Part shown: piece by piece, positions 1 to 64,000 of the stretch
Numbering within the stretch: the stretch's first letter is position 1
Layout of the letters: each line of letters starts with the position of its first letter
Source: Methanomassiliicoccaceae archaeon UBA381
GTDB taxonomy: Archaea; Thermoplasmatota; Thermoplasmata; Methanomassiliicoccales; Methanomethylophilaceae
Assembly: GCA_002502965.1 (NCBI GenBank)
Contig: DAQS01000006.1
Location: 77,552-141,551 of the forward strand
DNA: 64,000 nucleotides
Reading direction: 5' to 3'
Position numbers and translations under genes: made by a program
The notes under the pieces: generated by a model
Databases searched by the model: none
Told to the model about the DNA's origin: nothing
Seen by the model: the letters and a program-made list of their open reading frames with translations, nothing else

Positions 1-1257
1 GAACGCCTTTGTTCCTTTGAACACGGCCTCGGAGCCCAGCTCCTCCTCTATCCTTAGCAGTCTGTTATATTTCGCGGTGCGCTCGCCTCTGGCGGGCGCC
101 CCGGTCTTTATCTGCCCGGTGCCCCAACCGACGGAAAGGTCCGCTATGCTGGAATCCTCTGACTCGCCGGAGCGATGGGACACCACCACGGAGTAGCCGT
201 TGCTGAAGCTCATCTCCGCCGCCTCCCCTGCCTCGGTGACCGTGCCTATCTGATTGACCTTGAGCAGCAGCGAATTGGCCGACCCGCAGGCTATCCCTCT
301 GCCGAGGCGCTCGGTGTTGGTGACGAACAGGTCATCTCCTACGACCTGGACCTTGGAGCCTATCTTCTTCGTCAGGGCCGCCGTCGTCTCGAAATCATCC
401 TCGGAGAACGGGTCCTCCAGGCTTATGAGCGGAAAATCCCTGGTCAGTCCTACGTAATGATCCGCCAGCTCTCCCGGGGACAGCTTCAGGCCGTCTACCT
501 CATAGACGCCGTTAGAGAAGAATTCGCTGGATGCCGCATCGAGCGCCATGAAGACATCTTTACCGGGAACGTAGCCCGCGGCGGATATCGCATCGGATAT
601 AACGCCCATTGCCTCGGCGGACGTGTTGAGCGGCGGGGCGAAACCGCCCTCATCCCCAAGGTTGACGGAGGATGTGCCGTATCTCTTGCCGAGCATGGAC
701 TTCAGGGACATATAGACCTCGGAGGACATGCGGAGGCAGTCGGAGAAGGTCTTGGCACCTGCGGGTATTATCATGAATTCCTGTATCTTCAGGTTGCTTC
801 CCGCGTGCTTCCCGCCGTTGATTATGTTCAGCATGGGCACTGGAAGCGTCCTTCCATCTTTGCCGATGTGCCTGTAAAGAGGCACCATCTCCGCACCGGC
901 ACCCGCTCTGGCCACCGCAAGAGAGACCGCGATTATGGCGTTGGCCCCGAGCCTGCTCTTGTTGGGAGTACCGTCAAGCTCTATCATGGACCTGTCGACG
1001 GATTCCTGGTCGGAGACATCCATGCCGGTTATGCATGACGCTATCTCCCCGCGTACGTTGGAAACCGCTTTCATGACACCTTTCCCGCCGTACCTGCTGC
1101 CTCCGTCCCTCATCTCGTGGGCCTCCCATGTACCGGTGGAAGCTCCGGACGGCGCTATGGCTGTTATCCTGTGGCCCTTCACGGTCACCTCTGCCTCTAC
1201 AGTGGGATTGCCCCTGGAATCCAGCACCTCTCTCGCCCATACTCTCTCTATCTTCAT
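1..1257 (-). CDS. eno: Enolase (phosphopyruvate hydratase); the 3' end of the gene runs off the window start
   Basis: Not in the supplied ORF track because there is no in-window stop. The minus strand from the ATG at 1257-1255 reads MKIERVWAREVLDSRGNPTVEAEVTV. Near the window edge it reads SHRSGESEDSSIADLSVGWGTGQIKTGAPARGERTAKYNRLLRIEEELG. These are the canonical enolase N-terminus and C-terminal signature. Confidence 0.93.
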   Translation of the reverse strand, partial: MKIERVWAREVLDSRGNPTVEAEVTVKGHRITAIAPSGASTGTWEAHEMRDGGSRYGGKGVMKAVSNVRGEIASCITGMDVSDQESVDRSMIELDGTPNKSRLGANAIIAVSLAVARAGAGAEMVPLYRHIGKDGRTLPVPMLNIINGGKHAGSNLKIQEFMIIPAGAKTFSDCLRMSSEVYMSLKSMLGKRYGTSSVNLGDEGGFAPPLNTSAEAMGVISDAISAAGYVPGKDVFMALDAASSEFFSNGVYEVDGLKLSPGELADHYVGLTRDFPLISLEDPFSEDDFETTAALTKKIGSKVQVVGDDLFVTNTERLGRGIACGSANSLLLKVNQIGTVTEAGEAAEMSFSNGYSVVVSHRSGESEDSSIADLSVGWGTGQIKTGAPARGERTAKYNRLLRIEEELGSEAVFKGTKAF

Positions 1258-1261
1258 CGTA

Positions 1262-2152
1262 TCACGCTCGGGTTTCCTTGTAAAGCTCCATGTTCTTCAG
1301 CAGAAGATCCTTGTCCTTGTCCGTGAAACTGGACTCGGGTGCCGATATTATCACGGAGGACGTCTTCTTTGCGCCTCCGTTTATCAATTGGTATATCATG
1401 GTCAGCACACCGTTGAGGCTGTTGGCCTCTATGAGTGGCTGAAGATTATCGAGGATCACCACAGGCTTGGTGTTCTGATCTATGAACTCGACCATACTGG
1501 CCATCAGAGTTCCGAGTTTGGACATCTCGATATAGCCGGCTTTCAGCCTGGAGGACAGCCCAAGGATCCTCATGGTCTCTCCTCCGATCTTGTCATTGAC
1601 ATACTTCACGCTTTCCGCGGTGACCACCATCACGTCGCATCCCTTCACCTGAAGGGCGTGCGCCATCATATAGACTAGGGACGGCTCGTTCTCGAAGACA
1701 ACGTATGACCTTCCGAAATGGATCTCTGCCTCATGAGCGTCCTCGGACTCCGGCTTCTTATGCCCGAACAGCTTGAATTTCGTCTTCTTCTTCTTGGCCG
1801 CCGCAGCCTCGCCCAGGGTCATACCCCGGACGTTGTCGATTATGTCCACGCTCCTGAACGGTTTCTGTATGTGGCCGTAGACCAGGGGGGAGTCCTTCGG
1901 CAGTTTCTCTTTACCACTCGTGAGTATAAGCACCTTGATGCCGGACTTTGGATCCAGCTCGTCCAGGAAGGGAAGTGAGCTCTCGCCGTTGACGACGGAG
2001 TCCAAAAGTATCCCGTTGGGCTTAAAGGATGAAAGTTTCGAGCGGGCCTCCTCAATGGACCCTGCTATCTCTGTTACGTAACCATCTACGCCCAATATCT
2101 CGGCGATGATCTCCTGTATCGCCTCGTTATCGTCAATTACCAGAACCTTCAT
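1262..2152 (-). CDS. CheY-like receiver domain fused to a DUF835-like C-terminal domain
   Basis: ORF 1262..2185. The internal ATG at 2152 gives MKVLVIDDNEAIQEII, a receiver domain. A Lys-rich linker follows, then about 170 aa (VVFENEPSLVY...VVILDNLQPLIEANS) resembling archaeal DUF835 (from memory). The stop lies 4 nt before the enolase start. Confidence 0.75.
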   Translation of the reverse strand: MKVLVIDDNEAIQEIIAEILGVDGYVTEIAGSIEEARSKLSSFKPNGILLDSVVNGESSLPFLDELDPKSGIKVLILTSGKEKLPKDSPLVYGHIQKPFRSVDIIDNVRGMTLGEAAAAKKKKTKFKLFGHKKPESEDAHEAEIHFGRSYVVFENEPSLVYMMAHALQVKGCDVMVVTAESVKYVNDKIGGETMRILGLSSRLKAGYIEMSKLGTLMASMVEFIDQNTKPVVILDNLQPLIEANSLNGVLTMIYQLINGGAKKTSSVIISAPESSFTDKDKDLLLKNMELYKETRA

Positions 2153-2255
2153 CCTAACTCTCCCCAGGATGTCCAATCCGTCCACGTCTTCGGAGTATAA
2201 AACCGCTTAGCCGTGCAACGGACCGTACAAAGCGCGGAGAGGGAAATAGGCTAGC

Positions 2256-2405
2256 TTACTGCTTCCTGCTTTCCCTCGCCTTGGGCCTGAGGTTGCTGTA
2301 CCCGCATTTGCGGCACCTGCTGGCGTTCTTTGGGTTCGTGGCGTAGCAGCTCATACAAACCGATTTGTCGAGAAGTCTGCTCTCTGCCTCTTTGAAGCGT
2401 GCCAT
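2256..2405 (-). CDS. rpl40e: 50S ribosomal protein L40e
   Basis: 49-aa ORF, too short for the ORF track. My translation is [49 protein letters not shown], with the CxxC...CxxC zinc ribbon typical of archaeal L40e. Confidence 0.88.
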
Positions 2406-2570
2406 TCCTGTTCCTCTGGGGTGTCCAATAATGACCTATTATAAATATGATTCGACAGAGGCGAACAGCGGGAGAACCCTTTCGGGACTGGACAGCCCGG
2501 AAGGCTCCGCATGAACGGCCGCTGCCGGGCAGGCAAAGGGGTATTAACCCGCTCCGCCGATTCGTACAGT

Positions 2571-3002
2571 ATGGAAGTAGCTTACCTCAACAAACTTTAC
2601 GATGAGGGCTACGATTGCGCCCAATGCGTCGTTTTCGCGATGAAGGACAGGATAGATGTCGACAACTTCGACAAGCTGATGCGGTCCGTATCCTGTCTGG
2701 GGATGGGACTATTGGAGGGCAGCGCCTGCGGAGCTGTCCTGGCCGCTTACGTGATAATCGGCCTCAAATACGGGAACGACAAGCCTGACTTCTCCGCCAA
2801 AGGGCTCGCCCTGATCAAGAAGGAGCAGTTCATGGCAGATCTCAGGAAGAAGTACGGGAGAGGGATCTCGTGCCCCGAGCTCATGGGCCTGGATATAAGA
2901 AAGGAAGAGGACAACCTCATAGCACAGAGGGATAATGTCTATACCGAATTCTGTCCCGGGCTCTGCCTGGACGTTATATCTGCACTGGAAAAGGTGCTAT
3001 AG
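2571..3002 (+). CDS. C_GCAxxG_C_C family redox-like protein
   Basis: ATG at 2571 (MEVAYLNKLYDEGYDCAQCVV). The Cys pattern CAQC / SACGAV / SCPEL / FCPGLC matches the family. TAG stop. Confidence 0.7.
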   Translation: MEVAYLNKLYDEGYDCAQCVVFAMKDRIDVDNFDKLMRSVSCLGMGLLEGSACGAVLAAYVIIGLKYGNDKPDFSAKGLALIKKEQFMADLRKKYGRGISCPELMGLDIRKEEDNLIAQRDNVYTEFCPGLCLDVISALEKVL

Positions 3003-3031
3003 GGTTTGATTAAAACGTTTGGATTGCGCCG

Positions 3032-3265
3032 TCACCTCTTCCTTGCGACTATGTAAACGGTCACGGAGATCATCATTGCGCTCATGAGAAGGGCCGCCGC
3101 GTTGATGACGCCTGCCCCTCCGGTTATCAGGTCCGAGGCCGTAGCCAGGACGAAGACGACCAAAAGAGTGAGTGCCAGCATCAGGGCTACGCCCAATATG
3201 AGCATCAGAAGAAGGACCAATCCGTCCTCTATCTTATTATCCATGCATCCATCCTCCTGTCCCAC
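3032..3265 (-). CDS. Small hydrophobic membrane protein, unknown function
   Basis: 77-aa ORF with two long hydrophobic stretches. No family recognised. Confidence 0.4.
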   Translation of the reverse strand: MGQEDGCMDNKIEDGLVLLLMLILGVALMLALTLLVVFVLATASDLITGGAGVINAAALLMSAMMISVTVYIVARKR

Positions 3266-3295
3266 AGCACGTATTCGGCGGATATAAACATAGTG

Positions 3296-4252
3296 TCATC
3301 CAAAGAGGGATCTCTGGCATATGAAGTCCGATATCATCCTTTCCGGGTCCACAGTCTTCATCTCGTGGGTCACCGTATCGGGACGGACAGCCTCCACCAA
3401 CTCCCTGACCCTCGGGGATGTGAAGGGGTCGTGGCTGTCGGAACCGTAGATGCGATCGTAAGCGGCGAATATCCTGTCCTCCCTACCGGCTGGGACCTCA
3501 CCGCCGTTGCGGTGGGATCTCATGAACTCCGCCGAGGTATTGAGATGCAAATGCATTGCGCCTATCCTGTCGACCATATCTTCAGGATAGGAGTCGATGG
3601 TCCTGAGCAGAAGGTCTATCGCCTCTTCCTCGGTACGGACCCCTCCCAGAGACACCAGCAGATGGCCGGTATCCAGGCACAGCCCCCAATCTTCGAATTC
3701 CAGTTCCTTCTCCAAGACCCTGTACCCGGCCGCATCTGTCATCCTGAGCCCGGGCCACCAAAGGTTCTCGAAGAGGATCCTCATGGGAGGCTCGCCTCCG
3801 AGACGGGAGACGGCATCGTTCACGACCTCCGTCAGCGCTTTTAGGACGTCCGTGTCGCTGTCCGACTGCTCCCTTATGAGGAGATCGTCCGTGTTGGCGT
3901 TGCCTGCGTGGAGAACGGCGTAATCGGGCTCCAGGCTCGAAGCTTGGGATATGCATTCCCTCACCGCGTCGCATATACCTTCCCTGGACCTGCCGTAGAA
4001 CATATGACGGATCGTATCCTCTGGCACATTCTCTTCAACGTACAATCTGCCAGACCATACTCCATACCAATCGGTGGCGTAAGGCAGATGGACCGCCTCT
4101 GTGAGAAGAGCTGTATCCCGAGGCACTGGTTGATACCCTGTGAGAAGCTCTATACCGTCTGCACCCGCAGCCATGAGCCTTTGGGCTGCAGTGCCCTCCC
4201 CCGGTATGTCAGCGACAGTGCCGTATATTGTGTAACCGAGAAGGTGCTTCAT
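3296..4252 (-). CDS. Sugar phosphate isomerase/epimerase-like TIM-barrel protein (xylose isomerase-like / AP endonuclease 2 fold)
   Basis: 318 aa. Segments VLHAGN, RILFENL, CLDTGHLL and MHLHLN are typical of this fold. Confidence 0.65.
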   Translation of the reverse strand: MKHLLGYTIYGTVADIPGEGTAAQRLMAAGADGIELLTGYQPVPRDTALLTEAVHLPYATDWYGVWSGRLYVEENVPEDTIRHMFYGRSREGICDAVRECISQASSLEPDYAVLHAGNANTDDLLIREQSDSDTDVLKALTEVVNDAVSRLGGEPPMRILFENLWWPGLRMTDAAGYRVLEKELEFEDWGLCLDTGHLLVSLGGVRTEEEAIDLLLRTIDSYPEDMVDRIGAMHLHLNTSAEFMRSHRNGGEVPAGREDRIFAAYDRIYGSDSHDPFTSPRVRELVEAVRPDTVTHEMKTVDPERMISDFICQRSLFG

Positions 4253-4253
4253 A

Positions 4254-4838
4254 TCAGAACAGTTGGAACGCGGCCATGAGGGCGGCGTTCACGGCAGTAT
4301 GACTGTCTTGCGCGCTGCCCACGATGATCGCGTCATTGGGCCCCATGTCGGTGGTGCTCCGTATCCTGTCAGCTATATCGGGGCGCTCGATATCCAGATT
4401 CCAGTCCGGAGGTATCTGCAGCACTCCGTCCCTCATCACCACTGTGGTGCAGCCGCAGGCGCCGACCCTGATGCCGACATCCCGCTGCTGCATGCCGTTC
4501 TCTACCTTGCTCCCCACACCGTAGACCAGTACGGCCTGCTGGTACTTCCCGACCACGGCATCTCCCATGTCCACGTCGATGACTTTTATCGGAAGCTCTG
4601 CTAGGAACCCCAGACCGGAACGGGTTATGGTTATGCCCGTCTGGTGGATGGAGATCATGTCCCAGTCCCGGAGGGTCTCCACGATCCTTCGCACACTGCC
4701 CTCTCCGATGCCCAGCAGCTCTGCCAGGCGCTTTCTGCCCATCCTCTTCCCGTCGGAGAGGATGTGCAGTGCCCAGTAGACATCCGCATCGTTGAAGCGG
4801 AACATGGGACCGTAATCCGGTATGCTTATGATCTTCAT
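4254..4838 (-). CDS. DUF4443-like protein with an N-terminal winged-helix segment; putative regulator
   Basis: 194 aa. Contains GRKRLAELLGIGEGSVRRIVETL. It aligns by eye with the first two thirds of ORF 47860..48837 (FND..W, GRK.LA...G.GEGS.R, QRD, TT motifs). It starts 4 nt after the SAM synthetase stop. Confidence 0.6.
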   Translation of the reverse strand: MKIISIPDYGPMFRFNDADVYWALHILSDGKRMGRKRLAELLGIGEGSVRRIVETLRDWDMISIHQTGITITRSGLGFLAELPIKVIDVDMGDAVVGKYQQAVLVYGVGSKVENGMQQRDVGIRVGACGCTTVVMRDGVLQIPPDWNLDIERPDIADRIRSTTDMGPNDAIIVGSAQDSHTAVNAALMAAFQLF

Positions 4839-4842
4839 TCTA

Positions 4843-6060
4843 TCAGAATGTGCATGCTTTTCCGGATATTATAAGGTCTGTTATCCTGTCAACGTTGCTC
4901 AGCCACTCGTTGGCTATCTCCTTCGCTTCGGCTTCCCAGGACTTCATCTTGGGTTCCTTCCGGTCAGTCACGAGCTGCACACTGCAGTTCAGAGGCTGGC
5001 TCACAGGCTTCCCTATCTGGGACAGTATCCTGACGCGCACCTCCACATCGGAGGTGACCTTCTTCGCTATGTCCTCTGCCATGCGGAGGGACATTATGTT
5101 GTAGATCTTCCCTATGTGGGTGACCGGGTTCTTTCCGGAGGTCGCCTCCATGGACATTGGCCTGTAAGGCGTTATCAGCCCGTTGGCTCTGTTGCCCCTT
5201 CCCACGGATCCGTCGTCCCCCATCTCTTGGGAAAGGCCGGTACAGGTGAGATAGTACACGCCGCGATCATAGTCATCGCCGGTGTTGACCTCCAGATTCA
5301 GTGTCACATCCTCGCCGTCGATTATGTCGAGGGCGTTCTGGTAGATCCTGTCCTTAAGCTGCTCGACGGCGGATTTGTAGTGATCCGCATCGTCAATGTA
5401 CTTGTCCACCATGGCGCAGGCCACGGTGAGTGTGATGTCCTTATCGACCCTGGATGCCATGACCTTTACGTCCTGGCCTGACTCCTTAAGACTGCTCTTG
5501 AGCTTTCCGTTGATGAACTTCTCGGTATCGAAGACGACCTTGTCCGTTATGGAGTAGGGTGCGTAACCGACTCCGAAGGATGTGTCGTTGGCGAGGATCT
5601 TGGAGGTCTGGTAGACTCCCATGAGATCGTCGGATCCCTGTCCGAGCTTCACGTCCATTATGATATCGGAGTCCATATCGACATTGGGGAAGGTGTTCCT
5701 CATGTACGTCCTTGCAGCCTTCAGGGCCGTGGCCGCACAGGGAAGCTCCCTGAGGCCTTTCTCCTCTGCAATAAAGGTTGTGGCGCGTCCTACGAGAAGA
5801 ATATACGCAGGAGATATTACATTCCCGCCGCCGAACTTGGGCGCCGACATACCGGCGACTATCTGAGTCTCATCGGTGTTGTGGTGCAGTATGGTCCCGA
5901 ATTCCTTCTTGTACATCCTGCACAGGGATCTGGACACTTCCTCTGCCAGGGCATCCGCGACGCTGTCCGGGTGACCTATTCCTTTCCTCTCGACCAACTC
6001 TATCTTACCTTTGGGCGTGGGCAATTCGTTTATGCCCTCTACGTAAATGTTCTTGCTCAT
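4843..6060 (-). CDS. mat: Archaeal-type S-adenosylmethionine synthetase
   Basis: 405 aa. VERKGIGHPDSVADALAEEVSR and LHHNTDETQIVAG are hallmarks of the archaeal MAT family. Confidence 0.95.
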   Translation of the reverse strand: MSKNIYVEGINELPTPKGKIELVERKGIGHPDSVADALAEEVSRSLCRMYKKEFGTILHHNTDETQIVAGMSAPKFGGGNVISPAYILLVGRATTFIAEEKGLRELPCAATALKAARTYMRNTFPNVDMDSDIIMDVKLGQGSDDLMGVYQTSKILANDTSFGVGYAPYSITDKVVFDTEKFINGKLKSSLKESGQDVKVMASRVDKDITLTVACAMVDKYIDDADHYKSAVEQLKDRIYQNALDIIDGEDVTLNLEVNTGDDYDRGVYYLTCTGLSQEMGDDGSVGRGNRANGLITPYRPMSMEATSGKNPVTHIGKIYNIMSLRMAEDIAKKVTSDVEVRVRILSQIGKPVSQPLNCSVQLVTDRKEPKMKSWEAEAKEIANEWLSNVDRITDLIISGKACTF

Positions 6061-6165
6061 ATGTCTTCAAGCCTCCGAGACAGGTTATTAAGGAAGGCAG
6101 ATTCTACCAGTAAATAAAGGAGATTGCGACAAATATTCATATATGAATTTTACAATCCTTCCTGC

Positions 6166-6729
6166 ATGAGATTCCCCCCGACGTCCGAGATCAGGAAGAT
6201 GAGGAAGACCCTGGATCTGACACAGACTCAGCTGGCCGCTGCATCCGGGGTCAGCCAGAGCACTATAGCCAAGATAGAGAAGAATACCATATCCGCAGGG
6301 TATGACACGATCGTCAAGCTTTTCGAGACCATGGAGGCGATGAAGGACGACGACGGGAAGGGGCTCACAGCGGCGGAGATAGCATCCAAAGGAGTCGTAT
6401 CCATCCAATCCGGTGAGCACGTCAAGGCGGCCTCGGATCTCATGAAGTCCACCGGCTTCTCTCAGGTCCCTGTTCTGAGCGGGGAGCTACCCGTCGGCAG
6501 TATATCTGAAAAATCGATACTGGGTCTTCTCAGGCAGGGGCTGACGATGGATGAGCTGTCTAACACGACCATATCCAAGGTCATGTCCGATCCTTACCCG
6601 CTTGTCTCCGAGACCACTCCTCTGGCAACGATAACTGCCATGATAAGCGGCTGTGACGCCATATTGGTCTCAAGGAAGGGATCGGTCATAGGTATAATAA
6701 CCAACGCCGATATGCTCAAACTGATCTGA
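6166..6729 (+). CDS. XRE-type HTH plus tandem CBS-domain transcriptional regulator
   Basis: The track ORF begins at a TTG at 6124. The ATG at 6166 gives MRFPPTSEIRKMRKTLDLTQTQLAAASGVSQSTIAKIEK (an HTH), followed by a CBS pair (VVSIQSGEHV...GIITNADMLKLI). It is divergent from the SAM synthetase gene. Confidence 0.85.
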   Translation: MRFPPTSEIRKMRKTLDLTQTQLAAASGVSQSTIAKIEKNTISAGYDTIVKLFETMEAMKDDDGKGLTAAEIASKGVVSIQSGEHVKAASDLMKSTGFSQVPVLSGELPVGSISEKSILGLLRQGLTMDELSNTTISKVMSDPYPLVSETTPLATITAMISGCDAILVSRKGSVIGIITNADMLKLI

Positions 6730-7624
6730 TGCTGGTCGCGGACACCTGGTACATATCCATATCCCTGGCGGCGACGGTGTTGGGGAAAATGGATCTGGCC
6801 TCTTCCTCTGGCAGGGAAAGGTCCTCATAGCGGTTGCTGATGTGCACCAGAACGAGCATCCCGACTTCAGATGCCTTGGCTATGCCGGCGGCCTGCAGGG
6901 CGGTGGAATGCATGTGGGCCTCCGCCAGCTCCGCACTTTCCGCCATGAACGTAGCCTCATGTATCAGCATGTCCGCTCCGGATGCGGCCTCCCTCACGCT
7001 TTCGCAAGGGCGGGTGTCGCCGGATATGACCACTTTGGCGCCCCTCCTTACCGGACCAGTGACTGTCTCAGGCGTGACGCCTTTGACCGTGATGCCGTCT
7101 TTTATAAGTGCCAGATCCTTCGGTTCCAAGCCTAGGCTCTCGGCCTTCCTCCGGTTTATCTTCCCGGGCAGGCTTTCCTCCTCCATCGCATATGCCAGGG
7201 ATGCCGTTCCGTGATCGGATCCCACCGCAGTCACGCTGTATCCTTTGCCTTTGAAAACGAAGCCAGGCTCCGCCTCCTCCACCACTATGGGGTACTGGAT
7301 CTCACCTTCACAGGAATCCATGAGCATCCCGATCGAAGATGCTGTCCCCTTCGGCCCGTGTACGAAAACGGGATCCTTCCTGCCCGAGAGGCCCATTGTC
7401 TGAAGGAGCCCCGGGACACCCATTATGTGGTCGCCGTGCAGATGGGTGAGGAAGATCGCTCTGATCTTCATGAAAGAGAACGGGGAGATCATAAGCTGTC
7501 TCTGAGTCCCCTCCCCGCAATCGAACAGCAGAACATCCCCGCCATGCTTGGCGGCAACGCACGGAAGGGATTTCTTCCTGGACGGGGTGCTCGCAGCGGT
7601 CCCCAAGAAAAGAACCTCGATCAT
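6716..7624 (-). CDS. rnz: Ribonuclease Z (tRNA 3' endonuclease)
   Basis: 302 aa. Metallo-beta-lactamase motif LTHLHGDHIMG and the N-terminus MIEVLFLGTAASTPS. Confidence 0.9.
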   Translation of the reverse strand: MIEVLFLGTAASTPSRKKSLPCVAAKHGGDVLLFDCGEGTQRQLMISPFSFMKIRAIFLTHLHGDHIMGVPGLLQTMGLSGRKDPVFVHGPKGTASSIGMLMDSCEGEIQYPIVVEEAEPGFVFKGKGYSVTAVGSDHGTASLAYAMEEESLPGKINRRKAESLGLEPKDLALIKDGITVKGVTPETVTGPVRRGAKVVISGDTRPCESVREAASGADMLIHEATFMAESAELAEAHMHSTALQAAGIAKASEVGMLVLVHISNRYEDLSLPEEEARSIFPNTVAARDMDMYQVSATSIRSV

Positions 7625-7627
7625 CTC

Positions 7628-7828
7628 TCAGCCCATGTAATCGGGGATGACGCCTTTTGTCTCCTTCTTCAGCTCCTTGTAGTGGGCCTTGCAGAGGTGG
7701 ACCTGCCTGATGCCATCGCTCTTGAGGGTGAGATCTGTCATCTCCACCTTCTTACCGGATACTGATCTCTCGGCCTTGGCCGTGCATCCCTGAACGTCGC
7801 ATATTTGCTCTGCGGAGTCTCTGCTCAT
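7628..7828 (-). CDS. Small Cys-containing protein, unknown function
   Basis: The internal ATG at 7828 of ORF 7628..7879 gives a 66-aa protein (MSRDSAEQICDVQGCTAKAERS...LCKAHYKELKK). Its stop lies 4 nt before the rnz start. Confidence 0.4.
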   Translation of the reverse strand: MSRDSAEQICDVQGCTAKAERSVSGKKVEMTDLTLKSDGIRQVHLCKAHYKELKKETKGVIPDYMG

Positions 7829-7980
7829 GATACGCCAATCCCGGAGAACGGATTTATTGTTTACTGATGACCTGCGCATTCTTCCCGTTCGCTATAGACG
7901 GGGGCGGGAACCTGAGATGCCCGTTGAAGCCGGGAGCGCGACTCCAAAGGTTAAATCCATGCAGGGTAATCGGTTCCGTC

Positions 7981-8637
7981 ATGACAAAGGTCTCTCCGTC
8001 TATGCTCTCCGCCGATTTCTCCAGGTTGGGAGAGGAGCTCCTCAGGGTGGAGCGGGCAGGTGCGGACTGGATCCACATAGACGTTATGGACGGGATGTTC
8101 GTGCCCAACATAACCGTAGGTCCGCTGGTTGTGGAGGCCCTCAGGCCCCTCAGCAAGATGGTCTTCGACGTGCACCTGATGATTGAGAAGCCCGTCCGTT
8201 ACGTTGACGCATTCGCCGATGCGGGGGCGGACATACTGACAGTGCACACGGAAGCGGAGGGCGAGATCAGAGAGGCCCTGAAGGCAATAAAGGACAGGGG
8301 GCTGAGAGCAGGTATATCGCTCAACCCCGGGACCCCTTTCTCCGCCGTGGAGAAATACCTTGACGAAGTGGACGTCCTTCTTGTGATGACCGTTCAGCCC
8401 GGGTTCGGAGGACAGAGCTTCAGAGAAGAGGGGCTGCCCAAGATCGCAGCGGCGGGCAGATACGCCGAAGAGAGCAACCCAGGACTGGAGATCTCCGTTG
8501 ACGGAGGGATCAACAGGGAGACCGGAAGAAGATGCGCCGAGGCGGGAGCCACCGTCCTGGCGGCGGGAAGCTATCTCTTCCGCCTGAAGGACATGGCCTC
8601 CGAGATATCTCTTTGGAAGACCTTCGGGAAAGATTAA
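7981..8637 (+). CDS. rpe: Ribulose-phosphate 3-epimerase
   Basis: The ATG at 7981 gives MTKVSPSMLSADFSRLGEELLRVERAGADWIHIDVMDGMFVPNIT, the canonical Rpe N-terminus. Confidence 0.92.
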   Translation: MTKVSPSMLSADFSRLGEELLRVERAGADWIHIDVMDGMFVPNITVGPLVVEALRPLSKMVFDVHLMIEKPVRYVDAFADAGADILTVHTEAEGEIREALKAIKDRGLRAGISLNPGTPFSAVEKYLDEVDVLLVMTVQPGFGGQSFREEGLPKIAAAGRYAEESNPGLEISVDGGINRETGRRCAEAGATVLAAGSYLFRLKDMASEISLWKTFGKD

Positions 8638-8663
8638 TCTAAGACCCAACCTTTTATGCGGTC

Positions 8664-8852
8664 ATGGCTAAGCTGTCCCTAAGGTCCGTCGTCTCCGGCG
8701 GATACCTGACAATCGCGATCTCCGTGCTGTTGCTGGCACTTCTTATTGTGTTCGTTGTGACCGATGTTCTCTATGCCGCATTCATATCTCTGATCCTTCT
8801 CTTCACTGTCGTGGCCATCGGCGCCGTAGGCATATCCGAGAAGGAAGGATAG
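8664..8852 (+). CDS. Small membrane protein, unknown function
   Basis: 62 aa with two hydrophobic helices. Confidence 0.4.
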   Translation: MAKLSLRSVVSGGYLTIAISVLLLALLIVFVVTDVLYAAFISLILLFTVVAIGAVGISEKEG

Positions 8853-8860
8853 GTGCCTTC

Positions 8861-9889
8861 ATGGGAGTCAACCTCTCTGGCGTCATACAGTGCCGCGAGG
8901 TCGATCTCAGCTTCCTGAGCGGCAAGAAGGTCACCATCGACGCCTATAACACCATCTATCAGTTCCTTTCGATCATAAGACAGCCGGACGGCTTCCCTCT
9001 GTGCGATTCCAAGAACAGGGTGACATCCCATCTTTCCGGGCTTCTGTACAGGACGGCGAATCTCATTGAATACGGAATAGAGCCGTCGTTCGTCTTCGAC
9101 GGCATCCCCCATGAACTGAAGTACACCACTCTGGAACGCCGGAGGTCCCGCAGGGACGATGCGGAGAAGGAATGGGAGAGAGCGATCAGGGAGGGCGACA
9201 TAAAGAAGGCCTTCTCGAAGGCCCAGCAGACGTCCAGGATGACAAACGAGATCAGGGACTCCTCCATGGAGCTCCTGGAGCTTATGGGCATGCCTCTTGT
9301 AAAGGCTCCAAGCGACGGAGAGGCACAGGCGGCGTACATGTGCGCAAAGGAAGACGTATGGGCATCCGCATCCCAGGATTATGACTCCATACTCTTCGGA
9401 GCGCCCAGGCTCGTCAGGAATATGACCATAACCGGGAGAAGGAAGATGCCCGGCAGGGATGAGTACAGGACCGTGAGGACAGAGATCATCGAATCTGAGG
9501 AGGCTCTTCAGCAGATAGGTCTGACACGGGAGCAGCTGGTGGATGCCTGCATCATGATGGGCACGGACTTCAACCCCGGGATCTCCGGCATAGGCCCGAA
9601 GAGAGGCATAAAGCTGATCAGGGACCACGGAAGCCTGGAGGCGGCTCTGAGGCATATTGGCGAGGAGATATCCGAATACGAAGAGATCAGGGAGATATTC
9701 CTTAACGGAGAGTACACGGAAGGGTACGATCTGGCGCCCGGCAATATGGATAGGGAGGGCATAATCGAAATGCTCTCCGGATACGATTTCACAGAGGGCA
9801 GAGTGACCTCGGCCCTGGACAAGATAGACTGTGCCAGAGCCGCGAACAGGGCCAAGAGGCAGCAGAGGTCCCTGGACACCTGGTTCTGA
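8861..9889 (+). CDS. fen: Flap endonuclease 1
   Basis: 342 aa. MGVNLSG...IDAYNTIYQFLS...SHLSGLLYRTANLIEYGI..FVFDG matches the XPG-N/I nuclease family. Confidence 0.95.
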   Translation: MGVNLSGVIQCREVDLSFLSGKKVTIDAYNTIYQFLSIIRQPDGFPLCDSKNRVTSHLSGLLYRTANLIEYGIEPSFVFDGIPHELKYTTLERRRSRRDDAEKEWERAIREGDIKKAFSKAQQTSRMTNEIRDSSMELLELMGMPLVKAPSDGEAQAAYMCAKEDVWASASQDYDSILFGAPRLVRNMTITGRRKMPGRDEYRTVRTEIIESEEALQQIGLTREQLVDACIMMGTDFNPGISGIGPKRGIKLIRDHGSLEAALRHIGEEISEYEEIREIFLNGEYTEGYDLAPGNMDREGIIEMLSGYDFTEGRVTSALDKIDCARAANRAKRQQRSLDTWF

Positions 9890-10040
9890 CCGCGCTTCGC
9901 AGGGATCTTCCCGTGAGCATACAGGCATCATCCTTCCGCACATCTGACTCTTCAGGACGGGATGGTGCTGTTTTATAAACGGCCTACACAATCAGGGGCC
10001 CACGGCCGGGCAAGATATACCCGGTCCGGAGTGGCTGGCG

Positions 10041-12986
10041 ATGATAAAGCAGGTCAGAGCAGATTACAACGCACCGGCAATAGAGAAAGGCGTCCAGGAT
10101 TCCTGGGACAAGAACGACACCTACGAGAAGACGAGGGCCTTCAGGTCAGAGGGGGAGGATTTCTACTTCCTCGACGGCCCGCCGTACACAACGGGCTCCA
10201 TCCATCTCGGGACGGCTATGAACAAGACGATCAAGGACACCCTCATACGCTTCTGGCGCATGAAGGGCTACAACGTCCGCGACCAGCCCGGGTTCGACAT
10301 GCACGGCCTCCCTATCGAGGTTCAGGTGGAGAAGAAGATAGGCGTCCGCTCCAAGAGAGAGATAGAGGAGTTCGGTATCGACAACTTCGTGACCACCTGC
10401 AAGAATTTCGCCCAGGAGCTCCGTGCCAGCATGACGGAGCAGTTCAAGAGGCTAGGCGTTTGGATGGATTGGAAAGACCCGTATCAAACGCTCAAGCCCA
10501 GCTACATAGAGGCCGCATGGTGGACACTTTCCAAGGCCTATGACAAGAACCTCCTTGTATCGGACTCCAGAGTACTGACCTGGTGCCCCAGGTGCGAAAC
10601 CGCCCTGGCCGAGGCGGAGATCGAATATTGGGACGAGAAGGACCCCTCAGTAATGGTGGAGTTCCCTCTGGTGAAGGGAGAAGGATCCCTGTTGATATGG
10701 ACCACCACACCCTGGACGCTCCCGTCGAACATGGCAGTGGCGGCTCATCCCGATTTCGATTACGCCAAAATAAGAATGAAGGACGGCGAACGCTCCAAGA
10801 CCGTGATAATACTTGAATCGCAGGCAGAGCACGTGGCATCCAAGGGAGGATTCTCGGAGACAGAGGTACTCGAGAGGATGAAGGGCAAGGACCTGGAGGG
10901 GCTCGAGTACGTGCCCCCCTTCGATATCGACGACAGATACCGCAGAAAGACCGAATGGAGGCATAAGGTCCTATTGGCGGACTATGTGGAGAAGGACAAC
11001 ACCGGTCTGGTGCACACAGCCCCTGGTTTCGGTCCGGACGATTATGAGACTGGGAAGAAGTACGGATTGGATCCGTTCTGCCCCGTGAACGAGGCGGGCA
11101 GGTTCACAGAGGCCTTCCCTCTCTTGGCAGGGAAGAAGGTCAAGACCGCCGACCCGGACATACTGAAGCATCTGGAAGAGAAGGGCATGCTCTTCGCATC
11201 CGAGAAGACCCAGCACCGCTACGGGCACTGCTGGAGATGCAAATCCCCAATAATATACAGGAACACAAAGCAGTGGTTCCTTAAGGTCACGGATATCAAA
11301 GACAAAATGCTGGCCGAGGTCGACAGGGTCAAATGGGTACCTGACTGGGCCGGAACATCCAGGGAGAGGAACTGGGTGGAGGGCGCCAGGGACTGGTGCG
11401 TATCCAGGCAGAGATACTGGGGGATCCCCATGCCTGTCTGGACGTGCGCCTGCGGTGAGAAGCGCGTTGTGGGCACCTATGAGGAGCTCAGAGAGGGCGA
11501 CGGCTACACAGAGGGCATGGACACCCACAGGCCTTGGATAGACGGCGTCACATTCGAATGTCCCAGATGCGGGGGCGAGATGCACCGTGTACAGGATGTG
11601 CTAGATGTCTGGTTCGACTCGGGCGTGGCCGGATGGGCGGACCTGGGATGGCCCTCCGACAGGGAGCAGTTCGAGAAATGGTGGCCTGCCAGGTTCATAG
11701 TGGAGGCCCACGACCAGACCAGGGGATGGTTCTATTCCCAGCTGGCCGCCGGGGTGATATCCTTCGACAGGGCACCATATGACGAAGTGATGATGCACGG
11801 ATGGGTCCTGGACCCCAAGGGCCAGAAGATGTCCAAGTCCAAAGGCAACGTGATCGACCCCATAGAGATAATCGAGCAGACCGGAGCGGATTCCCTCAGG
11901 TTCTATGTGCTGAGGGCCAACGCCCCGTGGGACGACACGGCCTTCCAGAAGGACGGGCCCAAGAACGGGCGTAAGGTCCTGAACACATACTGGAACGTAG
12001 TGAACTTTGCATCCACTTACATGAACATAGACGGCTACGACCCGGATGCCCACACCCTCGATTCGATGCGGGACAGTCTGAGGGACGAGGACCTCTGGAT
12101 GATATCCAGGACCGAGAAGATGAAAAGGGATGCCACCGCACATCTGGAAGGAAGGGAGCTGCACAAGCTGACCCGTGTTCTGGAAGAGTACATCCTTGAG
12201 GACCTCTCCAGATGGTACGTGCGCCTTGTAAGGGACCGCACATGGTCCGAGGACGAGGACTCCGTGAAGGACAAGAACGCGTCGTACTTCACACTGCACT
12301 ATGCCATAATGAGCACCGCCCTGACCTTGGCCCCAGTATGCCCCCACATAGCGGAGGAGGTCTACCTGCATATGGGAGGCGGTCTGGAGTCGGTCCATAT
12401 GGAGGACTGGCCTTCCTGGGACGAGGGCCTCATAAGGGACGATCTGGAATACAGCATGAAGCTGATACAGGACATAGTGGAGATCATCGCCGCGGAGAGG
12501 CAGAAGATGGGCAGCAAACTCAGATGGCCCCTCAAGTCCGTCACGATACGCGGAGAGAAGGGGACCGTTGACGCCGTCGGCGTGTTCGGCGCTGTGCTGG
12601 CACAGCAGGGTAACATCAAATCGATAGAGTATTCGGGCGAAGCTCCCGGCAAGGAGAATCTCGTTGCAGTCAGCTTCGGACCCGGGGACGTGTTCGTTGA
12701 TTTCGAAGTAACCCCTGAGATAGAGTCCGAGGGATACGCCAGAGAGCTCATACGCCGCATACAGCAGATGCGCAAGGACATGAAGCTGGACGTGGAGGAC
12801 TACATATACTGCGAGATAAAGGCGGAAGAGGACCTTGAAAGGTCCGTTTCCTCCTGGACGGAGCACATAGCCAGAGAGGTCAGGTCAAAGAAGCTGGCCT
12901 TCACGGACAGCCCCGACGGCGAGTCCGTCAAGACCTGGGATGTCTCCGGGAAGGAGATCGTGATCGGGATATCGATCAGCGTGTGA
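10041..12986 (+). CDS. ileS: Isoleucine--tRNA ligase
   Basis: 981 aa. The class I HIGH-type motif is PPYTTGSIHLGTAMNK and the KMSKS motif is QKMSKSKGNV. The CP1 editing region shows archaeal IleRS features. Confidence 0.93.
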   Translation: MIKQVRADYNAPAIEKGVQDSWDKNDTYEKTRAFRSEGEDFYFLDGPPYTTGSIHLGTAMNKTIKDTLIRFWRMKGYNVRDQPGFDMHGLPIEVQVEKKIGVRSKREIEEFGIDNFVTTCKNFAQELRASMTEQFKRLGVWMDWKDPYQTLKPSYIEAAWWTLSKAYDKNLLVSDSRVLTWCPRCETALAEAEIEYWDEKDPSVMVEFPLVKGEGSLLIWTTTPWTLPSNMAVAAHPDFDYAKIRMKDGERSKTVIILESQAEHVASKGGFSETEVLERMKGKDLEGLEYVPPFDIDDRYRRKTEWRHKVLLADYVEKDNTGLVHTAPGFGPDDYETGKKYGLDPFCPVNEAGRFTEAFPLLAGKKVKTADPDILKHLEEKGMLFASEKTQHRYGHCWRCKSPIIYRNTKQWFLKVTDIKDKMLAEVDRVKWVPDWAGTSRERNWVEGARDWCVSRQRYWGIPMPVWTCACGEKRVVGTYEELREGDGYTEGMDTHRPWIDGVTFECPRCGGEMHRVQDVLDVWFDSGVAGWADLGWPSDREQFEKWWPARFIVEAHDQTRGWFYSQLAAGVISFDRAPYDEVMMHGWVLDPKGQKMSKSKGNVIDPIEIIEQTGADSLRFYVLRANAPWDDTAFQKDGPKNGRKVLNTYWNVVNFASTYMNIDGYDPDAHTLDSMRDSLRDEDLWMISRTEKMKRDATAHLEGRELHKLTRVLEEYILEDLSRWYVRLVRDRTWSEDEDSVKDKNASYFTLHYAIMSTALTLAPVCPHIAEEVYLHMGGGLESVHMEDWPSWDEGLIRDDLEYSMKLIQDIVEIIAAERQKMGSKLRWPLKSVTIRGEKGTVDAVGVFGAVLAQQGNIKSIEYSGEAPGKENLVAVSFGPGDVFVDFEVTPEIESEGYARELIRRIQQMRKDMKLDVEDYIYCEIKAEEDLERSVSSWTEHIAREVRSKKLAFTDSPDGESVKTWDVSGKEIVIGISISV

Positions 12987-13758
12987 GCTCCAGAAGGGCC
13001 CTGACGGCCTCCGGGGTACGCTCCACCAGTTTCCCGCAGGATATGACGTCGTCCGGAGAGCAGAGCCTGTAGGCGGTGTTCTCTTTGTTCAGGGACGGGA
13101 CCTTCCCGTCCGCCCTGAATATGAACGGGCGCACCCTCCATATCCTGTTCTTCTCGCGCACGAGTATCGGGTCTATGCTCCCCAGAGGGCTGCCCGCATC
13201 TATCCCTGTCTCCTCCATTATCTCCCTGGCCGCAGCGGTCTCGGGATCCTCTCCCGCCTCTATCTTCCCTGCGCACAGGGACCAGCGGCCGGGATAGGAG
13301 CTTGCCCCCTCGGGGCGCCTGAGCATCAGTATCCTGCCGTCGATCAGTATCACTGAGGAAACGGAATCTATCATCGTCACGCCTTCCAGCTCCACAGTCC
13401 CTTCATCGGCGTCCACTCTGACGGTGTCCCCCGACTTGAACAGTGCCACATCGACGCTGTCCACCATGGGTATCGATGAGATCACTGCACCGGTGGTCAC
13501 TATCGTTTCGGCAGATGCATTGATCACCGCCGCCGGAGCCTTTCCGTGGACCTTCAGATCGTACATCACGAAGGACCCTACAGTGCTGCCCTTGCCCCGT
13601 GGAAAGACCAGGACCTTGCCTGCAACATTGCCGCCGGGGCTCACCTTCAGCTCCCCCGTGGATGCGTCTACTCCCCCCAGGAAGCTGAAGGCGTCCTCTA
13701 TGACAAGAACCTCCCCCTCCGCCTTCCCGGAAGATATGGGCCTTCCCCGGATGATCAT
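12976..13758 (-). CDS. AcnX swivel (DUF126) small subunit of phosphomevalonate dehydratase, fused to a C-terminal Nudix hydrolase domain
   Basis: The ATG at 13758 gives MIIRGRPISSGKAEGEVLVIEDAFSFLGGVDASTGEL...FPRGKGSTVGS, which is DUF126-like. The C-terminal half carries a perfect Nudix box, GKIEAGEDPETAAAREIMEETGI. The start overlaps the upstream stop as ATGA. Confidence 0.85.
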   Translation of the reverse strand: MIIRGRPISSGKAEGEVLVIEDAFSFLGGVDASTGELKVSPGGNVAGKVLVFPRGKGSTVGSFVMYDLKVHGKAPAAVINASAETIVTTGAVISSIPMVDSVDVALFKSGDTVRVDADEGTVELEGVTMIDSVSSVILIDGRILMLRRPEGASSYPGRWSLCAGKIEAGEDPETAAAREIMEETGIDAGSPLGSIDPILVREKNRIWRVRPFIFRADGKVPSLNKENTAYRLCSPDDVISCGKLVERTPEAVRALLELTR

Positions 13759-14927
13759 GATATCACCCTCAGCAGGTCTGCGATGTCCCTGCACATGACC
13801 TTCTGGGAGCAAAGGGTGGGAAGATAGTTCCCTGCCTTACAGGAGTTCGTGCCCGTCCTGTTGAATGCACCCTCTATGGGCGAGACCACCATGCATGTAT
13901 CCGCGAGAACCGGTCCGAACCTCTCCATTATACTCACTTCATCAGGACATCTGGCTCTTACTGATTCGGAAGTGCAGAACCATATCTCCGCATCCCCTTT
14001 CTTCTCCTTTCCCTTGAGCAGCCCGGCGATCTCCTTCATCTCCCTCTCCGAAAGGTGGGGGCACCCGAGGGCTATCAGCTGCACCCCGTCCGCCGTATTC
14101 AGCCTCTCTCTCGCCTCTCTTATCTCGTCATCCCCTATGGTAATGACTTCCAGACCTGAAACGTCCTGGCCCTTGGCCTCGGGAGTGACGCCTTCCACAT
14201 GGAACATCGCCACGGCTCCGGACGCCGCCATTGCCCCGGCCATCGTCTTGGCCTGATCCATATCCGGCCTTATGCCCCTGAAATAGGGCACGCCGCCGCC
14301 TATCCGGGATCCGACTGCCTGTCCCAGAAGGGAGTGCTCGAATATGGAATCCCCTATGCTCGCATCTATGATCACGGTGGGCCTTCTGTTCTCGTCGAGA
14401 TGATAACCATATCTTGCCGTCTTGCCGAGTATGGCCGCGGCAAGGGCGCCCGGACCCCCTTCCCTGTTGGTCCTGGCACCTATCATGGAGTTCACCATCG
14501 AGAGCGCCGAGGACTCCGCCCATGCCACATGGTCACCGAACTTAGGAACGTTCTCTCCGAGATACGGAGTGCATGAACAGGTGGTCCTCACCCCCATCTT
14601 ACCGTACAGCTCCACTATCCTCAGCTGCTTCGCGGCGAAATCCTCAGAGATGTGCATCTCGCCCCATCTCCCCCTGTCCATGCCTATGGGATTAAGCGTA
14701 GATGGCACTTTGACCTTGGACCCTCCCGCGACCATATCCTCGAGATAAAGCAGTCCGCCGTCGCCTATGGTCTTGTAAGATGCGCCCGACAAGTGCGCCG
14801 ATGTTATGTCCACAAGGCCTTCGGCCCCGTATATCCTGCCCAAAGCGACGATGAGCTCCATCGCCTTTCGCGGGCCCTCTCCGGATTCTCCGTTGAGAAT
14901 GGCCTGCTCGCCCTTGCTTAGTTCCAT
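13755..14927 (-). CDS. AcnX catalytic (DUF521) large subunit, phosphomevalonate dehydratase-like
   Basis: The ATG at 14927 gives MELSKGEQAILNGESGEGPRKAMELIV...ITSAHLSGASY...CSCTPYL...AWAESSA, typical of aconitase X large subunits. Confidence 0.88.
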   Translation of the reverse strand: MELSKGEQAILNGESGEGPRKAMELIVALGRIYGAEGLVDITSAHLSGASYKTIGDGGLLYLEDMVAGGSKVKVPSTLNPIGMDRGRWGEMHISEDFAAKQLRIVELYGKMGVRTTCSCTPYLGENVPKFGDHVAWAESSALSMVNSMIGARTNREGGPGALAAAILGKTARYGYHLDENRRPTVIIDASIGDSIFEHSLLGQAVGSRIGGGVPYFRGIRPDMDQAKTMAGAMAASGAVAMFHVEGVTPEAKGQDVSGLEVITIGDDEIREARERLNTADGVQLIALGCPHLSEREMKEIAGLLKGKEKKGDAEIWFCTSESVRARCPDEVSIMERFGPVLADTCMVVSPIEGAFNRTGTNSCKAGNYLPTLCSQKVMCRDIADLLRVIS

Positions 14928-14984
14928 GCACCTGTATCGTTCGGCTCGTAATAATAGCTTTGAGCTGGCAGATGACGTTGGTGG

Positions 14985-15012
14985 GGAAAAATATCGAAGG
15001 GGGCAAAGCCCC
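14985..15012 (-). terminator. GC hairpin (GGGGC-AAA-GCCCC) followed on the minus strand by TTCGATATTTTTCC
   Basis: Read directly. Lies 3' of the 15023..15244 gene. Near-copy of the element at 17351..17378. Confidence 0.45.
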
Positions 15013-15022
15013 GTTTGATCTA

Positions 15023-15244
15023 TCACTCAGAGTAGCGAGCTCCTCCCAGCATGCTGACCGCTGTCAATATGACCGCGGACAGAACGGCGAAGTCCGCACC
15101 GAGGAACCCGGATCCGAAGACTGCGTCCGCCGCGAACTTTATGATGAACAGTATGATCACGAAGAACACGATCGCCAGTACTATCATCACGAGTATGGAC
15201 AGAAGCGCATAGATTATGTCTGTGGCTGTTTTCACGGCACTCAT
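15023..15244 (-). CDS. Small membrane protein, unknown function
   Basis: 73 aa with two hydrophobic helices. A GGAGG lies upstream of the ATG. Confidence 0.45.
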   Translation of the reverse strand: MSAVKTATDIIYALLSILVMIVLAIVFFVIILFIIKFAADAVFGSGFLGADFAVLSAVILTAVSMLGGARYSE

Positions 15245-15365
15245 CGATTCTCACCTCCTTTACGAGAAATGGTGCTAACGTATATTAAAAAAGATGCAGC
15301 ACCAATCGCGTCCAGTCATCCTGTCGCCTGATTTATGATGATGAGATGCCTTCGGAGCATTAATA

Positions 15366-15442
15366 TGGCGGGCATACCGGGATTCGAACCCGGGTCCAAG
15401 GCTCCGGAGGCCCTGATAATATCCTGGCTATAACATATGCCC
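15366..15442 (-). tRNA. tRNA-Arg (anticodon CCG), CCA encoded
   Basis: The minus strand reads GGGCATA..AGGGC-CTCCGGA-GCCTT..CCGGG-TTCGAAT-CCCGG-TATGCCC-G-CCA. Acceptor, anticodon and T arms are canonical. The D arm is AT-rich and I could not pair it cleanly by eye. Confidence 0.8.
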
Positions 15443-15502
15443 CTAGAAGGAAGGGGGTTGGGAATGGGTTTCAGCTCTGAGAATCACAGAGAGGATGGAG
15501 CT

Positions 15503-15703
15503 TCACTCTTTCTTGAACTCTGTGTAACCGCACTTCCCGCAGGAAACACGGTCCTTGTGGGCAGCCATGAAGACACCGGGGCCGCACTTGGGGCACACGG
15601 GCTTGGTCCTCTCCACTTTTCCGTCGGAGACGCTGTATGAGCTCCCCTTCGAGATCGAAGTTGTTTTCTCCTTACCTTTTTTAGCAGCTGCCATCGAGAT
15701 CAC
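15503..15703 (-). CDS. rps27ae: 30S ribosomal protein S27ae
   Basis: 66 aa with the zinc ribbon [26 protein letters not shown]. Confidence 0.9.
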
Positions 15704-16020
15704 TCCGCAGACTGCGTCTCCGCAGGCTTGTACTCGGGCTTGCTTATGCCGTTCCTCTTCAAAATGTGCTCGGACTCGTATTCGAGAGCGGCTTCCTCGG
15801 AATCATAGACCTTGGCGTATCCTGTTGATACACCGCCGCCGTACTTCGTCTCGATGCTCTCGATCACTACGGCGCCCTTCTTGGATTTCATGCCCTTCAC
15901 GATCTCCTCGGCGACCGCTGCGAGCTTGGGCGTTGCCTCTCCCTTGTGGTCTATGGTGAAACGCACTTCCGTCCTTCTGAGGAGAGCGTTGCCTTTCTTT
16001 TCTGTTATTTCCATCTTCAT
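15700..16020 (-). CDS. rps24e: 30S ribosomal protein S24e
   Basis: The ATG at 16020 gives [31 protein letters not shown]. It shares an ATGA overlap with the upstream gene. Confidence 0.9.
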
Positions 16021-16520
16021 TCGTATTCCTCCATTTTGTTCCAGAGCTTTCTTATCTTCTCTTTGATCGCGGCGTCTGTGGTGACGGCCATCATACCTTC
16101 CCCGGGCCATCCGTAGACGATGACCGTGCCGATAGGCGCGAAGAGGATGCAGGGCATAAGTGCCAGATCCTCCTCTCCTTCGACCCGTATTATCGCCGGG
16201 GCCTTCCCTTCCAAAGCGTTTCTCACGGCATCGGCCATCTTCCGGGTTATCTTCCCCGGAGGATTGTCCACCGCCGTCTCGTCCAGCCCCTCGTCCCTGA
16301 CGAGGCGGGCGAAGTCGGTCATCTCCTTCCTCTCCGTCCTTCCGTCATATACGGAAAGCCGGGGGGTTATGCCGACCTTTCTCGCCGTCAACGATACCAC
16401 ATCGCCGACGACGATAGGTGATTCGTATGTTCCTAAATCGTTTTCCTCTATCCGACAGCCTATGGGGGCCTTGAACTCATCCCTTATGCTCTCCGGGATG
16501 GCCCAGCCTCCGGATACCAT
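16017..16520 (-). CDS. DUF359 protein (GTP-dependent dephospho-CoA kinase family)
   Basis: The ATG at 16520 gives MVSGGWAIPESIRDEFKAPIG...PIVVGDVVS...IRVEGEEDLALMP. Its position between spt4 and S24e is the conserved archaeal one. Confidence 0.75.
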   Translation of the reverse strand: MVSGGWAIPESIRDEFKAPIGCRIEENDLGTYESPIVVGDVVSLTARKVGITPRLSVYDGRTERKEMTDFARLVRDEGLDETAVDNPPGKITRKMADAVRNALEGKAPAIIRVEGEEDLALMPCILFAPIGTVIVYGWPGEGMMAVTTDAAIKEKIRKLWNKMEEYE

Positions 16521-16522
16521 CT

Positions 16523-16714
16523 TCAGCGCACCCTCAGAGCATACTTCCCGTTGGAGGTTATGCCCATCTTCTTCGCTATCTCGGATTTGGTGTGGTCTAT
16601 GACCACGAGGTACCCCTGCCATTCCCTGGACATCTGCCCTCCGCAGCGGGGGCACGTGTCCTCGGGGGATATGAAGCTACACACCTTGCAGGCCTTCAGC
16701 GCCGGCCCTGCCAT
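16523..16714 (-). CDS. spt4: Transcription elongation factor Spt4
   Basis: The ATG at 16714 gives MAGPALKACKVCSFISPEDTCPRCGG..SREWQGYLVVID. Confidence 0.85.
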   Translation of the reverse strand: MAGPALKACKVCSFISPEDTCPRCGGQMSREWQGYLVVIDHTKSEIAKKMGITSNGKYALRVR

Positions 16715-17274
16715 TACGCATCCCCCTTCTTGGTGTTGTCCTCGGCTATCCATTCCAGCTTGCCGAGCCCGGGCTGACGCATTGTGAGCCCAATCTTGCT
16801 GTCCTGGGGGTTCTTCTCGTTCAGCTCCATGCTGACGATCCTGGCCCTCACAACGTCGCCTACTGAAAGGGCCCTTCCGGTGTCCTTCCCGATAAGCCTC
16901 TGGTTGTCCAGATCGTAATCCACGCGGTCGTCCATCACCTGACTGATGTGAAGGAGCCCGTCCAGCGGACCGAACCTTATGAAGGCTCCGAACTTCACTA
17001 TCTCGACGACGACGCCCTCGACCACCTCGTTGTCCTTCGGTCTGAATACGAGCTGATCGAATCTGACGGTCTGATAGACCGCTCCGTCACCATGTACGAT
17101 GCGGCCCGGGCCCACAGCCTCCACGTTGTTTATGAGAACGGTCATGGATTTGTCGACGCCCAGTCTTCCCTCGTAGGAGTCCCACGTGAGGGCATCGATA
17201 ACGTTGTCTATATCCTCCTTCAGCTCCGAAGGAGGTATGCGGACTACCCTCTCAGCCTTTGTCATCATGTACAT
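16714..17274 (-). CDS. rpoE: DNA-directed RNA polymerase subunit E' (Rpo7)
   Basis: 186 aa. An S1 domain (GVVVEIVKFGAFIRFGPLDGLLHISQ) follows an Rpo7 N-terminal domain. Confidence 0.9.
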   Translation of the reverse strand: MYMMTKAERVVRIPPSELKEDIDNVIDALTWDSYEGRLGVDKSMTVLINNVEAVGPGRIVHGDGAVYQTVRFDQLVFRPKDNEVVEGVVVEIVKFGAFIRFGPLDGLLHISQVMDDRVDYDLDNQRLIGKDTGRALSVGDVVRARIVSMELNEKNPQDSKIGLTMRQPGLGKLEWIAEDNTKKGDA

Positions 17275-17350
17275 TATTGGGTCCTCTTGAGTACGAAGGG
17301 ATTAAAGCGCTCCTATATAAATCTCATCCACGCGCACGTAAGCGTTGGGT

Positions 17351-17378
17351 AGAAAAATAAGAAGGGGGCTTGGCCCCC
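17351..17378 (-). terminator. GC hairpin (GGGGGC-TTG-GCCCCC) followed on the minus strand by TTCTTATTTTTCT
   Basis: Read directly. Begins about 15 nt 3' of the hppA stop. Confidence 0.5.
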
Positions 17379-17392
17379 GTTTCCTAAGTGTT

Positions 17393-19564
17393 TCAGATCG
17401 GCACGTACAGGACGGCCGTCACCAGGCATATGGTTGCCAACAGCTTCACGAGAACGTGTATCGAGGGCCCGGCGGTGTCCTTGAAAGGATCTCCCACCGT
17501 GTCTCCGACGACTGCTGCCGCATGTGCCGGGGACTTCTTGCCCCCGTGCTGGCCGCTCTCTATGAACTTCTTGGCATTGTCCCAGGCCCCTCCCCCGTTG
17601 TTGAGGAAGTTCGCCATCATTATGCCGACTATGGTCCCGACCATTATCAGGCCGCCGACCGCGCTGGGCGTGTGGTGAACCAGCTCAGCAGGCAGAGCGA
17701 ACCTGTATATCAGGCCGAAGGCCACGGGCACGACTATGGGCAGCATGGCGGGAGCCACCATTGCCTTGAGGGCGCCGCGTGTGGCTATGTCCACGCACTG
17801 TGCGTAGTCCGGGTCGGAGGTTCCCTCCATTATGCCGGGGTCCTCTCTGAACTGCCTGCGGACCTCCTCGATCATCTCCCCGGCAGCCGTACCGACGGCC
17901 CTTATGGCCAGGCTGGCGAAGAAGAACACAAGGACGCCTCCGATGAGGCCTCCCGCGAATATGAGGGGGTTGCCCAGATTGACGTTCATGACCTCCACTA
18001 TGGTCTTGCCCTGTATCTCTCCGATTATCTCGAAGTACGCTGCGAACAGCAGGAAAGCGGCGAGGGCCGCGGATCCCATGGCGTATCCCTTAGTAAGGGC
18101 CTTGGTGGTGTTGCCTGCGGAGTCCAGCTTGTCGGTCCTGTCGCGGATCTCGTCAGGCTGGTTGCTCATCTCGACTATGCCGCCGGCATTGTCGGTGATG
18201 GGCCCGAAGGTGTCCTCTGCAAGGATGAATGCGGAGGAACCGAGCATTGCAACGGTCCCTATTGCAGTACCGTACAGCCCGAATATCACTTCCTGTCCCG
18301 CTATGGGGGACGCGTAGTATCCCAGGAGGAACGTGCCGATTATGGCTATCACGATGCACACGACGGGCATGACAGTGGACTCGAGTCCGACTGATATGCC
18401 GGTGATTATGTTGGTAGCCGGTCCGGTCTCCGAGGATTCCGCTATGGACTTGACGGGCTTGTGGTCGCCAGTGTAGTACTGGGTCAGGAACACGATCGCC
18501 AGTCCGAGGGAGATCCCCAATATTCCGCAGAACACGTAGTAGAACCAGTTGTCGATCAGGGGCTCAAGCAGAACGTAGGTCGATATGATCAATCCCACGA
18601 TAACAAGCGCTATGGTTAGATAGTACCCTTTGTTGAGCTCTTTGCTCACATCTGCGTCATCATCGTTGATGCGGACGACGGATATCCCTATGAGGGAGAA
18701 TATCAGACCGAATGCTATGATCACAAGGGGAAGGAATATCCAGTTGTAGGATGCGAGCGGGCCGGAGCCGAACGCATTCATAACAGCCAGACCTATGACC
18801 ATGGATCCTATTATCTCTGCGGCGGTGGACTCGAATATGTCCGCACCGCGTCCCGCACAGTCCCCGACGTTGTCGCCGACGAGGTCAGCTATGACCGCAG
18901 GGTTCCTCGGGTCGTCCTCGGGTATCCCGGCCTCGACCTTTCCGACGAGGTCAGCACCCACATCGGCGGCCTTGGTGTAGATACCTCCGCCGAGCTGCGC
19001 GAAGAGGGCCGCAAAGGATGCGCCGAATGCGTAGCCCACAACAGAGTGGAGGGTCTGGGTCATGTCCCCTATCCAAAGGTAGTACAGGAAGAATACGACG
19101 AACAGACCGCCCAGGCTCAGGGCGGAAACGGCTATGCCCGATATGGCTCCGCCGCGGAATGAACATTTGAAAGCCTCGCCGAGGGAGATCCTCGCTGCGC
19201 TCGCGGTCCTTATGTTGGCCTTGACGGATATCCTCATTCCGATATAACCGGAAAGGATCGAGAATCCCGCTCCGATGAGGAATGCAATCGCCACCTTGTA
19301 TCCCAGGTAGTCCTCCGTGCTTTCGAAGAGACCGCCCAGTGCAAGAAGCACCGCGATGATCACGCTTATGATCCCTATCGTCTTGTACTGGCGCCTAAGA
19401 TATGCCATGGCGCCTGTCTCTATGGCGTCCGATATCTTCTGCATCTCGGGCGTGCCCTTATCCATAGACATTATCTTCTTATGGAAGTAGAGCGCGAAGA
19501 GCACCGCTATCAGCACCGCGACGGGGATCATGAATAGTAGATTTTCTGTTGTTATCTCTATCAT
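17393..19564 (-). CDS. hppA: Membrane-bound ion-translocating pyrophosphatase
   Basis: 723 aa and polytopic. Motifs GGGIYTKAADVGADLVGKVE and DNVGDCAGRGADIFES are diagnostic of M-PPases. Confidence 0.95.
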   Translation of the reverse strand: MIEITTENLLFMIPVAVLIAVLFALYFHKKIMSMDKGTPEMQKISDAIETGAMAYLRRQYKTIGIISVIIAVLLALGGLFESTEDYLGYKVAIAFLIGAGFSILSGYIGMRISVKANIRTASAARISLGEAFKCSFRGGAISGIAVSALSLGGLFVVFFLYYLWIGDMTQTLHSVVGYAFGASFAALFAQLGGGIYTKAADVGADLVGKVEAGIPEDDPRNPAVIADLVGDNVGDCAGRGADIFESTAAEIIGSMVIGLAVMNAFGSGPLASYNWIFLPLVIIAFGLIFSLIGISVVRINDDDADVSKELNKGYYLTIALVIVGLIISTYVLLEPLIDNWFYYVFCGILGISLGLAIVFLTQYYTGDHKPVKSIAESSETGPATNIITGISVGLESTVMPVVCIVIAIIGTFLLGYYASPIAGQEVIFGLYGTAIGTVAMLGSSAFILAEDTFGPITDNAGGIVEMSNQPDEIRDRTDKLDSAGNTTKALTKGYAMGSAALAAFLLFAAYFEIIGEIQGKTIVEVMNVNLGNPLIFAGGLIGGVLVFFFASLAIRAVGTAAGEMIEEVRRQFREDPGIMEGTSDPDYAQCVDIATRGALKAMVAPAMLPIVVPVAFGLIYRFALPAELVHHTPSAVGGLIMVGTIVGIMMANFLNNGGGAWDNAKKFIESGQHGGKKSPAHAAAVVGDTVGDPFKDTAGPSIHVLVKLLATICLVTAVLYVPI

Positions 19565-19638
19565 TTAGTTAACCCCTAAACGTTGATGTCTGTATTCTGT
19601 CCCCCTATAAAAGAGTTTAAGTCTTCTTTTTAAAAGAC

Positions 19639-20142
19639 TCAGACAAAGGGATCGGAACCGTCCTTACCCCGGGCGTATTCTTCCGAATATCCATTCTGAG
19701 TAAGCACTGGCACATTGTCCTTGGAAAGATATCCGCGCCCCAGGGTTATAAGGGGGTTGATGACCTCCTTACCGGACAGCCTGGCAACGCATGAAGAGCC
19801 GGAATCGCATGCCAGGGATATCAGCAGGTCCGCTTCATCCAAGGACTCTTTCTCCAGTCTGGCACATACCTTCTCCTCAAGACAGGAAGCCGATACGGAG
19901 CGGACTCCGATCACGTCTGTGCCATCCTTTCGGAGCGCCTCGGCAAGCCTCTCCGCAGCCTCGGTGCCGCCTATGCCGTTGCACAGTCTGGCGCAGGTGT
20001 TGCAGGTCCATACGGCGACCTTCCTCCCCTGCACTGCCCGGAGGAGACCAGAGTAGTCCCTGTCTCTGACGAATATAAGCATACCGGCGGTTACGCATTC
20101 CGCGTATTTTTGGCTTCGCCGTATGCGTAAGTACCGCAACAA
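19639..20142 (-). CDS. Cys-rich hypothetical protein (probable real start at the ATG at 20082)
   Basis: ORF of 167 aa. The internal start gives MLIFVRDRDYSGLL. It contains CNTCARLC plus four further Cys residues. No family recognised. Confidence 0.4.
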   Translation of the reverse strand: MLRYLRIRRSQKYAECVTAGMLIFVRDRDYSGLLRAVQGRKVAVWTCNTCARLCNGIGGTEAAERLAEALRKDGTDVIGVRSVSASCLEEKVCARLEKESLDEADLLISLACDSGSSCVARLSGKEVINPLITLGRGYLSKDNVPVLTQNGYSEEYARGKDGSDPFV

Positions 20143-20195
20143 TCCTTTTAAGAGGGTCGCCGGTATCGGAGGAACGACAGCAGGAGGCGTTCATA

Positions 20196-21128
20196 ATGGA
20201 GAATCTGTTGAAGGTCGAGGACATAAAGATCAGGAAAGGCATGACGGTCAACGAGATGATAGAGGCCATGGGCAGGTCGGGAGGATTCACGGCCCCCAAG
20301 CTGGCTGATGCGGTTGACATAGCCGAGAAGATGATCAGGAAAGAGGGATGCCTCAAGATGCTCTCCTTCCCCGCATGCATAATGGCAACCGGCACCCGCG
20401 GCGTTATAGTCGATATGGTGAAAAAGGGGATGGTGGACCTCATAATAACCACCTGCGGAACCTTGGACCACGATCTCTCGAGGACGTGGGAGTCCTACTA
20501 CAGAGGGGACTTCGACATGGATGACGAGAAGCTCAGGGACGAGTGCATAAGCAGGCTCGGGAATGTCCTGGTCCCTGACTCCTGCTACGGGGAAGTCCTC
20601 GAAGAGAATCTGGCACCTATGTTCGAGGAGATCTTCAAGGATACCCTCTCGCTTTCCACCCATGAGATAATAGATGCAGTGGGCGCGAGGCTAGATAATG
20701 AGGACAGCCTGCTCTACCAGTGCCACAAAAGGAACATACCGATATTCGTTCCGGGCATAACGGACGGCTCCTTCGGATGCCAGCTCTGGATGTACTACCA
20801 GACGCACAGGGGCCTCAGGATCGACCTCTTCAAGGATGAGCAGAAGCTCAGCGAGATGACCAATGATGCGAAGTATACCGGCGCCGTGATCGTGGGCGGA
20901 GGGATATCCAAGCACCACGTCATCTGGTGGAACCAATTCCGCGGAGGGCTAGATTACGCCATTTACATGACCACGGCTCAGGAATTCGACGGATCCCTTT
21001 CCGGTGCGAAGATAAAGGAAGCTGTCTCCTGGGGAAAGGTCAAGGCGGATGCCAGTAAGATGACAGTGGAAGGGGATGCTACGATAGCATTGCCTCTCTT
21101 GGTCGCGGCCCTTGAAGAGAGATTGTGA
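20196..21128 (+). CDS. dys: Deoxyhypusine synthase
   Basis: 310 aa. AGGAGG lies 9 nt upstream of the start. Segments ATGTRGVIVDMVKKGMVDLIITTCGTLDHD and GGGISKHH match the family. Confidence 0.93.
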   Translation: MENLLKVEDIKIRKGMTVNEMIEAMGRSGGFTAPKLADAVDIAEKMIRKEGCLKMLSFPACIMATGTRGVIVDMVKKGMVDLIITTCGTLDHDLSRTWESYYRGDFDMDDEKLRDECISRLGNVLVPDSCYGEVLEENLAPMFEEIFKDTLSLSTHEIIDAVGARLDNEDSLLYQCHKRNIPIFVPGITDGSFGCQLWMYYQTHRGLRIDLFKDEQKLSEMTNDAKYTGAVIVGGGISKHHVIWWNQFRGGLDYAIYMTTAQEFDGSLSGAKIKEAVSWGKVKADASKMTVEGDATIALPLLVAALEERL

Positions 21129-24100
21129 TCAAGGCCCTGACCTCATCCTGTACCTCACGTACCTGAGCAGGATGAGCAGGATTATCAGGCTTATACCGAG
21201 AGTGGTGCCCCACTCTCCCACATTCTCCGGGTCCGGAATCGGGATGCCTTCCACAGTGAACGGCCCGTATACGGGTCCGGAGACCGTGTAATCCCCGTCA
21301 GAGCCTATGCTGTTGCCCTGCCAGTCGTATATTACGTAATCTCCCTCGATCTTCGAACTCGGGGTCACGATGAGCTTCTGCCCCTGATATACGATATCCT
21401 TGGGGCCCAGGACCTTGCCTGTGGCCCTGTCCTTTATCACTACATGACCCAGATCATTAGGCAGAGTGTATGCGGTTACCTCGAAATGCGATGTCTCTGT
21501 CGTCCCCAGATAGTTCCCCATACCTGTCACAATGACGGTGGCCGTACCTGTGCCGGTGTTATTCTCATAGGATACAGAGTAATCAACGTCCCTGATCAGA
21601 GTCGCACCGAGATCGTCCTTGACTATGACCGGAGGCTCTGTCGGGGAACCTTCGTAGACTGATTCGAATGTTATGATCAAGCTCCCGACGTACGGTGTGA
21701 TGTTCCAGGAGATCGTCTTCGCTGCCGTGGAGGCGTCGGACCAGATGTAGCCGTCCGCCAGGGCGGCCGTTGCCGTGTAGTCTCCGGCGTCGGTTCCCGT
21801 GTTCCCGGTCAGGGTGTATCCCGTTGCGGCAACGAAACCGGTCTGCTGGAGGCCGTTGTAGACTAGACCCGACACTGCAACGGGGATGTCCACCTTTGTC
21901 TTCCAGACGGCAGTGATCGTCATATTCTCCGCAGGCATGGTCATCGGCAATTCGGTGTCCCACCCAACGAAATAATGCCCAACCCAGGTCGGATCGGCCG
22001 GCGGGGTTATCGCCGTTCCGTAGTCCTGGGTTATCGCCGTGACAGCGGAACCCCCGGCGGAATCGAAGGTTATGGTGTAAGTTACGATCGTCCAGGTGGC
22101 GGTGACGGACAGGTCCTCAGCGGGCATCGTCGCCGGCAGGGCCGGGGACCATCCGGAGAAGGCGTATCCCGTCTTGGTCGGGGCCGTCGGGGCGGTGACC
22201 GCCGCGCCGAAGGCCACCGTCATGGTGCCGACTGCGGAGCCTCCGTCGGAATCGAAGGTTATGGTGTAATCCACCGGGGTGGCGGTGAACTCCGCCGTGT
22301 ATGTGGTGTCAGCCGTCGCCTCGACGAGACCGGGTGTCCACCCGGCGAAGGCGTAGGTGTACTCGGGTGTGGCGGCCTTCGCAGGGGTCCCGGCGTATGC
22401 CGGCATGGTCCCGTGGTCGGCCTGGGTCGTTGTCGTGACGCCGTCGACGCTCCAGGTTATGGTGTAGGCCCGGAGGGTCTCGGTGAAGACCGCCGCATAG
22501 GTCTGGTGTCCCGTCACCGTGGAGATGACGGGGTCCCATCCGCTGAATGCGTAGGTGTATTGCGCATCGGCGGCCTTGGTCGGGGCTACTCCGGCGTATA
22601 CCGGGGTGGCGCCGTAGTCCAGGACCTGGGTGTCCGTGGTGACCCCTTCTACGGTCCAGGTTATGGTGTACTGGTTGACGACGGACGAGTACTGGGCCGT
22701 GTAGGTCTGGTCACCGGCGACCGCCGCTATGGCGGGGTCCCATCCGGTGAAGGTGTATGTGTACTGGGCCGTGGGGTCCTTGTCGGTGGATCCAGCGAAG
22801 GCGGGGGTGGCGCCGTAGTCGTAGAGCTGGGTGGTCTCCGTGCCGTCGACGTTCCAGGTTATGGTGTACTGGTTGACGGTCCACTGAGCAACAATCGTAA
22901 CATTCCCTGCGGGCATGGTCGCCGGTACCGCAGGGTACCACCCAGAAAAGGTGTATCCAGTCTTGGTGGGTGCCGCCGGAGCGGTCACGGCAGTACCGTA
23001 ATCTTGGGTCATCGACGATACTGGAGATCCGCCATCGGAGTCAAAGGTTATTGTATACTGATTGATCTGGAACTTAGCATACAGATTCAATACGTCCGTT
23101 CTTCCCTCAGTGGAATATATCTCGCTGCCCGGAACGTAGCCCGGGTCGGTGTACCACCCCATGAAGGTGTATCCTGTCCAAACCGGAGTGGCGAATGTTA
23201 TTACCGTTCCGCCGGGCACATACTCCCTGACAGGATCGGACAGGTTCCCTCCGGGCAGGAAGTACTGTATGGCCTTGGTGCTCATCTGCCAGTTCGCAGA
23301 ATACGTTCTGTCCCCCGTGGATCCTAACTGTATTATAAGCGGATCCCCGGACACCCCAGTTATGCCTGTCCCGGACCATCCCAGGAAGAAGGAGTTGGTG
23401 TGAGGTACAGTGGGAACTGGGACCACCCAGCTGCTGGTCTCGATCGTGTACGAATATACATGACCGTGCCCAAGGGCCTCGGTGCCGCAAAGATCGCAAC
23501 CCACGGTCACCGTGTACTCTATGGGCGACAGCACAGCCCCTATGACGATGTCCTCTGACGGGGTTACCCAGAAGGACATATAGGACCCTTCGGAGCAACC
23601 GGGCACAGGTATCGTGACATTGGTACCGCTGAAGGAATACTGGGCGGGGTCATTCTCCAAACGGTATGCTCCGCTGCCGGTGAGGACAATGCTGTCTATG
23701 CCGTAGCCTGTGTTGGGTATCACCACCAACAAGGCCTCGTTGCCCTTCACCACATATGAAGGAGCGCTGAACTGACCGGATTGATTATTGGATCCTGCCA
23801 GTTCGATGATCCATGTGTTGGTCGGGGCCCACACAGCGTAAAGGTTGTGATCTTCCCCCTTATTCACGACCGTGAGACTTACCACACGATCCGTTCCTTC
23901 CGTATCAAGTGACCATCCGGAGAAGGAATACCCGCTCTTGGCAGGCAAAATAGGCAGGCTGTGATAGTTGTCTCCGTATGTCACGCTTACGGTCCCGATC
24001 ACCGTTCCGTCCATGAGGGTGACAGTGTAGGAATTCGGGGATCCCCAGACCGCCTTGAGTGTCAGATCCCAATGGTGGACGGTCGGATCTACGAATGATA

Positions 24101-27020
24101 TCGCCGTGCCGTCGGGAAGTTCCCAATGGCCTGGACCGTAGCCGGTCCTGGTCGGAGAGGCCAGAGCGAAAGGTGCATCATTGATATCGAAAACATCTGG
24201 GTTGCTCCCTGGCACCGGAAGATCTCCGCCGTTCATATCATAGGTTATCCCATACTGAGAAAGAGACCATACAGGCCAATATTCAACGGAGCTCGTTACC
24301 GTTATCTGGGCGCCCGGGGTATAAACAGGCGTCGTCCCTCCCGATACATTTGTCCACCCGGATATGTTGTAACCGGGCTTCATGTATCCCAAGGTCTCCA
24401 TCTCAGCCTGTGACGGGAGGATCAGCGGGGACAGGTTGACCGTACCTATCCTATAACTGCCGCCCCAGTAGTTGATGGTGGTCTCATGCTCCCAATAGTC
24501 CAGGTTTATGGACACTTCGGTATCCGCATCCATACGGCCCGTTTCGTACAGAGTCTGGATGGGTATCAGGTTCGATCCGACCATTAGTTCGAAGACGCAA
24601 AGATCGGACGTGTCCTCTCCAAAGAACACTGAGAACATCCTGGAAGTTCCCTTCTCCACGTAGAAATTATTGGAAGGTTCCACTGCCTGAGGATTCTTGC
24701 TGTCCTTGTCATAGAGCACGAAATAGTTCCCTGGGTCCAAACTGAATAGAGGATCGGAATAATCGAATGTCAGCTTGATCGTTTCAGCGAAGGTTATCTC
24801 TATTGCGATATCCGACTTGACTGAGCCGATCGAGACCTCATAGACCCCGCTTCCCTTATCAGTCGGAATGTACACGGCACCGTTGACCGTGACGTACTTT
24901 AGTATGTATGGATTGCCGGAGGTCTTGGTATCTATCGATACTACAAGGTTGCTGTTATACGATATCGGCGATATCGTCGCAGTGTTAAGGGACCATGATA
25001 TCGCACCGGACGAGGATATCTGCTGGGATGCTCCTGTCCAGGAGAGGTTGTTCGGCATTGTGGCGCTCACCGTTGCCGTGAACGTCTGAGGCACGAATGC
25101 CACCGAATATCTCATCCCGTTCGTTATGGTGCTTATGATTACCTGACCGTTCACGATCTCATAGTCCGCCGTGGGAAGCGCTGACCATGTAACGCCGTCA
25201 GGAGATGTCTCCACATGGGATATGCGGTAGCCCAGCGATGGAGACGCATAGACTGCGAAGGATGTGCTGGATGTGGGAAAGGCTTGATTGCCGTAAGGAG
25301 TAACACTTCCTCCAGTCCCTGTCCCGTCCGGGTCTCTGGAAGCCATTATCGTCACCTGCTTCAGGGACTGCGAGCTGAGAGTGAGCGTCACAGTGTACTT
25401 TACTCCGTCCTGGAAGGTTGTATCCAATACCGCCGTTCCTGAATATATGTCGCCGTTCGATGCGATAAGGACGACCTGACAGGGATTCGCTATGCTGTCA
25501 AGAGGGACGGATATTGTCGGCAAGCCTCCATACTCTACGGGGCCGAAGAGCTCCCCGAAGAGAGAATAGCTTATTCCGTTGACTGATATCGATTGTGTTG
25601 CTATGGCAGTCGCAAGACCGGAGAACTCGACCACAGCCACATCATTCTGGTAGGTTTGACCGTCATGCAACACGACCGCGGCACCGGTACCGTAGGTTAT
25701 CGAACTGCCTTCCAGAGATGTCGCAGGGACTCTGAGATAGGAAGAATTCCCAGAGAACATACCGAAACTGGCATCCACAAAGCCGGACTCGATATGCAAT
25801 ACAGCGTTATAGCCTCCTATCCCCGCCCCCGGATCTATTAGATTTGATTCATTGCCCATACCTGGATGGTTATTTATGGCGGCGCCTCCGGTCGCGATTA
25901 TGTGTCCTCCGTTGATCGTTATCGTGCCGCAGGTCAGGATCGGTGTCGCACCGTTACTGCCTATACCTGAACCCGCATAAGCTCCGGTCTTATTAGCAGT
26001 GGATTCAGCATTACCTCCCTTGGCTGTCAGGCCCCCCGTACTGTACTCGGTTATCACAAGAGAAGCGCCAGCCTGCACACGTACAGCGGCAGTACTGGTG
26101 GCCGGAACATCCTTTGTCCATGAATATCCGTGAGATCCCTCCAGGGAGTTGGATCCCCACAGGGTAAGATGCAGCTCTGCGCCCGGAGATATGTTTATGG
26201 GAGATATCGTGGGGATGACAGGAACATTTCCTACGGCAGGGGCGACCATTGTAACGTTGTCAAGTATCACCGATGGGGACCCGCCGGTTATCTGGATGTT
26301 GTTGCTGTAGGCAGCATTTCCGGATATCTCGGAGACATAATGATACCCGTTATCGTTTATTGTCACGGCTCCGAGAGACAGGTCGTGGACCTTGGCATAT
26401 ACCGGGTAGAGAGTCAGGTCGTAGGCCTTATCGTAAACAATATCCAGAGTGTAGAAGTCCTCTCCCGAGCTTGTGACATAAACGTCGCCGGAAAGCGTTG
26501 GGGGAGAGGTGCTCCATCCGACATGAACATAACCGCTCTTTGTATAATTCAGAGGACCGGTGCTGAAGGTGGACCCGTAGTACACCAAGACCGAAAAGGT
26601 CCCCTCCGCATCATCCACAAGTGAAAGCGTATAGTTATTCGGCGACCAAATCGCATACAATGTCGTATCGGAAGTGACCTTCATCAAAGATCCCGGGCTG
26701 TAATTGATGCCCTTCCCGTCAGCCTGGGTGTTCCAGGTCGAGAACGTCCCTGCAGGATTATTGAAATCGTAATTATATCCGCCCTGGGGGAAGCTGTAAC
26801 CGGGAATATACAGACGCCCTGTATCAGTGGTCGGCCGGTAGTATCCGCTGGGGTCGTCAGTGTTCAGATATCCTCCGTTGGGATCGAAGGAGACCGTATA
26901 GGTGGCAGCTTCCGCTTCGTCAGAATATTCGGACAGCATAGCGAAGCTGATCACTGAAAGTATAGCGACCGTTATGACTATTGACCTCGCGGCGATACCT
27001 CTACTCATTTGTTTCTCCAA
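21129..27020 (-). CDS. Giant (1963 aa) cell-surface adhesin-like protein. It has a signal peptide, Listeria-Bacteroides (Flg_new-type) repeats, a beta-helix-like Gly-rich core and a C-terminal TM anchor.
   Basis: The N-terminus is MEKQMSRGIAARSIVITVAILSVISFAML. There are many units of the type YTITFDSDGGS...TKTGYTFSGW. A central segment reads GGNAESTANKTGAYAGSGIGS...GGAAINN. The C-terminus is WGTTLGISLIILLILLRYVRYRMRSGP. Confidence 0.9.
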   Translation of the reverse strand: MEKQMSRGIAARSIVITVAILSVISFAMLSEYSDEAEAATYTVSFDPNGGYLNTDDPSGYYRPTTDTGRLYIPGYSFPQGGYNYDFNNPAGTFSTWNTQADGKGINYSPGSLMKVTSDTTLYAIWSPNNYTLSLVDDAEGTFSVLVYYGSTFSTGPLNYTKSGYVHVGWSTSPPTLSGDVYVTSSGEDFYTLDIVYDKAYDLTLYPVYAKVHDLSLGAVTINDNGYHYVSEISGNAAYSNNIQITGGSPSVILDNVTMVAPAVGNVPVIPTISPINISPGAELHLTLWGSNSLEGSHGYSWTKDVPATSTAAVRVQAGASLVITEYSTGGLTAKGGNAESTANKTGAYAGSGIGSNGATPILTCGTITINGGHIIATGGAAINNHPGMGNESNLIDPGAGIGGYNAVLHIESGFVDASFGMFSGNSSYLRVPATSLEGSSITYGTGAAVVLHDGQTYQNDVAVVEFSGLATAIATQSISVNGISYSLFGELFGPVEYGGLPTISVPLDSIANPCQVVLIASNGDIYSGTAVLDTTFQDGVKYTVTLTLSSQSLKQVTIMASRDPDGTGTGGSVTPYGNQAFPTSSTSFAVYASPSLGYRISHVETSPDGVTWSALPTADYEIVNGQVIISTITNGMRYSVAFVPQTFTATVSATMPNNLSWTGASQQISSSGAISWSLNTATISPISYNSNLVVSIDTKTSGNPYILKYVTVNGAVYIPTDKGSGVYEVSIGSVKSDIAIEITFAETIKLTFDYSDPLFSLDPGNYFVLYDKDSKNPQAVEPSNNFYVEKGTSRMFSVFFGEDTSDLCVFELMVGSNLIPIQTLYETGRMDADTEVSINLDYWEHETTINYWGGSYRIGTVNLSPLILPSQAEMETLGYMKPGYNISGWTNVSGGTTPVYTPGAQITVTSSVEYWPVWSLSQYGITYDMNGGDLPVPGSNPDVFDINDAPFALASPTRTGYGPGHWELPDGTAISFVDPTVHHWDLTLKAVWGSPNSYTVTLMDGTVIGTVSVTYGDNYHSLPILPAKSGYSFSGWSLDTEGTDRVVSLTVVNKGEDHNLYAVWAPTNTWIIELAGSNNQSGQFSAPSYVVKGNEALLVVIPNTGYGIDSIVLTGSGAYRLENDPAQYSFSGTNVTIPVPGCSEGSYMSFWVTPSEDIVIGAVLSPIEYTVTVGCDLCGTEALGHGHVYSYTIETSSWVVPVPTVPHTNSFFLGWSGTGITGVSGDPLIIQLGSTGDRTYSANWQMSTKAIQYFLPGGNLSDPVREYVPGGTVITFATPVWTGYTFMGWYTDPGYVPGSEIYSTEGRTDVLNLYAKFQINQYTITFDSDGGSPVSSMTQDYGTAVTAPAAPTKTGYTFSGWYPAVPATMPAGNVTIVAQWTVNQYTITWNVDGTETTQLYDYGATPAFAGSTDKDPTAQYTYTFTGWDPAIAAVAGDQTYTAQYSSVVNQYTITWTVEGVTTDTQVLDYGATPVYAGVAPTKAADAQYTYAFSGWDPVISTVTGHQTYAAVFTETLRAYTITWSVDGVTTTTQADHGTMPAYAGTPAKAATPEYTYAFAGWTPGLVEATADTTYTAEFTATPVDYTITFDSDGGSAVGTMTVAFGAAVTAPTAPTKTGYAFSGWSPALPATMPAEDLSVTATWTIVTYTITFDSAGGSAVTAITQDYGTAITPPADPTWVGHYFVGWDTELPMTMPAENMTITAVWKTKVDIPVAVSGLVYNGLQQTGFVAATGYTLTGNTGTDAGDYTATAALADGYIWSDASTAAKTISWNITPYVGSLIITFESVYEGSPTEPPVIVKDDLGATLIRDVDYSVSYENNTGTGTATVIVTGMGNYLGTTETSHFEVTAYTLPNDLGHVVIKDRATGKVLGPKDIVYQGQKLIVTPSSKIEGDYVIYDWQGNSIGSDGDYTVSGPVYGPFTVEGIPIPDPENVGEWGTTLGISLIILLILLRYVRYRMRSGP
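21894..23057 (-). repeat. Six in-frame tandem 62-68 aa repeat units inside the adhesin gene, in subtype order A-B-B-B-A-A
   Basis: Unit boundaries were counted from the translation (aa 1322-1709). A units read YTITFDS(D/A)GGS...GW...TMPA. B units read YTITW.V(D/E)G...YGATP.YAG...YTY.F.GW. Confidence 0.8.
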
Positions 27021-27224
27021 CGGGTGCGTATTGTCTGAGTTTCAACAGCTTAACGTCGTTGACTATTGCGCAAAAAGCTCTATCTTCTCATTATATTTAA
27101 AGTAAACAGTGTTATGTAGAGGAAAGGTTGAAGCATTTTAAAAATGGGAAATATTGCACATAATTGTGCATATAATACACATCAATGCTCTTAGAACAGC
27201 ATCAACTGAGACCTTATCCTCTAC

Positions 27225-29405
27225 TCAATGTATGAACAGCATCTCGCGGTACTTGGGCAGCGGCCACATCTGATCATCCACTATCATCTCCAGGGAGTCC
27301 GCGTGCTCTCTCTCGTCGTCGAGATAGGGGCGTATCGTATCATGGAAGCCCAGCGCCCTCTCCCTTGCATCGTCAATACGCTCCAGTTGGTCGCACAGGA
27401 GATCCGTCTCCCGGGCCATCCTCCGGGCTTCGTACATATGCCTGGATATGTCTCGGATCAAGTCAACCTCATTCCCTGCCAGAGCATCGAACTCCTCCGG
27501 AGGGAACGCATCCTTTATCTTCGATACGTTCTCCAGGAGCATGGTCTGATACGATGTGGCCACCGGCAGTATGTGGTTCAGGACCATGTCGCTCATGACC
27601 CTGGCCTCGATCTCCGTCTTCAGAGAATACTGCTCCCACAGCACCTCAGCCCTGGCTTCCAGCTCGCTTCTCGTCAGGACCTTTGTCCTCTCATAAGCCC
27701 CGACAGTACTCTCAGAAAGGAGGGCTTCGTATACCTTGGGCACGGACGTCTCGCAGTCCAACCCCCTGCGGGCGGCCTCCTCTCTCCATTCCTCGGAATA
27801 GTTGTTGCCGTCGAAGCATATCCCTTTGCATACGCCGTAGTACTCCCTGACCGTCTCGAGGATCGCCTGCTCCTTCGAGACCCCGGCCGATATCTTCTCA
27901 TCGAGCTTCGATATGAACAGTGCCAGCTCATCTGCAACAATGGTGTTCACAGTCGTTATTGCCAGAGAGCAGTTGGCCGAGGAGCCCACTGCCCTGAACT
28001 CGAACCTGTCCCCGACGAAGGCAAAGGGGGATGTTCTGTTCCTATCGGTGTTATCCACGAGTATCTCGGGGATCTGGGGTATCCCGATGCTGTAGCCAGG
28101 GCGCTTGCCCATCTTGACCAAGCTCCTGGACTTGAGCATCTCCTCGAATACCTCCTTCAACTGGGAGCCCAGGAATGCCGATATTATCATAGGCGGGGCC
28201 TCGTTGGCGCCCAGCCTGTGGGCGTTGGAAGAGGACGCTATAGACGCTTTCAGCAGCCCGTTGTTCTTATACACGGCCATCAGGACGACGGACATGAAGG
28301 CAAGGAACCTCAGATTCTCCGAGTCCGTCCTCCCTGGACTGAAAAGACCAGGGCCGTCGTGTATGCCAATGGACCAGTTGCAGTGCTTGCCGGAGCCGTT
28401 CACTCCCCGGTACGGCTTCTCGTGGAAAAGGACCCTGAACCCGTGGCGCTTGGCCACCGGTTTCATCATGGACATCAGCATCAGGTTATGGTCTATTGCC
28501 AGATTGGCCTCCTCATATACCGGGGCTATCTCGAACTGGTTCGGGGCCACCTCATTGTGCCTCGTCTTGATCGGTATGCCCAGCTTGTAACATTCCGTCT
28601 CCAGGTCCCTGAAGAAGGAGAGAACCCTCTGCGGTATTGAGCCGAAATAGTGATCCTCGAGCTGCTGGCTCTTTGCACTCTCGTGGCCCATCAGTGTCCT
28701 ACCGGTCATCAGAAGATCTGGGCGGTGGGCGTACAGAGCAGAGTCTATCAGGAAGAATTCCTGCTCCCAGCCCAGATAAGGTATCACTCTGGCACTTTCC
28801 GTCCCGAAATATCTCAAAAGGTCGGATGCAGCCTTCCCGACAGCCCAGCAGGACCTCAGCAGAGGGGTCTTGTAATCCAAGGCCTCCCCGTTGTACGAGA
28901 TGAAGACCGTCGGTATGCACAGCGTGTCCCCTATAACGAATGCCGGAGAGGAAGGGTCCCATGCCGTGTATCCCCTGGCCTCGAAGGTGTTCCTAAGCCC
29001 ACCGCTGGGGAAAGAGGATGCGTCCGGCTCCTGCTGGCACAGTACTTTTCCGGTGAACGATTCCATGGCATCGCCGGGCCCCGAAGGCTGGATGAAGGAA
29101 TCGTGCTTCTCTGCCGTTTCCCCCGTCAGAGGCTGGAACCAGTGGGTGTAGTGGGTGGCGCCCATATCCATGGCCCATCGTTTCATGCCCTCCGCTACAT
29201 TCTCGGCCAGATTCTTGTCCAGGGTCCTGCCCTCCTCTATGCTCTCATATATCCCGCGCCTCACGTAGGATGGCAGGTACTTCCGCATGTTCTTCCTGCT
29301 GAAGACATTGCATCCGAAGTACTCCGAGACCATTCCCTGAGCGACGGTTTCCATCGGTTTTCTTGAGAACGCCGCGTCAACCGCCCTGAACCTGCTGTTG
29401 GTCAT
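27225..29405 (-). CDS. glnN: Glutamine synthetase type III (GlnN-like)
   Basis: 726 aa. The N-terminus MTNSRFRAV...EYFGCNVF...MRKYLP and the segment ATHYTHWFQPLTG..AEKHDSF are characteristic of large bacterial-type GSIII, not archaeal GSI. Confidence 0.88.
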   Translation of the reverse strand: MTNSRFRAVDAAFSRKPMETVAQGMVSEYFGCNVFSRKNMRKYLPSYVRRGIYESIEEGRTLDKNLAENVAEGMKRWAMDMGATHYTHWFQPLTGETAEKHDSFIQPSGPGDAMESFTGKVLCQQEPDASSFPSGGLRNTFEARGYTAWDPSSPAFVIGDTLCIPTVFISYNGEALDYKTPLLRSCWAVGKAASDLLRYFGTESARVIPYLGWEQEFFLIDSALYAHRPDLLMTGRTLMGHESAKSQQLEDHYFGSIPQRVLSFFRDLETECYKLGIPIKTRHNEVAPNQFEIAPVYEEANLAIDHNLMLMSMMKPVAKRHGFRVLFHEKPYRGVNGSGKHCNWSIGIHDGPGLFSPGRTDSENLRFLAFMSVVLMAVYKNNGLLKASIASSSNAHRLGANEAPPMIISAFLGSQLKEVFEEMLKSRSLVKMGKRPGYSIGIPQIPEILVDNTDRNRTSPFAFVGDRFEFRAVGSSANCSLAITTVNTIVADELALFISKLDEKISAGVSKEQAILETVREYYGVCKGICFDGNNYSEEWREEAARRGLDCETSVPKVYEALLSESTVGAYERTKVLTRSELEARAEVLWEQYSLKTEIEARVMSDMVLNHILPVATSYQTMLLENVSKIKDAFPPEEFDALAGNEVDLIRDISRHMYEARRMARETDLLCDQLERIDDARERALGFHDTIRPYLDDEREHADSLEMIVDDQMWPLPKYREMLFIH

Positions 29406-29631
29406 AATGCCTTCATCAACTTATGTTTAATAAATGTTGCTAATGATGCCTAAATATAGCGTTTTTATTTGGTATCTTAGACACACGTCTAATGATTCGT
29501 ATAAAAATGGCTTTTATGATCTCATACTGAATAAAACTGCAGCCCCCGTACCTTCAAATGAACGGCGGATACGCCCCCAAAGCCCATTGGATAAAGTATA
29601 TTTCACGTCATCGCATCGGCAGCAAGGGGCG

Positions 29632-30435
29632 ATGAATCCTTACATCAGACTCTTCAGGCCCGAGATGATACTAATCGGAATGACCTTCCTTCTCATCTCG
29701 GCGATGGTCGTTCCGGGAGCGACTATCCTGAGTGCGAATATGGCCATCGGCGCAGTTTCCGTGGCGCTGTTCGTCATGGGGGGCAACGCCCTGAACGATT
29801 ACTCAGACTCCGAATCGGATTCTGTGTCCCATCCTTCCAGACCCATACCGTCCGGGCTCATCCCGGGAAGGAATGCCCTGTACGCCGGATGCTCTCTCCT
29901 GATCGCATCCGCGATGGCAGCCACGCTCCTCCCTCCGATATCCTTCGCGATAGTGGCGTCCGCCTGCATTCTGGAGACGGCATACGAGCTGCGCCTCAAA
30001 CGCATGGGGCCGGCAGGGAATCTGACCATAGGCTTGGTGACAGGAATGACCTTCCTTCTGGGCGGGAGCATAGCCGGCGATGTCGCCAGATGCGCGATAC
30101 CTTCCCTCACCATAATGCTTATATCAATCGGCAGGGAGATAAGCTCGGATATGGCGGACGCCGCAGGGGATACGGGAAGAAGGACCCTGCCTAGGTCCGT
30201 GGGCCTCAGGATATCCGGGATCGCCGCATCCGCCGCGATCCTGTCAGCCATTCCTGTATCCCTTGTCTTCCCTGCATTATACGATACGGGCGGCCTCTTC
30301 CTGTTCGCAGCCATTCCCTATCTGCTGATATTGGAAACATCCAGGAGGATACTCTCCGGCGAGAAGGGGACGGAGCCCCTCATGCTGTCTTCCATGCTCC
30401 TGATGGGGTTGGCCTTCGGACTGGGATCATTTTGA
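29632..30435 (+). CDS. UbiA-family prenyltransferase, probably digeranylgeranylglyceryl phosphate synthase
   Basis: The ATG at 29632 gives MNPYIRLFRPEM. It has the Asp-rich motif NALNDYSDSESD, is polytopic, and is convergent with the geranylgeranyl reductase gene. Confidence 0.72.
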   Translation: MNPYIRLFRPEMILIGMTFLLISAMVVPGATILSANMAIGAVSVALFVMGGNALNDYSDSESDSVSHPSRPIPSGLIPGRNALYAGCSLLIASAMAATLLPPISFAIVASACILETAYELRLKRMGPAGNLTIGLVTGMTFLLGGSIAGDVARCAIPSLTIMLISIGREISSDMADAAGDTGRRTLPRSVGLRISGIAASAAILSAIPVSLVFPALYDTGGLFLFAAIPYLLILETSRRILSGEKGTEPLMLSSMLLMGLAFGLGSF

Positions 30436-31608
30436 TCTAAAAAGCTCCGGGCACATGGCCTTGGCCGCGGCCTTCAGCTCGTCACCTCTCAGGCGCTCGA
30501 AATCATAATCCCTGACGGCGAGGATGAGCTTGTCCAGAATATCGTCCGACATATCAACGTATTTCTCCTTCATCCTCCAGCTCCGAAGGAGCTCGTCCTC
30601 CATCTCACTGCGCCACATACGGTCGTACTCCATCAGCGAGTCCTTGGACACGTCCCCTTTCCTTATGCAGTCCGCAGCCACCTCTCCCGCCATCCTTCCG
30701 GTCCTGAGCGCATTCCGTATACCTCCCCCTGTGAGGGGATTGATCACTCTCGCCGCATCCCCCGCGGCCATTATCCCATCCCCGACGGAGCAGGAGATCC
30801 CGGGCTTTGTGGATACAGCTCCCGCGACCATGGCCAGGACCTTCCCCTTCCTGAGCCGGGGATCGCTTTCTATGAAATTATCAAGGAACACCTTCGCCTC
30901 TCCTTCGGAAACACATTTGCTGCCCTGTATCCCCAATCCCACATTCGCCGTTCCGTTGCCTTTGGGGAATATCCACGCATAGCCTCCCGGGGCGCAGGAG
31001 CCCAATACGATCTCGCAGAAGCTCTCCTCTATCTCCAGGCCGGACATGAGATACTGCAGGCATGTCTCGATGTCGGAAGGATCAAGATCTGTGTCCAGAC
31101 CTGCCCATCTCGCCGTCTGGCTCTCGTAACCGTCCGCGGCTATCACGCAACGGGCGCGTATCTCCTTTTCCGAGCCCATGTGCCTCACGTTGACGCCGGA
31201 CACCTTCCCGTCCTCTGTGATAACACCTACGCACCCCGCCCTCATCATTATCTTGGCACCGGATGCGGCAGCCCTTTCCGCAAGGAACTTGTCGAATAGA
31301 TGCCTGTTGAGAACGTATCCCACCTCCGAGCCCTCCTGGCATTCGCGTACTTTTAGTATATTCCCGGAAGGGGATCTCATTATCGTGCCGGAGATCCTCG
31401 CAGATATCCATCTGGGATCCGGGTCTATGCCCACCTCCAGAAGCCTCCTCTTGGATACCCCTTCCGCACATCTCAAAGGGGCACCTATCTCCGCCTTCTT
31501 CTCTAGAAGTATGACGTCCACCCCGCCGTCGGCGGCGTGCTTCGCCGCCATGCTGCCGGCGGGTCCGGCTCCGACAACGACAATATCGCAATCATAGCTG
31601 ATCGGCAT
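30427..31608 (-). CDS. Geranylgeranyl reductase family flavoprotein (digeranylgeranylglycerophospholipid reductase-like)
   Basis: The ATG at 31608 gives MPISYDCDIVVVGAGPAGSMAAKHAA...RCAEGVS. Confidence 0.88.
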   Translation of the reverse strand: MPISYDCDIVVVGAGPAGSMAAKHAADGGVDVILLEKKAEIGAPLRCAEGVSKRRLLEVGIDPDPRWISARISGTIMRSPSGNILKVRECQEGSEVGYVLNRHLFDKFLAERAAASGAKIMMRAGCVGVITEDGKVSGVNVRHMGSEKEIRARCVIAADGYESQTARWAGLDTDLDPSDIETCLQYLMSGLEIEESFCEIVLGSCAPGGYAWIFPKGNGTANVGLGIQGSKCVSEGEAKVFLDNFIESDPRLRKGKVLAMVAGAVSTKPGISCSVGDGIMAAGDAARVINPLTGGGIRNALRTGRMAGEVAADCIRKGDVSKDSLMEYDRMWRSEMEDELLRSWRMKEKYVDMSDDILDKLILAVRDYDFERLRGDELKAAAKAMCPELFRSK

Positions 31609-31772
31609 CTCGGAACGAATATAACGGAACGTGGATAAAAACAGATGCTCTTTCAATTATTGTCAAAGAGAATGCTGGGTCCTTCCGCTCAATGTTAAAG
31701 TATTATAAAACCATGCTTCTGTCATGTGCCTGCGCGCCGTGTGCGTGCCAGTATCGGCGCAGGGAGGATAAT

Positions 31773-32102
31773 ATGGCTACGGTCACAGCACACATGAACT
31801 TCTGCAACAAGACCCACAGAGCAACCGTTACAAAAAGAGAGGACGAGGATTTCGATGTCTCCATAGAATCGGATTGCGAATTCGTGCAGGAATATGCGAG
31901 ACTGCTCACCAAGATAACCCTGGAAGACCTCACGGATAACAGGACCAGCTCGATAACTGACCCGGAGAAGCTGAAGTACATAATGGGTCCGTGCCTGGCC
32001 CCCAATGCAGTGTTCAACGCCGGATGGCTGGAGGCGGAGATGTTCTCGAAGAGCCTTGCCAAGAAGGTCAGGCAGAACGTGGTCTCTTTCGAGGATCTCT
32101 GA
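31773..32102 (+). CDS. Hypothetical protein (109 aa)
   Basis: ATG at 31773 with GGAGG 6 nt upstream. No family recognised. Its stop lies 2 nt before the likely arsC start. Confidence 0.5.
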   Translation: MATVTAHMNFCNKTHRATVTKREDEDFDVSIESDCEFVQEYARLLTKITLEDLTDNRTSSITDPEKLKYIMGPCLAPNAVFNAGWLEAEMFSKSLAKKVRQNVVSFEDL

Positions 32103-32104
32103 AT

Positions 32105-32587
32105 TTGCCAAATATACAGCGGAGCAGGACGTCGGGAGCTGATATCATCTCAGAGAAGTCTGTCGTACAGGAAGCGCACGGAGTACGAAGGCCGCGGATC
32201 GCCTTCGTATGCGTTCACAACTCATGCAGGAGCCAGATCGCGGAAGCTTTCTCCCGGGCATATGCGCACGATACTTTCGACGTCTTCTCCGCCGGAACGG
32301 AGCCCTCGGAGATCGACCCGGATGCGCTGAGACTTTTGACCGACAGATACGGCATTAACGTAAAGGATCGTCAGTCGTCGAAGCATATATCCGATCTTCC
32401 CCGGGTGGATATCGTCGTGACCATGGGGTGCGGCGTCGCGTGCCCGAATGTCCTGTGCCGGCACTCAGAGGATTGGGGGATCGGCGATCCCACGGGCTCC
32501 GACGATGCCGTGTTCATCGAGGTCATGGAAACAGTATACGAAAAGGTCCTGGACCTCAGGGAGAGGATACGCTCGGGCAGGCTATGA
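32105..32587 (+). CDS. arsC: Low-molecular-weight phosphatase-type arsenate reductase (start uncertain)
   Basis: The core is RIAFVCVHNSCRSQIAEAF...VVTMGCGVACP. There is no in-frame ATG after the upstream gene. A TTG at 32105 with GAGGAT 8 nt upstream is the best candidate. The track's GTG at 31991 overlaps the previous gene by 112 nt. Confidence 0.78.
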   Translation: MPNIQRSRTSGADIISEKSVVQEAHGVRRPRIAFVCVHNSCRSQIAEAFSRAYAHDTFDVFSAGTEPSEIDPDALRLLTDRYGINVKDRQSSKHISDLPRVDIVVTMGCGVACPNVLCRHSEDWGIGDPTGSDDAVFIEVMETVYEKVLDLRERIRSGRL

Positions 32588-32643
32588 CCCTGTTCCGATA
32601 GCACGCTTGTATATCCTGCGGATCAGAGGCCCCGGGACGGATC

Positions 32644-32916
32644 TCAAACTTTGATCTCTTTCTCCAGTATCCTCATTATCTCCTCTTTCCCGAGCACTCT
32701 CCCAGGCGAGAAGATCTTGTTGCCGACCACCAGGGCCGGTGTGGACATGACCCCGTACTTCATTATTTCCCTGATATCATCGATATGATCGACTTCCTGG
32801 AGTATGCCCATCTCCTTCAATGCGTCACGGGCGTTAGCTTCCAACTTTCTGCACTTGGAGCAGCCGGTTCCGAGCACTTTCACGAATGCTCCTTCTCCTG
32901 TGTACTTTCTTTCCAT
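32644..32916 (-). CDS. Small thioredoxin-fold protein (redox-active disulfide protein 2-like)
   Basis: 90 aa. VKVLGTGCSKCRKLE carries a CxxC active site. The gene lies directly downstream of the permease gene. Confidence 0.8.
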   Translation of the reverse strand: MERKYTGEGAFVKVLGTGCSKCRKLEANARDALKEMGILQEVDHIDDIREIMKYGVMSTPALVVGNKIFSPGRVLGKEEIMRILEKEIKV

Positions 32917-32920
32917 TATC

Positions 32921-33943
32921 TCACATCCATACTACGAAATTGAAAATGTATCCTATGATGATTATCCCTATGACAACTATGAGTAAGAATATCGCCAGGA
33001 GCCTCTTCTTCATGACACTCCTGAGCAACATTACTGACGGTATCGACGTGGCTGTCACGGCCATCATGAATGCCAATATCGTCCCTGCACCTATGCCCTT
33101 AGCATAAAGCGCTTCGGCTATCGGTATGGTCCCGAATATGTCCGCATAGATCGGGACTCCCAACAGAGTTGCCAGAATGACTGAGAATGGATTCTGCTGC
33201 CCCAAGACCGATTGTATAACGTCGGTGGGAATCCAGTTGTGTATGATCGCCCCGACGCCCACACCTATCAGTATGTACACGAACACTCTCCTGAAGGTGT
33301 CCTTCGTCTGATCCCAGGAATATGATGCGCGGTCCTTCCTGCTCATACTGTCCGATATTGTGGCACATGCACATCCCTCCCCGCCTGTCACAACGGGATC
33401 CGGCCTGGCGAACTCCTCGATCTGATCCTCCATATGCATCCTCTCGATCAAAGAGCCGCCCACAACGGCAAGCAGTATCCCCACAACGAGATAAGCGATC
33501 GCTATCTCCGGACCGAAGATGCCTATCAGGACGATAAGAGCTGCCAGATCTATGAATGGGGAAGAGATCAGGAATGAGAATGTCACCCCTGCCGGCAGGC
33601 CGGCCTTGGTGAATCCTATGAATAGGGGAACGGATGAACAGCTGCAGAAGGGCGTCAGTGTTCCCAATACAGCGCCGGCGAAGTTACCCTTCAGTCCCTT
33701 CACCTTGCCTAGGATCTCCCGTGTCCGCTCAGGCGGGAAATAGCTCTGTATGTAAGATATCACGAAGATCAGCGACAGCAGCAGCATCACGATCTTTATC
33801 GAATCATATATGAAGAACTGCAGACTGCCGCCCAGCCTTCCGCCGACATCTATTCCCAACGCTGTGAGCCCGTTGCCCACTGCGTCGTTAAGCCACTTCA
33901 TACCAAGTATCTGGGCCTGGAAAAAATCCCATATCCTGCTCAT
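32921..33943 (-). CDS. Two-domain permease (DUF318 / ArsP-like)
   Basis: 340 aa and polytopic. It has the motif TPFCSCSSVP and a Cys-rich central loop, GGEGCACATISD. Confidence 0.78.
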   Translation of the reverse strand: MSRIWDFFQAQILGMKWLNDAVGNGLTALGIDVGGRLGGSLQFFIYDSIKIVMLLLSLIFVISYIQSYFPPERTREILGKVKGLKGNFAGAVLGTLTPFCSCSSVPLFIGFTKAGLPAGVTFSFLISSPFIDLAALIVLIGIFGPEIAIAYLVVGILLAVVGGSLIERMHMEDQIEEFARPDPVVTGGEGCACATISDSMSRKDRASYSWDQTKDTFRRVFVYILIGVGVGAIIHNWIPTDVIQSVLGQQNPFSVILATLLGVPIYADIFGTIPIAEALYAKGIGAGTILAFMMAVTATSIPSVMLLRSVMKKRLLAIFLLIVVIGIIIIGYIFNFVVWM

Positions 33944-34026
33944 GTTTTGCCTCTGCCGTTCTCATCAGCTTTCCGCCCGAAGACATAAGCGTATCGGCTG
34001 GAATATTCCATATGAGCTATTGTATA

Positions 34027-34038
34027 TAGATATATCTA
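34027..34038. promoter_or_regulatory. Perfect 12-bp palindrome TAGATATATCTA between arsR and the permease gene
   Basis: Read directly from the sequence. Confidence 0.3.
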
Positions 34039-34049
34039 AATGTGCCTAT

Positions 34050-34367
34050 CTAGTCTTGGAACCAGCCGCTCTTACTGATATCACGGTTCCCGGGTGTCGT
34101 ATCGGATATCTCTTTGAGATCGGATATGAGGCCGTCTATAATGCTCCTATCCAGAGAATAATGCATCCACTGCCCGTCCTTCCTGCCTACGACCAGACCG
34201 CTTCTCATTAGCACTCCCATGTGATGGGAGAGCGTGGGCTGGGAGACGCTCAAATTCTCCAGCAACTTGCAGGCGCACATCTCGCCCCCTGCGAGCATGG
34301 ATACGATCCTCAGGCGGTTCTGGTCCGACAATGCCTTGAAGATGTCCGTCCGATTCTCTGTGAGCAT
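34050..34367 (-). CDS. arsR: ArsR/SmtB family metalloregulator
   Basis: 105 aa. Contains FKALSDQNRLRIVSMLAGGEMCACKLLENLSVSQPTLSHHMGVL. TAG stop. Confidence 0.88.
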   Translation of the reverse strand: MLTENRTDIFKALSDQNRLRIVSMLAGGEMCACKLLENLSVSQPTLSHHMGVLMRSGLVVGRKDGQWMHYSLDRSIIDGLISDLKEISDTTPGNRDISKSGWFQD

Positions 34368-34475
34368 GGGTTCCGTCTAGGTATCGGTAGTTATTTATCT
34401 GTGTCGAATCGAAGAAAACCCACCGTACATGGGATATTGGATAAAAAGAAAGGAAGAGGTTTGAGGATGCAGGGA

Positions 34476-36053
34476 TTACCCGAGCATCTTCTTCATATCC
34501 TCGGCAGGCGTGCTTATCAGGGATACTTCAAACTCCTTGACCAGGAAGTTCAGCACGTTCGGGGAAACGAACGCCGGCAGGGTCGGCCCGAGATATATCC
34601 CCTTGACGCCCAGGCTTAGCAGGGTCAGCAAAACTGCCACCGCCTTCTGCTCATACCACGAGAGCACTATGCTTAAAGGAAGATCATTCACCGAGCATTC
34701 GAATGCCTCGGCAAGAGCCAATGCGACCTTCACGGCCCCGTAGGCATCGTTGCACTGACCCACATCGAGTATCCGGGGTATTCCTCCGATGTCCCCTATA
34801 TTCATGTCGTTGAACCTGTACTTGCCGCAAGCCAGGGTCAGGATCAGAGTGCCGTTGGGAGCGTTCCTGACAAAATCCGTGAAATAATTCCTTCCGGGCT
34901 TGGCGCCGTCACATCCTCCGACAAGGAATATGTGGCTTATCGCGCCAGCTTTCACGCCTTCGATGACCTTGTCGGCCACGGACATTATCGTTCCGGCGGA
35001 GAATCCCGTGGTAACGGTCTTCCCCCCGTTGATGCCGGTCATCTGCCTGTCCTCCTTGTAGCCTCCCAGGACCTTCGCCTTCTCTATCAGAGGGGAGAAA
35101 TCGCGGTCCTCGCCGATATGGACGGTGTCGGGGTAGCTGACGGGACCTGCGGTGAAAACGCGGTCGATGTAGCTCGCCTTGGGCTTCATCAGGCAGTTCG
35201 TGGTGAAGAGTATGGGCGCCGGAACGTCGTCGAACTCATCGCGCTGATTCTGCCAAGCGGTGCCAAAGTTACCCTTCAAATGGCTGTACTTCCTCAATTC
35301 CGGATATCCGTGGGCCGGCAGCATCTCCCCGTGGGTATAGATGTTGATGCCTTTGTCCTCTGTCTGCTTCAGAAGAGCTTCCAGATCCAGAAGGTCATGT
35401 CCGGTCACGATTATGAATGGGCCCTTCTCGATCTTCATGGGCACCGTGTTCGGAGCGGGCACGCCGTACTTCTCGGTGTTCGCCTTGTCCAGGAGGGCCA
35501 TGCACTTGAGATTGGCCTGTCCCGTCTCCATGGTCATGGCCAAAAGCTCATTGAAATCGGAGGACTCCCCGATGGCCCCGAGAGCCTTGTACATGAACGA
35601 GTCGACCTCCGGATCCTTGTATCCCAGTACCTTGGCGTGATAGGCATAGGCGGCGATGCCCTTAAGGCCGAAGAGGATCAGGGATTTGAGGGACCTTATA
35701 TCCTCATCGTCTGTCCAGATCTTCTCCGTCCTGAACGCCACGTTGCCGCAGCCGCAGACGTTGGACCCGCAGAGCCTCTCGGTCTCCTCCTCCACGGCAT
35801 CAATCTGCCTCTTAACAGAGAGGGGGTCGAAATCAACGTTGGTGATGGTTCTGAAAAGAGCCTCCTTCACGATGTCGTCGGTTCTGTCACCCGTCTTCCC
35901 CTTCGCCCTTATCGACAGGTCGACAAGCGCTGTTATAAGATCATCTTGCAGATTCGCCACGTCGGACGACTTACCGCATACCCCCGCCGAACCCGTGCAT
36001 CCGGTACCTTTGGCCGTCTGCTCGCACTGAAAACAAAACATTTCATTCTTCAT
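34476..36053 (-). CDS. hcp: Hybrid cluster protein / hydroxylamine reductase
   Basis: 525 aa. The N-terminal Cys cluster is MFCFQCEQTAKGTGCTGSAGVCGK. Confidence 0.95.
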   Translation of the reverse strand: MKNEMFCFQCEQTAKGTGCTGSAGVCGKSSDVANLQDDLITALVDLSIRAKGKTGDRTDDIVKEALFRTITNVDFDPLSVKRQIDAVEEETERLCGSNVCGCGNVAFRTEKIWTDDEDIRSLKSLILFGLKGIAAYAYHAKVLGYKDPEVDSFMYKALGAIGESSDFNELLAMTMETGQANLKCMALLDKANTEKYGVPAPNTVPMKIEKGPFIIVTGHDLLDLEALLKQTEDKGINIYTHGEMLPAHGYPELRKYSHLKGNFGTAWQNQRDEFDDVPAPILFTTNCLMKPKASYIDRVFTAGPVSYPDTVHIGEDRDFSPLIEKAKVLGGYKEDRQMTGINGGKTVTTGFSAGTIMSVADKVIEGVKAGAISHIFLVGGCDGAKPGRNYFTDFVRNAPNGTLILTLACGKYRFNDMNIGDIGGIPRILDVGQCNDAYGAVKVALALAEAFECSVNDLPLSIVLSWYEQKAVAVLLTLLSLGVKGIYLGPTLPAFVSPNVLNFLVKEFEVSLISTPAEDMKKMLG

Positions 36054-36083
36054 TATTCAGATCTCCTTTCCGATTTATCCTTT

Positions 36084-36120
36084 GGATACCTGGTATAATA
36101 AAGATACCAGATTAAATACC
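36084..36120. promoter_or_regulatory. Cluster of ATACC/GGTAT motifs, including the inverted repeat CTGGTAT-N7-ATACCAG, in the divergent hcp-hxlR intergenic region
   Basis: Read directly: GGATACCTGGTATAATAAAGATACCAGATTAAATACC. Confidence 0.35.
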
Positions 36121-36141
36121 GTCAGTTTCCATAAGCATACC

Positions 36142-36498
36142 ATGAACAAAAGCTGCACCGTGTACAGGACCATGGATTATCTCTCTAAGAAATGGACCGT
36201 GATGATCATGCTGGAACTGTACAAAGGCAACAGATGGAAGAGATTCTCCGAGATCAAGAGATCCATGGAGGAGATCACCCCAAAAATGCTCTCGGAACGC
36301 CTGAAGGTCCTGGAGGACGAAGGTATAGTGGAAAGGAAGGTCGACAACGAAGAAGCACCGATGAGAGTATGCTACCGGCTGACCGAGATGGGTCTGGATC
36401 TCATACCGGTGATCAAGAGCATAAAATCCTGGGCTCTGAAATGGAAGGAGAAGAACACCGCATGTGCCTCGCAGGACTGTATAGTGTGTGTTCTCTGA
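36142..36498 (+). CDS. HxlR-family transcriptional regulator
   Basis: The ATG at 36142 gives MNKSCTVYRTMDYLSKKWTVMIMLEL...RFSEIKRSMEEITPKMLSERLKVLEDEGIV. Confidence 0.85.
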   Translation: MNKSCTVYRTMDYLSKKWTVMIMLELYKGNRWKRFSEIKRSMEEITPKMLSERLKVLEDEGIVERKVDNEEAPMRVCYRLTEMGLDLIPVIKSIKSWALKWKEKNTACASQDCIVCVL

Positions 36499-36556
36499 GG
36501 TCGGCATCGATATGAGAGGAGCCGTATGCGCACCGCGGTCAAAAATGGGAGTATAG

Positions 36557-36641
36557 TGCAGGGGATGGGATTTGAACCCACGGACCACTGAAGGACTAGG
36601 CCCTCAACCTAGCGTCGTTGGCCATGCTTGACTACCCCTGC
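36557..36641 (-). tRNA. tRNA-Leu (anticodon GAG), long variable arm, no encoded CCA
   Basis: The minus strand reads GCAGGGG-TA-GTC..GAC-G-CTAGG-TTGAGGG-CCTAG-(13-nt variable arm)-GTGGG-TTCAAAT-CCCAT-CCCCTGC-A. Confidence 0.9.
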
Positions 36642-36779
36642 GTATAGGCGACGTAAACGAATTCGCTTAATAAGTTTTGCCGTCTGGAAACATGTGTGGA
36701 GCAGCGTTTCCGCACCATAACCGGTCCCGGACAGCATACATGCAATCAAAATTAATACACGGACGCCTTTGGCTTGGAT

Positions 36780-37079
36780 GTCAGGAGAGAGAGGGCGGCC
36801 GACGGTAGGACATTGTCCGGCTGAGGAAGTTCCCTCCTCCACAGGGCAGGTGGGTCGGGAAATCCGACCGGGCGAGAGCTCGGGCAAGGGCTCAGAAACG
36901 ACACAGCCGGGGCGCAGGATGATCTGCTGACAGTGACGTTGCCTCCGGATATGATGAAACGGCGACACCCCATCGGAGCAAGCCCGCACAGCCGGGATGA
37001 TTGCCCAATGACCGGCGGGTAGGGTGCATTAGTCGAATGCCGCCTGAAACAGAAGGGGGACTACTACTCTCACCTGACA
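36780..37079 (+). ncRNA. rnpB: RNase P RNA (archaeal type A-like)
   Basis: P1 pairs GTCAGGAGAGAG with CTCTCACCTGAC. P2 pairs GGCGGC with GCCGCC. The conserved stretches are GAGGAAGTTCCC..CCACAGGGCAG and AAACAGAAGGGGGACT. P4 pairs as AGT(T)CCC with GGGGACT, with a bulged U. A TATA-like AAATTAATA lies about 25 nt upstream. Confidence 0.8.
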
Positions 37080-37083
37080 CTTC

Positions 37084-37452
37084 TCACCAAGGCGGATGGC
37101 CGTTGGTCATAAGGTATCTGTTGTAGTTCCTAGCGGTCTCATAGCTTTTATATATCAAAAAGAGCCAGCCTAGGAAAACGAATATGAACCCCAGAGGTAA
37201 GAAGAACATTATCACGGAGAATATCACGAAGCCGAAGAAGTAGATCACCCCTTTGGCCTGGCCCGCATAGAGTATGCCCAGACCCGGCAGCAGCACCGAT
37301 ATCAGAATAGCCAGAACCTCGCTTTTAATATTCATCTTGTAATTCGAAGGGTTCGGATTGCCGGTCTGCGGAGTATGCCCTGCTTTAGTGCCGCATATCT
37401 CACAAGCCCCTTCATCAGGCTTCATCTCATGACCGCAATTGCTGCAGAACAA
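37084..37452 (-). CDS. Zinc-ribbon plus membrane-domain protein, unknown function
   Basis: 122 aa. CSNCGHEM...CEICG is followed by two or three TM helices. Confidence 0.55.
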   Translation of the reverse strand: MFCSNCGHEMKPDEGACEICGTKAGHTPQTGNPNPSNYKMNIKSEVLAILISVLLPGLGILYAGQAKGVIYFFGFVIFSVIMFFLPLGFIFVFLGWLFLIYKSYETARNYNRYLMTNGHPPW

Positions 37453-37539
37453 GTAATTACCCAGCTTCTAAAATGTATGGTCTGTATATATCCTTCTCCT
37501 TCGAACGCACAATCTTTATCGGAACACGGTCATCGGCGG

Positions 37540-38220
37540 ATGATGAGGATACGCGAAAGATACAAAGCTGTGGGATTCGACATGGACGGGACCCTTCTTG
37601 ACACCCGCGTCGACTATCAAAGGATGACCGAGATCGTCCTGGATGAGATGGAAAGGATAGGTGTTCCGGACAACGCCATCGACAGGTCCGGCGGTTACAA
37701 GTTCAACATAGACTCCGGCGTGGAGTGGCTGAGATCCAACGGGCGCGGATCTGATATTTTCGAGATCAACCGCAGAGTTTCCAGGGCCGCAAGGGATGTG
37801 GAGATGGAACATGTGGACAAAGCTGTGCCTTTCCCGGGGGCAGTGGAATTGATAAGGGCACTGAGGTCCCAGGACATACGCGTGGGCGTGCTCACAAGAG
37901 GGTGCAGAGAGTATGCTGACGGCGCCCTTTCCGTTTCCGGTGTCATTGACCTTCTGGATCATGTTGTGGCCAGGGACGATCATCCCGAGGAAGAGGCAAA
38001 GCCCTCTCCCGTAGCCATGGAACATCTGGCACATGGACTGGGAGTATCTCCAGAGGACATACTGTTCGTCGGTGACCATTCCTTTGACATGATCTGCGCC
38101 AAAGAATCTGGTGCGGGATTCGTCGGCGTCCTTAGCGGGACCTACGGACGAAGGGATTGGGAAAAGATCGGCGAGACCCGCATCATAGATACGGTCGCAG
38201 ACCTGATCGAATTCTTATAA
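37540..38220 (+). CDS. HAD-superfamily hydrolase
   Basis: The ATG at 37540 gives MMRIRERYKAVGFDMDGTLLDT, which is HAD motif I (DxDGT). A later segment reads VGDHSFDMICAKESGA. Confidence 0.8.
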   Translation: MMRIRERYKAVGFDMDGTLLDTRVDYQRMTEIVLDEMERIGVPDNAIDRSGGYKFNIDSGVEWLRSNGRGSDIFEINRRVSRAARDVEMEHVDKAVPFPGAVELIRALRSQDIRVGVLTRGCREYADGALSVSGVIDLLDHVVARDDHPEEEAKPSPVAMEHLAHGLGVSPEDILFVGDHSFDMICAKESGAGFVGVLSGTYGRRDWEKIGETRIIDTVADLIEFL

Positions 38221-38230
38221 AAGGAAATAT

Positions 38231-38260
38231 GCCGCGGGGTTGAACCCCGCGGCTGTTTTA
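38231..38260. terminator. 9-bp GC hairpin GCCGCGGGG-TTGAA-CCCCGCGGC with flanking T tracts, lying between convergent genes
   Basis: Read directly. TGTTTTA follows on the plus strand and ATATTTCCTT on the minus strand. Confidence 0.5.
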
Positions 38261-38261
38261 C

Positions 38262-39872
38262 TTACTGGCTGCCGTCACCGTAAGTGACGTTGCGACCATG
38301 AATCTTCTCTTCCTCCATGTTGTCATAGTGGAAGCGCTCCTTGTTCATAGCCCCGATGTTGTCCTTGGGAAGGAGCTTCTTGGCGCTCTGCATCAGAACG
38401 CTTCCGAGACCCATGAGCTTGGAATCCATGTTTATGCCGAACCTCGTCTTCCCGCATACCAGGTGGCCGGGATTCATCACATCATGGGGGTCCAGGAAGG
38501 TCTTCAGATCCCTCATGAGATCAGTGGAGTTGCGCTCCCTTACCAGATCCAGGTTGGATGCGAAGAACACTCCGAAGCCCAGGGAGCGGCCTCCGTACAG
38601 GAAGGCTCTGTTCCCGAGGTAGAAGTTGAACGCGAAGGCAACCATTCCCAGCAGCGTCTCATCGTCCTTGAAGTAGTAAGGCATGAACATGGCAGTGCTG
38701 CGGTCGGCGATCATGCCGACGATACCGCCTGTGTCCATCTTCATGACCTTGAAGCTGTTGTAGCATTCGTCGACGAACTCGGCCCAGTGCTGAACCTCCA
38801 CGACGACCTCCGCCGGGATCGAACCGATGCCGATCTTGCGGACCCTGTACTCGTAGCACCTCTCCTCCCACTCGTGCTCGGCAACATGCTGATCCATCTT
38901 GACCCCACCGCTCTCGGCAACGATCTTGTCGATCTCCTGCTCTTCCAGCTTCACGAACTCCTCTGCACCCTGGAGGGTCACGAGGAAGAGGTTGTCGATG
39001 CCTTTGTGCTCGTCTATGCCGGCCTTCCTCTGGTTCTCGAAGTGGTAATAATCAGACCAGGCTATGTGAAGGGGCTTGAGGCTTGGGTGGTTGACTATCT
39101 TGTTTATAGGCACACCCATCTCCTTGAGATTCTTGAAATTGTAGGCCAGAGGTCTTATGATCCCCTTGGGGTACACCCTGAGGGTTACCTCGACTATGAT
39201 CCCGAGGGTCCCCTCGGCGCCGTTGAAGAGGCTGTTGAGGTTGTATCCGGACATGTTGTTGGCAACATTGTCGTAACCGGTCTCTATGACCTTTCCGTCG
39301 GACAGCACCACTTTCATGTTGAGGATGTTGTTCCCTGCAGCTCCGTACTTGTATCCGCCGGGACCTATTCCGCTGGTGGATATCCATCCGGCGACAGTGG
39401 CAGACGGGAAGCTGGACGGATAGGACCCTACGAGAAGACCTTCCTTCTCGCAGACTTCCATCATCTTTTTCCAGATGCATCCGGACTGTACTTTTACGTA
39501 CATGTTCTCCTTGTCGAGTTTTATGACCTCGTTCATACCGGAGGACATGTCCAAGAGTATGCCTGCCGCGGTAGGCATTGAGCCTCCGAGTCCCCACGTG
39601 GAAGCTCCACGGGGTACAACGGCTATACCGTTCTTATGAGCCAGCCTGACAATGGATGCGACCTGCTCGACGGTGGAGGGCCTAACAACGACATCGGGTA
39701 TGTTATTGAAGGCGATCCCCGCTTCCTTGGGAAGCGGTGCGAGATCGTGGCTGTATAGCATTCTGTCCATTTCGCTGGTGTTAACGTTATCTTTTCCGAG
39801 GATCTCCTCCAACTGGTTGATGATCTCGGGTGTCACTTTCCGTGATAGGTTCTCTGCCTTCCTGGATGTCAT
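38262..39872 (-). CDS. FAD-binding (PCMH-type) oxidoreductase, GlcD / D-lactate dehydrogenase-like
   Basis: 536 aa. Contains PDVVVRPSTVEQVASIVRLAHKNGIAVVPRGASTWGLGG. Confidence 0.82.
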   Translation of the reverse strand: MTSRKAENLSRKVTPEIINQLEEILGKDNVNTSEMDRMLYSHDLAPLPKEAGIAFNNIPDVVVRPSTVEQVASIVRLAHKNGIAVVPRGASTWGLGGSMPTAAGILLDMSSGMNEVIKLDKENMYVKVQSGCIWKKMMEVCEKEGLLVGSYPSSFPSATVAGWISTSGIGPGGYKYGAAGNNILNMKVVLSDGKVIETGYDNVANNMSGYNLNSLFNGAEGTLGIIVEVTLRVYPKGIIRPLAYNFKNLKEMGVPINKIVNHPSLKPLHIAWSDYYHFENQRKAGIDEHKGIDNLFLVTLQGAEEFVKLEEQEIDKIVAESGGVKMDQHVAEHEWEERCYEYRVRKIGIGSIPAEVVVEVQHWAEFVDECYNSFKVMKMDTGGIVGMIADRSTAMFMPYYFKDDETLLGMVAFAFNFYLGNRAFLYGGRSLGFGVFFASNLDLVRERNSTDLMRDLKTFLDPHDVMNPGHLVCGKTRFGINMDSKLMGLGSVLMQSAKKLLPKDNIGAMNKERFHYDNMEEEKIHGRNVTYGDGSQ

Positions 39873-39962
39873 TTATTCCCTCCGCTGATTAGATTCCGCG
39901 GTTATATTGCACGTGTAAAGAGGGTGATGTTTAATAATGCTTTGGTGGGTCCTCTGCCCGAC

Positions 39963-40382
39963 CTATCTGGACACGTCTGAAACGTATGCCCTGAGTCCCG
40001 CTTCGGAAACGAGTCTCTGCAGTGTATCTCCGACGGCTTTGAAAAGATGAGTCTGGCACTTACAGTCTGAACAACCGAATCCCTTCGCCGCCGGCTCCAT
40101 GCCGCAGGATCGCGCCATGGCCGCCAGATCGCATTCCGGTATGCTGTCCGGATAAGATTCGTAGGCTCTTACACTATCTCCGAATAAGGTGAGTCTGTCA
40201 ATGTGCCAGCGCACAATCTTATTGCGGGAGATGTGTCTCTCTATCCTTTGATCTAAACCGTTCATGGCGCTTCCCACGTAACAGTACTCGCCCTCCCCAA
40301 AGAACAGGGGCCCCAGGGACCCGACCCTGCCTTCGAAGGGCTTTCGCAGGAGAATAGCCAGTACGTATGTTCCTTTCCTCAT
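39963..40382 (-). CDS. DUF123 / GIY-YIG-like domain protein with a C-terminal Cys cluster
   Basis: 139 aa. MRKGTYVLAILL...GEYCYVGSA...RWHIDRL...GCSDCKCQTHLF. The start overlaps the mmp7 stop as ATGA. TAG stop. Confidence 0.68.
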   Translation of the reverse strand: MRKGTYVLAILLRKPFEGRVGSLGPLFFGEGEYCYVGSAMNGLDQRIERHISRNKIVRWHIDRLTLFGDSVRAYESYPDSIPECDLAAMARSCGMEPAAKGFGCSDCKCQTHLFKAVGDTLQRLVSEAGLRAYVSDVSR

Positions 40383-41314
40383 CCTTCCGTCCGCTGCATG
40401 TCCCTGTCGCGGACCTCCGACTCCGTCATTATACGTATGATCGTGCTGCTGTCGCTTATCTTGGATGGCGTTATCCTCGCCACTTCCGATAGTCTGCGGC
40501 CATAAACCTCCAGATTATCCAGATAATCCTTGTTCTCCACATAGGGTATCTTGACCCTGAGGCCGTCCATGTGAAGCACTATGGGGGCGGGCCTGAGGCT
40601 CATGCTGATCGGCTCATACTCCTCCAGGAGCTGCTTGAGCTCTGCCGGATGCACGAACAGGGGATCCTCCTCCAGGAGCTTACGCTTGTTCCCCAGGACC
40701 TTCATCACCGTATCGGCCACCTCGACGAGCTTTGCCCTTTCCGGCACTGTCCTCATCCTCTCTGCCTTGCGCCCTATGCCCGGTATTATGGCCTCGCACA
40801 GATCGTCTATGCCCTCGGGCATCGGCCCCGTGACCAATATCACGGGCGTCTCTATTTTCTCGAAAAGATGGGTCTTGGACTCAATGCAGGGCTTGAAATT
40901 GCCCAGCATCATGATCGCGACATCATACTCTTCGATGACCTTCATCTCCTCAAGGGAGATCTGGGACGTGGCCTTTCCGCGGCCTCTGGCCAATCCCATG
41001 ACCACTGATATCGCGCCGTACTGCCTGAGCTGTTCGGCTATGTCGCATATCGGATGGGGCATATGGTGCCTTCCCAGGGTCGGTCCGACCACAGCTATCT
41101 CGGTACCCGCCAAAGGGACCTCCCGGACCTGGCCGCCCAGTTCCTTGCAGAGCTTCTCCACCATGGGCCTGTCCTCTCCGGGCACGGACATCGTGACCGT
41201 CAGCATCTGAGAGCTCCTGGTCCTCTGGATCACCGTCCCGCCCACATCCTCTATCATCTCGTAGAGCTCGTCGGAGCGATACACTCCGCCGTCGTACATC
41301 AGGACCTCAAACAT
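40379..41314 (-). CDS. mmp7: Methanogenesis marker protein 7
   Basis: 311 aa. Size, sequence (MFEVLMYDGGVYRSDEL...VVGPTLGRHHMPHPICDIAEQL) and position in the mmp cluster all fit. Family recalled from memory. Confidence 0.82.
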   Translation of the reverse strand: MFEVLMYDGGVYRSDELYEMIEDVGGTVIQRTRSSQMLTVTMSVPGEDRPMVEKLCKELGGQVREVPLAGTEIAVVGPTLGRHHMPHPICDIAEQLRQYGAISVVMGLARGRGKATSQISLEEMKVIEEYDVAIMMLGNFKPCIESKTHLFEKIETPVILVTGPMPEGIDDLCEAIIPGIGRKAERMRTVPERAKLVEVADTVMKVLGNKRKLLEEDPLFVHPAELKQLLEEYEPISMSLRPAPIVLHMDGLRVKIPYVENKDYLDNLEVYGRRLSEVARITPSKISDSSTIIRIMTESEVRDRDMQRTEG

Positions 41315-41888
41315 GCCTTTCTGCCTCCCTTGCCTTGGCCAGCATCTCTTCGTGCACCTTGCGGGCCTCCTCTTTCATCTCGGGCCTGACTATCTCCTCG
41401 GTGGCCATTATCGTCAGGACCCTGCCGTCGGTCTGGTTGAATCTGACCCTTATGCCCTCCGGCATGGATCTCCAGACCGCTCCCAGGATCTCTTTCTTCG
41501 TCTCTTCCCCGGAGGATATCTCTATGTCCGCTACCTCGTCCGTATCGGCACCCTCGATGACTATATCGAAGCGGGTCTGCTGATCCACTCTCGCCCGGGT
41601 GTACCTCTTCCATAGCTGGGACAGTATGTCTGGCGCGTACCTCTCGTCCGAGATTGTGATGAACACGTTATCGCCCTCCTTTCTCAGGGAGGCCGCATCG
41701 GAGATCGTCTTATTATCCGGCTCCGCTTTGAGCATCACCGAGAATATGAAGAGCGGCACCTCGGGCCTGAGCAATATCCTGGCCTCGTCTATGAGTATCC
41801 CTTTCCCGATGTCGCTCATTATCACCCTGAACAGGTCCTTGTATGCTTCGGATCCGTAAGGGTCTGTTCCGGTAGCCTCTATGTTCAC
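41307..41888 (-). CDS. mmp17: Methanogenesis marker protein 17
   Basis: 193 aa. GTG start preceded by GAGGTGA. Size and synteny between mmp15 and mmp7 fit. Confidence 0.78.
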   Translation of the reverse strand: MNIEATGTDPYGSEAYKDLFRVIMSDIGKGILIDEARILLRPEVPLFIFSVMLKAEPDNKTISDAASLRKEGDNVFITISDERYAPDILSQLWKRYTRARVDQQTRFDIVIEGADTDEVADIEISSGEETKKEILGAVWRSMPEGIRVRFNQTDGRVLTIMATEEIVRPEMKEEARKVHEEMLAKAREAERHV

Positions 41889-41897
41889 AGGATCACC

Positions 41898-43121
41898 TCA
41901 CAGAAGGAAACCGGAGCTCAGGAGAGCACCGCCCACTGCCCCTATGTACTGCGAATCGGCGGGGACTATCGGCCTCTCACCCAGCACCTCTCCCACTTCT
42001 TTCACGAGACCGGATATCAAAGACGTCCCGCCGACCTGGATTATGGGCTTCCTGATGTCTATCTCTTGGAGCTGCTGCTCATAGACCTGCTCTGCCACCG
42101 AGTGGCATGCCGCGGCGGCCACATCCTCGAAGGCCTTGCCCTCTCCCAGGCTTGTGACCAGGTCCTGTATCCCGAATATGGAGCAGTAGGAGTTCATCTT
42201 GGCCTTCCTCCAATCGCCCTTCTCAGCCAGGGCCCCCAGCTGCGTCACGTCGATCTTGAGCCTGTTGGCGGTCATCTCTAGGAAACGGCCCGAAGCGCCT
42301 GCACAGACCCCTCCCATGGTGAAATTGTCCGGTACTCCGTCCCTGACGGTTATCGCCTTATTGTCCATCCCGCCTATGTCAAGTATGGTGGCCTCACCCC
42401 TCTGCCTGTCGGCCAGCCAAACTGCGCCCTTGGAGTTGACCGTAAGCTCTTCCTGTACCAGCTTGGCATTGAAGTGCTTGCCCAGGGTGAACCTTCCGTA
42501 TCCGGTCGTTCCGATGGCCTCCAGGTCCTTGAGCTGATAACCTGCCTGTTCCAGGGCCTGATTCAGTACTGTTGTGGCAGATTCTACGACATCATAGGAC
42601 GGCATCCAAGCCTTCCCGATGATCTTGTTGTTATGCATTATCACGGCCTTTGTGGTGGACGATCCGGAATCGAGACCGGCGGTGAGCCCTGTCTGTCTCT
42701 CCCTTGCGAGAAGCTCCTTTCTCGTGACTATCGTCACGAGCGCCTCCATCCTCGTGAGCAGTTGCGCCGACTTCATTCTCTCGGTGAACGAGTAGGTCAC
42801 GACGGGGAGCCGGGTGTGCTCCTGTATGTACCTCCTGAGCTCATTCCTTACCAGGGCCGCCTCGGCGCACCTGAAGCATGTCGCTATGAACACGGCATCG
42901 GCATCATAGACGCCTTTCGAAAGCTGTACCGCCCTTGCGATCATCAGTTTGAGCTGGGGGGATCGGGGGTTGAAACCGAATTCCCTCACTGCGTCATCCA
43001 CATCGTCCGCGCCGACGTCAGGGTAGACCATCTTGCCCCCCACGCTGAACGCTGCCTTCTCTATCTCGCTCTGGACGCTGCTGTACTCTGTACCGCATGA
43101 GAGCTGTGCTATCTTGATCAT
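41898..43121 (-). CDS. mmp15: Methanogenesis marker protein 15 (BadF/BadG/BcrA/BcrD-type ASKHA ATPase)
   Basis: 407 aa. The C-terminal half has ASKHA motifs ([33 protein letters not shown]). Confidence 0.85.
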
Positions 43122-43555
43122 TCGAGTCCCTCCAGGAATTCCTTGGTTTCTTCCAGCATACGCATGGCTGCCTCTTTATCTCGGGGATATTCCACCCAGA
43201 GGATGGGTATTCCCCTCCTTCTCAGAAGGTACTTCACCATCTCGTTGGAGCGCTCGCATCCCACGCATCCGAAGGAATAGGGCGCTTCGGTCATCACGAT
43301 AGCGGCATCGGCCGCATCGATCTGGGGTCCCCAGACCGCAAGCCTGCCCCTTATCCCCGACGGCACCTCTATGCCCGCATACTTCAGGCCTTTGATGACA
43401 TCGTCGAGGGTGACGTTCATGGGGGGCATGTCTATCTCCAGGTTATCCACCCTCTCCTGGAGGGCGGCCATCGTGCTCAGGGGCTCGTGCCCCAGCCTCT
43501 CCACAATATCGAACAGGATCATGCTGTTCGGAGGGTCGATGAATATCTTCTTCAT
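43118..43555 (-). CDS. mmp5: Methanogenesis marker protein 5
   Basis: The ATG at 43555 follows GAGGTGA and gives [23 protein letters not shown]. Confidence 0.82.
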
Positions 43556-43986
43556 AGGTTCACCTCGCAAATCTCCTTGAATTCCTTTACAGGAAGTTTA
43601 TTCCTCTTCGGCTCCGGCGGAGCCTTCTCTCCCATATCTATCGCATCCATTGCGTGCTGCAGATTGGCCAGCAGTTTCCATTCGGCCTCCAGCTGGGAGT
43701 ATCCCGGCCTCGTGCCGTGCTGGGCCCTGCACCTGCGGGGATCGCCTGCGGGATATGCTCTTCTCTTGGAGTATATCCCGTGGGGGTCCAGCTTGCGGAG
43801 CTCGTCACGTACCTCCACGACGGTCTTCGGGTCCCCTTCCAGGAGGCATCCGTAACAGGTCTCCTTCACGGACAGCTCCCGGCCCATGGCGTGAACGGTC
43901 CTGGCCAGCTGGTCAGGTGTCACATTGGACGCCGGGGATATCATGATCAATCTCGTCTCCCTTTGTCTGGGTTTATTCTCGCTCAT
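43552..43986 (-). CDS. mmp6: Methanogenesis marker protein 6
   Basis: 144 aa with ATGA overlaps on both sides. Size and synteny fit. Confidence 0.78.
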   Translation of the reverse strand: MSENKPRQRETRLIMISPASNVTPDQLARTVHAMGRELSVKETCYGCLLEGDPKTVVEVRDELRKLDPHGIYSKRRAYPAGDPRRCRAQHGTRPGYSQLEAEWKLLANLQHAMDAIDMGEKAPPEPKRNKLPVKEFKEICEVNL

Positions 43987-45506
43987 AGGTCCATCTCCGT
44001 AACGTACACCGTGTCCCCGTCCTTCAGGCCCTTCATCATATCGTCCAGGTCCCCGAGGAACTTGCCGAAGATGTTGGTTCCGTAGGGCTCCTCTCCCGTG
44101 GGCCCATATTCCTTGCTGTTCTCAAGCCTTATTCCAAGCAAGCCCTTGTGAGGCCTTGCCTGATTGGTGACGCCTATGTCCCCTCTGGAACATTTCTTGA
44201 ACGCGTCGTTGGGATAGAGGGATTTCCCCCTGACCTCGTCTCCTTCAAAAGTGACCATCGGCATACCTTTGAATGCGAAATGGACCTTCAGGGCGCCTAT
44301 GGGCTTGTGGCTCAATCCTGTTATCTTGTCGAAATAATATGAGTTCAGGCGATTCTTCTCCCCGCGGTCCAGGGATATCTTGTATATCCTGTTCTTCGGA
44401 ACGCCGAATGTCTCTATCTCATCAGCATGGATGGCGTCCAATGTCGCCTCCGGGGTCTGATCGACAATGACCGCATCGTCCGACGTGTCCCCGGTCCTCT
44501 TCTGCCTTAAGCCCTTGGACCCCAGGAACGCTGCTCCCTCCTTCTGGGTCATGCCCACGGAGAGTATCCTCTGGGGGTTGGTGACCACCCCTATCTTATC
44601 TCCTGCGTTCGCGAACATGGCTATGGAAAGGCCGTTCGTCACAGTGCCCACATGATTGTGGGACGGCACCATCTGCCTCCTTTCCCTGTATATGTACATC
44701 CTGCCCATGCCCGGGCCCGTGTTCCTGACCGTCACGACCCCGGGAGCCCTCACGATATGGGTCTCCTGAGGTATCTCTGTGTCCAGATCCAAAGAGCATG
44801 ACATGAAGCTGCCTGTGGATTCTGTCACTTCCATGTAGCCGGATCTGGAAAGCACCAGCAGATGCTCTGCGGACTTGGGGGACTGTCGGTCCAGGTCCAC
44901 CGTGATGAACGTGTCCACGCTGTATCCCTCATCAAGTTTGTACGACAGGTCCGACGTCACTATCACGTTATCCTTACTGGTCTCCGACATAAGGGGAGTG
45001 ACGCTCTCTATTGCATCGCCTTCCCTCATCTGATCTATCACGTGCCTTCCCAGGGTCACGCGCCCTATTATGCCGGAACCGGCTCCGTAGGCTCCCCGGT
45101 GCTCCTCCCTGGCGATCATCACGTAAGTCGTATTGTTGTCGAATCCACCCAGAGCGAAGAAGACGTCATATTTCCTGTATCTCCTCCGGTCCCTGTTCAC
45201 CTCAATATCTGTCTGGAAGGCTCCCACGGCCGCGATCTGCCTGTTCACCCATCGTGTATACAGGCCAGGCATCTTTGCCATGTGCTTCTTCCAGAGCTCC
45301 GAGTCCTTCCCGGGCTCCAAATGCAGCACGACGGACTTCCCCGAGCTGAGCTTCATCTCGAAATCATCGGATTCCTGGACCAGCTTCTCCGTGGACAAGT
45401 GTATCGAGACCACGGTGCCCGGATGATATTCCTCGCCCGCCAGGGCGTCCTTGAGCTTGGCGCCGTTCTTGAGCATCTTCTCCACGCCGTTGACCTTGAC
45501 CTTCAA
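43983..45506 (-). CDS. mmp3: Methanogenesis marker protein 3
   Basis: 507 aa. TTG start overlapping the mcrC stop as TTGA. Size and synteny fit. Confidence 0.82.
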
Positions 45507-46132
45507 CGCTCTCCCCCCTCGTTGATCCCGGGCAGCATCCTCTGTATCTTCGTGATTATCTCGTCCAGCTTCTCCTGGGGACAGGTCACGCCCCTGACGA
45601 TGCCTGTCACGATCTCCATTATCGTTCCCTTGGTGTTGATCTTGTCGTCGGGCGGCATGACCCTTGAGGTCTTGACGCCTATGGCCGCGAAATCTTCAAA
45701 GTCCACCGGGCACTGAGATACGATTATTGCCGGGATATCCACGTTCCTGAGTATCAGCCTCGCCTTCCATATGATGTGGGCGCGGACATTCCCCAGATGT
45801 ATGAGCGCCACCTTGAACTGCTGGATCCTCTCAACCTCTATGGGCTCGAGACCGAAGCATTGACCGTGGGATATGTCCGGAGCGTCCGCAGGGACGCCAG
45901 ATCCGGCGTTTAGGACCAGAACGGATGTGTCTATCCCTTCCTCTCTCAAGGCGTATGTGATCTCGCACACGGGCTTGGTGATGTGCCTGCGGCCGGGGCC
46001 CATAGCGACGGCCACGACCTCTCTTCCGCTCTCTGAGATGGTGGCCCTCTGAGCCAATGCCCCTCCCGGCCCAAGACCCATAGACTCGCGGCACTCAACA
46101 AAACTGAGATGCCTGCCTATGCGCTGTTTCAA
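45503..46132 (-). CDS. mcrC: Methyl-coenzyme M reductase operon protein C
   Basis: 209 aa. [21 protein letters not shown]...[25 protein letters not shown] matches McrC. TTG start overlapping the atwA stop. Confidence 0.9.
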
Positions 46133-47739
46133 CTCTTTTCACCGCCCGACTGCTCCCTTTCTATCTCCCTGAATTCATCGATGATCTCTTCAGGCTTCCC
46201 GATCTTGAGTACCCTGCCGCCCTTCATGAGTATGGCTCTGTCACAGCAATTGGTGACGAAATCCATGTCGTGGCTCACCACTATGAACGTTTCCTCCAGG
46301 TCCTTCCTGGCCCTGAGCACCGAATTGGCCACGGTCACCTTCGTTATGGGGTCCATTGTGCCGGTAGGCTCGTCAAGAACGACTATGCGGGGCTCTTTGA
46401 TCAGCACCTGGGCGAAGGCGATCCTCTGGTTCTCTCCCACGGAAAGCGTGTCCGGATAGGAATAGAGCACTTTCTCCACCTGATCCTCCGGAAATCCCAC
46501 ACTGAGGAGCACCTGGATAGCTTTCATCTTGGCAAGCTCGGCCGGCATCTTCATGCCTATGCATGTTGAGAGGTTCTGGAGAACGTTATCGAACGGGTAC
46601 AGGGTGTACTCCTGATGCAGGAACCCTATGTAGGGGGTCACACGGCCCTTTCCGGTGAATCCGGACTCGGCCATGTTTATCCAGTCGTCCCCCAGTTTTA
46701 TCTTGACCGTCCCGCTGGTAGCAGGGGTCATGCCCGCGATCATCCTGGACGTGGTGGTCTTACCGGCTCCTGAGAGCCCGACCAGGGCCACGATCTCATT
46801 CTGCTTGATATCGAATGTGACCCCGTCCACAGCTTTCACCACCCCTCTGACGACCGAGAAGAAGTGCTTCTTGGCATTCTCCAGCTTGATCATCGGTTCG
46901 CCGACGTTGGCGTACTCGTGCTTCTCGAAGTGATACTCCTCCATGAATTTGGATGTCACTTCGCCAGGTTTGCCCTTCATTATCACCTTCCCGGCATCAA
47001 GCCAGATCGCCTCGTCGGCCATCTGGTGCACGGCCTCCGGCCAGTGGGATGCCATCACCATGCATATCCCCCTGTCGTGGACGTATTTCACCAATCTCTT
47101 GTGAACGATGTCCGCCGTATACGGGTCCAGCGTCCCTGTGGGCTCATCCGCCAGGAAGAAGAGCGGGTTCTTGGCCAACTGCCTGGCCATGACCACTCTC
47201 TGCTTCTCTCCTCCGGACAGGTCCCTGGCTATATGGGTTGTCCGGTGGGTCATGTTCACGAAGTCCAGAAGATCGATCGCTCTCTGGACTTTGTCCGGAG
47301 CGTCGCCCAGGGCCTCGAATATATTCTCCACCACAGTATGATCTCCGAACAGAGCGAAGGTCCTCTGCAGCATGATGGCTATGCGGTTCTTCAACTCGTG
47401 CCTTATCGGGTCCCTGTCACCGAGAGCCCAAAAATCCACCCATTTGGTCTTGCTCTCGCCGCCGCATCTTGTGCACGGGACACCCTCAAAGGGCAGATCC
47501 AGGTTGCCGCACTTGGTACAGTGGCTGACATGGTAGAGGACCCTGCCATTATCGGGCCTGTATTCCTCTGTGCCCCTGATCATATGTATGAGCACGCTCT
47601 TGCCTGCCGCGCTCTTCCCTATGAGGCCGAGGATCTTGCCCGTGGACAGCGTGGCGCTTATGTTATCTAGAACGATTCTGCCTTCGAATTCCTTAGTGAC
47701 GTTCTCTATTCTCAGAAGGTCTACCGATTCATGGGCCAT
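46129..47739 (-). CDS. atwA: MCR system component A2 (double ABC ATPase)
   Basis: 536 aa. Two Walker A motifs ([16 protein letters not shown]), two LSGG-like signatures, and a Cys-rich insert CTKCGN...CTRCGG. Confidence 0.9.
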
Positions 47740-47859
47740 AACCCCGTTAAGCCTTTACGGTTATAAAATAACGCTGAAATTACCCCTACTAAATTGGATT
47801 GCTGGGTATAATAGGATCTGAAGAAATGCCTGCAACCTCTTATTTACTTTCTGAACCAT

Positions 47860-48837
47860 GTGCAGACTATGTTTGTTTCGATGAGAAGGGGTCAGGGCGG
47901 ACCCATTCCCAAATTCAACGATTACAATCTCTGGAAGGCGATAATCTCCCTCGACGAATTCCTGCCTGTTGGAAGGAAGAAGCTAGCCGGCGCATGCGGC
48001 GTAGGTGAGGGGAGCATGAGGACCATGCTCGGGATGCTTGAAGAGGGGGGTCTCGTCACGATCACGAAGAACGGGATCTGCCTAACTGAGAAAGGGGCCG
48101 AATACAGGAACATGATGTACATGGAGGCTAGGCCCATATCGAAATCCTCTCTGACCATAGGGGAGCATGATTGCGCCGTGAAGGTCCCCTTCGCAGCCAA
48201 GAGGGTGCTCTACGGATGCGAAGAGCGGGACGCCGCCATAATGGCCGGGGCCCTGGGCGCCACCACGCTCATCTGCGTCAACGGCACGCTCAAATTCCCC
48301 GGATCGGACTTCCCTGTTGCCTGGGACATCGATACCGCCATAAGGGAGCGTTTCAAAGTGAGGAACGAGGATGCCTTGATAATCGGCACCGGCCACACTC
48401 CCGAGATGGCGGAGAAGGGCGCCGTGACAGCCGCCATATCCCTTATGGGGGGACTCCCTCTGAAGAGAAGCTTGGGGAATATGCTGAGAACGGACAGCAC
48501 AGCCAACGAGGTTCTGTCCCTAGCCTTCGCGATACATGAGCTCGTGGGCGGGCTTCCCGTATGCGCCAAGAGCCGCGACAACCTGGGCATAAGGATCGAG
48601 AACGGGGCTGTTGTGGACAACGCCTATACGGGGGATATCTTGGAGGAGGTCCTCAGGGAGAACACAACGGTCAGAAGGGTGGCCGAGACGGGGCCCTACA
48701 AAGGTATAAGGGTAATAGTCACCCCCGTGGAGATAGACGGCAAGGTCGTGGCCGCTATAGGTGTGGTCGATATCAGATGCGCCGTCGGCGAGGACAGCCG
48801 CTTCAGATTGGATATGGATCACTCTTTCTCGAAGTAG
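47860..48837 (+). CDS. DUF4443-like domain fused to a C-terminal domain resembling the archaeal DUF2111 family; putative regulator
   Basis: 325 aa. The N-terminal 200 aa are paralogous to ORF 4254..4838. The C-terminal domain (GPYKGIRVIVTPVEIDGKVVAAIGVVD) family name is from memory. It is divergent from the atwA operon. TAG stop. Confidence 0.6.
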   Translation: MQTMFVSMRRGQGGPIPKFNDYNLWKAIISLDEFLPVGRKKLAGACGVGEGSMRTMLGMLEEGGLVTITKNGICLTEKGAEYRNMMYMEARPISKSSLTIGEHDCAVKVPFAAKRVLYGCEERDAAIMAGALGATTLICVNGTLKFPGSDFPVAWDIDTAIRERFKVRNEDALIIGTGHTPEMAEKGAVTAAISLMGGLPLKRSLGNMLRTDSTANEVLSLAFAIHELVGGLPVCAKSRDNLGIRIENGAVVDNAYTGDILEEVLRENTTVRRVAETGPYKGIRVIVTPVEIDGKVVAAIGVVDIRCAVGEDSRFRLDMDHSFSK

Positions 48838-49175
48838 CCTACGGCCTCATCGATCAGATCGGACCATATGAGGCCTGACGGGCCCACCATGTAAGCGACG
48901 ACCTCCATGGCCTCCAATATCTCCTTGTCCGATGCCCCTGCCTCCTTGGCCTTCTCTGAATGATAGGTAAAGCACTTGGAGCACTGGGATGCAGATGAGA
49001 GTGCCAGCGCTATCAATTCCTTCTCTTTCACGGACAGGCTCCCATTCTTGAAGACCTCCCTCCTGTAGGCATAGAGGGCCTTCAGGACCTCTGGATCCTT
49101 CTCATTGAGCATCTTAAGAGACATGATGATGCTGGAAAAACGCCAACATTTAATAATCTGCCCATACAATGCCAT
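48819..49175 (-). CDS. Carboxymuconolactone decarboxylase (AhpD-like) family protein; start uncertain (49175 or 49124)
   Basis: Contains KEKELIALALSSASQCSKCFTYHSEKAKEAGAS, the CxxC AhpD-like motif. Confidence 0.7.
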   Translation of the reverse strand: MALYGQIIKCWRFSSIIMSLKMLNEKDPEVLKALYAYRREVFKNGSLSVKEKELIALALSSASQCSKCFTYHSEKAKEAGASDKEILEAMEVVAYMVGPSGLIWSDLIDEAVGYFEKE

Positions 49176-49178
49176 GAC

Positions 49179-49727
49179 ATGGACGACGGGATAGGTCAGC
49201 TGAACATACTGAATGGTCTCAGAGGCGTGGTCAAGGTATTCTATCTTGACCAGGAGATCTTGAGAAGGATCAAAGAAGAAGAGGCCACCGTCAAGGCTAC
49301 AGGCGGGATAGATGTCCTGAACATGGGTTTCGAGGAGGCCCTAAAAAGAAAGAGGATCGCATGCATAGTCAAGGATCCCCGGTTCAGACCGCCCCCGGAA
49401 CCCACCGTGGTGCTTAGATCCACGGACGGCAAGCTCATGGGCATCGAGGTATTCCCTCATACCGCCAAGGAGTACCGTGACAGAGAAGATGTCGTCTGGC
49501 TCTCTGACGGTTTCATCGTATTCACTGAAGTAAAACCGGGTGATGGGGAAGGCGAGGCATTCGTAATGCCCCCTGTCTCTTTCCCGGAGCTCAACGAAGG
49601 CAACGGCTGCATGAATGTCGTATCATGCAGTCCCGCGCCTACCTGCGACAAGATGATAAGGGAATACGCCGGGATGGAGGACGACCCGCGTCTGGCCTCC
49701 ATACTGGTTGCCTTCGATCCTCTCTAA
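49179..49727 (+). CDS. Hypothetical protein
   Basis: 182-aa ORF. No family recognised. The start is uncertain because it abuts the divergent CMD ORF. Confidence 0.4.
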   Translation: MDDGIGQLNILNGLRGVVKVFYLDQEILRRIKEEEATVKATGGIDVLNMGFEEALKRKRIACIVKDPRFRPPPEPTVVLRSTDGKLMGIEVFPHTAKEYRDREDVVWLSDGFIVFTEVKPGDGEGEAFVMPPVSFPELNEGNGCMNVVSCSPAPTCDKMIREYAGMEDDPRLASILVAFDPL

Positions 49728-50281
49728 TCGACGGTCAGAAGTTCTGCCAGGTCCTTCGCCGTCAGGTAGAGGCTCATATTATCGGTGACTGCGGATATGT
49801 GTGTCACAAGTATCCCGGATGCTGTCTTGGAGAAGATCCCTTTCTTAAGACCCAAAGGCTCATAGGCCCCCTTGTCCAGTTTCACCTTCACAGACTGCAC
49901 GGACCATTGCTCCATCTCCAAGAGCACATCGCTGACGATCCCCACCAGGAGCCCGTCGGAGGATACTATTTTCTTGCCTATGATGAATGACAGGGACGAA
50001 ACGTTATCGTTATCCGCCGAGATCCGGTCCTTGGAATCCTCCAAAGTGTCCCTGAACAGTATAACGTCATTGATCGCATAGTCTCCCGGGCGCACCAGTA
50101 TCATGGACCTTGCGGAACCGGCGCTGATGATCTTGGACACGTCCTTATTGCTTTTGATCTTGAGACCCAGGACGTCCCAGGACACGGGATCGTAGCGAAC
50201 ATCCTGAACATTGCCCAGAAGGTACGCGTCAGAAGATATGACCTCTTTGCCTTTCAGCTCATCCAACGCTATGGTTGCCAT
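49724..50281 (-). CDS. Tandem PRC-barrel domain protein
   Basis: 185 aa. Two repeats of the G(K/K)(E/K)V(I/V)SSD..LLG.V.DV type. Confidence 0.72.
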   Translation of the reverse strand: MATIALDELKGKEVISSDAYLLGNVQDVRYDPVSWDVLGLKIKSNKDVSKIISAGSARSMILVRPGDYAINDVILFRDTLEDSKDRISADNDNVSSLSFIIGKKIVSSDGLLVGIVSDVLLEMEQWSVQSVKVKLDKGAYEPLGLKKGIFSKTASGILVTHISAVTDNMSLYLTAKDLAELLTVD

Positions 50282-50351
50282 GGTTCATTAATCGGGCAAT
50301 TGTTATAAAACCGTGGCGGAGGATTCATACGAATGGCTCTCTGTCAGTTCT

Positions 50352-50371
50352 AAAAATAAAAAATTGAAAAA
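50352..50371 (-). terminator. Oligo-T tract (minus strand CTTTTTCAATTTTTTATTTTTAG) after the mcr operon and the trailing small ORF
   Basis: Read directly. This is an archaeal-type T-tract terminator. Confidence 0.45.
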
Positions 50372-50393
50372 GTAAGTGGTTTGATTGGGGCGT

Positions 50394-50672
50394 TTAACCG
50401 CCGCCGGTTGCGGCCAATTGGGAGATGTCCACGTCCTCGGCGTCCTTCATCTCTTTCTCAAGAGCCTTCAGGGCATCCTTGGAGGACCTTTCCTTCTCCT
50501 TGTACGAGATCGCCTTGTACTCGCTGGCGTCCGCGGGCTGAAGGAAGGCTGCATCATACCAGAGCTGGGTGAAGTCTAGGAAAGCCCAGACCCTGCCGTC
50601 GCTCTCTCTGATGCCGGCCACCTTTCCCACTGTTGACGTCGGGATGTACTTGTAGATCTCGCCAACTTCCAT
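50394..50672 (-). CDS. Small acidic protein of unknown function, translationally linked to mcrA
   Basis: 92 aa. The ATG lies 4 nt after the mcrA TAA. AGGGTG inside the mcrA 3' end could serve as the RBS. Confidence 0.6.
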   Translation of the reverse strand: MEVGEIYKYIPTSTVGKVAGIRESDGRVWAFLDFTQLWYDAAFLQPADASEYKAISYKEKERSSKDALKALEKEMKDAEDVDISQLAATGGG

Positions 50673-50676
50673 GGCC

Positions 50677-52338
50677 TTACACCCTTATGACAGCGGTCCT
50701 CTCGCCTGCAGGCTGGAACTCGCGAAGTCCGCCGCGCCCAATGTCCTTGGTTATGTTCGCGAAGTCGAACACAAGGCTCGGGTCTGCGAACGCAACACGG
50801 ATGAACGGGTTGGCCGTGAAGGCATCTCCGCGGGCAGCGTGGGCCGCCTTGGGTATGCCGGAGTAGCCGGACATGTGTCCGACGTTCATCGCGTAGTTGG
50901 GGTAGTTGGGACCTCTCAGCTCCATGGGGAGACCTTCGTCGGACCTGTAGGAGAACGAGTTGGCGGAACCGCACTGGTCCTGCAAGTCGTATCCGTAGAA
51001 TCCGAGCCTTCCAGTCCTCTCCTTGTGCTGCAGCATGGACAGATACCACATGTTGACACCGCAGTCGGCGTTACCGGTTGCCATGGATCCGGCGATACCG
51101 GATGCCGCGGCTGCGACGGTCGCCCTCTGGGATCCACCGAAGTGGGCCTCCATTGCGGCGGGGTACCTCTCGTACATCTCGAGGGCGTAGGTGTTGACGT
51201 TGTCTCCGAGCTCCATCAGCTTGTCGTAGTTGTTCGGGTCAAGCTTGCAGAAGCCGCCATACTTGTCCTTTATGGTGTCGATGGCGTAGTAGACGTAGTC
51301 CTCCAGGATGTTGTCGGTGTATGCAGCGGATGCATACTGTGTGAAACCGACTCCACCGGACATGTAGCCTCCGAGGTAGATCTGGTCGTAGATGATCGCT
51401 CCGAGTGCGACTGTCTCAAGGGACGCCCTTCCGGGGTCGTCAGGGTTGACACGGTCAGACTGAGCCATGTCTGCCAGGAATCCGAAGGGTATTCCTCCGG
51501 GTTCGTTGGGTCCCCTGGCGCGCCTTGCGGGCATCATCGTACCCATAGGCAGGGACTGGTGCTTCGCAGAGTATGCGAAGTCAGCGATCGCTGCTTCTCC
51601 GGCTGCGAGCCTGTAGGAGGTGATGAACGCCATCGAAATCTGCATCGCTGCGTGTCTCGAGGTGGTCGCACCATCCATGACCCTGCCGACTATGGAGGGA
51701 ACGCGGACTGCCTGCATGAGGGTGGATCCGATCGCCTTCTTCAGCTGGGCCGCGTGGTCCTTGCTGAACAGCTTGTTGATGTCGATGACGAACCTCTTGT
51801 CGAGCTCGTCGATCAGCTCATCGTTCCCGGAGTAGACCTTGACGTACGAGTCGTAGGCAAGGGCGGGGTTTATCTCCGCCATGTGCTCCTGAACGACTGC
51901 TCCGCCGGGCATCGTGTGGTTGACTGCCTCGAGGTACTCGTTGATGGTCTCGGGCGTGACTTCCTTACCAAGCCTCTTTTCGATGGTCTGGTGAGGGGCG
52001 TCCAGTCCGACCAGGATGGTCCTCCTTATGTCATCCCAAGCCTGCTGGATCGCAGGGTTGTTGATGCAGTGCAAGTCGTCGGGCTCCACATAGATGTCCG
52101 TGTGGGACAGCTGGTAGGGCATCCAGGACCTCTGTCCCAGAGGGACACCGATGTCCTGGTTCATCATGGGGATTCCACGTTCTTTAGCGATCTTGTTGGC
52201 CGCCTCTACGAACTCCACTTTCCTCTTGGACTGTCTCCAGCCGCCGAACTTGTAGTACGAGGTGTACTCGTCAGTGGGGTCCTCTTTGAACTTCTTCTTC
52301 ACAGCCGCCATGAACAGCTTCTCTTTGTTTTTGGCCAT
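50677..52338 (-). CDS. mcrA: Methyl-coenzyme M reductase alpha subunit
   Basis: The track ORF starts at a TTG at 52344. The ATG at 52338 gives [21 protein letters not shown]. Typical McrA segments follow, including [21 protein letters not shown] and [10 protein letters not shown]. Confidence 0.97.
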
Positions 52339-52344
52339 GTGCAA

Positions 52345-53118
52345 TCACACTCCCTTAACATTGAAGGGCTGGAAACCAGCGAAGGTCCTCAGCTTGTGTA
52401 TCCTGAGTCCGTACATGGTGACTTCCTTGTCGTCCTTCATATCTACGCCGTCCTCTCTGAAGATCGTGGTCCTCTTCTTGAGGTCCTCCATCTTCGCGGG
52501 CTTTCCGACAGAGATCCTTCTGTCGAGGGGCAGGGCTACCTGATCCTTGACATACACGACCTCTTTGGTCTTGTCGTCCCACTCGTACCTCTGCCATGCG
52601 TCGAACATGAGCCCGTGCTCATCCAGACGGCATGCGTGGCCGTGAACGGTCGCACCCCTGATACCGGTAAGGGCCGGGTCAAAGGTCTCGTTGTCTATCA
52701 TCTCTTTCGCGAGTTTCTCGAGGTCTCTCTCCCTCATCTCGATGATCTGCCTTCCGGACAGGGTACCCGTGTCGAGCCCTCTGTACCTGGACAGATACAT
52801 CCATGCCCTCTGATAGGGCGAGATGGGAGCGAAGTAGACGGAATCCGCGAACTGGATGTACCTTACGCGGTCTCCCTTCTTTGCACCCTCGATTGGTGTC
52901 ACGAGCTGCCTGATGGGGCAGTCAGGTTCGTTACCCTCCTCGATCGGGGGGTGGATGGACTTGTAGTCCTCTCCGGGGTTCCTGTGTCCCATTATCCTGA
53001 CGACGTCATCCATGGGGATGTCGCGCAGTTTCTTCAGGTTCTGTTTCGGATCCAAGTACCTGCGCCTGTTCGCGGCGGGGATACTCTTTCCGGGGTAAAA
53101 TTGTCTCTTGTAAGCCAT
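52345..53118 (-). CDS. mcrG: Methyl-coenzyme M reductase gamma subunit
   Basis: The ATG at 53118 gives MAYKRQFYPGKS, the canonical McrG N-terminus. Confidence 0.95.
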   Translation of the reverse strand: MAYKRQFYPGKSIPAANRRRYLDPKQNLKKLRDIPMDDVVRIMGHRNPGEDYKSIHPPIEEGNEPDCPIRQLVTPIEGAKKGDRVRYIQFADSVYFAPISPYQRAWMYLSRYRGLDTGTLSGRQIIEMRERDLEKLAKEMIDNETFDPALTGIRGATVHGHACRLDEHGLMFDAWQRYEWDDKTKEVVYVKDQVALPLDRRISVGKPAKMEDLKKRTTIFREDGVDMKDDKEVTMYGLRIHKLRTFAGFQPFNVKGV

Positions 53119-53120
53119 AT

Positions 53121-53558
53121 TTAACACCTCAGTTTATAGTCTGAAAGCGTGGGTCTGTATTTCGAGTACCTTCCTACATCTATGGTGAACCCTACTGGGA
53201 TCGCCGTTTTGCAGATCCTGCCGATATCCTCTACCGAGGCATTCAGCATGTCCTCGTTCTCGACCTCGAGCTCAAGGAAGAAATCCCCTACGAGCTTGGT
53301 GAGAAGGATCTCCTGATCTCCGAACTTGATCTTCCTGCGTTCAGGATGATTGTTGTCTATCCCTTTGTTGGGGCCGCTGTTTATCTTAGCGGGGAGATTC
53401 TCGCCTTTCAACGTGATCTGCCTGATGTTGCCCAAAGCCGACAATGCGTTCAGGACCTTCTCTGTAGATTCGGCTCCGAGCAGACGCTCAGTCGTTATCC
53501 TAATCTCGGGAAGCATCTTTCCCGTATACTTTGACTCCGGACTTTGTGTACTCGTCAT
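53121..53558 (-). CDS. mcrD: Methyl-coenzyme M reductase operon protein D
   Basis: 145 aa, lying between mcrB and mcrG. Confidence 0.85.
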   Translation of the reverse strand: MTSTQSPESKYTGKMLPEIRITTERLLGAESTEKVLNALSALGNIRQITLKGENLPAKINSGPNKGIDNNHPERRKIKFGDQEILLTKLVGDFFLELEVENEDMLNASVEDIGRICKTAIPVGFTIDVGRYSKYRPTLSDYKLRC

Positions 53559-53564
53559 ATGACA

Positions 53565-54899
53565 TCACAGCTTTTTCGCTATTTTCTTAGCCTCCGCACC
53601 GACGAACTGCATCGGGGTTCTGAACTCTGGCATGTCTCCGAAGACCTCCTTGAAGGCACCGGACGTAGCCTCTGCGGAGAACGTCTGGGTTCCACCGTCA
53701 AGGCAGTTCGCAGCAGTAACCGCGGGTATCAGGACACCCTTGGAGTGCCTGGTAACGACGTGGTTCCCGTGGAACAGACCGGGTCCGCCTCCTCCGTAAA
53801 TGGAGTGAGAGAAGAAGGACATTCCTACGCAAACACCCATCGAGCGGCCGTAGTCCACAGAGGGGAGTCCGGTCTCGTGCTCGAGAAGATCGTTGTAGTA
53901 CAGTATCGTAGAGGGAGCACCCTGGGCAGCCCTTGCGGCACCGACGTTAACCATAACGGCGGCGACCATTCCGACTGCTGCGTATGCGTTCCACAGCGAA
54001 AGATCGTCGGTGGTGTACACCTTATATCCGCTGGGGAGAGTCTCTTTGACCCTTATGACCCCATCATCGATGGCGGTCTCCATAAGGGACTCTATGACGG
54101 TACCGACCGTTCCGGTCTTTCCGTTCTTCTTGACCATCTTGTAGAGCATGTTGTTCGCGTTAAGTCCCTGGTATGCGAGACCGAGGAGGTGTCCTCTCTC
54201 GAAGGGCCCTATCGCGTCACCCATCTCGAATGCGGCGGTCTGCTCGAATATCGAGGAGAGTGCAACACCCTGCATGGCGTTCCTGCTGACCAGGGCGACC
54301 ACGTGGTTGGACATGATGTTCCTGAGAGCATAGCCTGCACCCTCATTGTTCTGAGGGAGATCCAGGATGGATCTGAGGTTCGTTCCGGCAAATCCGACTG
54401 TCTGAGGGTATCTTCCCCAAACCGCGCCCTTGACCATGTTGGCCTTGTGCATCGGTATGTCGAACTCATCGATTATCGCCTGAACGGTCGCCGCGGCAGT
54501 CACGGTGAATCCCGTTGTGTACTCTACACCAGCGCTCAGTCTCTCTTCAGGTGCTATCACAATCAGGCTCTTTCCGCCTGGTTTGACCTCGACGATGGTT
54601 TCGTCGCCGTCATAGACCTGGACCATGTCCTTGACCGCTTTTGCGATCTTCTCCGCATTCTTGACGAGCGGTATGTCAATCTCTTTGCCTCTGATCTGGG
54701 CTCCGCCGCCGCCGATCACGCCGGTCTTGAGAGATTTCTCAATACCTGCGAGGTTGACAGCCACGGTCCTCTTCGTCATAGCGGCAATCCTTTTGATTGC
54801 TTTGTTGCGCAACGGACTTATGGCTTCAAGGGGCACATCCTTCGCGATGCGCTTTCCCCTGTCGTCATACAGGTCAATTACGTCCTTGTATTTTGGCAT
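53565..54899 (-). CDS. mcrB: Methyl-coenzyme M reductase beta subunit
   Basis: The ATG at 54899 follows GGAGGT and gives [16 protein letters not shown]. Confidence 0.95.
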
Positions 54900-55055
54900 T
54901 TCATACCTCCATTCTATATACAACCGAACAAAAGGCAGAACCTTTCGTTCCCCCTTGCAATTTTTGTAAACGAATCAGAGGATATAAAGGAACTAGTTTT
55001 TTGGCTGTGTAAACTATTGTTTATCGGAAAACGTCCAGTTTAGCAAAAAAAGCAC

Positions 55056-55064
55056 ATTTAAAGG
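55056..55064 (-). promoter_or_regulatory. TATA-like element CCTTTAAAT about 157 nt upstream of mcrB; a second one, CCTTTATAT, lies at 54982..54990
   Basis: Read directly. The same 9-mer occurs upstream of the corrinoid protein gene at 63675..63683. Confidence 0.3.
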
Positions 55065-55108
55065 ACATTTTTTTGTGTACACGGCTTGATATATATTGAT
55101 TTTGTTTT

Positions 55109-56335
55109 TCACTTGGATCTGCGCGTTTTGAGTGCATTATTCAGTCTTCCGCCCACTCTTTCAGCATCCATCGTGTACACTTCCAGGCCCGGGACGATCA
55201 TCCTGACCGTAGGGATACCAAGCTCCGGACGGGTGAAATCCACGGCGATCGCGGAATCGAATCCTGAATCCATCAGGGCACCAAGCACCATTTCAATATC
55301 GTCCAGCACATAAGGAGTGGACCTGCTCTCCATTTCCGACAAATCGACGGAATCGGAGGAAGGGCGGTACCACATTGGATTGAGGGCCTTGATCCTATCA
55401 TAGCCTAGCTTCAGTGTGCTCTCCCGCAGCTCTGCATTCACCTTCAGGCCGTGCCTGTGGGATGTTCTGCTCTGCGCCACTTCAGTCAAGGCTCTTACGG
55501 CCGCTATCTCCGGGTCCAAATGGGTCCCCACACCGATCGTCAGCATCTCCGGGTCCTTCGTCCTCACGTCGTCAGCCGCAGCGCCTATGGTGGTTATCCC
55601 TATGTCGCTTGTAAGATCCTTGAGGCTTATCTCCACCCCAGCTTCCGAGAACTTCTCGAGGAGCCTGCCTGGAACAGATTCCGGATCGTCCACTATCACA
55701 TCCCTGCCGGAGCTTTCACGATAATCGGCTATGGACCACGCATCCCGCTCTATCAGTTCGAAAAGTGAATGGAGTATCGCCTCCTCGATCGTGTTCCCGG
55801 ATGCGAGACCGTTCGTGTTGAACCTCATCAGCTGCATGTCGCCGTCAGGATAGTACGGATAGAACGCGGCGCAGGCCGGTACCCATACCTCGGAGCCGCC
55901 GAAGAGGTCGTGCCCTTTCACCCATGCGATCTCCTTTCCCTGCCAGGATGCGAGAGCGTGTTGCGGCAGTATAAGGTCCGGAGGGTAGACTGCGGGACCG
56001 GTCTCCAAAGCCTCCTCGTAAGTGCCGTGGACCACCGTGTCATCCTCCCTTCGCTCGCAGCAATAGCGCTCCATGGCCTCCATTACAGCAGAGGCCATGG
56101 CCTGCTCCGCCGTGGGACCTTTGCCGTTGTAATTGCCGAACGTGCCCTTGGCCGTGCTCTTCCGGTACACAGAGAACACGGGTATGCCCGTATTGTCCCT
56201 GCCGGTGATATCCTCCAAAGGCTCCATTCCCGCTTTGGCCAACAGGGGCGCCGCCTTTCTCACCGTCTCCTCCGGGAGAACTGTCCTTATCCCGGTCCTG
56301 ATATCGGCCTTCGGACATCTGCTCAGCTTCAGCAT
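55109..56335 (-). CDS. ycaO: YcaO-type ATP-dependent amide activator (methanogenesis marker protein 1; McrA thioglycine formation)
   Basis: The ATG at 56335 gives MLKLSRCPKAD. Family segments include NGKGPTAEQAMASAVMEAMERY, NTNGLASGNTIEEAILHSLFELIERDAW and ALTEVAQSR. Confidence 0.9.
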   Translation of the reverse strand: MLKLSRCPKADIRTGIRTVLPEETVRKAAPLLAKAGMEPLEDITGRDNTGIPVFSVYRKSTAKGTFGNYNGKGPTAEQAMASAVMEAMERYCCERREDDTVVHGTYEEALETGPAVYPPDLILPQHALASWQGKEIAWVKGHDLFGGSEVWVPACAAFYPYYPDGDMQLMRFNTNGLASGNTIEEAILHSLFELIERDAWSIADYRESSGRDVIVDDPESVPGRLLEKFSEAGVEISLKDLTSDIGITTIGAAADDVRTKDPEMLTIGVGTHLDPEIAAVRALTEVAQSRTSHRHGLKVNAELRESTLKLGYDRIKALNPMWYRPSSDSVDLSEMESRSTPYVLDDIEMVLGALMDSGFDSAIAVDFTRPELGIPTVRMIVPGLEVYTMDAERVGGRLNNALKTRRSK

Positions 56336-56339
56336 GCTA

Positions 56340-56840
56340 TCACTCCTTCCCTTTGACCTTCGTCTCATAGACGAAGATCTCTGGATTGTCATTAACTGAC
56401 GACCTCTCCACCAGGATGTCGACCTCCACGTTCCTGACCGCGGGCATCTTCAGCAGCTTGGCCTGAATGAATTCGTAGAGATCGTCGACGTTCTTGGTGT
56501 ACATCTCGAAAACTATGTGGTGGTCCCCGAAGGATTTGTAAACATAGCCTATCTCCTTCTGGTCCTTGAGATTCTCCAGAACTACGGACACGGGCACCCC
56601 CATTATCTGCACGGCGACCAAGGACTTCATAACCCCGATCTTCCCATAGTCTATGTCTAGGCAGTAGCCGCGTATTATCCCCTCTTCCTCCATCCTTGCC
56701 ACCCTGCGGCTGACCGTAGCCTTGGATATCCCCTGGTTCTCGCCCACGGTGCCCATCGGTTTTCTGGAGTCTGATTTCATCGATTTCAGTATCTCGATGT
56801 CCCTGTGATCAAGAATGTCTGTCATGGAACCATGTTGCAT
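56340..56840 (-). CDS. Lrp/AsnC family transcriptional regulator
   Basis: 166 aa. An HTH (ISKATVSRRVARMEEEGIIRGY) plus a RAM-like domain. The stop lies 4 nt before the ycaO start. Confidence 0.85.
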   Translation of the reverse strand: MQHGSMTDILDHRDIEILKSMKSDSRKPMGTVGENQGISKATVSRRVARMEEEGIIRGYCLDIDYGKIGVMKSLVAVQIMGVPVSVVLENLKDQKEIGYVYKSFGDHHIVFEMYTKNVDDLYEFIQAKLLKMPAVRNVEVDILVERSSVNDNPEIFVYETKVKGKE

Positions 56841-56905
56841 ATGGGACGGTCGGATATTAAAAATGTTACGTAAGGGGTTTCAATGAGGCTCGGCCACACT
56901 TGGAC

Positions 56906-57619
56906 TCAGTCGCGCTTCGCCTTTGAGAGTATCCCGTCTTTCCACTTATCGAGGATCTCCATTGCCGGGGCGATCCTGTTGTACGGAACGCCTATTATCA
57001 TCTCATCCTGACGCACGGATGTTCTTTTCCTGGTACCGAAGCAGCCTATCGATATGTTAGGCTTGTCGGATGCCACCGGTACAACGACCGCGTCCTCGCA
57101 CATGCATTGGAACGGAGCTGTCACATAGCTCGTCCTGCCGCCGGTGCCCGCGGTCTCCAATGCGGATATCCAGTATATCCTCTCCGGGATATCGGTGAAG
57201 ACCACCACATCCGGCACGAAATCCGCCTGGCCCAGAGGGCAAACGATCTCCCCGATCACGCTGCCGGGGGGCAGGTCCGTTCTGGTGTCTATCATCTTCT
57301 TTGCCGCGTCCTTGGTGGAATGGAGGCCCATATTGAAATGGAACTCTCCGTCCGCGACCTTGTCCGGGGTCTTCATCATCCCGAGAGAGGATGCGCCGAC
57401 ATTGCAGGACATGTTCTCCGGCAGCGCTAATACGCACGAGCCGTTCATGGCATCCGCAATAAGCTGGCAGTGGCTCCTTTGGCCTTCGAGGCGCGGAGGG
57501 CTGCTCGGGATGCCCTCCCCCTTCCTTATGAGTTTGACCGCAACGGGATCGTGCCTCAGGGTCAGCGTCGACTTTAATTTCTCCGCGTATTCGGAATTTA
57601 ACTTCTTGAAATCTGCCAT
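56906..57619 (-). CDS. DUF169 family protein
   Basis: The ATG at 57619 gives MADFKKLNSEYAEKLKSTLTLRHDPVAVKLI. Family name from memory. Confidence 0.7.
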   Translation of the reverse strand: MADFKKLNSEYAEKLKSTLTLRHDPVAVKLIRKGEGIPSSPPRLEGQRSHCQLIADAMNGSCVLALPENMSCNVGASSLGMMKTPDKVADGEFHFNMGLHSTKDAAKKMIDTRTDLPPGSVIGEIVCPLGQADFVPDVVVFTDIPERIYWISALETAGTGGRTSYVTAPFQCMCEDAVVVPVASDKPNISIGCFGTRKRTSVRQDEMIIGVPYNRIAPAMEILDKWKDGILSKAKRD

Positions 57620-57679
57620 GCACAGAGGATGCCTGTGCAACAGAAATAAAGTTTGTGAATAAGAGGTTTGGAATTGCGT

Positions 57680-59311
57680 TCAGTTGCCTATCTGAAGGTC
57701 CTTGAAAACGTAGACTTTCTCGGGGCAGTTGAACTCGCATGCCTGGCAGGCTGTCCCGAGGCACAGGTCGGAACGTACGTTCACTTCGAAGTTCCCCTTT
57801 TCCCCGAGGACCGTCAGCGCGTCCTCCGGGCACTTGCGCTGGCACTTCCTGCATCCGGTGCACCCTTTGAAACGAGCCCGCATTATCCTGCCCACAGGGT
57901 CGAGTGTCTTCAGGCCCTCACCCACATCAGGTATGTCGGATCTGACCTTCCTTATAACGGTTGCCGGGACCTTTATCGGAGGGAGCCTCTTAAGCCCCTC
58001 GTATTCCAGCATGTCATTGTACATGTCCATGCCCATGCCCTCGTCCCAATAGGCGAGCTCGAGGACGTACATTTTCTCGAACATCTCCGATCCGGCGAAC
58101 ATCAGATGATTTGACGATATCGAACTGGCGACATCCTTCATCATATCCAGCGTCTTATCTGACGCCAGAAGGTCCCTGGCCATCATGAGCGACGTGTTTC
58201 CCAGCTGATATACTGCATCCAGGACGCGCGGGATCATACCGCACTCCTGCGCCTTCAGCGGATCCACGTAAGTTCCAGATGCGCCGGCCATGTACATCGT
58301 CTTGATGTCTCCGTCATCCAGGCCCACATGGTGCATGAGGGTGCGGTGCCCCGCCCTTATGGCTCCCATAGCCTTGCCGGATTCAGTGACATCCGCCTCC
58401 GTGAAATATACCCCGTCAGCCAGCTTTATGCGGCGGTCGGGAGTCGCTATGGATGGCCTTCCGATCAGACCGGACCTGAGACCCAGCGCCATGGATGAGA
58501 CGACACCGGTTCCTGTTATGCCCTTCGCCTTGTAGTCAAGGATCTTTATCGTCTCCCCTGTTACGGGGTTCGTTCTCGCCGTGACCACGGGCACAAGGGT
58601 GTCATCGAGAATGATGATGTCCCATTTCCCGTCGCCCGCTTCGTTGACATCGGATATCGCATGAGGAGAGGCTAGCATCCCGCATTCGACGGACTGACCT
58701 TCCATGGCCGGTCCCGCCGCAGCTGAACCGGAGTACAGCTCGCCTTCGTGGAACAGGCCCATCTCGGCGTTCGTGCCGTAATCCGTGACCATGCATGTCT
58801 CTTTCCTCTCCAGCAGCCCGGACTTGATGATCATGGCCAACGCGTCTGCGCCGATCTCGTGCCTTATGGCCGGAGGTATGATCACGTCCGCCTCCGGGTC
58901 CAGTCCCGGTATTCCTATCTCGCCGACGTTCCTCACGCCGCCTTTCCTGTCGGGGCTGACGACCCCCAGGCTCTTCAGCTTGCTCTTCCCTGCGAAGGCC
59001 AGGTCCCTGATCTCTATGTCCTCGAAAAGAGAGAGCTGGATCGGATTGCCGCAGACTGAGACCTTCGTCACCTGCTTCAGATTGTCCTTGCCGTAAAGCG
59101 CTATGAGATCGCCGATTGTCTCCACTATTATGCGGTGGGTTATCTCGCGCCCGGAAGTCATCCAGAAATGCATATGATCCATGATGTTCGCGCCCGGTAG
59201 CGGGTGCCTGACGGTTATCGCCGTGCTGAGGATCTTGGCTTTCCTGTCCAGGTCCACAAGATGGGACCTGAAACCGCTGGTTCCGAGGTCTAATGCTATT
59301 CCGTAGGGCAT
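57680..59311 (-). CDS. ramA: RamA-type corrinoid protein reductive activase (ASKHA ATPase with a C-terminal 2x[4Fe-4S] ferredoxin domain)
   Basis: 543 aa. The N-terminus is MPYGIALDLGTSGFRSHLVD. The C-terminus carries CTGCRKCQRKCP and CLGTACQACEFNCP. Confidence 0.85.
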   Translation of the reverse strand: MPYGIALDLGTSGFRSHLVDLDRKAKILSTAITVRHPLPGANIMDHMHFWMTSGREITHRIIVETIGDLIALYGKDNLKQVTKVSVCGNPIQLSLFEDIEIRDLAFAGKSKLKSLGVVSPDRKGGVRNVGEIGIPGLDPEADVIIPPAIRHEIGADALAMIIKSGLLERKETCMVTDYGTNAEMGLFHEGELYSGSAAAGPAMEGQSVECGMLASPHAISDVNEAGDGKWDIIILDDTLVPVVTARTNPVTGETIKILDYKAKGITGTGVVSSMALGLRSGLIGRPSIATPDRRIKLADGVYFTEADVTESGKAMGAIRAGHRTLMHHVGLDDGDIKTMYMAGASGTYVDPLKAQECGMIPRVLDAVYQLGNTSLMMARDLLASDKTLDMMKDVASSISSNHLMFAGSEMFEKMYVLELAYWDEGMGMDMYNDMLEYEGLKRLPPIKVPATVIRKVRSDIPDVGEGLKTLDPVGRIMRARFKGCTGCRKCQRKCPEDALTVLGEKGNFEVNVRSDLCLGTACQACEFNCPEKVYVFKDLQIGN

Positions 59312-59421
59312 GGTCTTTCCTCTATGCGCCGTTAAAGGTCTCCTTGGTTAAAATCGTATGCGAAAGAAGAGGAAAAATGTTGAAGGCCGCGACGGCATAG
59401 CCGCCACGGCCGTTAATGGTT

Positions 59422-60450
59422 TCAGCCTTTGATGGCCTTGACGACAGCCTTCAGGTTCTCGTCGGAGATCATCGCGGACAGGCCGCATCCCGGGGAAACA
59501 ATGTTGAATCCGGCGGCGGCGACCCTCTTGGCCTCGCTGGCACACTCTGCTGGGGTTCCCTGGAGCAGGGGCTTGACGACACCGATGTTCCCTATCAGTG
59601 CAGCGCGTTTGTTGACGTGCTTCACGGCTGCCGCGGAGTCGACCTTCTCCTCGATGGACAGACCGGTAACGCCGGTCTGTATCATGGAGTCGAGGATGGG
59701 CATGGTGTCACCGCAGATGTGCAGGACAGTGTATGCATCCTTGGTCTTGCCAAGGCTGTCATGGACGTACTTACCGGAATAGTCCCAGAACATGTCAGGG
59801 GACAGAAGGTCCGTGGAAGAGGAAGGCTCGGACATCTGGATGATGTCGGCTCCCGCATCGGACAACGCCTGGCAGTAAGCTTTGATGACGGGGTTGACGG
59901 CGTCGACCCATTTGAGGACCTGGTCGGGCTCCATTATGATCCCGAAGACGAGGTTCTCCGTGGACACCATGTGGCCTGCCAGAGTGAACGGTCCGGTGTT
60001 GCCCGCTATGACCGCGTAGTCCTTTCCGTAATCCTTGGCCATTTGCCTCGTGGCCTCGATGACGACCGCGGGCCTTCCGCCCTTTATGAACTCCTCAGGG
60101 TCCATGAGGTGGGGCTCGTCATACTCGCTGGTCATAGGATCGAATTTGAACGGGTGCTCTTTGAGCATGGGGGTGCTGTTCTTCTTTCCGGGATCTACCT
60201 TGCATCCGAGCCTCTCAGCTTCTGCTGTGAGACAGAACGCGGACCTTACAGCCTCAAAACCCAGAACCGTGGCCTGGCCGGCACCCAATTTCGCCATCAT
60301 CTTGGCGTCGGAGTGCGCTGCTGGCCAGGAAACGCCGAGGGCGTCCATCTGTCCGGCCGTCGCGCTCTGGGTGAAGACGGCCACCGGGGGCCTGTCCAGT
60401 TTCTCCATTCTCATGGCTGCGAGTATCCTTTCTCTTGGAGTCATTGACAT
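59422..60450 (-). CDS. Methylcobamide:CoM methyltransferase (MT2, MtaA/MtbA family, UroD fold)
   Basis: The ATG at 60450 follows GGAGA and gives MSMTPRERILAAMRMEKLDRPPVA. A later segment reads VLHICGDT. I cannot tell MtaA from MtbA by eye. Confidence 0.85.
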   Translation of the reverse strand: MSMTPRERILAAMRMEKLDRPPVAVFTQSATAGQMDALGVSWPAAHSDAKMMAKLGAGQATVLGFEAVRSAFCLTAEAERLGCKVDPGKKNSTPMLKEHPFKFDPMTSEYDEPHLMDPEEFIKGGRPAVVIEATRQMAKDYGKDYAVIAGNTGPFTLAGHMVSTENLVFGIIMEPDQVLKWVDAVNPVIKAYCQALSDAGADIIQMSEPSSSTDLLSPDMFWDYSGKYVHDSLGKTKDAYTVLHICGDTMPILDSMIQTGVTGLSIEEKVDSAAAVKHVNKRAALIGNIGVVKPLLQGTPAECASEAKRVAAAGFNIVSPGCGLSAMISDENLKAVVKAIKG

Positions 60451-60542
60451 ACGATAATTCTCCTTGTTGTTTCCGTACATCTTCAAGTTATATTAAAGTT
60501 AACTGAAACACATTGTTACACTCCGCAGATCACGACAAACCC

Positions 60543-62750
60543 TCATTTCTCGATAGGATCCCCGACCGCTCTGGATATCACTTCCACGAAGTTCACGGAC
60601 TTCGCGAAGTTCTCCTCCTCCCAATCCCCCATCCCCCCTTCGGTGGCCGTATGGGTCTTGATCTTGGACGACGTCTTGATATTGACGCCCCCCATGCTCC
60701 TGACCTTCGATTCCAGGAACGACTCCATGCTTCTGGAGGCCGATGCTATCGCATTTCCCAGGTGGGAATGGTATGACGTGCCCACATATGGTATGGTCGC
60801 CATGAACCGGTAGTCCTGCGTCGGGGCTACGGTTGCTGACATGGACTCGGAGACCTTGCTCGTGACAACACCCACCGCGTTGCCCACATCGAACTCCTCT
60901 GGGAACACGACCTCAGCCCCGATTCTTTCCCCCAGGTCGGCCATCATGAATCTGGCAGGCGCCCCTATCCCTACTATGGGCGTATTGAACCTCGGTCTCA
61001 GCGTCATGATCTCCCCCTCGCCGAAAGACGTCATCCTCCTAAGCAGGACCTCGGACCCTTCGTCCTTCCATCCGAGGAGCTCGTCGTCGAAGATCTTCGT
61101 CATTATGTGCTCGGCCACCTTGTTCTTTATCTCCTCGAAGATCGCCTTGGCGGCCTGCATCATGGTCATGCCGTACCTCTCGCTCACGGCACCGATCCCT
61201 GCGATAGCCCCTTCGGGGTTGCCGCTCTCGAAGAATCCCAGGAAAACCATCACATCTGTGGGCGTGAGGCACGAATGGATCAGGGCCCCTCTTGCCGTCA
61301 GGGAGGCCAGTTCCTCGTCTATCACCCATAGGCCGTTCGAGGCATTCATTATCTCCATCTTGTTCATGGGGCCTTTGCCCGCAAGAACCTCGTACACCCG
61401 GGCCTCTTTGCCCTTGAGATTCTTGGGGTCGTATCCGTTCTCTGCCACATAGTAATCGTAGATCGTCGTATGCTTTATCTGCGATATTACCTCGGGATAT
61501 TTCATAGCCAGAGTGGAAAGAGGCAAGACCCTTTCCGGACCTATGATGAACTTGGACCCTACGGTCATTATCTTCGAGTCGCCTCCCAAGGCCACGGTGT
61601 ACATGTCGACGGCTTTGACGCGGGTTCTCCACCCGCCTATCCTGGCACCTTCCTGCTGAACCTGCGGGAACCCGCCGCTCATGACCGCTATATCCGTGGA
61701 CGTGCCGCCTATATCGACGACTATGCAGTCATCCAATCCCGAGAGCACCTTGCCACCCATTGCACTTGCGGCCGGGCCCGAGAGTATGGTCTCCACAGGA
61801 TAATGCCTGGCATCCTTCAGGGACATGACCGACCCGTCCCCCTTGTAAGCCATAATGGGGGCGGTTATCCCCTTCTCACGGAACGTCTTCTCGACATCGT
61901 CGAAGAACTTGCTGACGGCAGGTATGAGCCTGCCGTTCAGCACTGCGGTCTCCGCCCTCAGATCAACACCGAGGACCGCGGACAGCTCATGGCCAGCCAC
62001 GGTGGGCAGCCCTGTGATCTCCTCTGCCAAGGCCTTTACCTTCTTCTCCTGCGTCGGGTTGAGATTCGCAAAAAGACCCGATATCGCTATTGAGTCCACT
62101 CCCTCTGAGACCTCTCTTATGGCCTCCTCTATCTCGGCCTTCGACAGCGGTGCTATGGACTTGCCCCTATGATCGTAACCTCCTCTCACTACGACCTGCT
62201 TCTTCTCGCCGAAGCTGACCTTCTCCATGGGATTCCATCCGATAAGGATGAGACCGACGTCCCCTCCCTGGCCCTCCAGGACTGAGTTGGTCGCCAGAGT
62301 GGTCGATATGCCCACATAGGAGATATCCTCCGGCCTTATGTCCGTAGCCTTGAACACAGCATCCACCGATCTGAAGAGACCTATCGACAGGTCCTCATGG
62401 GTGGTTGGAGACTTTCTCTTTGCAAGCACCGTATAGTCGTCAAGATCCAATATGACCGCGTCCGTATACGTCCCGCCGGTATCCACGCCCAGTCCGTATC
62501 TGGCGTTCACGACGGTCTCTTTCTCATCTGACACCGTTTCCGGCTCGACTAGTCCGACACCCTCCACCAACTTCCCCAGGTACCCGGAGACCTTCTCCCT
62601 CTTCTTCGTCTCTGAGTTGTACCTTGTTGTCTGATAGTAGACGTAATAGGAGTTGCCGGCCTTCTTGACGTCGAAGCATTTCCTACCGGCTTTCTTCTCG
62701 GAATAAATCCACTCCTGCACCCACTCGTCATAATCGGATCTTTGAACCAT
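60543..62750 (-). CDS. Hydantoinase A/oxoprolinase-like (HyuA-type ASKHA) protein with a roughly 85-aa N-terminal extension
   Basis: 735 aa. ASKHA motifs are LGVDTGGTYTDAVILD and VVDIGGTSTDIAV. No HyuB-type partner lies nearby. Confidence 0.8.
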   Translation of the reverse strand: MVQRSDYDEWVQEWIYSEKKAGRKCFDVKKAGNSYYVYYQTTRYNSETKKREKVSGYLGKLVEGVGLVEPETVSDEKETVVNARYGLGVDTGGTYTDAVILDLDDYTVLAKRKSPTTHEDLSIGLFRSVDAVFKATDIRPEDISYVGISTTLATNSVLEGQGGDVGLILIGWNPMEKVSFGEKKQVVVRGGYDHRGKSIAPLSKAEIEEAIREVSEGVDSIAISGLFANLNPTQEKKVKALAEEITGLPTVAGHELSAVLGVDLRAETAVLNGRLIPAVSKFFDDVEKTFREKGITAPIMAYKGDGSVMSLKDARHYPVETILSGPAASAMGGKVLSGLDDCIVVDIGGTSTDIAVMSGGFPQVQQEGARIGGWRTRVKAVDMYTVALGGDSKIMTVGSKFIIGPERVLPLSTLAMKYPEVISQIKHTTIYDYYVAENGYDPKNLKGKEARVYEVLAGKGPMNKMEIMNASNGLWVIDEELASLTARGALIHSCLTPTDVMVFLGFFESGNPEGAIAGIGAVSERYGMTMMQAAKAIFEEIKNKVAEHIMTKIFDDELLGWKDEGSEVLLRRMTSFGEGEIMTLRPRFNTPIVGIGAPARFMMADLGERIGAEVVFPEEFDVGNAVGVVTSKVSESMSATVAPTQDYRFMATIPYVGTSYHSHLGNAIASASRSMESFLESKVRSMGGVNIKTSSKIKTHTATEGGMGDWEEENFAKSVNFVEVISRAVGDPIEK

Positions 62751-62784
62751 GGAACCAGTAGAGCGGTTTGATTGTATTTATTCA

Positions 62785-62818
62785 TACCGTATAATATGTT
62801 ATACGGTATTATACGGTA
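62785..62818. promoter_or_regulatory. Three copies of the 10-mer TTATACGGTA (one inverted, two direct and tandem), 35-68 nt upstream of the HyuA-like gene
   Basis: Read directly: TACCGTATAA-TATG-TTATACGGTA-TTATACGGTA. Confidence 0.4.
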
Positions 62819-62900
62819 AGTCGCTATCCAGCATACTGCGGGCTACAGATTAAAAGTGAAAATGAAAAGGTTTCTTTCCTGTCGGACTCTATGGTCCAGC

Positions 62901-63539
62901 TTAGATGCCCAGGAGCTTCGCGGCGAAGTGGGATGCCTCTACAGCGTCGTAGGTCCATCCGTCTGCACCGATCTGGTTGGCGAACTCTTTCGAGGTTGCG
63001 CCGCCGCCGATCATGGTGAAGATCTTGCCCTTCAGACCCTCCTCCTTCAGGAGGTTCTCCATGTCCTTCATTCCCGCCAGGGTGGGGGTCATGAGGGTGG
63101 ACTCGGCGATGATCTGGGCCTTCTCGTCCTTTGCCTTCTGGAGCATGTCCTTTATCGGGACATCCTTGCCCATGTCGTGGATGGTGAGTCCGAGACCGGT
63201 GAGCATGGCCTTCACGATGTTCTTTCCGATGTCGTGAACGTCACCCTCGACAACGCCGAGGACCACGGTTCCCTTGGTCTTTCCGCCGTCTCCTGCGAGC
63301 AGGGGGAGAACAAGGTTGAGACCCTGGTAAAGGGTGTTGGCGGACAGCAGGACCTGGGGCAGGAAGTACTGTTTTGCGGCGTACTTCTCACCAACGATCT
63401 CCATTGCCTTGGAGAGGCCGTCGAAAACAACGGATTTTGCGCCTATGCCGGCGTCCAGGCATTTCTGGGTAGCTGCTTTTGCTTCTTTTATCTTGCCAGT
63501 TACGACAATGTCAATCAATGCGTCAATCTCTGCGCTCAT
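62901..63539 (-). CDS. Methyltransferase cognate corrinoid protein (MtmC/MtbC/MttC-size B12-binding protein)
   Basis: 212 aa. An N-terminal helical cap is followed by the DxHxxG motif in VVEGDVHDIGKNIV and GGG in TMIGGGATS. Confidence 0.9.
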   Translation of the reverse strand: MSAEIDALIDIVVTGKIKEAKAATQKCLDAGIGAKSVVFDGLSKAMEIVGEKYAAKQYFLPQVLLSANTLYQGLNLVLPLLAGDGGKTKGTVVLGVVEGDVHDIGKNIVKAMLTGLGLTIHDMGKDVPIKDMLQKAKDEKAQIIAESTLMTPTLAGMKDMENLLKEEGLKGKIFTMIGGGATSKEFANQIGADGWTYDAVEASHFAAKLLGI

Positions 63540-63674
63540 TTAATTTACCTCCATCCTCCGAGGCCAACGGCCTTCCAAGATGTTGTTCACGCATTCTCGT
63601 TCTTTCAACTTAAAGGCTTTGATGGATGGATTATATGTCCACGTACCATACATTCGCGCGTTTAACAAGATGGT

Positions 63675-63683
63675 ATTTAAAGG
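63675..63683 (-). promoter_or_regulatory. TATA-like element CCTTTAAAT about 136 nt upstream of the corrinoid protein ATG
   Basis: Read directly. Identical to the mcr upstream 9-mer; the flanks also agree (ATTTAAAGGNAC on the plus strand). Confidence 0.3.
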
Positions 63684-63704
63684 TACCCTTAACGCTGTTA
63701 TTTT

Positions 63705-64000
63705 TTACAATGCGAGGTCCGATATCTCCCCCAAACGCCCCAAGGGGATCACTCCCATCTCGGACACACCGTAGACCTTGGCGGAATCGGTGTCCGCACC
63801 CCTACAGGCAGGGGACATGAAGCTCTCCGGATCGGAAAGCACAAGATCAGTGCCCGACGACAAAAGACTGAAAGGCGGTAGCACTATTATGCCTTCCTTC
63901 TCAAGATGCAGGAAGCATGCCATCTTGATCCCGCCGCTGAGCGGGTCCCTTATCTTGACGGACGGGTGCTCGTGACCGATTATGACCGGTCTCAGGCCCG
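63705..64000 (-). CDS. Metallophosphoesterase-like protein; the 5' end lies beyond the window
   Basis: The open frame reaches the window edge. It translates as ..RPVIIGHEHPSVKIRDPLSGGIKMACFLHLEKEG. The GHEHP motif is typical of calcineurin-like phosphoesterases. Confidence 0.5.
   Translation of the reverse strand, partial: GLRPVIIGHEHPSVKIRDPLSGGIKMACFLHLEKEGIIVLPPFSLLSSGTDLVLSDPESFMSPACRGADTDSAKVYGVSEMGVIPLGRLGEISDLAL

Follow-up and report, generated by a model that had tools for sequence, protein, structure and literature searches.

A corrinoid protein, HyuA-like ATPase and methyltransferase gene block upstream of mcr in a Methanomethylophilaceae archaeon

What does a corrinoid protein encoded close to mcr do when no substrate-specific methyltransferase (MT1) gene accompanies it, and what is the role of the ATPase encoded between it and the MT2 methyltransferase? 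We addressed these questions in a 64,000-nucleotide window from the Methanomassiliicoccaceae archaeon UBA381. The host is a gut or rumen methanogen of the family Methanomethylophilaceae, order Methanomassiliicoccales. On the minus strand, five intact ORFs encode a corrinoid protein, a HyuA-like protein, MT2, RamA, and a DUF169 protein, with lrp-ycaO-mcrBDGA directly downstream on the same strand. This arrangement had been described from the sequence alone, and Pfam and NCBIfam profiles confirm it and the identities of the five genes.

50677 to 56840, minus strand: lrp, ycaO, mcrB, mcrD, mcrG, and mcrA, the downstream context
55109 to 56392, minus strand: ycaO (TIGR03266, McrA-glycine thioamidation protein), called as 408 aa in an identical contig
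56340 to 56840, minus strand: lrp, downstream of the DUF169 gene
56906 to 57640, minus strand: DUF169 protein (Pfam PF02596, E 1e-54)
57680 to 59311, minus strand: RamA (TIGR04270, 699 bits, cutoff 500; Pfam RACo_C_ter, Raco_middle, Fer4_7)
59422 to 60486, minus strand: MT2 of the MtaA/MtbA type (URO-D fold; TIGR01463, MtaA/CmuA, 307 bits, cutoff 235)
60543 to 62750, minus strand: HyuA-like stand-alone ASKHA protein, 735 aa (Pfam Hydant_A_N at residues 87 to 245, Hydantoinase_A at 265 to 407)
62751 to 62900, minus strand: intergenic region between the corrinoid and HyuA-like genes, holding a conserved inverted repeat
62901 to 63539, minus strand: corrinoid protein, 212 aa (Pfam PF02607, B12-binding_2, and PF02310, B12-binding)
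63705 to 64000, minus strand: last 97 codons of a Metallophos gene (calcineurin-like phosphoesterase) that continues past the window edge

Extent of the block and the search for an MT1

The preliminary description had found no MT1 in the block, and wider searches agree. Intergenic gaps of 56 to 150 nt leave no room for a further gene, Pfam searches of antisense and overlapping ORFs of the block gave no match, and an Rfam search of the block returned nothing. By Pfam, no MT1 family was represented among 45 window ORFs, which comprise every ORF of at least 250 aa except overlap shadows, together with several shorter ones. The 97-codon ORF at the window edge is not an MT1; it encodes the C-terminal end of the Metallophos protein, whose gene is the conserved upstream neighbor of the block. 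An MT1 lying just past that edge had been named as the finding that would overturn the earlier description; in an identical 88-kb contig, the sequence beyond the edge carries Metallophos, DHH, aspartate/ornithine carbamoyltransferase-family (OTCace), RtcB, HD, and PUA genes, and no MT1 was found within 10 kb.

Conservation of gene order across Methanomassiliicoccales

Among 18 distinct Methanomassiliicoccales loci with a HyuA-like gene, MT2 adjoins that gene in 17, and the corrinoid gene lies directly upstream of it in 14 of the 16 loci that could be scored. RamA comes next in 11/16 scorable loci and DUF169 in 10/15. The corrinoid, HyuA-like, and MT2 genes are a conserved core across the order, to which RamA and DUF169 are variable additions. 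Locus L101 lacks all three of the corrinoid, HyuA-like, and RamA genes between Metallophos and MT2; this locus and another (L102) retain MT2 with no corrinoid gene, while at a third (L017), a HyuA-like gene is present and corrinoid and MT2 genes were not found nearby.

The DUF169 protein had been put forward as a possible MT1 or corrinoid factor, for which we found nothing in support. It is missing from 5 of the 15 orthologous loci; it follows MT2 or RamA, precedes mcr, and tracks MT2 and mcr within Methanomassiliicoccales only. Since its orthologs are 235 to 237 aa long, the protein probably starts at position 57619 and has 237 aa. Conserved residues are C51, C72, C127, C174, and C193 (four invariant, one near-invariant) and H50, H94, and H100 (one invariant, two near-invariant). 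Its AF2 model (pLDDT 91) found no fold match in the PDB (best E 0.25), and no PDB sequence match was found either.

The spacer between the corrinoid and HyuA-like genes contains an inverted repeat, ATACCGTATAA...TTATACGGTAT, at 62785 to 62818, 35 to 70 nt upstream of the HyuA-like start. All three exact window copies of TACCGTATAA fall within the 62751 to 62900 region, and 100 shuffles all fell short of the total match count. The motif is kept in aligned orthologous spacers. Its 11-mer precedes the HyuA-like gene at 11 distinct related loci, one of which, L102, lacks a corrinoid gene; this count excludes three window-identical contigs (L001 to L003) that also carry it. The region is probably an operator or promoter.

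MT2, RamA, and the orphan corrinoid protein

MT2 and RamA resemble their namesakes in methylotrophic methanogens. Besides exceeding the MtaA/CmuA cutoff, MT2 passes that of PRK06252 (308 bits) and aligns with Methanosarcina mazei MtaA (4ay7, E 7e-62) through the zinc-site motifs HxC (VLHICG) and C (PGCG), while falling below the equivalog cutoffs for MtaA (302/400) and MtbA (233/600). Its true start is probably an ATG near position 60450, which would give 342 aa as in orthologs. RamA, which passes the TIGR04270 cutoff, combines a RACo-type ASKHA domain with a C-terminal 2x[4Fe-4S] ferredoxin domain. The Methanosarcina genes mtaA and mtbA typically stand alone, and ramA lies there in methylamine clusters; here, MT2 and RamA instead share a block with the orphan corrinoid protein, the HyuA-like protein, and DUF169, directly upstream of mcr. 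Part of the block is already known, as orthologous clusters have been published under MtaA/MtbA and RamA names: in Borrel 2014, the corrinoid protein appears as the orphan "mtxC1" and MT2 as "mta/mtbA1" (PMC4153887 Table S10), and the Methanomassiliicoccus luminyensis ortholog of MT2, WP_019176765, was called mtbA (Kröninger 2017, PMC5688252). The earlier suggestion of a generic MT2/activase module agrees with this naming and is supported.

The same suggestion held the corrinoid protein to be a spare one, which is doubtful given its 75% identity between the two families compared, against 62% for the HyuA-like protein and 84% for McrB. Its identity across orthologous loci is 75 to 98%, and mtxC1 was found in all three Borrel 2014 genomes whatever their substrate range (PMC4153887 Table S10). 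The protein consists of a cap domain and a Rossmann B12-binding domain, with a DxHxxG motif read from the sequence as D100-V-H102-D-I-G105. It scores under every NCBIfam equivalog cutoff (MtgC 168/310, MtbC 160/350, MtaC 128/450), and its closest solved relatives are MttC (7xcn), MtmC (3ezx), and MtaC (2i2x).

A dedicated, highly conserved corrinoid protein with its MT1 missing raises the possibility that it forms, with the MtaA-type enzyme, a complete two-component system like MtsA/MtsB of Methanosarcina barkeri, which likewise pairs a corrinoid protein with an MtaA-family enzyme and no separate MT1. The donor would be a methylated thiol (dimethylsulfide, methanethiol, methylmercaptopropionate) or another good methyl donor, and since one URO-D-fold enzyme would both methylate the corrinoid protein and pass the methyl group to coenzyme M, a separate MT1 would not be needed. 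MT2 falls under both the MtaA and MtbA equivalog cutoffs, and MtsA, an MtaA homolog, catalyzes both half-reactions according to the passage of PMC4153887 that cites Tallant et al. (2001). However, Borrel 2014 assigns mtsA/mtsB in this order to other genes (AGI86076/AGI86077 in M. alvus) and lists the present pair under the names given above; mtxC1 occurs in M. intestinalis, from which mtsAB is absent (PMC4153887 text and Table S10). Moreover, L101 and L102 have MT2 without the corrinoid gene, and the pair here is split by a 735-aa ATPase gene. We therefore regard a system of this kind as unlikely.

The HyuA-like ATPase and its role in the block

The HyuA-like protein is the new element of the block and belongs to a large, widespread subfamily without a HyuB partner; no HyuB was found among the window ORFs scanned or in 11 distinct Pfam-annotated loci. 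An order-specific N-terminal extension of ~85 aa precedes the HyuA core, and a further ~85 aa (residues 410 to 495) are inserted between the GP and TPTD motifs, which is why the Hydantoinase_A profile matched only at positions 1 to 146 of 291. The insert, whose sole Pfam hint is TrmB (E 0.036), may conceivably be winged-helix-like. Across 37 orthologs, the ATP-binding motifs DTGGTxTD, DxGGTSTD, and GGDS do not vary. An AF2 model (pLDDT 80) has the full-length HyuA fold, with a TM score of ~0.55 to 0.6 to acetone carboxylase beta and caprolactamase alpha. Fold and motifs are thus shared with the HyuA subunits of hydantoinase, oxoprolinase, and acetone carboxylase, from which the protein differs in having no HyuB nearby and in its 16 to 18% sequence identity to solved HyuAs in structural alignments.

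Members of the subfamily are ~650-aa proteins of 31 to 45% identity that align from about residue 85, many to near the C-terminus. A longer form, of 900 to 960 aa, accounts for more than 20 of the 150 best representative clusters; all four members of this size that were scanned carry an N-terminal DUF1638, and a fifth, of 833 aa, carries a partial one. Gene contexts of these fusions were uninformative. A split B12-dependent methionine synthase requires both DUF1638 and a RamA-like protein, which co-occur across alphaproteobacteria, and without DUF1638 cells become methionine auxotrophs in minimal medium (PMC5764234); the two are also induced together with MtgC (PMC12478193).

Lack of a conserved linkage between HyuA-like and corrinoid genes in related genomes would also have counted against the earlier description; the linkage holds within the order, as shown above, and extends far outside it. 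Acetohalobium has the operon MttB-BCCT-CoP-MttB-CoP-MttB-HydA-pterin MT2 and Sporomusa has CoP-MttB-MttB-HydA, with equivalent arrangements in Desulfosporosinus and Syntrophaceticus. Across 80 metagenome loci, the three most recurrent neighbor families were MttB (13 loci), corrinoid protein (12), and pterin-binding MT2 (8), and in the 77 loci outside the order, 39 corrinoid-system ORFs lay within 3 kb and 7 at 3 to 8 kb, an ~6-fold difference in density. The family tree shows this association in many of its deep branches; a corrinoid gene was not seen nearby in 53 of the 80 metagenome loci, and one large clade never has one. The bacterial "HydA" of strain DCMF, Sporomusa ovata, and "Ca. Frackibacter" (PMC9768040 Fig. 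5) probably belongs to the same subfamily, membership having been confirmed for Acetohalobium, Sporomusa sphaeroides, Desulfosporosinus, and Syntrophaceticus. Like the archaeal protein, it is encoded between corrinoid/MT1 and MT2 genes without HyuB; the bacterial gene is co-induced with methyltransferases, in strain DCMF with the glycine betaine methyltransferase cluster (PMC9768040). It differs in its length (~650 to 670 aa), in lacking the 85-aa N-terminal extension, and in operons that contain MT1s and a pterin-binding (THF) MT2 rather than a coenzyme M MT2.

These contexts could also reflect a shared pathway rather than action on a corrinoid protein, with the HyuA-like protein as an ordinary small-molecule enzyme, an ATP-dependent kinase, lactamase, or carboxylase subunit whose substrate is tied to methylated-amine metabolism. 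The full HyuA fold and intact catalytic motifs would suit such an enzyme. All bacterial operon examples are of the quaternary-amine (MttB/BCCT) type, with BCCT transporters and Grd reductases, which leaves room for a role in substrate or product processing; at least one member has amine oxidase (DAO), ornithine cyclodeaminase (OCD), and EamA genes around it, and EamA adjoins the gene in five loci, so some members of the subfamily may be small-molecule enzymes. For the protein studied here, we find this rather improbable given the lack of a HyuB partner, the DUF1638 fusions, which point to cobalamin (PMC5764234), and a Methanomassiliicoccales cluster that has no transporter or amine enzyme, only generic MT2 and RamA beside mcr.

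The preliminary description's alternative, that the HyuA-like protein, with or without DUF169, is itself the missing MT1, is not supported. HyuA-type enzymes such as acetone carboxylase and caprolactamase phosphorylate poorly reactive substrates, and a relative encoded between corrinoid and MT2 genes, a frequent MT1 position, in a block without an MT1 might, as an ATP-dependent activator/transferase, pass a methyl group to the orphan corrinoid protein from an unrecognized donor. However, the bacterial members sit in complete MttB-corrinoid-MT2 operons with one to three MttB MT1s already present, the protein lacks a TIM-barrel methyltransferase fold, and DUF169 is absent from 5 of 15 orthologous clusters and has no recognizable fold relative; we consider this very unlikely.

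It is scarcely credible that the orphan corrinoid protein is instead an anabolic methyl carrier for biosynthesis, for example for a methylcobalamin-dependent MetE-type methionine synthase, loaded from methyl-CoM or another methylated corrinoid protein by MT2 in reverse or by another methyltransferase. Schröder and Thauer reportedly described, in 1999, a methanogen MetE that uses methylcobalamin. The order has no H4MPT/Mtr methyl branch and lacks the six-step C1 pathway from CO2 to methyl-CoM (PMC4153887), the corrinoid protein is conserved nearly as well as Mcr, and its presence in all three Borrel 2014 genomes is independent of substrates, but the idea is purely inferential, leaves the HyuA-like protein unexplained, and finds no methionine synthase gene in the block or among the scanned window ORFs.

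We favor a role for the HyuA-like protein as an accessory of corrinoid proteins. The earlier proposal of an ATP-dependent corrinoid loading or repair factor is the best-supported reading, and gene context, DUF1638 fusions, and intact ATP-binding motifs suggest that the protein probably serves in activation, loading, or repair. ASKHA ATPases encoded beside a B12-protein client are familiar from RACo/RamA, GlmL/MutL of glutamate mutase, and the reactivases DdrA/GdrA. The HyuA-like protein has no Fe-S domain as RamA does, and its overall fold is that of HyuA rather than of GlmL or DdrA; a weak MutL/GlmL likeness at its N-terminus (Pfam 35.6 bits; NCBIfam GlmL E 3e-7) has a MutL match that spans only ~65 of 450 profile positions. 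The methyltransferase activation protein (MAP) of M. barkeri has subunits of 60 and 30 kDa, against 81 kDa for the HyuA-like protein, and to our knowledge has no chromophore and was never assigned a gene; without a known sequence, it can be only an analogy. It is comparable as an ATP-dependent activator of a corrinoid methyltransferase (Daas et al. 1996); according to the summary in PMC5007285, MAP undergoes phosphorylation and its action is separate from that of the electron donor.

Taken together, we think it fairly likely that the block supplies the late, substrate-independent steps of methyl-reducing methanogenesis in this order from a position beside mcr, with the HyuA-like protein as a corrinoid-protein accessory. 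Substrate-specific MT1s (MtaB, MtmB, MtbB, MttB) and their own corrinoid proteins would be encoded elsewhere in the genome. Coenzyme M would receive its methyl groups from methylated corrinoid proteins through MT2, and RamA would use ATP and low-potential electrons to return oxidized Co(II) corrinoid proteins to the active Co(I) state, and two further conserved parts, the orphan corrinoid protein and the HyuA-type ATPase, travel with MT2. Since RamA already provides ATP-dependent activation, a second ATPase would need a distinct task. Acting on corrinoid proteins through ATP binding or phosphoryl transfer, the HyuA-like protein might keep them in a reducible or loadable state, or it might serve in cobamide exchange or insertion; either way, it would act alongside RamA and not in its place.

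Composition of the block and its published naming

The five genes of the block are separated by spacers of 56 to 150 nt and are followed on the same strand by genes for an Lrp-type regulator and YcaO. Over 55109-56840 the order is the regulator gene, ycaO and then mcrB, the first gene of mcrBDGA; since mcrB comes immediately after ycaO, no tfuA lies directly downstream of ycaO.

Genes of the block and of the Mcr-associated region of the window (coordinates, strand, description)
62901-63539, minus, corrinoid protein: 212 aa; B12-binding_2 (PF02607) and B12-binding (PF02310); DxHxxG at D100-G105
60543-62750, minus, HyuA-like protein, a stand-alone ASKHA ATPase: 735 aa; Hydant_A_N at residues 87-245, Hydantoinase_A at 265-407, weak N-terminal MutL match
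59422-60486, minus, MT2 (methylcobamide:CoM methyltransferase): 354 aa as listed; URO-D fold; TIGR01463 (MtaA/CmuA), 307 bits against a cut-off of 235
57680-59311, minus, RamA (reductive activase): 543 aa; TIGR04270 (RamA/RACo activases), 699 bits against a cut-off of 500; 2x[4Fe-4S] tail
56906-57640, minus, DUF169 protein: 244 aa as listed; PF02596, E = 1e-54
56340-56840, minus, Lrp/AsnC-family regulator: 166 aa
55109-56392, minus, YcaO: 427 aa as listed; TIGR03266, McrA-glycine thioamidation
46129-47739, minus, ABC-type ATPase (component A2-like)
45503-46132, minus, MCR_C-like gene
40379-41314, minus, mcrC

The MT2 aligned to MtaA of Methanosarcina mazei (4ay7, E = 7e-62) and retains the zinc-site motifs VLHICG (HxC) and PGCG. 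In the corrinoid protein, the motif D100-x-H102-x-x-G105 was read off the sequence, and PF02607 and PF02310 represent the cap and Rossmann B12-binding domains; its nearest solved structures are MttC, MtmC and MtaC, and it scored below every NCBIfam equivalog cut-off (MtgC, 168 of 310 bits; MtbC, 160 of 350; MtaC, 128 of 450). Antisense and overlapping ORFs of the block had no Pfam matches, and an Rfam scan of 56000-64000 returned no match.

The remainder of the window forms a core island for methanogenesis, with mcrBDGA and a cluster of Mcr-maturation/activation-type genes at 40379-47739 (minus strand) that also holds a 507-aa ORF without a Pfam match, DUF2112, a BadF/BcrA-type ATPase and DUF2113. 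In two related loci, L009 and L010, ORFs that match this cluster, as judged by their lengths alone, lie 2 to 3 kb downstream of MT2, in the place taken by RamA-DUF169-mcr in other loci. A 1963-aa ORF at 21129-27020 (minus strand) carries at least five Listeria-Bacteroides repeat (Flg_new) domains and is likely a surface adhesin of the type common to host-associated Methanomassiliicoccales.

The preliminary description had found no substrate-specific methyltransferase (MT1) in the block, and this was borne out. A Pfam scan recovered no MtaB, MtmB, MtbB or MttB among 45 window ORFs, a set comprising all ORFs of at least 250 aa except overlap shadows, plus several shorter ones; ORFs below 250 aa outside the block, including possible amber-split halves of a pyrrolysine MT1, mostly fell outside it. 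The ORF that leaves the window at 63705-64000 was considered as an MT1 and rejected, being the C-terminus of a Metallophos gene. Nor was an MT1 hidden past the window edge, where the next 10 kb of an identical 88-kb contig hold DHH, aspartate/ornithine carbamoyltransferase-family (OTCace), RtcB, HD and PUA genes. Pfam annotation of the orthologous loci L015/L016, L102 and L106 likewise showed no MT1 next to the cluster, and mtsAB of Methanomassiliicoccales are separate genes at other loci (PMC4153887, Table S10).

Parts of this arrangement have been named before. Borrel et al. (2014) listed a corrinoid protein "mtxC1" for an "uncertain methyl-compound" (PMC4153887, Table S10 and Fig. S6), whose accessions AGN26884 and WP_019176763 adjoin "mta/mtbA1" (AGN26883 and WP_019176765), and Kröninger et al. 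(2017) named WP_019176765 "mtbA" (PMC5688252). The Borrel et al. accessions most likely represent the corrinoid-MT2 cluster of the window, and with these names a reading as an orphan corrinoid protein with a generic MT2/activase is already in print. Neither the HyuA-like gene nor the DUF169 gene is mentioned in the main texts of the Methanomassiliicoccales genome papers searched, and the literature yielded no function for a hydantoinase with MttB or a corrinoid protein, no function for DUF169 in methanogens and no characterized member of the HyuA-like subfamily.

Conservation and regulation within Methanomassiliicoccales

A single-protein scan of genome contigs returned 11 close loci, all from Methanomassiliicoccales, with the closest HyuA-like proteins (93 to 94% identity) in Methanomethylophilaceae MAGs and "Methanomassiliicoccales archaeon RumEn M2." Across 18 distinct loci carrying the HyuA-like gene, this gene lies next to MT2 in 17 of 18 scorable loci, the corrinoid gene is immediately upstream in 14 of 16, RamA follows MT2 in 11 of 16, and DUF169 is present in 10 of 15. 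The complete nine-gene order from Metallophos to mcr recurs in L007, L022, L023 and L106, at 63 to 69% HyuA identity. Other loci keep parts of it: L015 (Methanomassiliicoccaceae) retains Metallophos-CoP-HyuA-MT2-RamA (CoP, corrinoid protein) and is divergent beyond, L102 has HyuA-MT2-RamA-DUF169 without the corrinoid gene, and L101 reads Metallophos-MT2-DUF169-mcrBDGA, with the corrinoid, HyuA-like and RamA genes jointly absent. In a divergent lineage, L021 (4872-11032) carries Metallophos, a radical-SAM gene and genes for a corrinoid protein (58% identity), a HyuA-like protein (42%) and an MT2 (50%). Its HyuA-like protein, of 664 aa, lacks the N-terminal extension, so the core trio is older than this extension.

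The linkage of HyuA-like and corrinoid genes, on which the preliminary description depended, thus holds in these relatives, as it does in bacterial operons. That description had also offered a plainer reading, a generic MT2/activase module with a spare corrinoid protein. The module itself matches the published naming, but the identities between the window and L015, from a different family, speak against "spare": the corrinoid protein is 75% identical, compared with 74% for MT2, 69% for RamA and 62% for the HyuA-like protein (McrB is 84% identical to those of L011 and L022). So well conserved a corrinoid protein does not look like a dispensable one.

HyuA-like genes without corrinoid neighbors have two small genes of 112 to 125 aa (DGC domain/DUF6951) after them, at 12208-12911 in L017, where the HyuA-like gene stands alone, and at 9011-9723 in L020, and these may be an alternative partner set of the ATPase. 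L101 also has a DUF6951 gene (17024-17353), near mcr.

The corrinoid and HyuA-like genes are separated by 150 nt that contain a conserved inverted repeat, ATACCGTATAA...TTATACGGTAT, at 62785-62818, and after the corrinoid stop codon comes a conserved AAACCTTTTC. In 11 distinct related loci (L004, L005, L007 to L010, L013, L015, L016, L023 and L102), the 11-mer of the repeat is kept at 35 to 70 nt before the HyuA-like start codon. We consider the repeat probably a transcription factor operator, with the adjacent Lrp as one candidate for the regulator acting there. Since the 11-mer is conserved upstream of the HyuA-like gene even in L102, which has no corrinoid gene, HyuA-MT2 and the following genes are probably under a regulated promoter of their own.

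The DUF169 protein gives a full-length Pfam match (PF02596, COG2043; 185.7 bits, profile positions 1-206 of 209). A homolog search returned orthologs inside Methanomassiliicoccales only; these are 235 to 251 aa long, with four invariant and one near-invariant cysteines and one invariant and two near-invariant histidines. On every contig that reaches far enough, DUF169 has MT2 or RamA on one side and (lrp-ycaO-)mcr on the other, and it is missing from five clusters that retain CoP-HyuA-MT2. Despite a confident model (pLDDT 91), there was no fold match in the PDB (best E = 0.25), and no PDB sequence match was found.

The HyuA-like protein and its wider subfamily

We compared the window protein with 37 orthologs of 734 to 757 aa, which share at least 59% identity with it and have a mean column identity of 71%. 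None of them departs from the ASKHA ATP-binding motifs DTGGTxTD, DxGGTSTD and GGDS, and the first 85 residues are likewise conserved. An AF2 model (pLDDT 80) matched the HyuA subunits of four enzymes over its full length (TM about 0.55 to 0.6, 16 to 18% identity): N-methylhydantoinase, acetone carboxylase, acetophenone carboxylase and caprolactamase. Pfam matches, ortholog motifs and fold search agree on a HyuA fold with ASKHA motifs. Against equivalogs of characterized enzymes, the best NCBIfam score was 99 bits, for caprolactamase alpha, with a cut-off of 1000. There was no full-length match to GlmL/MutL: the PF13941 match spans only positions 3-65 of 450, and NCBIfam GlmL scored 29.8 bits against a cut-off of 475. 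HyuB (PF02538), the usual partner subunit of HyuA enzymes, is absent from the scanned window ORFs and from all 11 distinct Pfam-annotated loci.

Two regions set the protein apart. The N-terminal 85 aa (62496-62750), predicted as a helix plus beta-meander, occur in this order only. A subfamily-specific insert of ~85 aa lies between GP and TPTD at residues about 410-495 (window 61251-61538, ~405-500), and because of it the Hydantoinase_A match reaches only profile positions 1-146 of 291, half of the profile. The insert is predicted as three helices and one strand in the AF2 model. Neither region had a significant Pfam match (best matches: TrmB, E = 0.036; DUF5695, E = 0.035); the insert may be winged-helix-like, the sub-threshold TrmB match being the sole hint.

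We searched 1.8 billion representative proteins exhaustively and found a large subfamily of ~650-aa proteins at 31 to 45% identity. Their matches begin at about residue 85, many reaching near the C-terminus, and the alignments share the TPTD, GIGAP and NAVGA motifs and take in both the insert and the C-terminal half. Among the 150 best representative clusters, more than 20 have lengths of 900 to 960 aa; all four scanned members of this size carry an N-terminal DUF1638, and a fifth, of 833 aa, has a partial one. Named members come from Acetohalobium, Fuchsiella, Sporomusa, Selenihalanaerobacter, Syntrophaceticus, Zhaonella, Desulfosporosinus, Desulfitobacteriaceae and Chloroflexota. In four of the five named bacterial contexts that we examined, the gene lies within a complete corrinoid methyltransferase operon.

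Gene contexts of named bacterial members (HydA, the HyuA-like protein)
Acetohalobium: MttB-BCCT-CoP-MttB-CoP-MttB-HydA-pterin MT2
Sporomusa: CoP-MttB-MttB-HydA
Desulfosporosinus: MttB-CoP-MttB-BCCT-CoP-MT2-HydA
Syntrophaceticus: MttB-CoP-MttB-HydA-MT2
Chloroflexota: HyuA-like gene amid DAO, ornithine cyclodeaminase and EamA genes

In 27 of 80 metagenomic loci, a corrinoid protein, MttB, pterin MT2, URO-D MT2, RACo or DUF1638 lies within 3 kb, and the three most recurrent neighbor families are MttB (13 loci), corrinoid protein (12) and pterin MT2 (8), every other real family being found in at most 5; no recurrent ~550-aa family, the size of HyuB, was seen among these 80 loci. Around 77 loci outside the order, 39 corrinoid-system ORFs lie within 3 kb compared with 7 at 3 to 8 kb, in similar amounts of DNA. 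The association is scattered across many deep branches of a neighbor-joining tree, in which one large clade is without it. In one Methanomassiliicoccales MAG, the gene for a second HyuA-like paralog, of 669 aa, precedes two DGC-domain genes and has URO-D, corrinoid, CdhD and CobW genes within about 6 kb. Two loci with DUF1638-HyuA fusions, L061 and L077, have uninformative neighbors (Hcp, HD, ferredoxin, acetyl-CoA hydrolase and deiminase). In three metagenome loci without methyltransferase genes, another B12 enzyme, the cobalamin-dependent epoxyqueuosine reductase QueG, is encoded directly upstream of the HyuA-like gene (e.g., L074, 6876-7910).

Published work bears on a probable member of the subfamily and on DUF1638. 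In strain DCMF, an "N-methylhydantoinase A" is one of the nine genes of a glycine betaine methyltransferase cluster and is induced along with the others, and the same gene is drawn as "HydA" in Sporomusa/Frackibacter-type clusters (PMC9768040). In Phaeobacter inhibens, the split B12-dependent methionine synthase needs both DUF1638 and a RamA-like protein; the latter two co-occur across alphaproteobacteria (PMC5764234) and are induced together with MtgC in Ruegeria (PMC12478193).

Possible role of the HyuA-like protein

The preliminary description had proposed that the HyuA-like or DUF169 protein might supply a new MT1, or a factor for corrinoid loading or repair. For the HyuA-like protein, the first option is unlikely, since its bacterial relatives coexist with MT1s in the same operons and its fold is not that of a methyltransferase. 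Instead, three observations point to an ATP-dependent accessory acting on corrinoid proteins: the gene keeps its place beside corrinoid and MT2 genes in archaea as well as bacteria, it has no HyuB partner, and its fusion to DUF1638 is a Rosetta-stone link to a domain that genetics has connected with cobalamin-dependent methyl transfer. Its task can only be inferred, and might be to activate the corrinoid protein conformationally for its reduction, to load it with cobamide or to exchange a cofactor that has been damaged.

A more sweeping proposal, to which we give a low probability, is that stand-alone HyuA-like ASKHA proteins, DUF1638-fused members included, are an unrecognized and widespread group of ATP-dependent accessories of corrinoid methyltransferases in archaea and bacteria. 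Such proteins would possibly be of the "MAP" type, phosphorylated by ATP and shifting the corrinoid protein to a reducible or loadable state, and in Methanomassiliicoccales they would serve with the orphan corrinoid protein encoded next to mcr, in the core methane pathway. To our knowledge, the gene for MAP has never been assigned. In Methanosarcina barkeri, MAP uses ATP to phosphorylate itself, and its phosphorylated form activates the corrinoid MT1 (PMC5007285), an activity to which that of the HyuA-like protein might be likened as an attractive analogy. In M. acetivorans, MA4395 and MA4396, annotated as "hydantoinases," lie near mtaCB2, and one of them was frameshifted in a methanol/TMA evolution experiment (PMC11619418; 10.1101/2025.05.05.652248).

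Altogether, the block belongs to a known module type, MT2 and RamA with an orphan corrinoid protein already in print. What marks its variant form is a conserved HyuA-like ATPase, whose subfamily is unstudied, spans two domains of life and is linked to corrinoid systems; the block is hypothesis generating and not categorically new. Methanomassiliicoccales remove trimethylamine in the human gut and contribute to rumen methane, and their methyl-transfer machinery is a target of probiotic and methane-mitigation work. In them, the core MT2/RamA module is accompanied by two strongly conserved, unexplained parts, the orphan corrinoid protein and the HyuA-like ATPase. Acetogens and sulfate reducers also encode the ATPase family in their operons for quaternary-amine demethylation, and the DUF1638 fusion ties it to B12-dependent methionine synthesis in marine bacteria. 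If the HyuA-like protein is a corrinoid-protein helper, in vitro reconstitutions and models of B12 methyl-transfer pathways would be missing a component, and its gene would be a concrete candidate for the ATP-dependent activation activity described biochemically in 1996.
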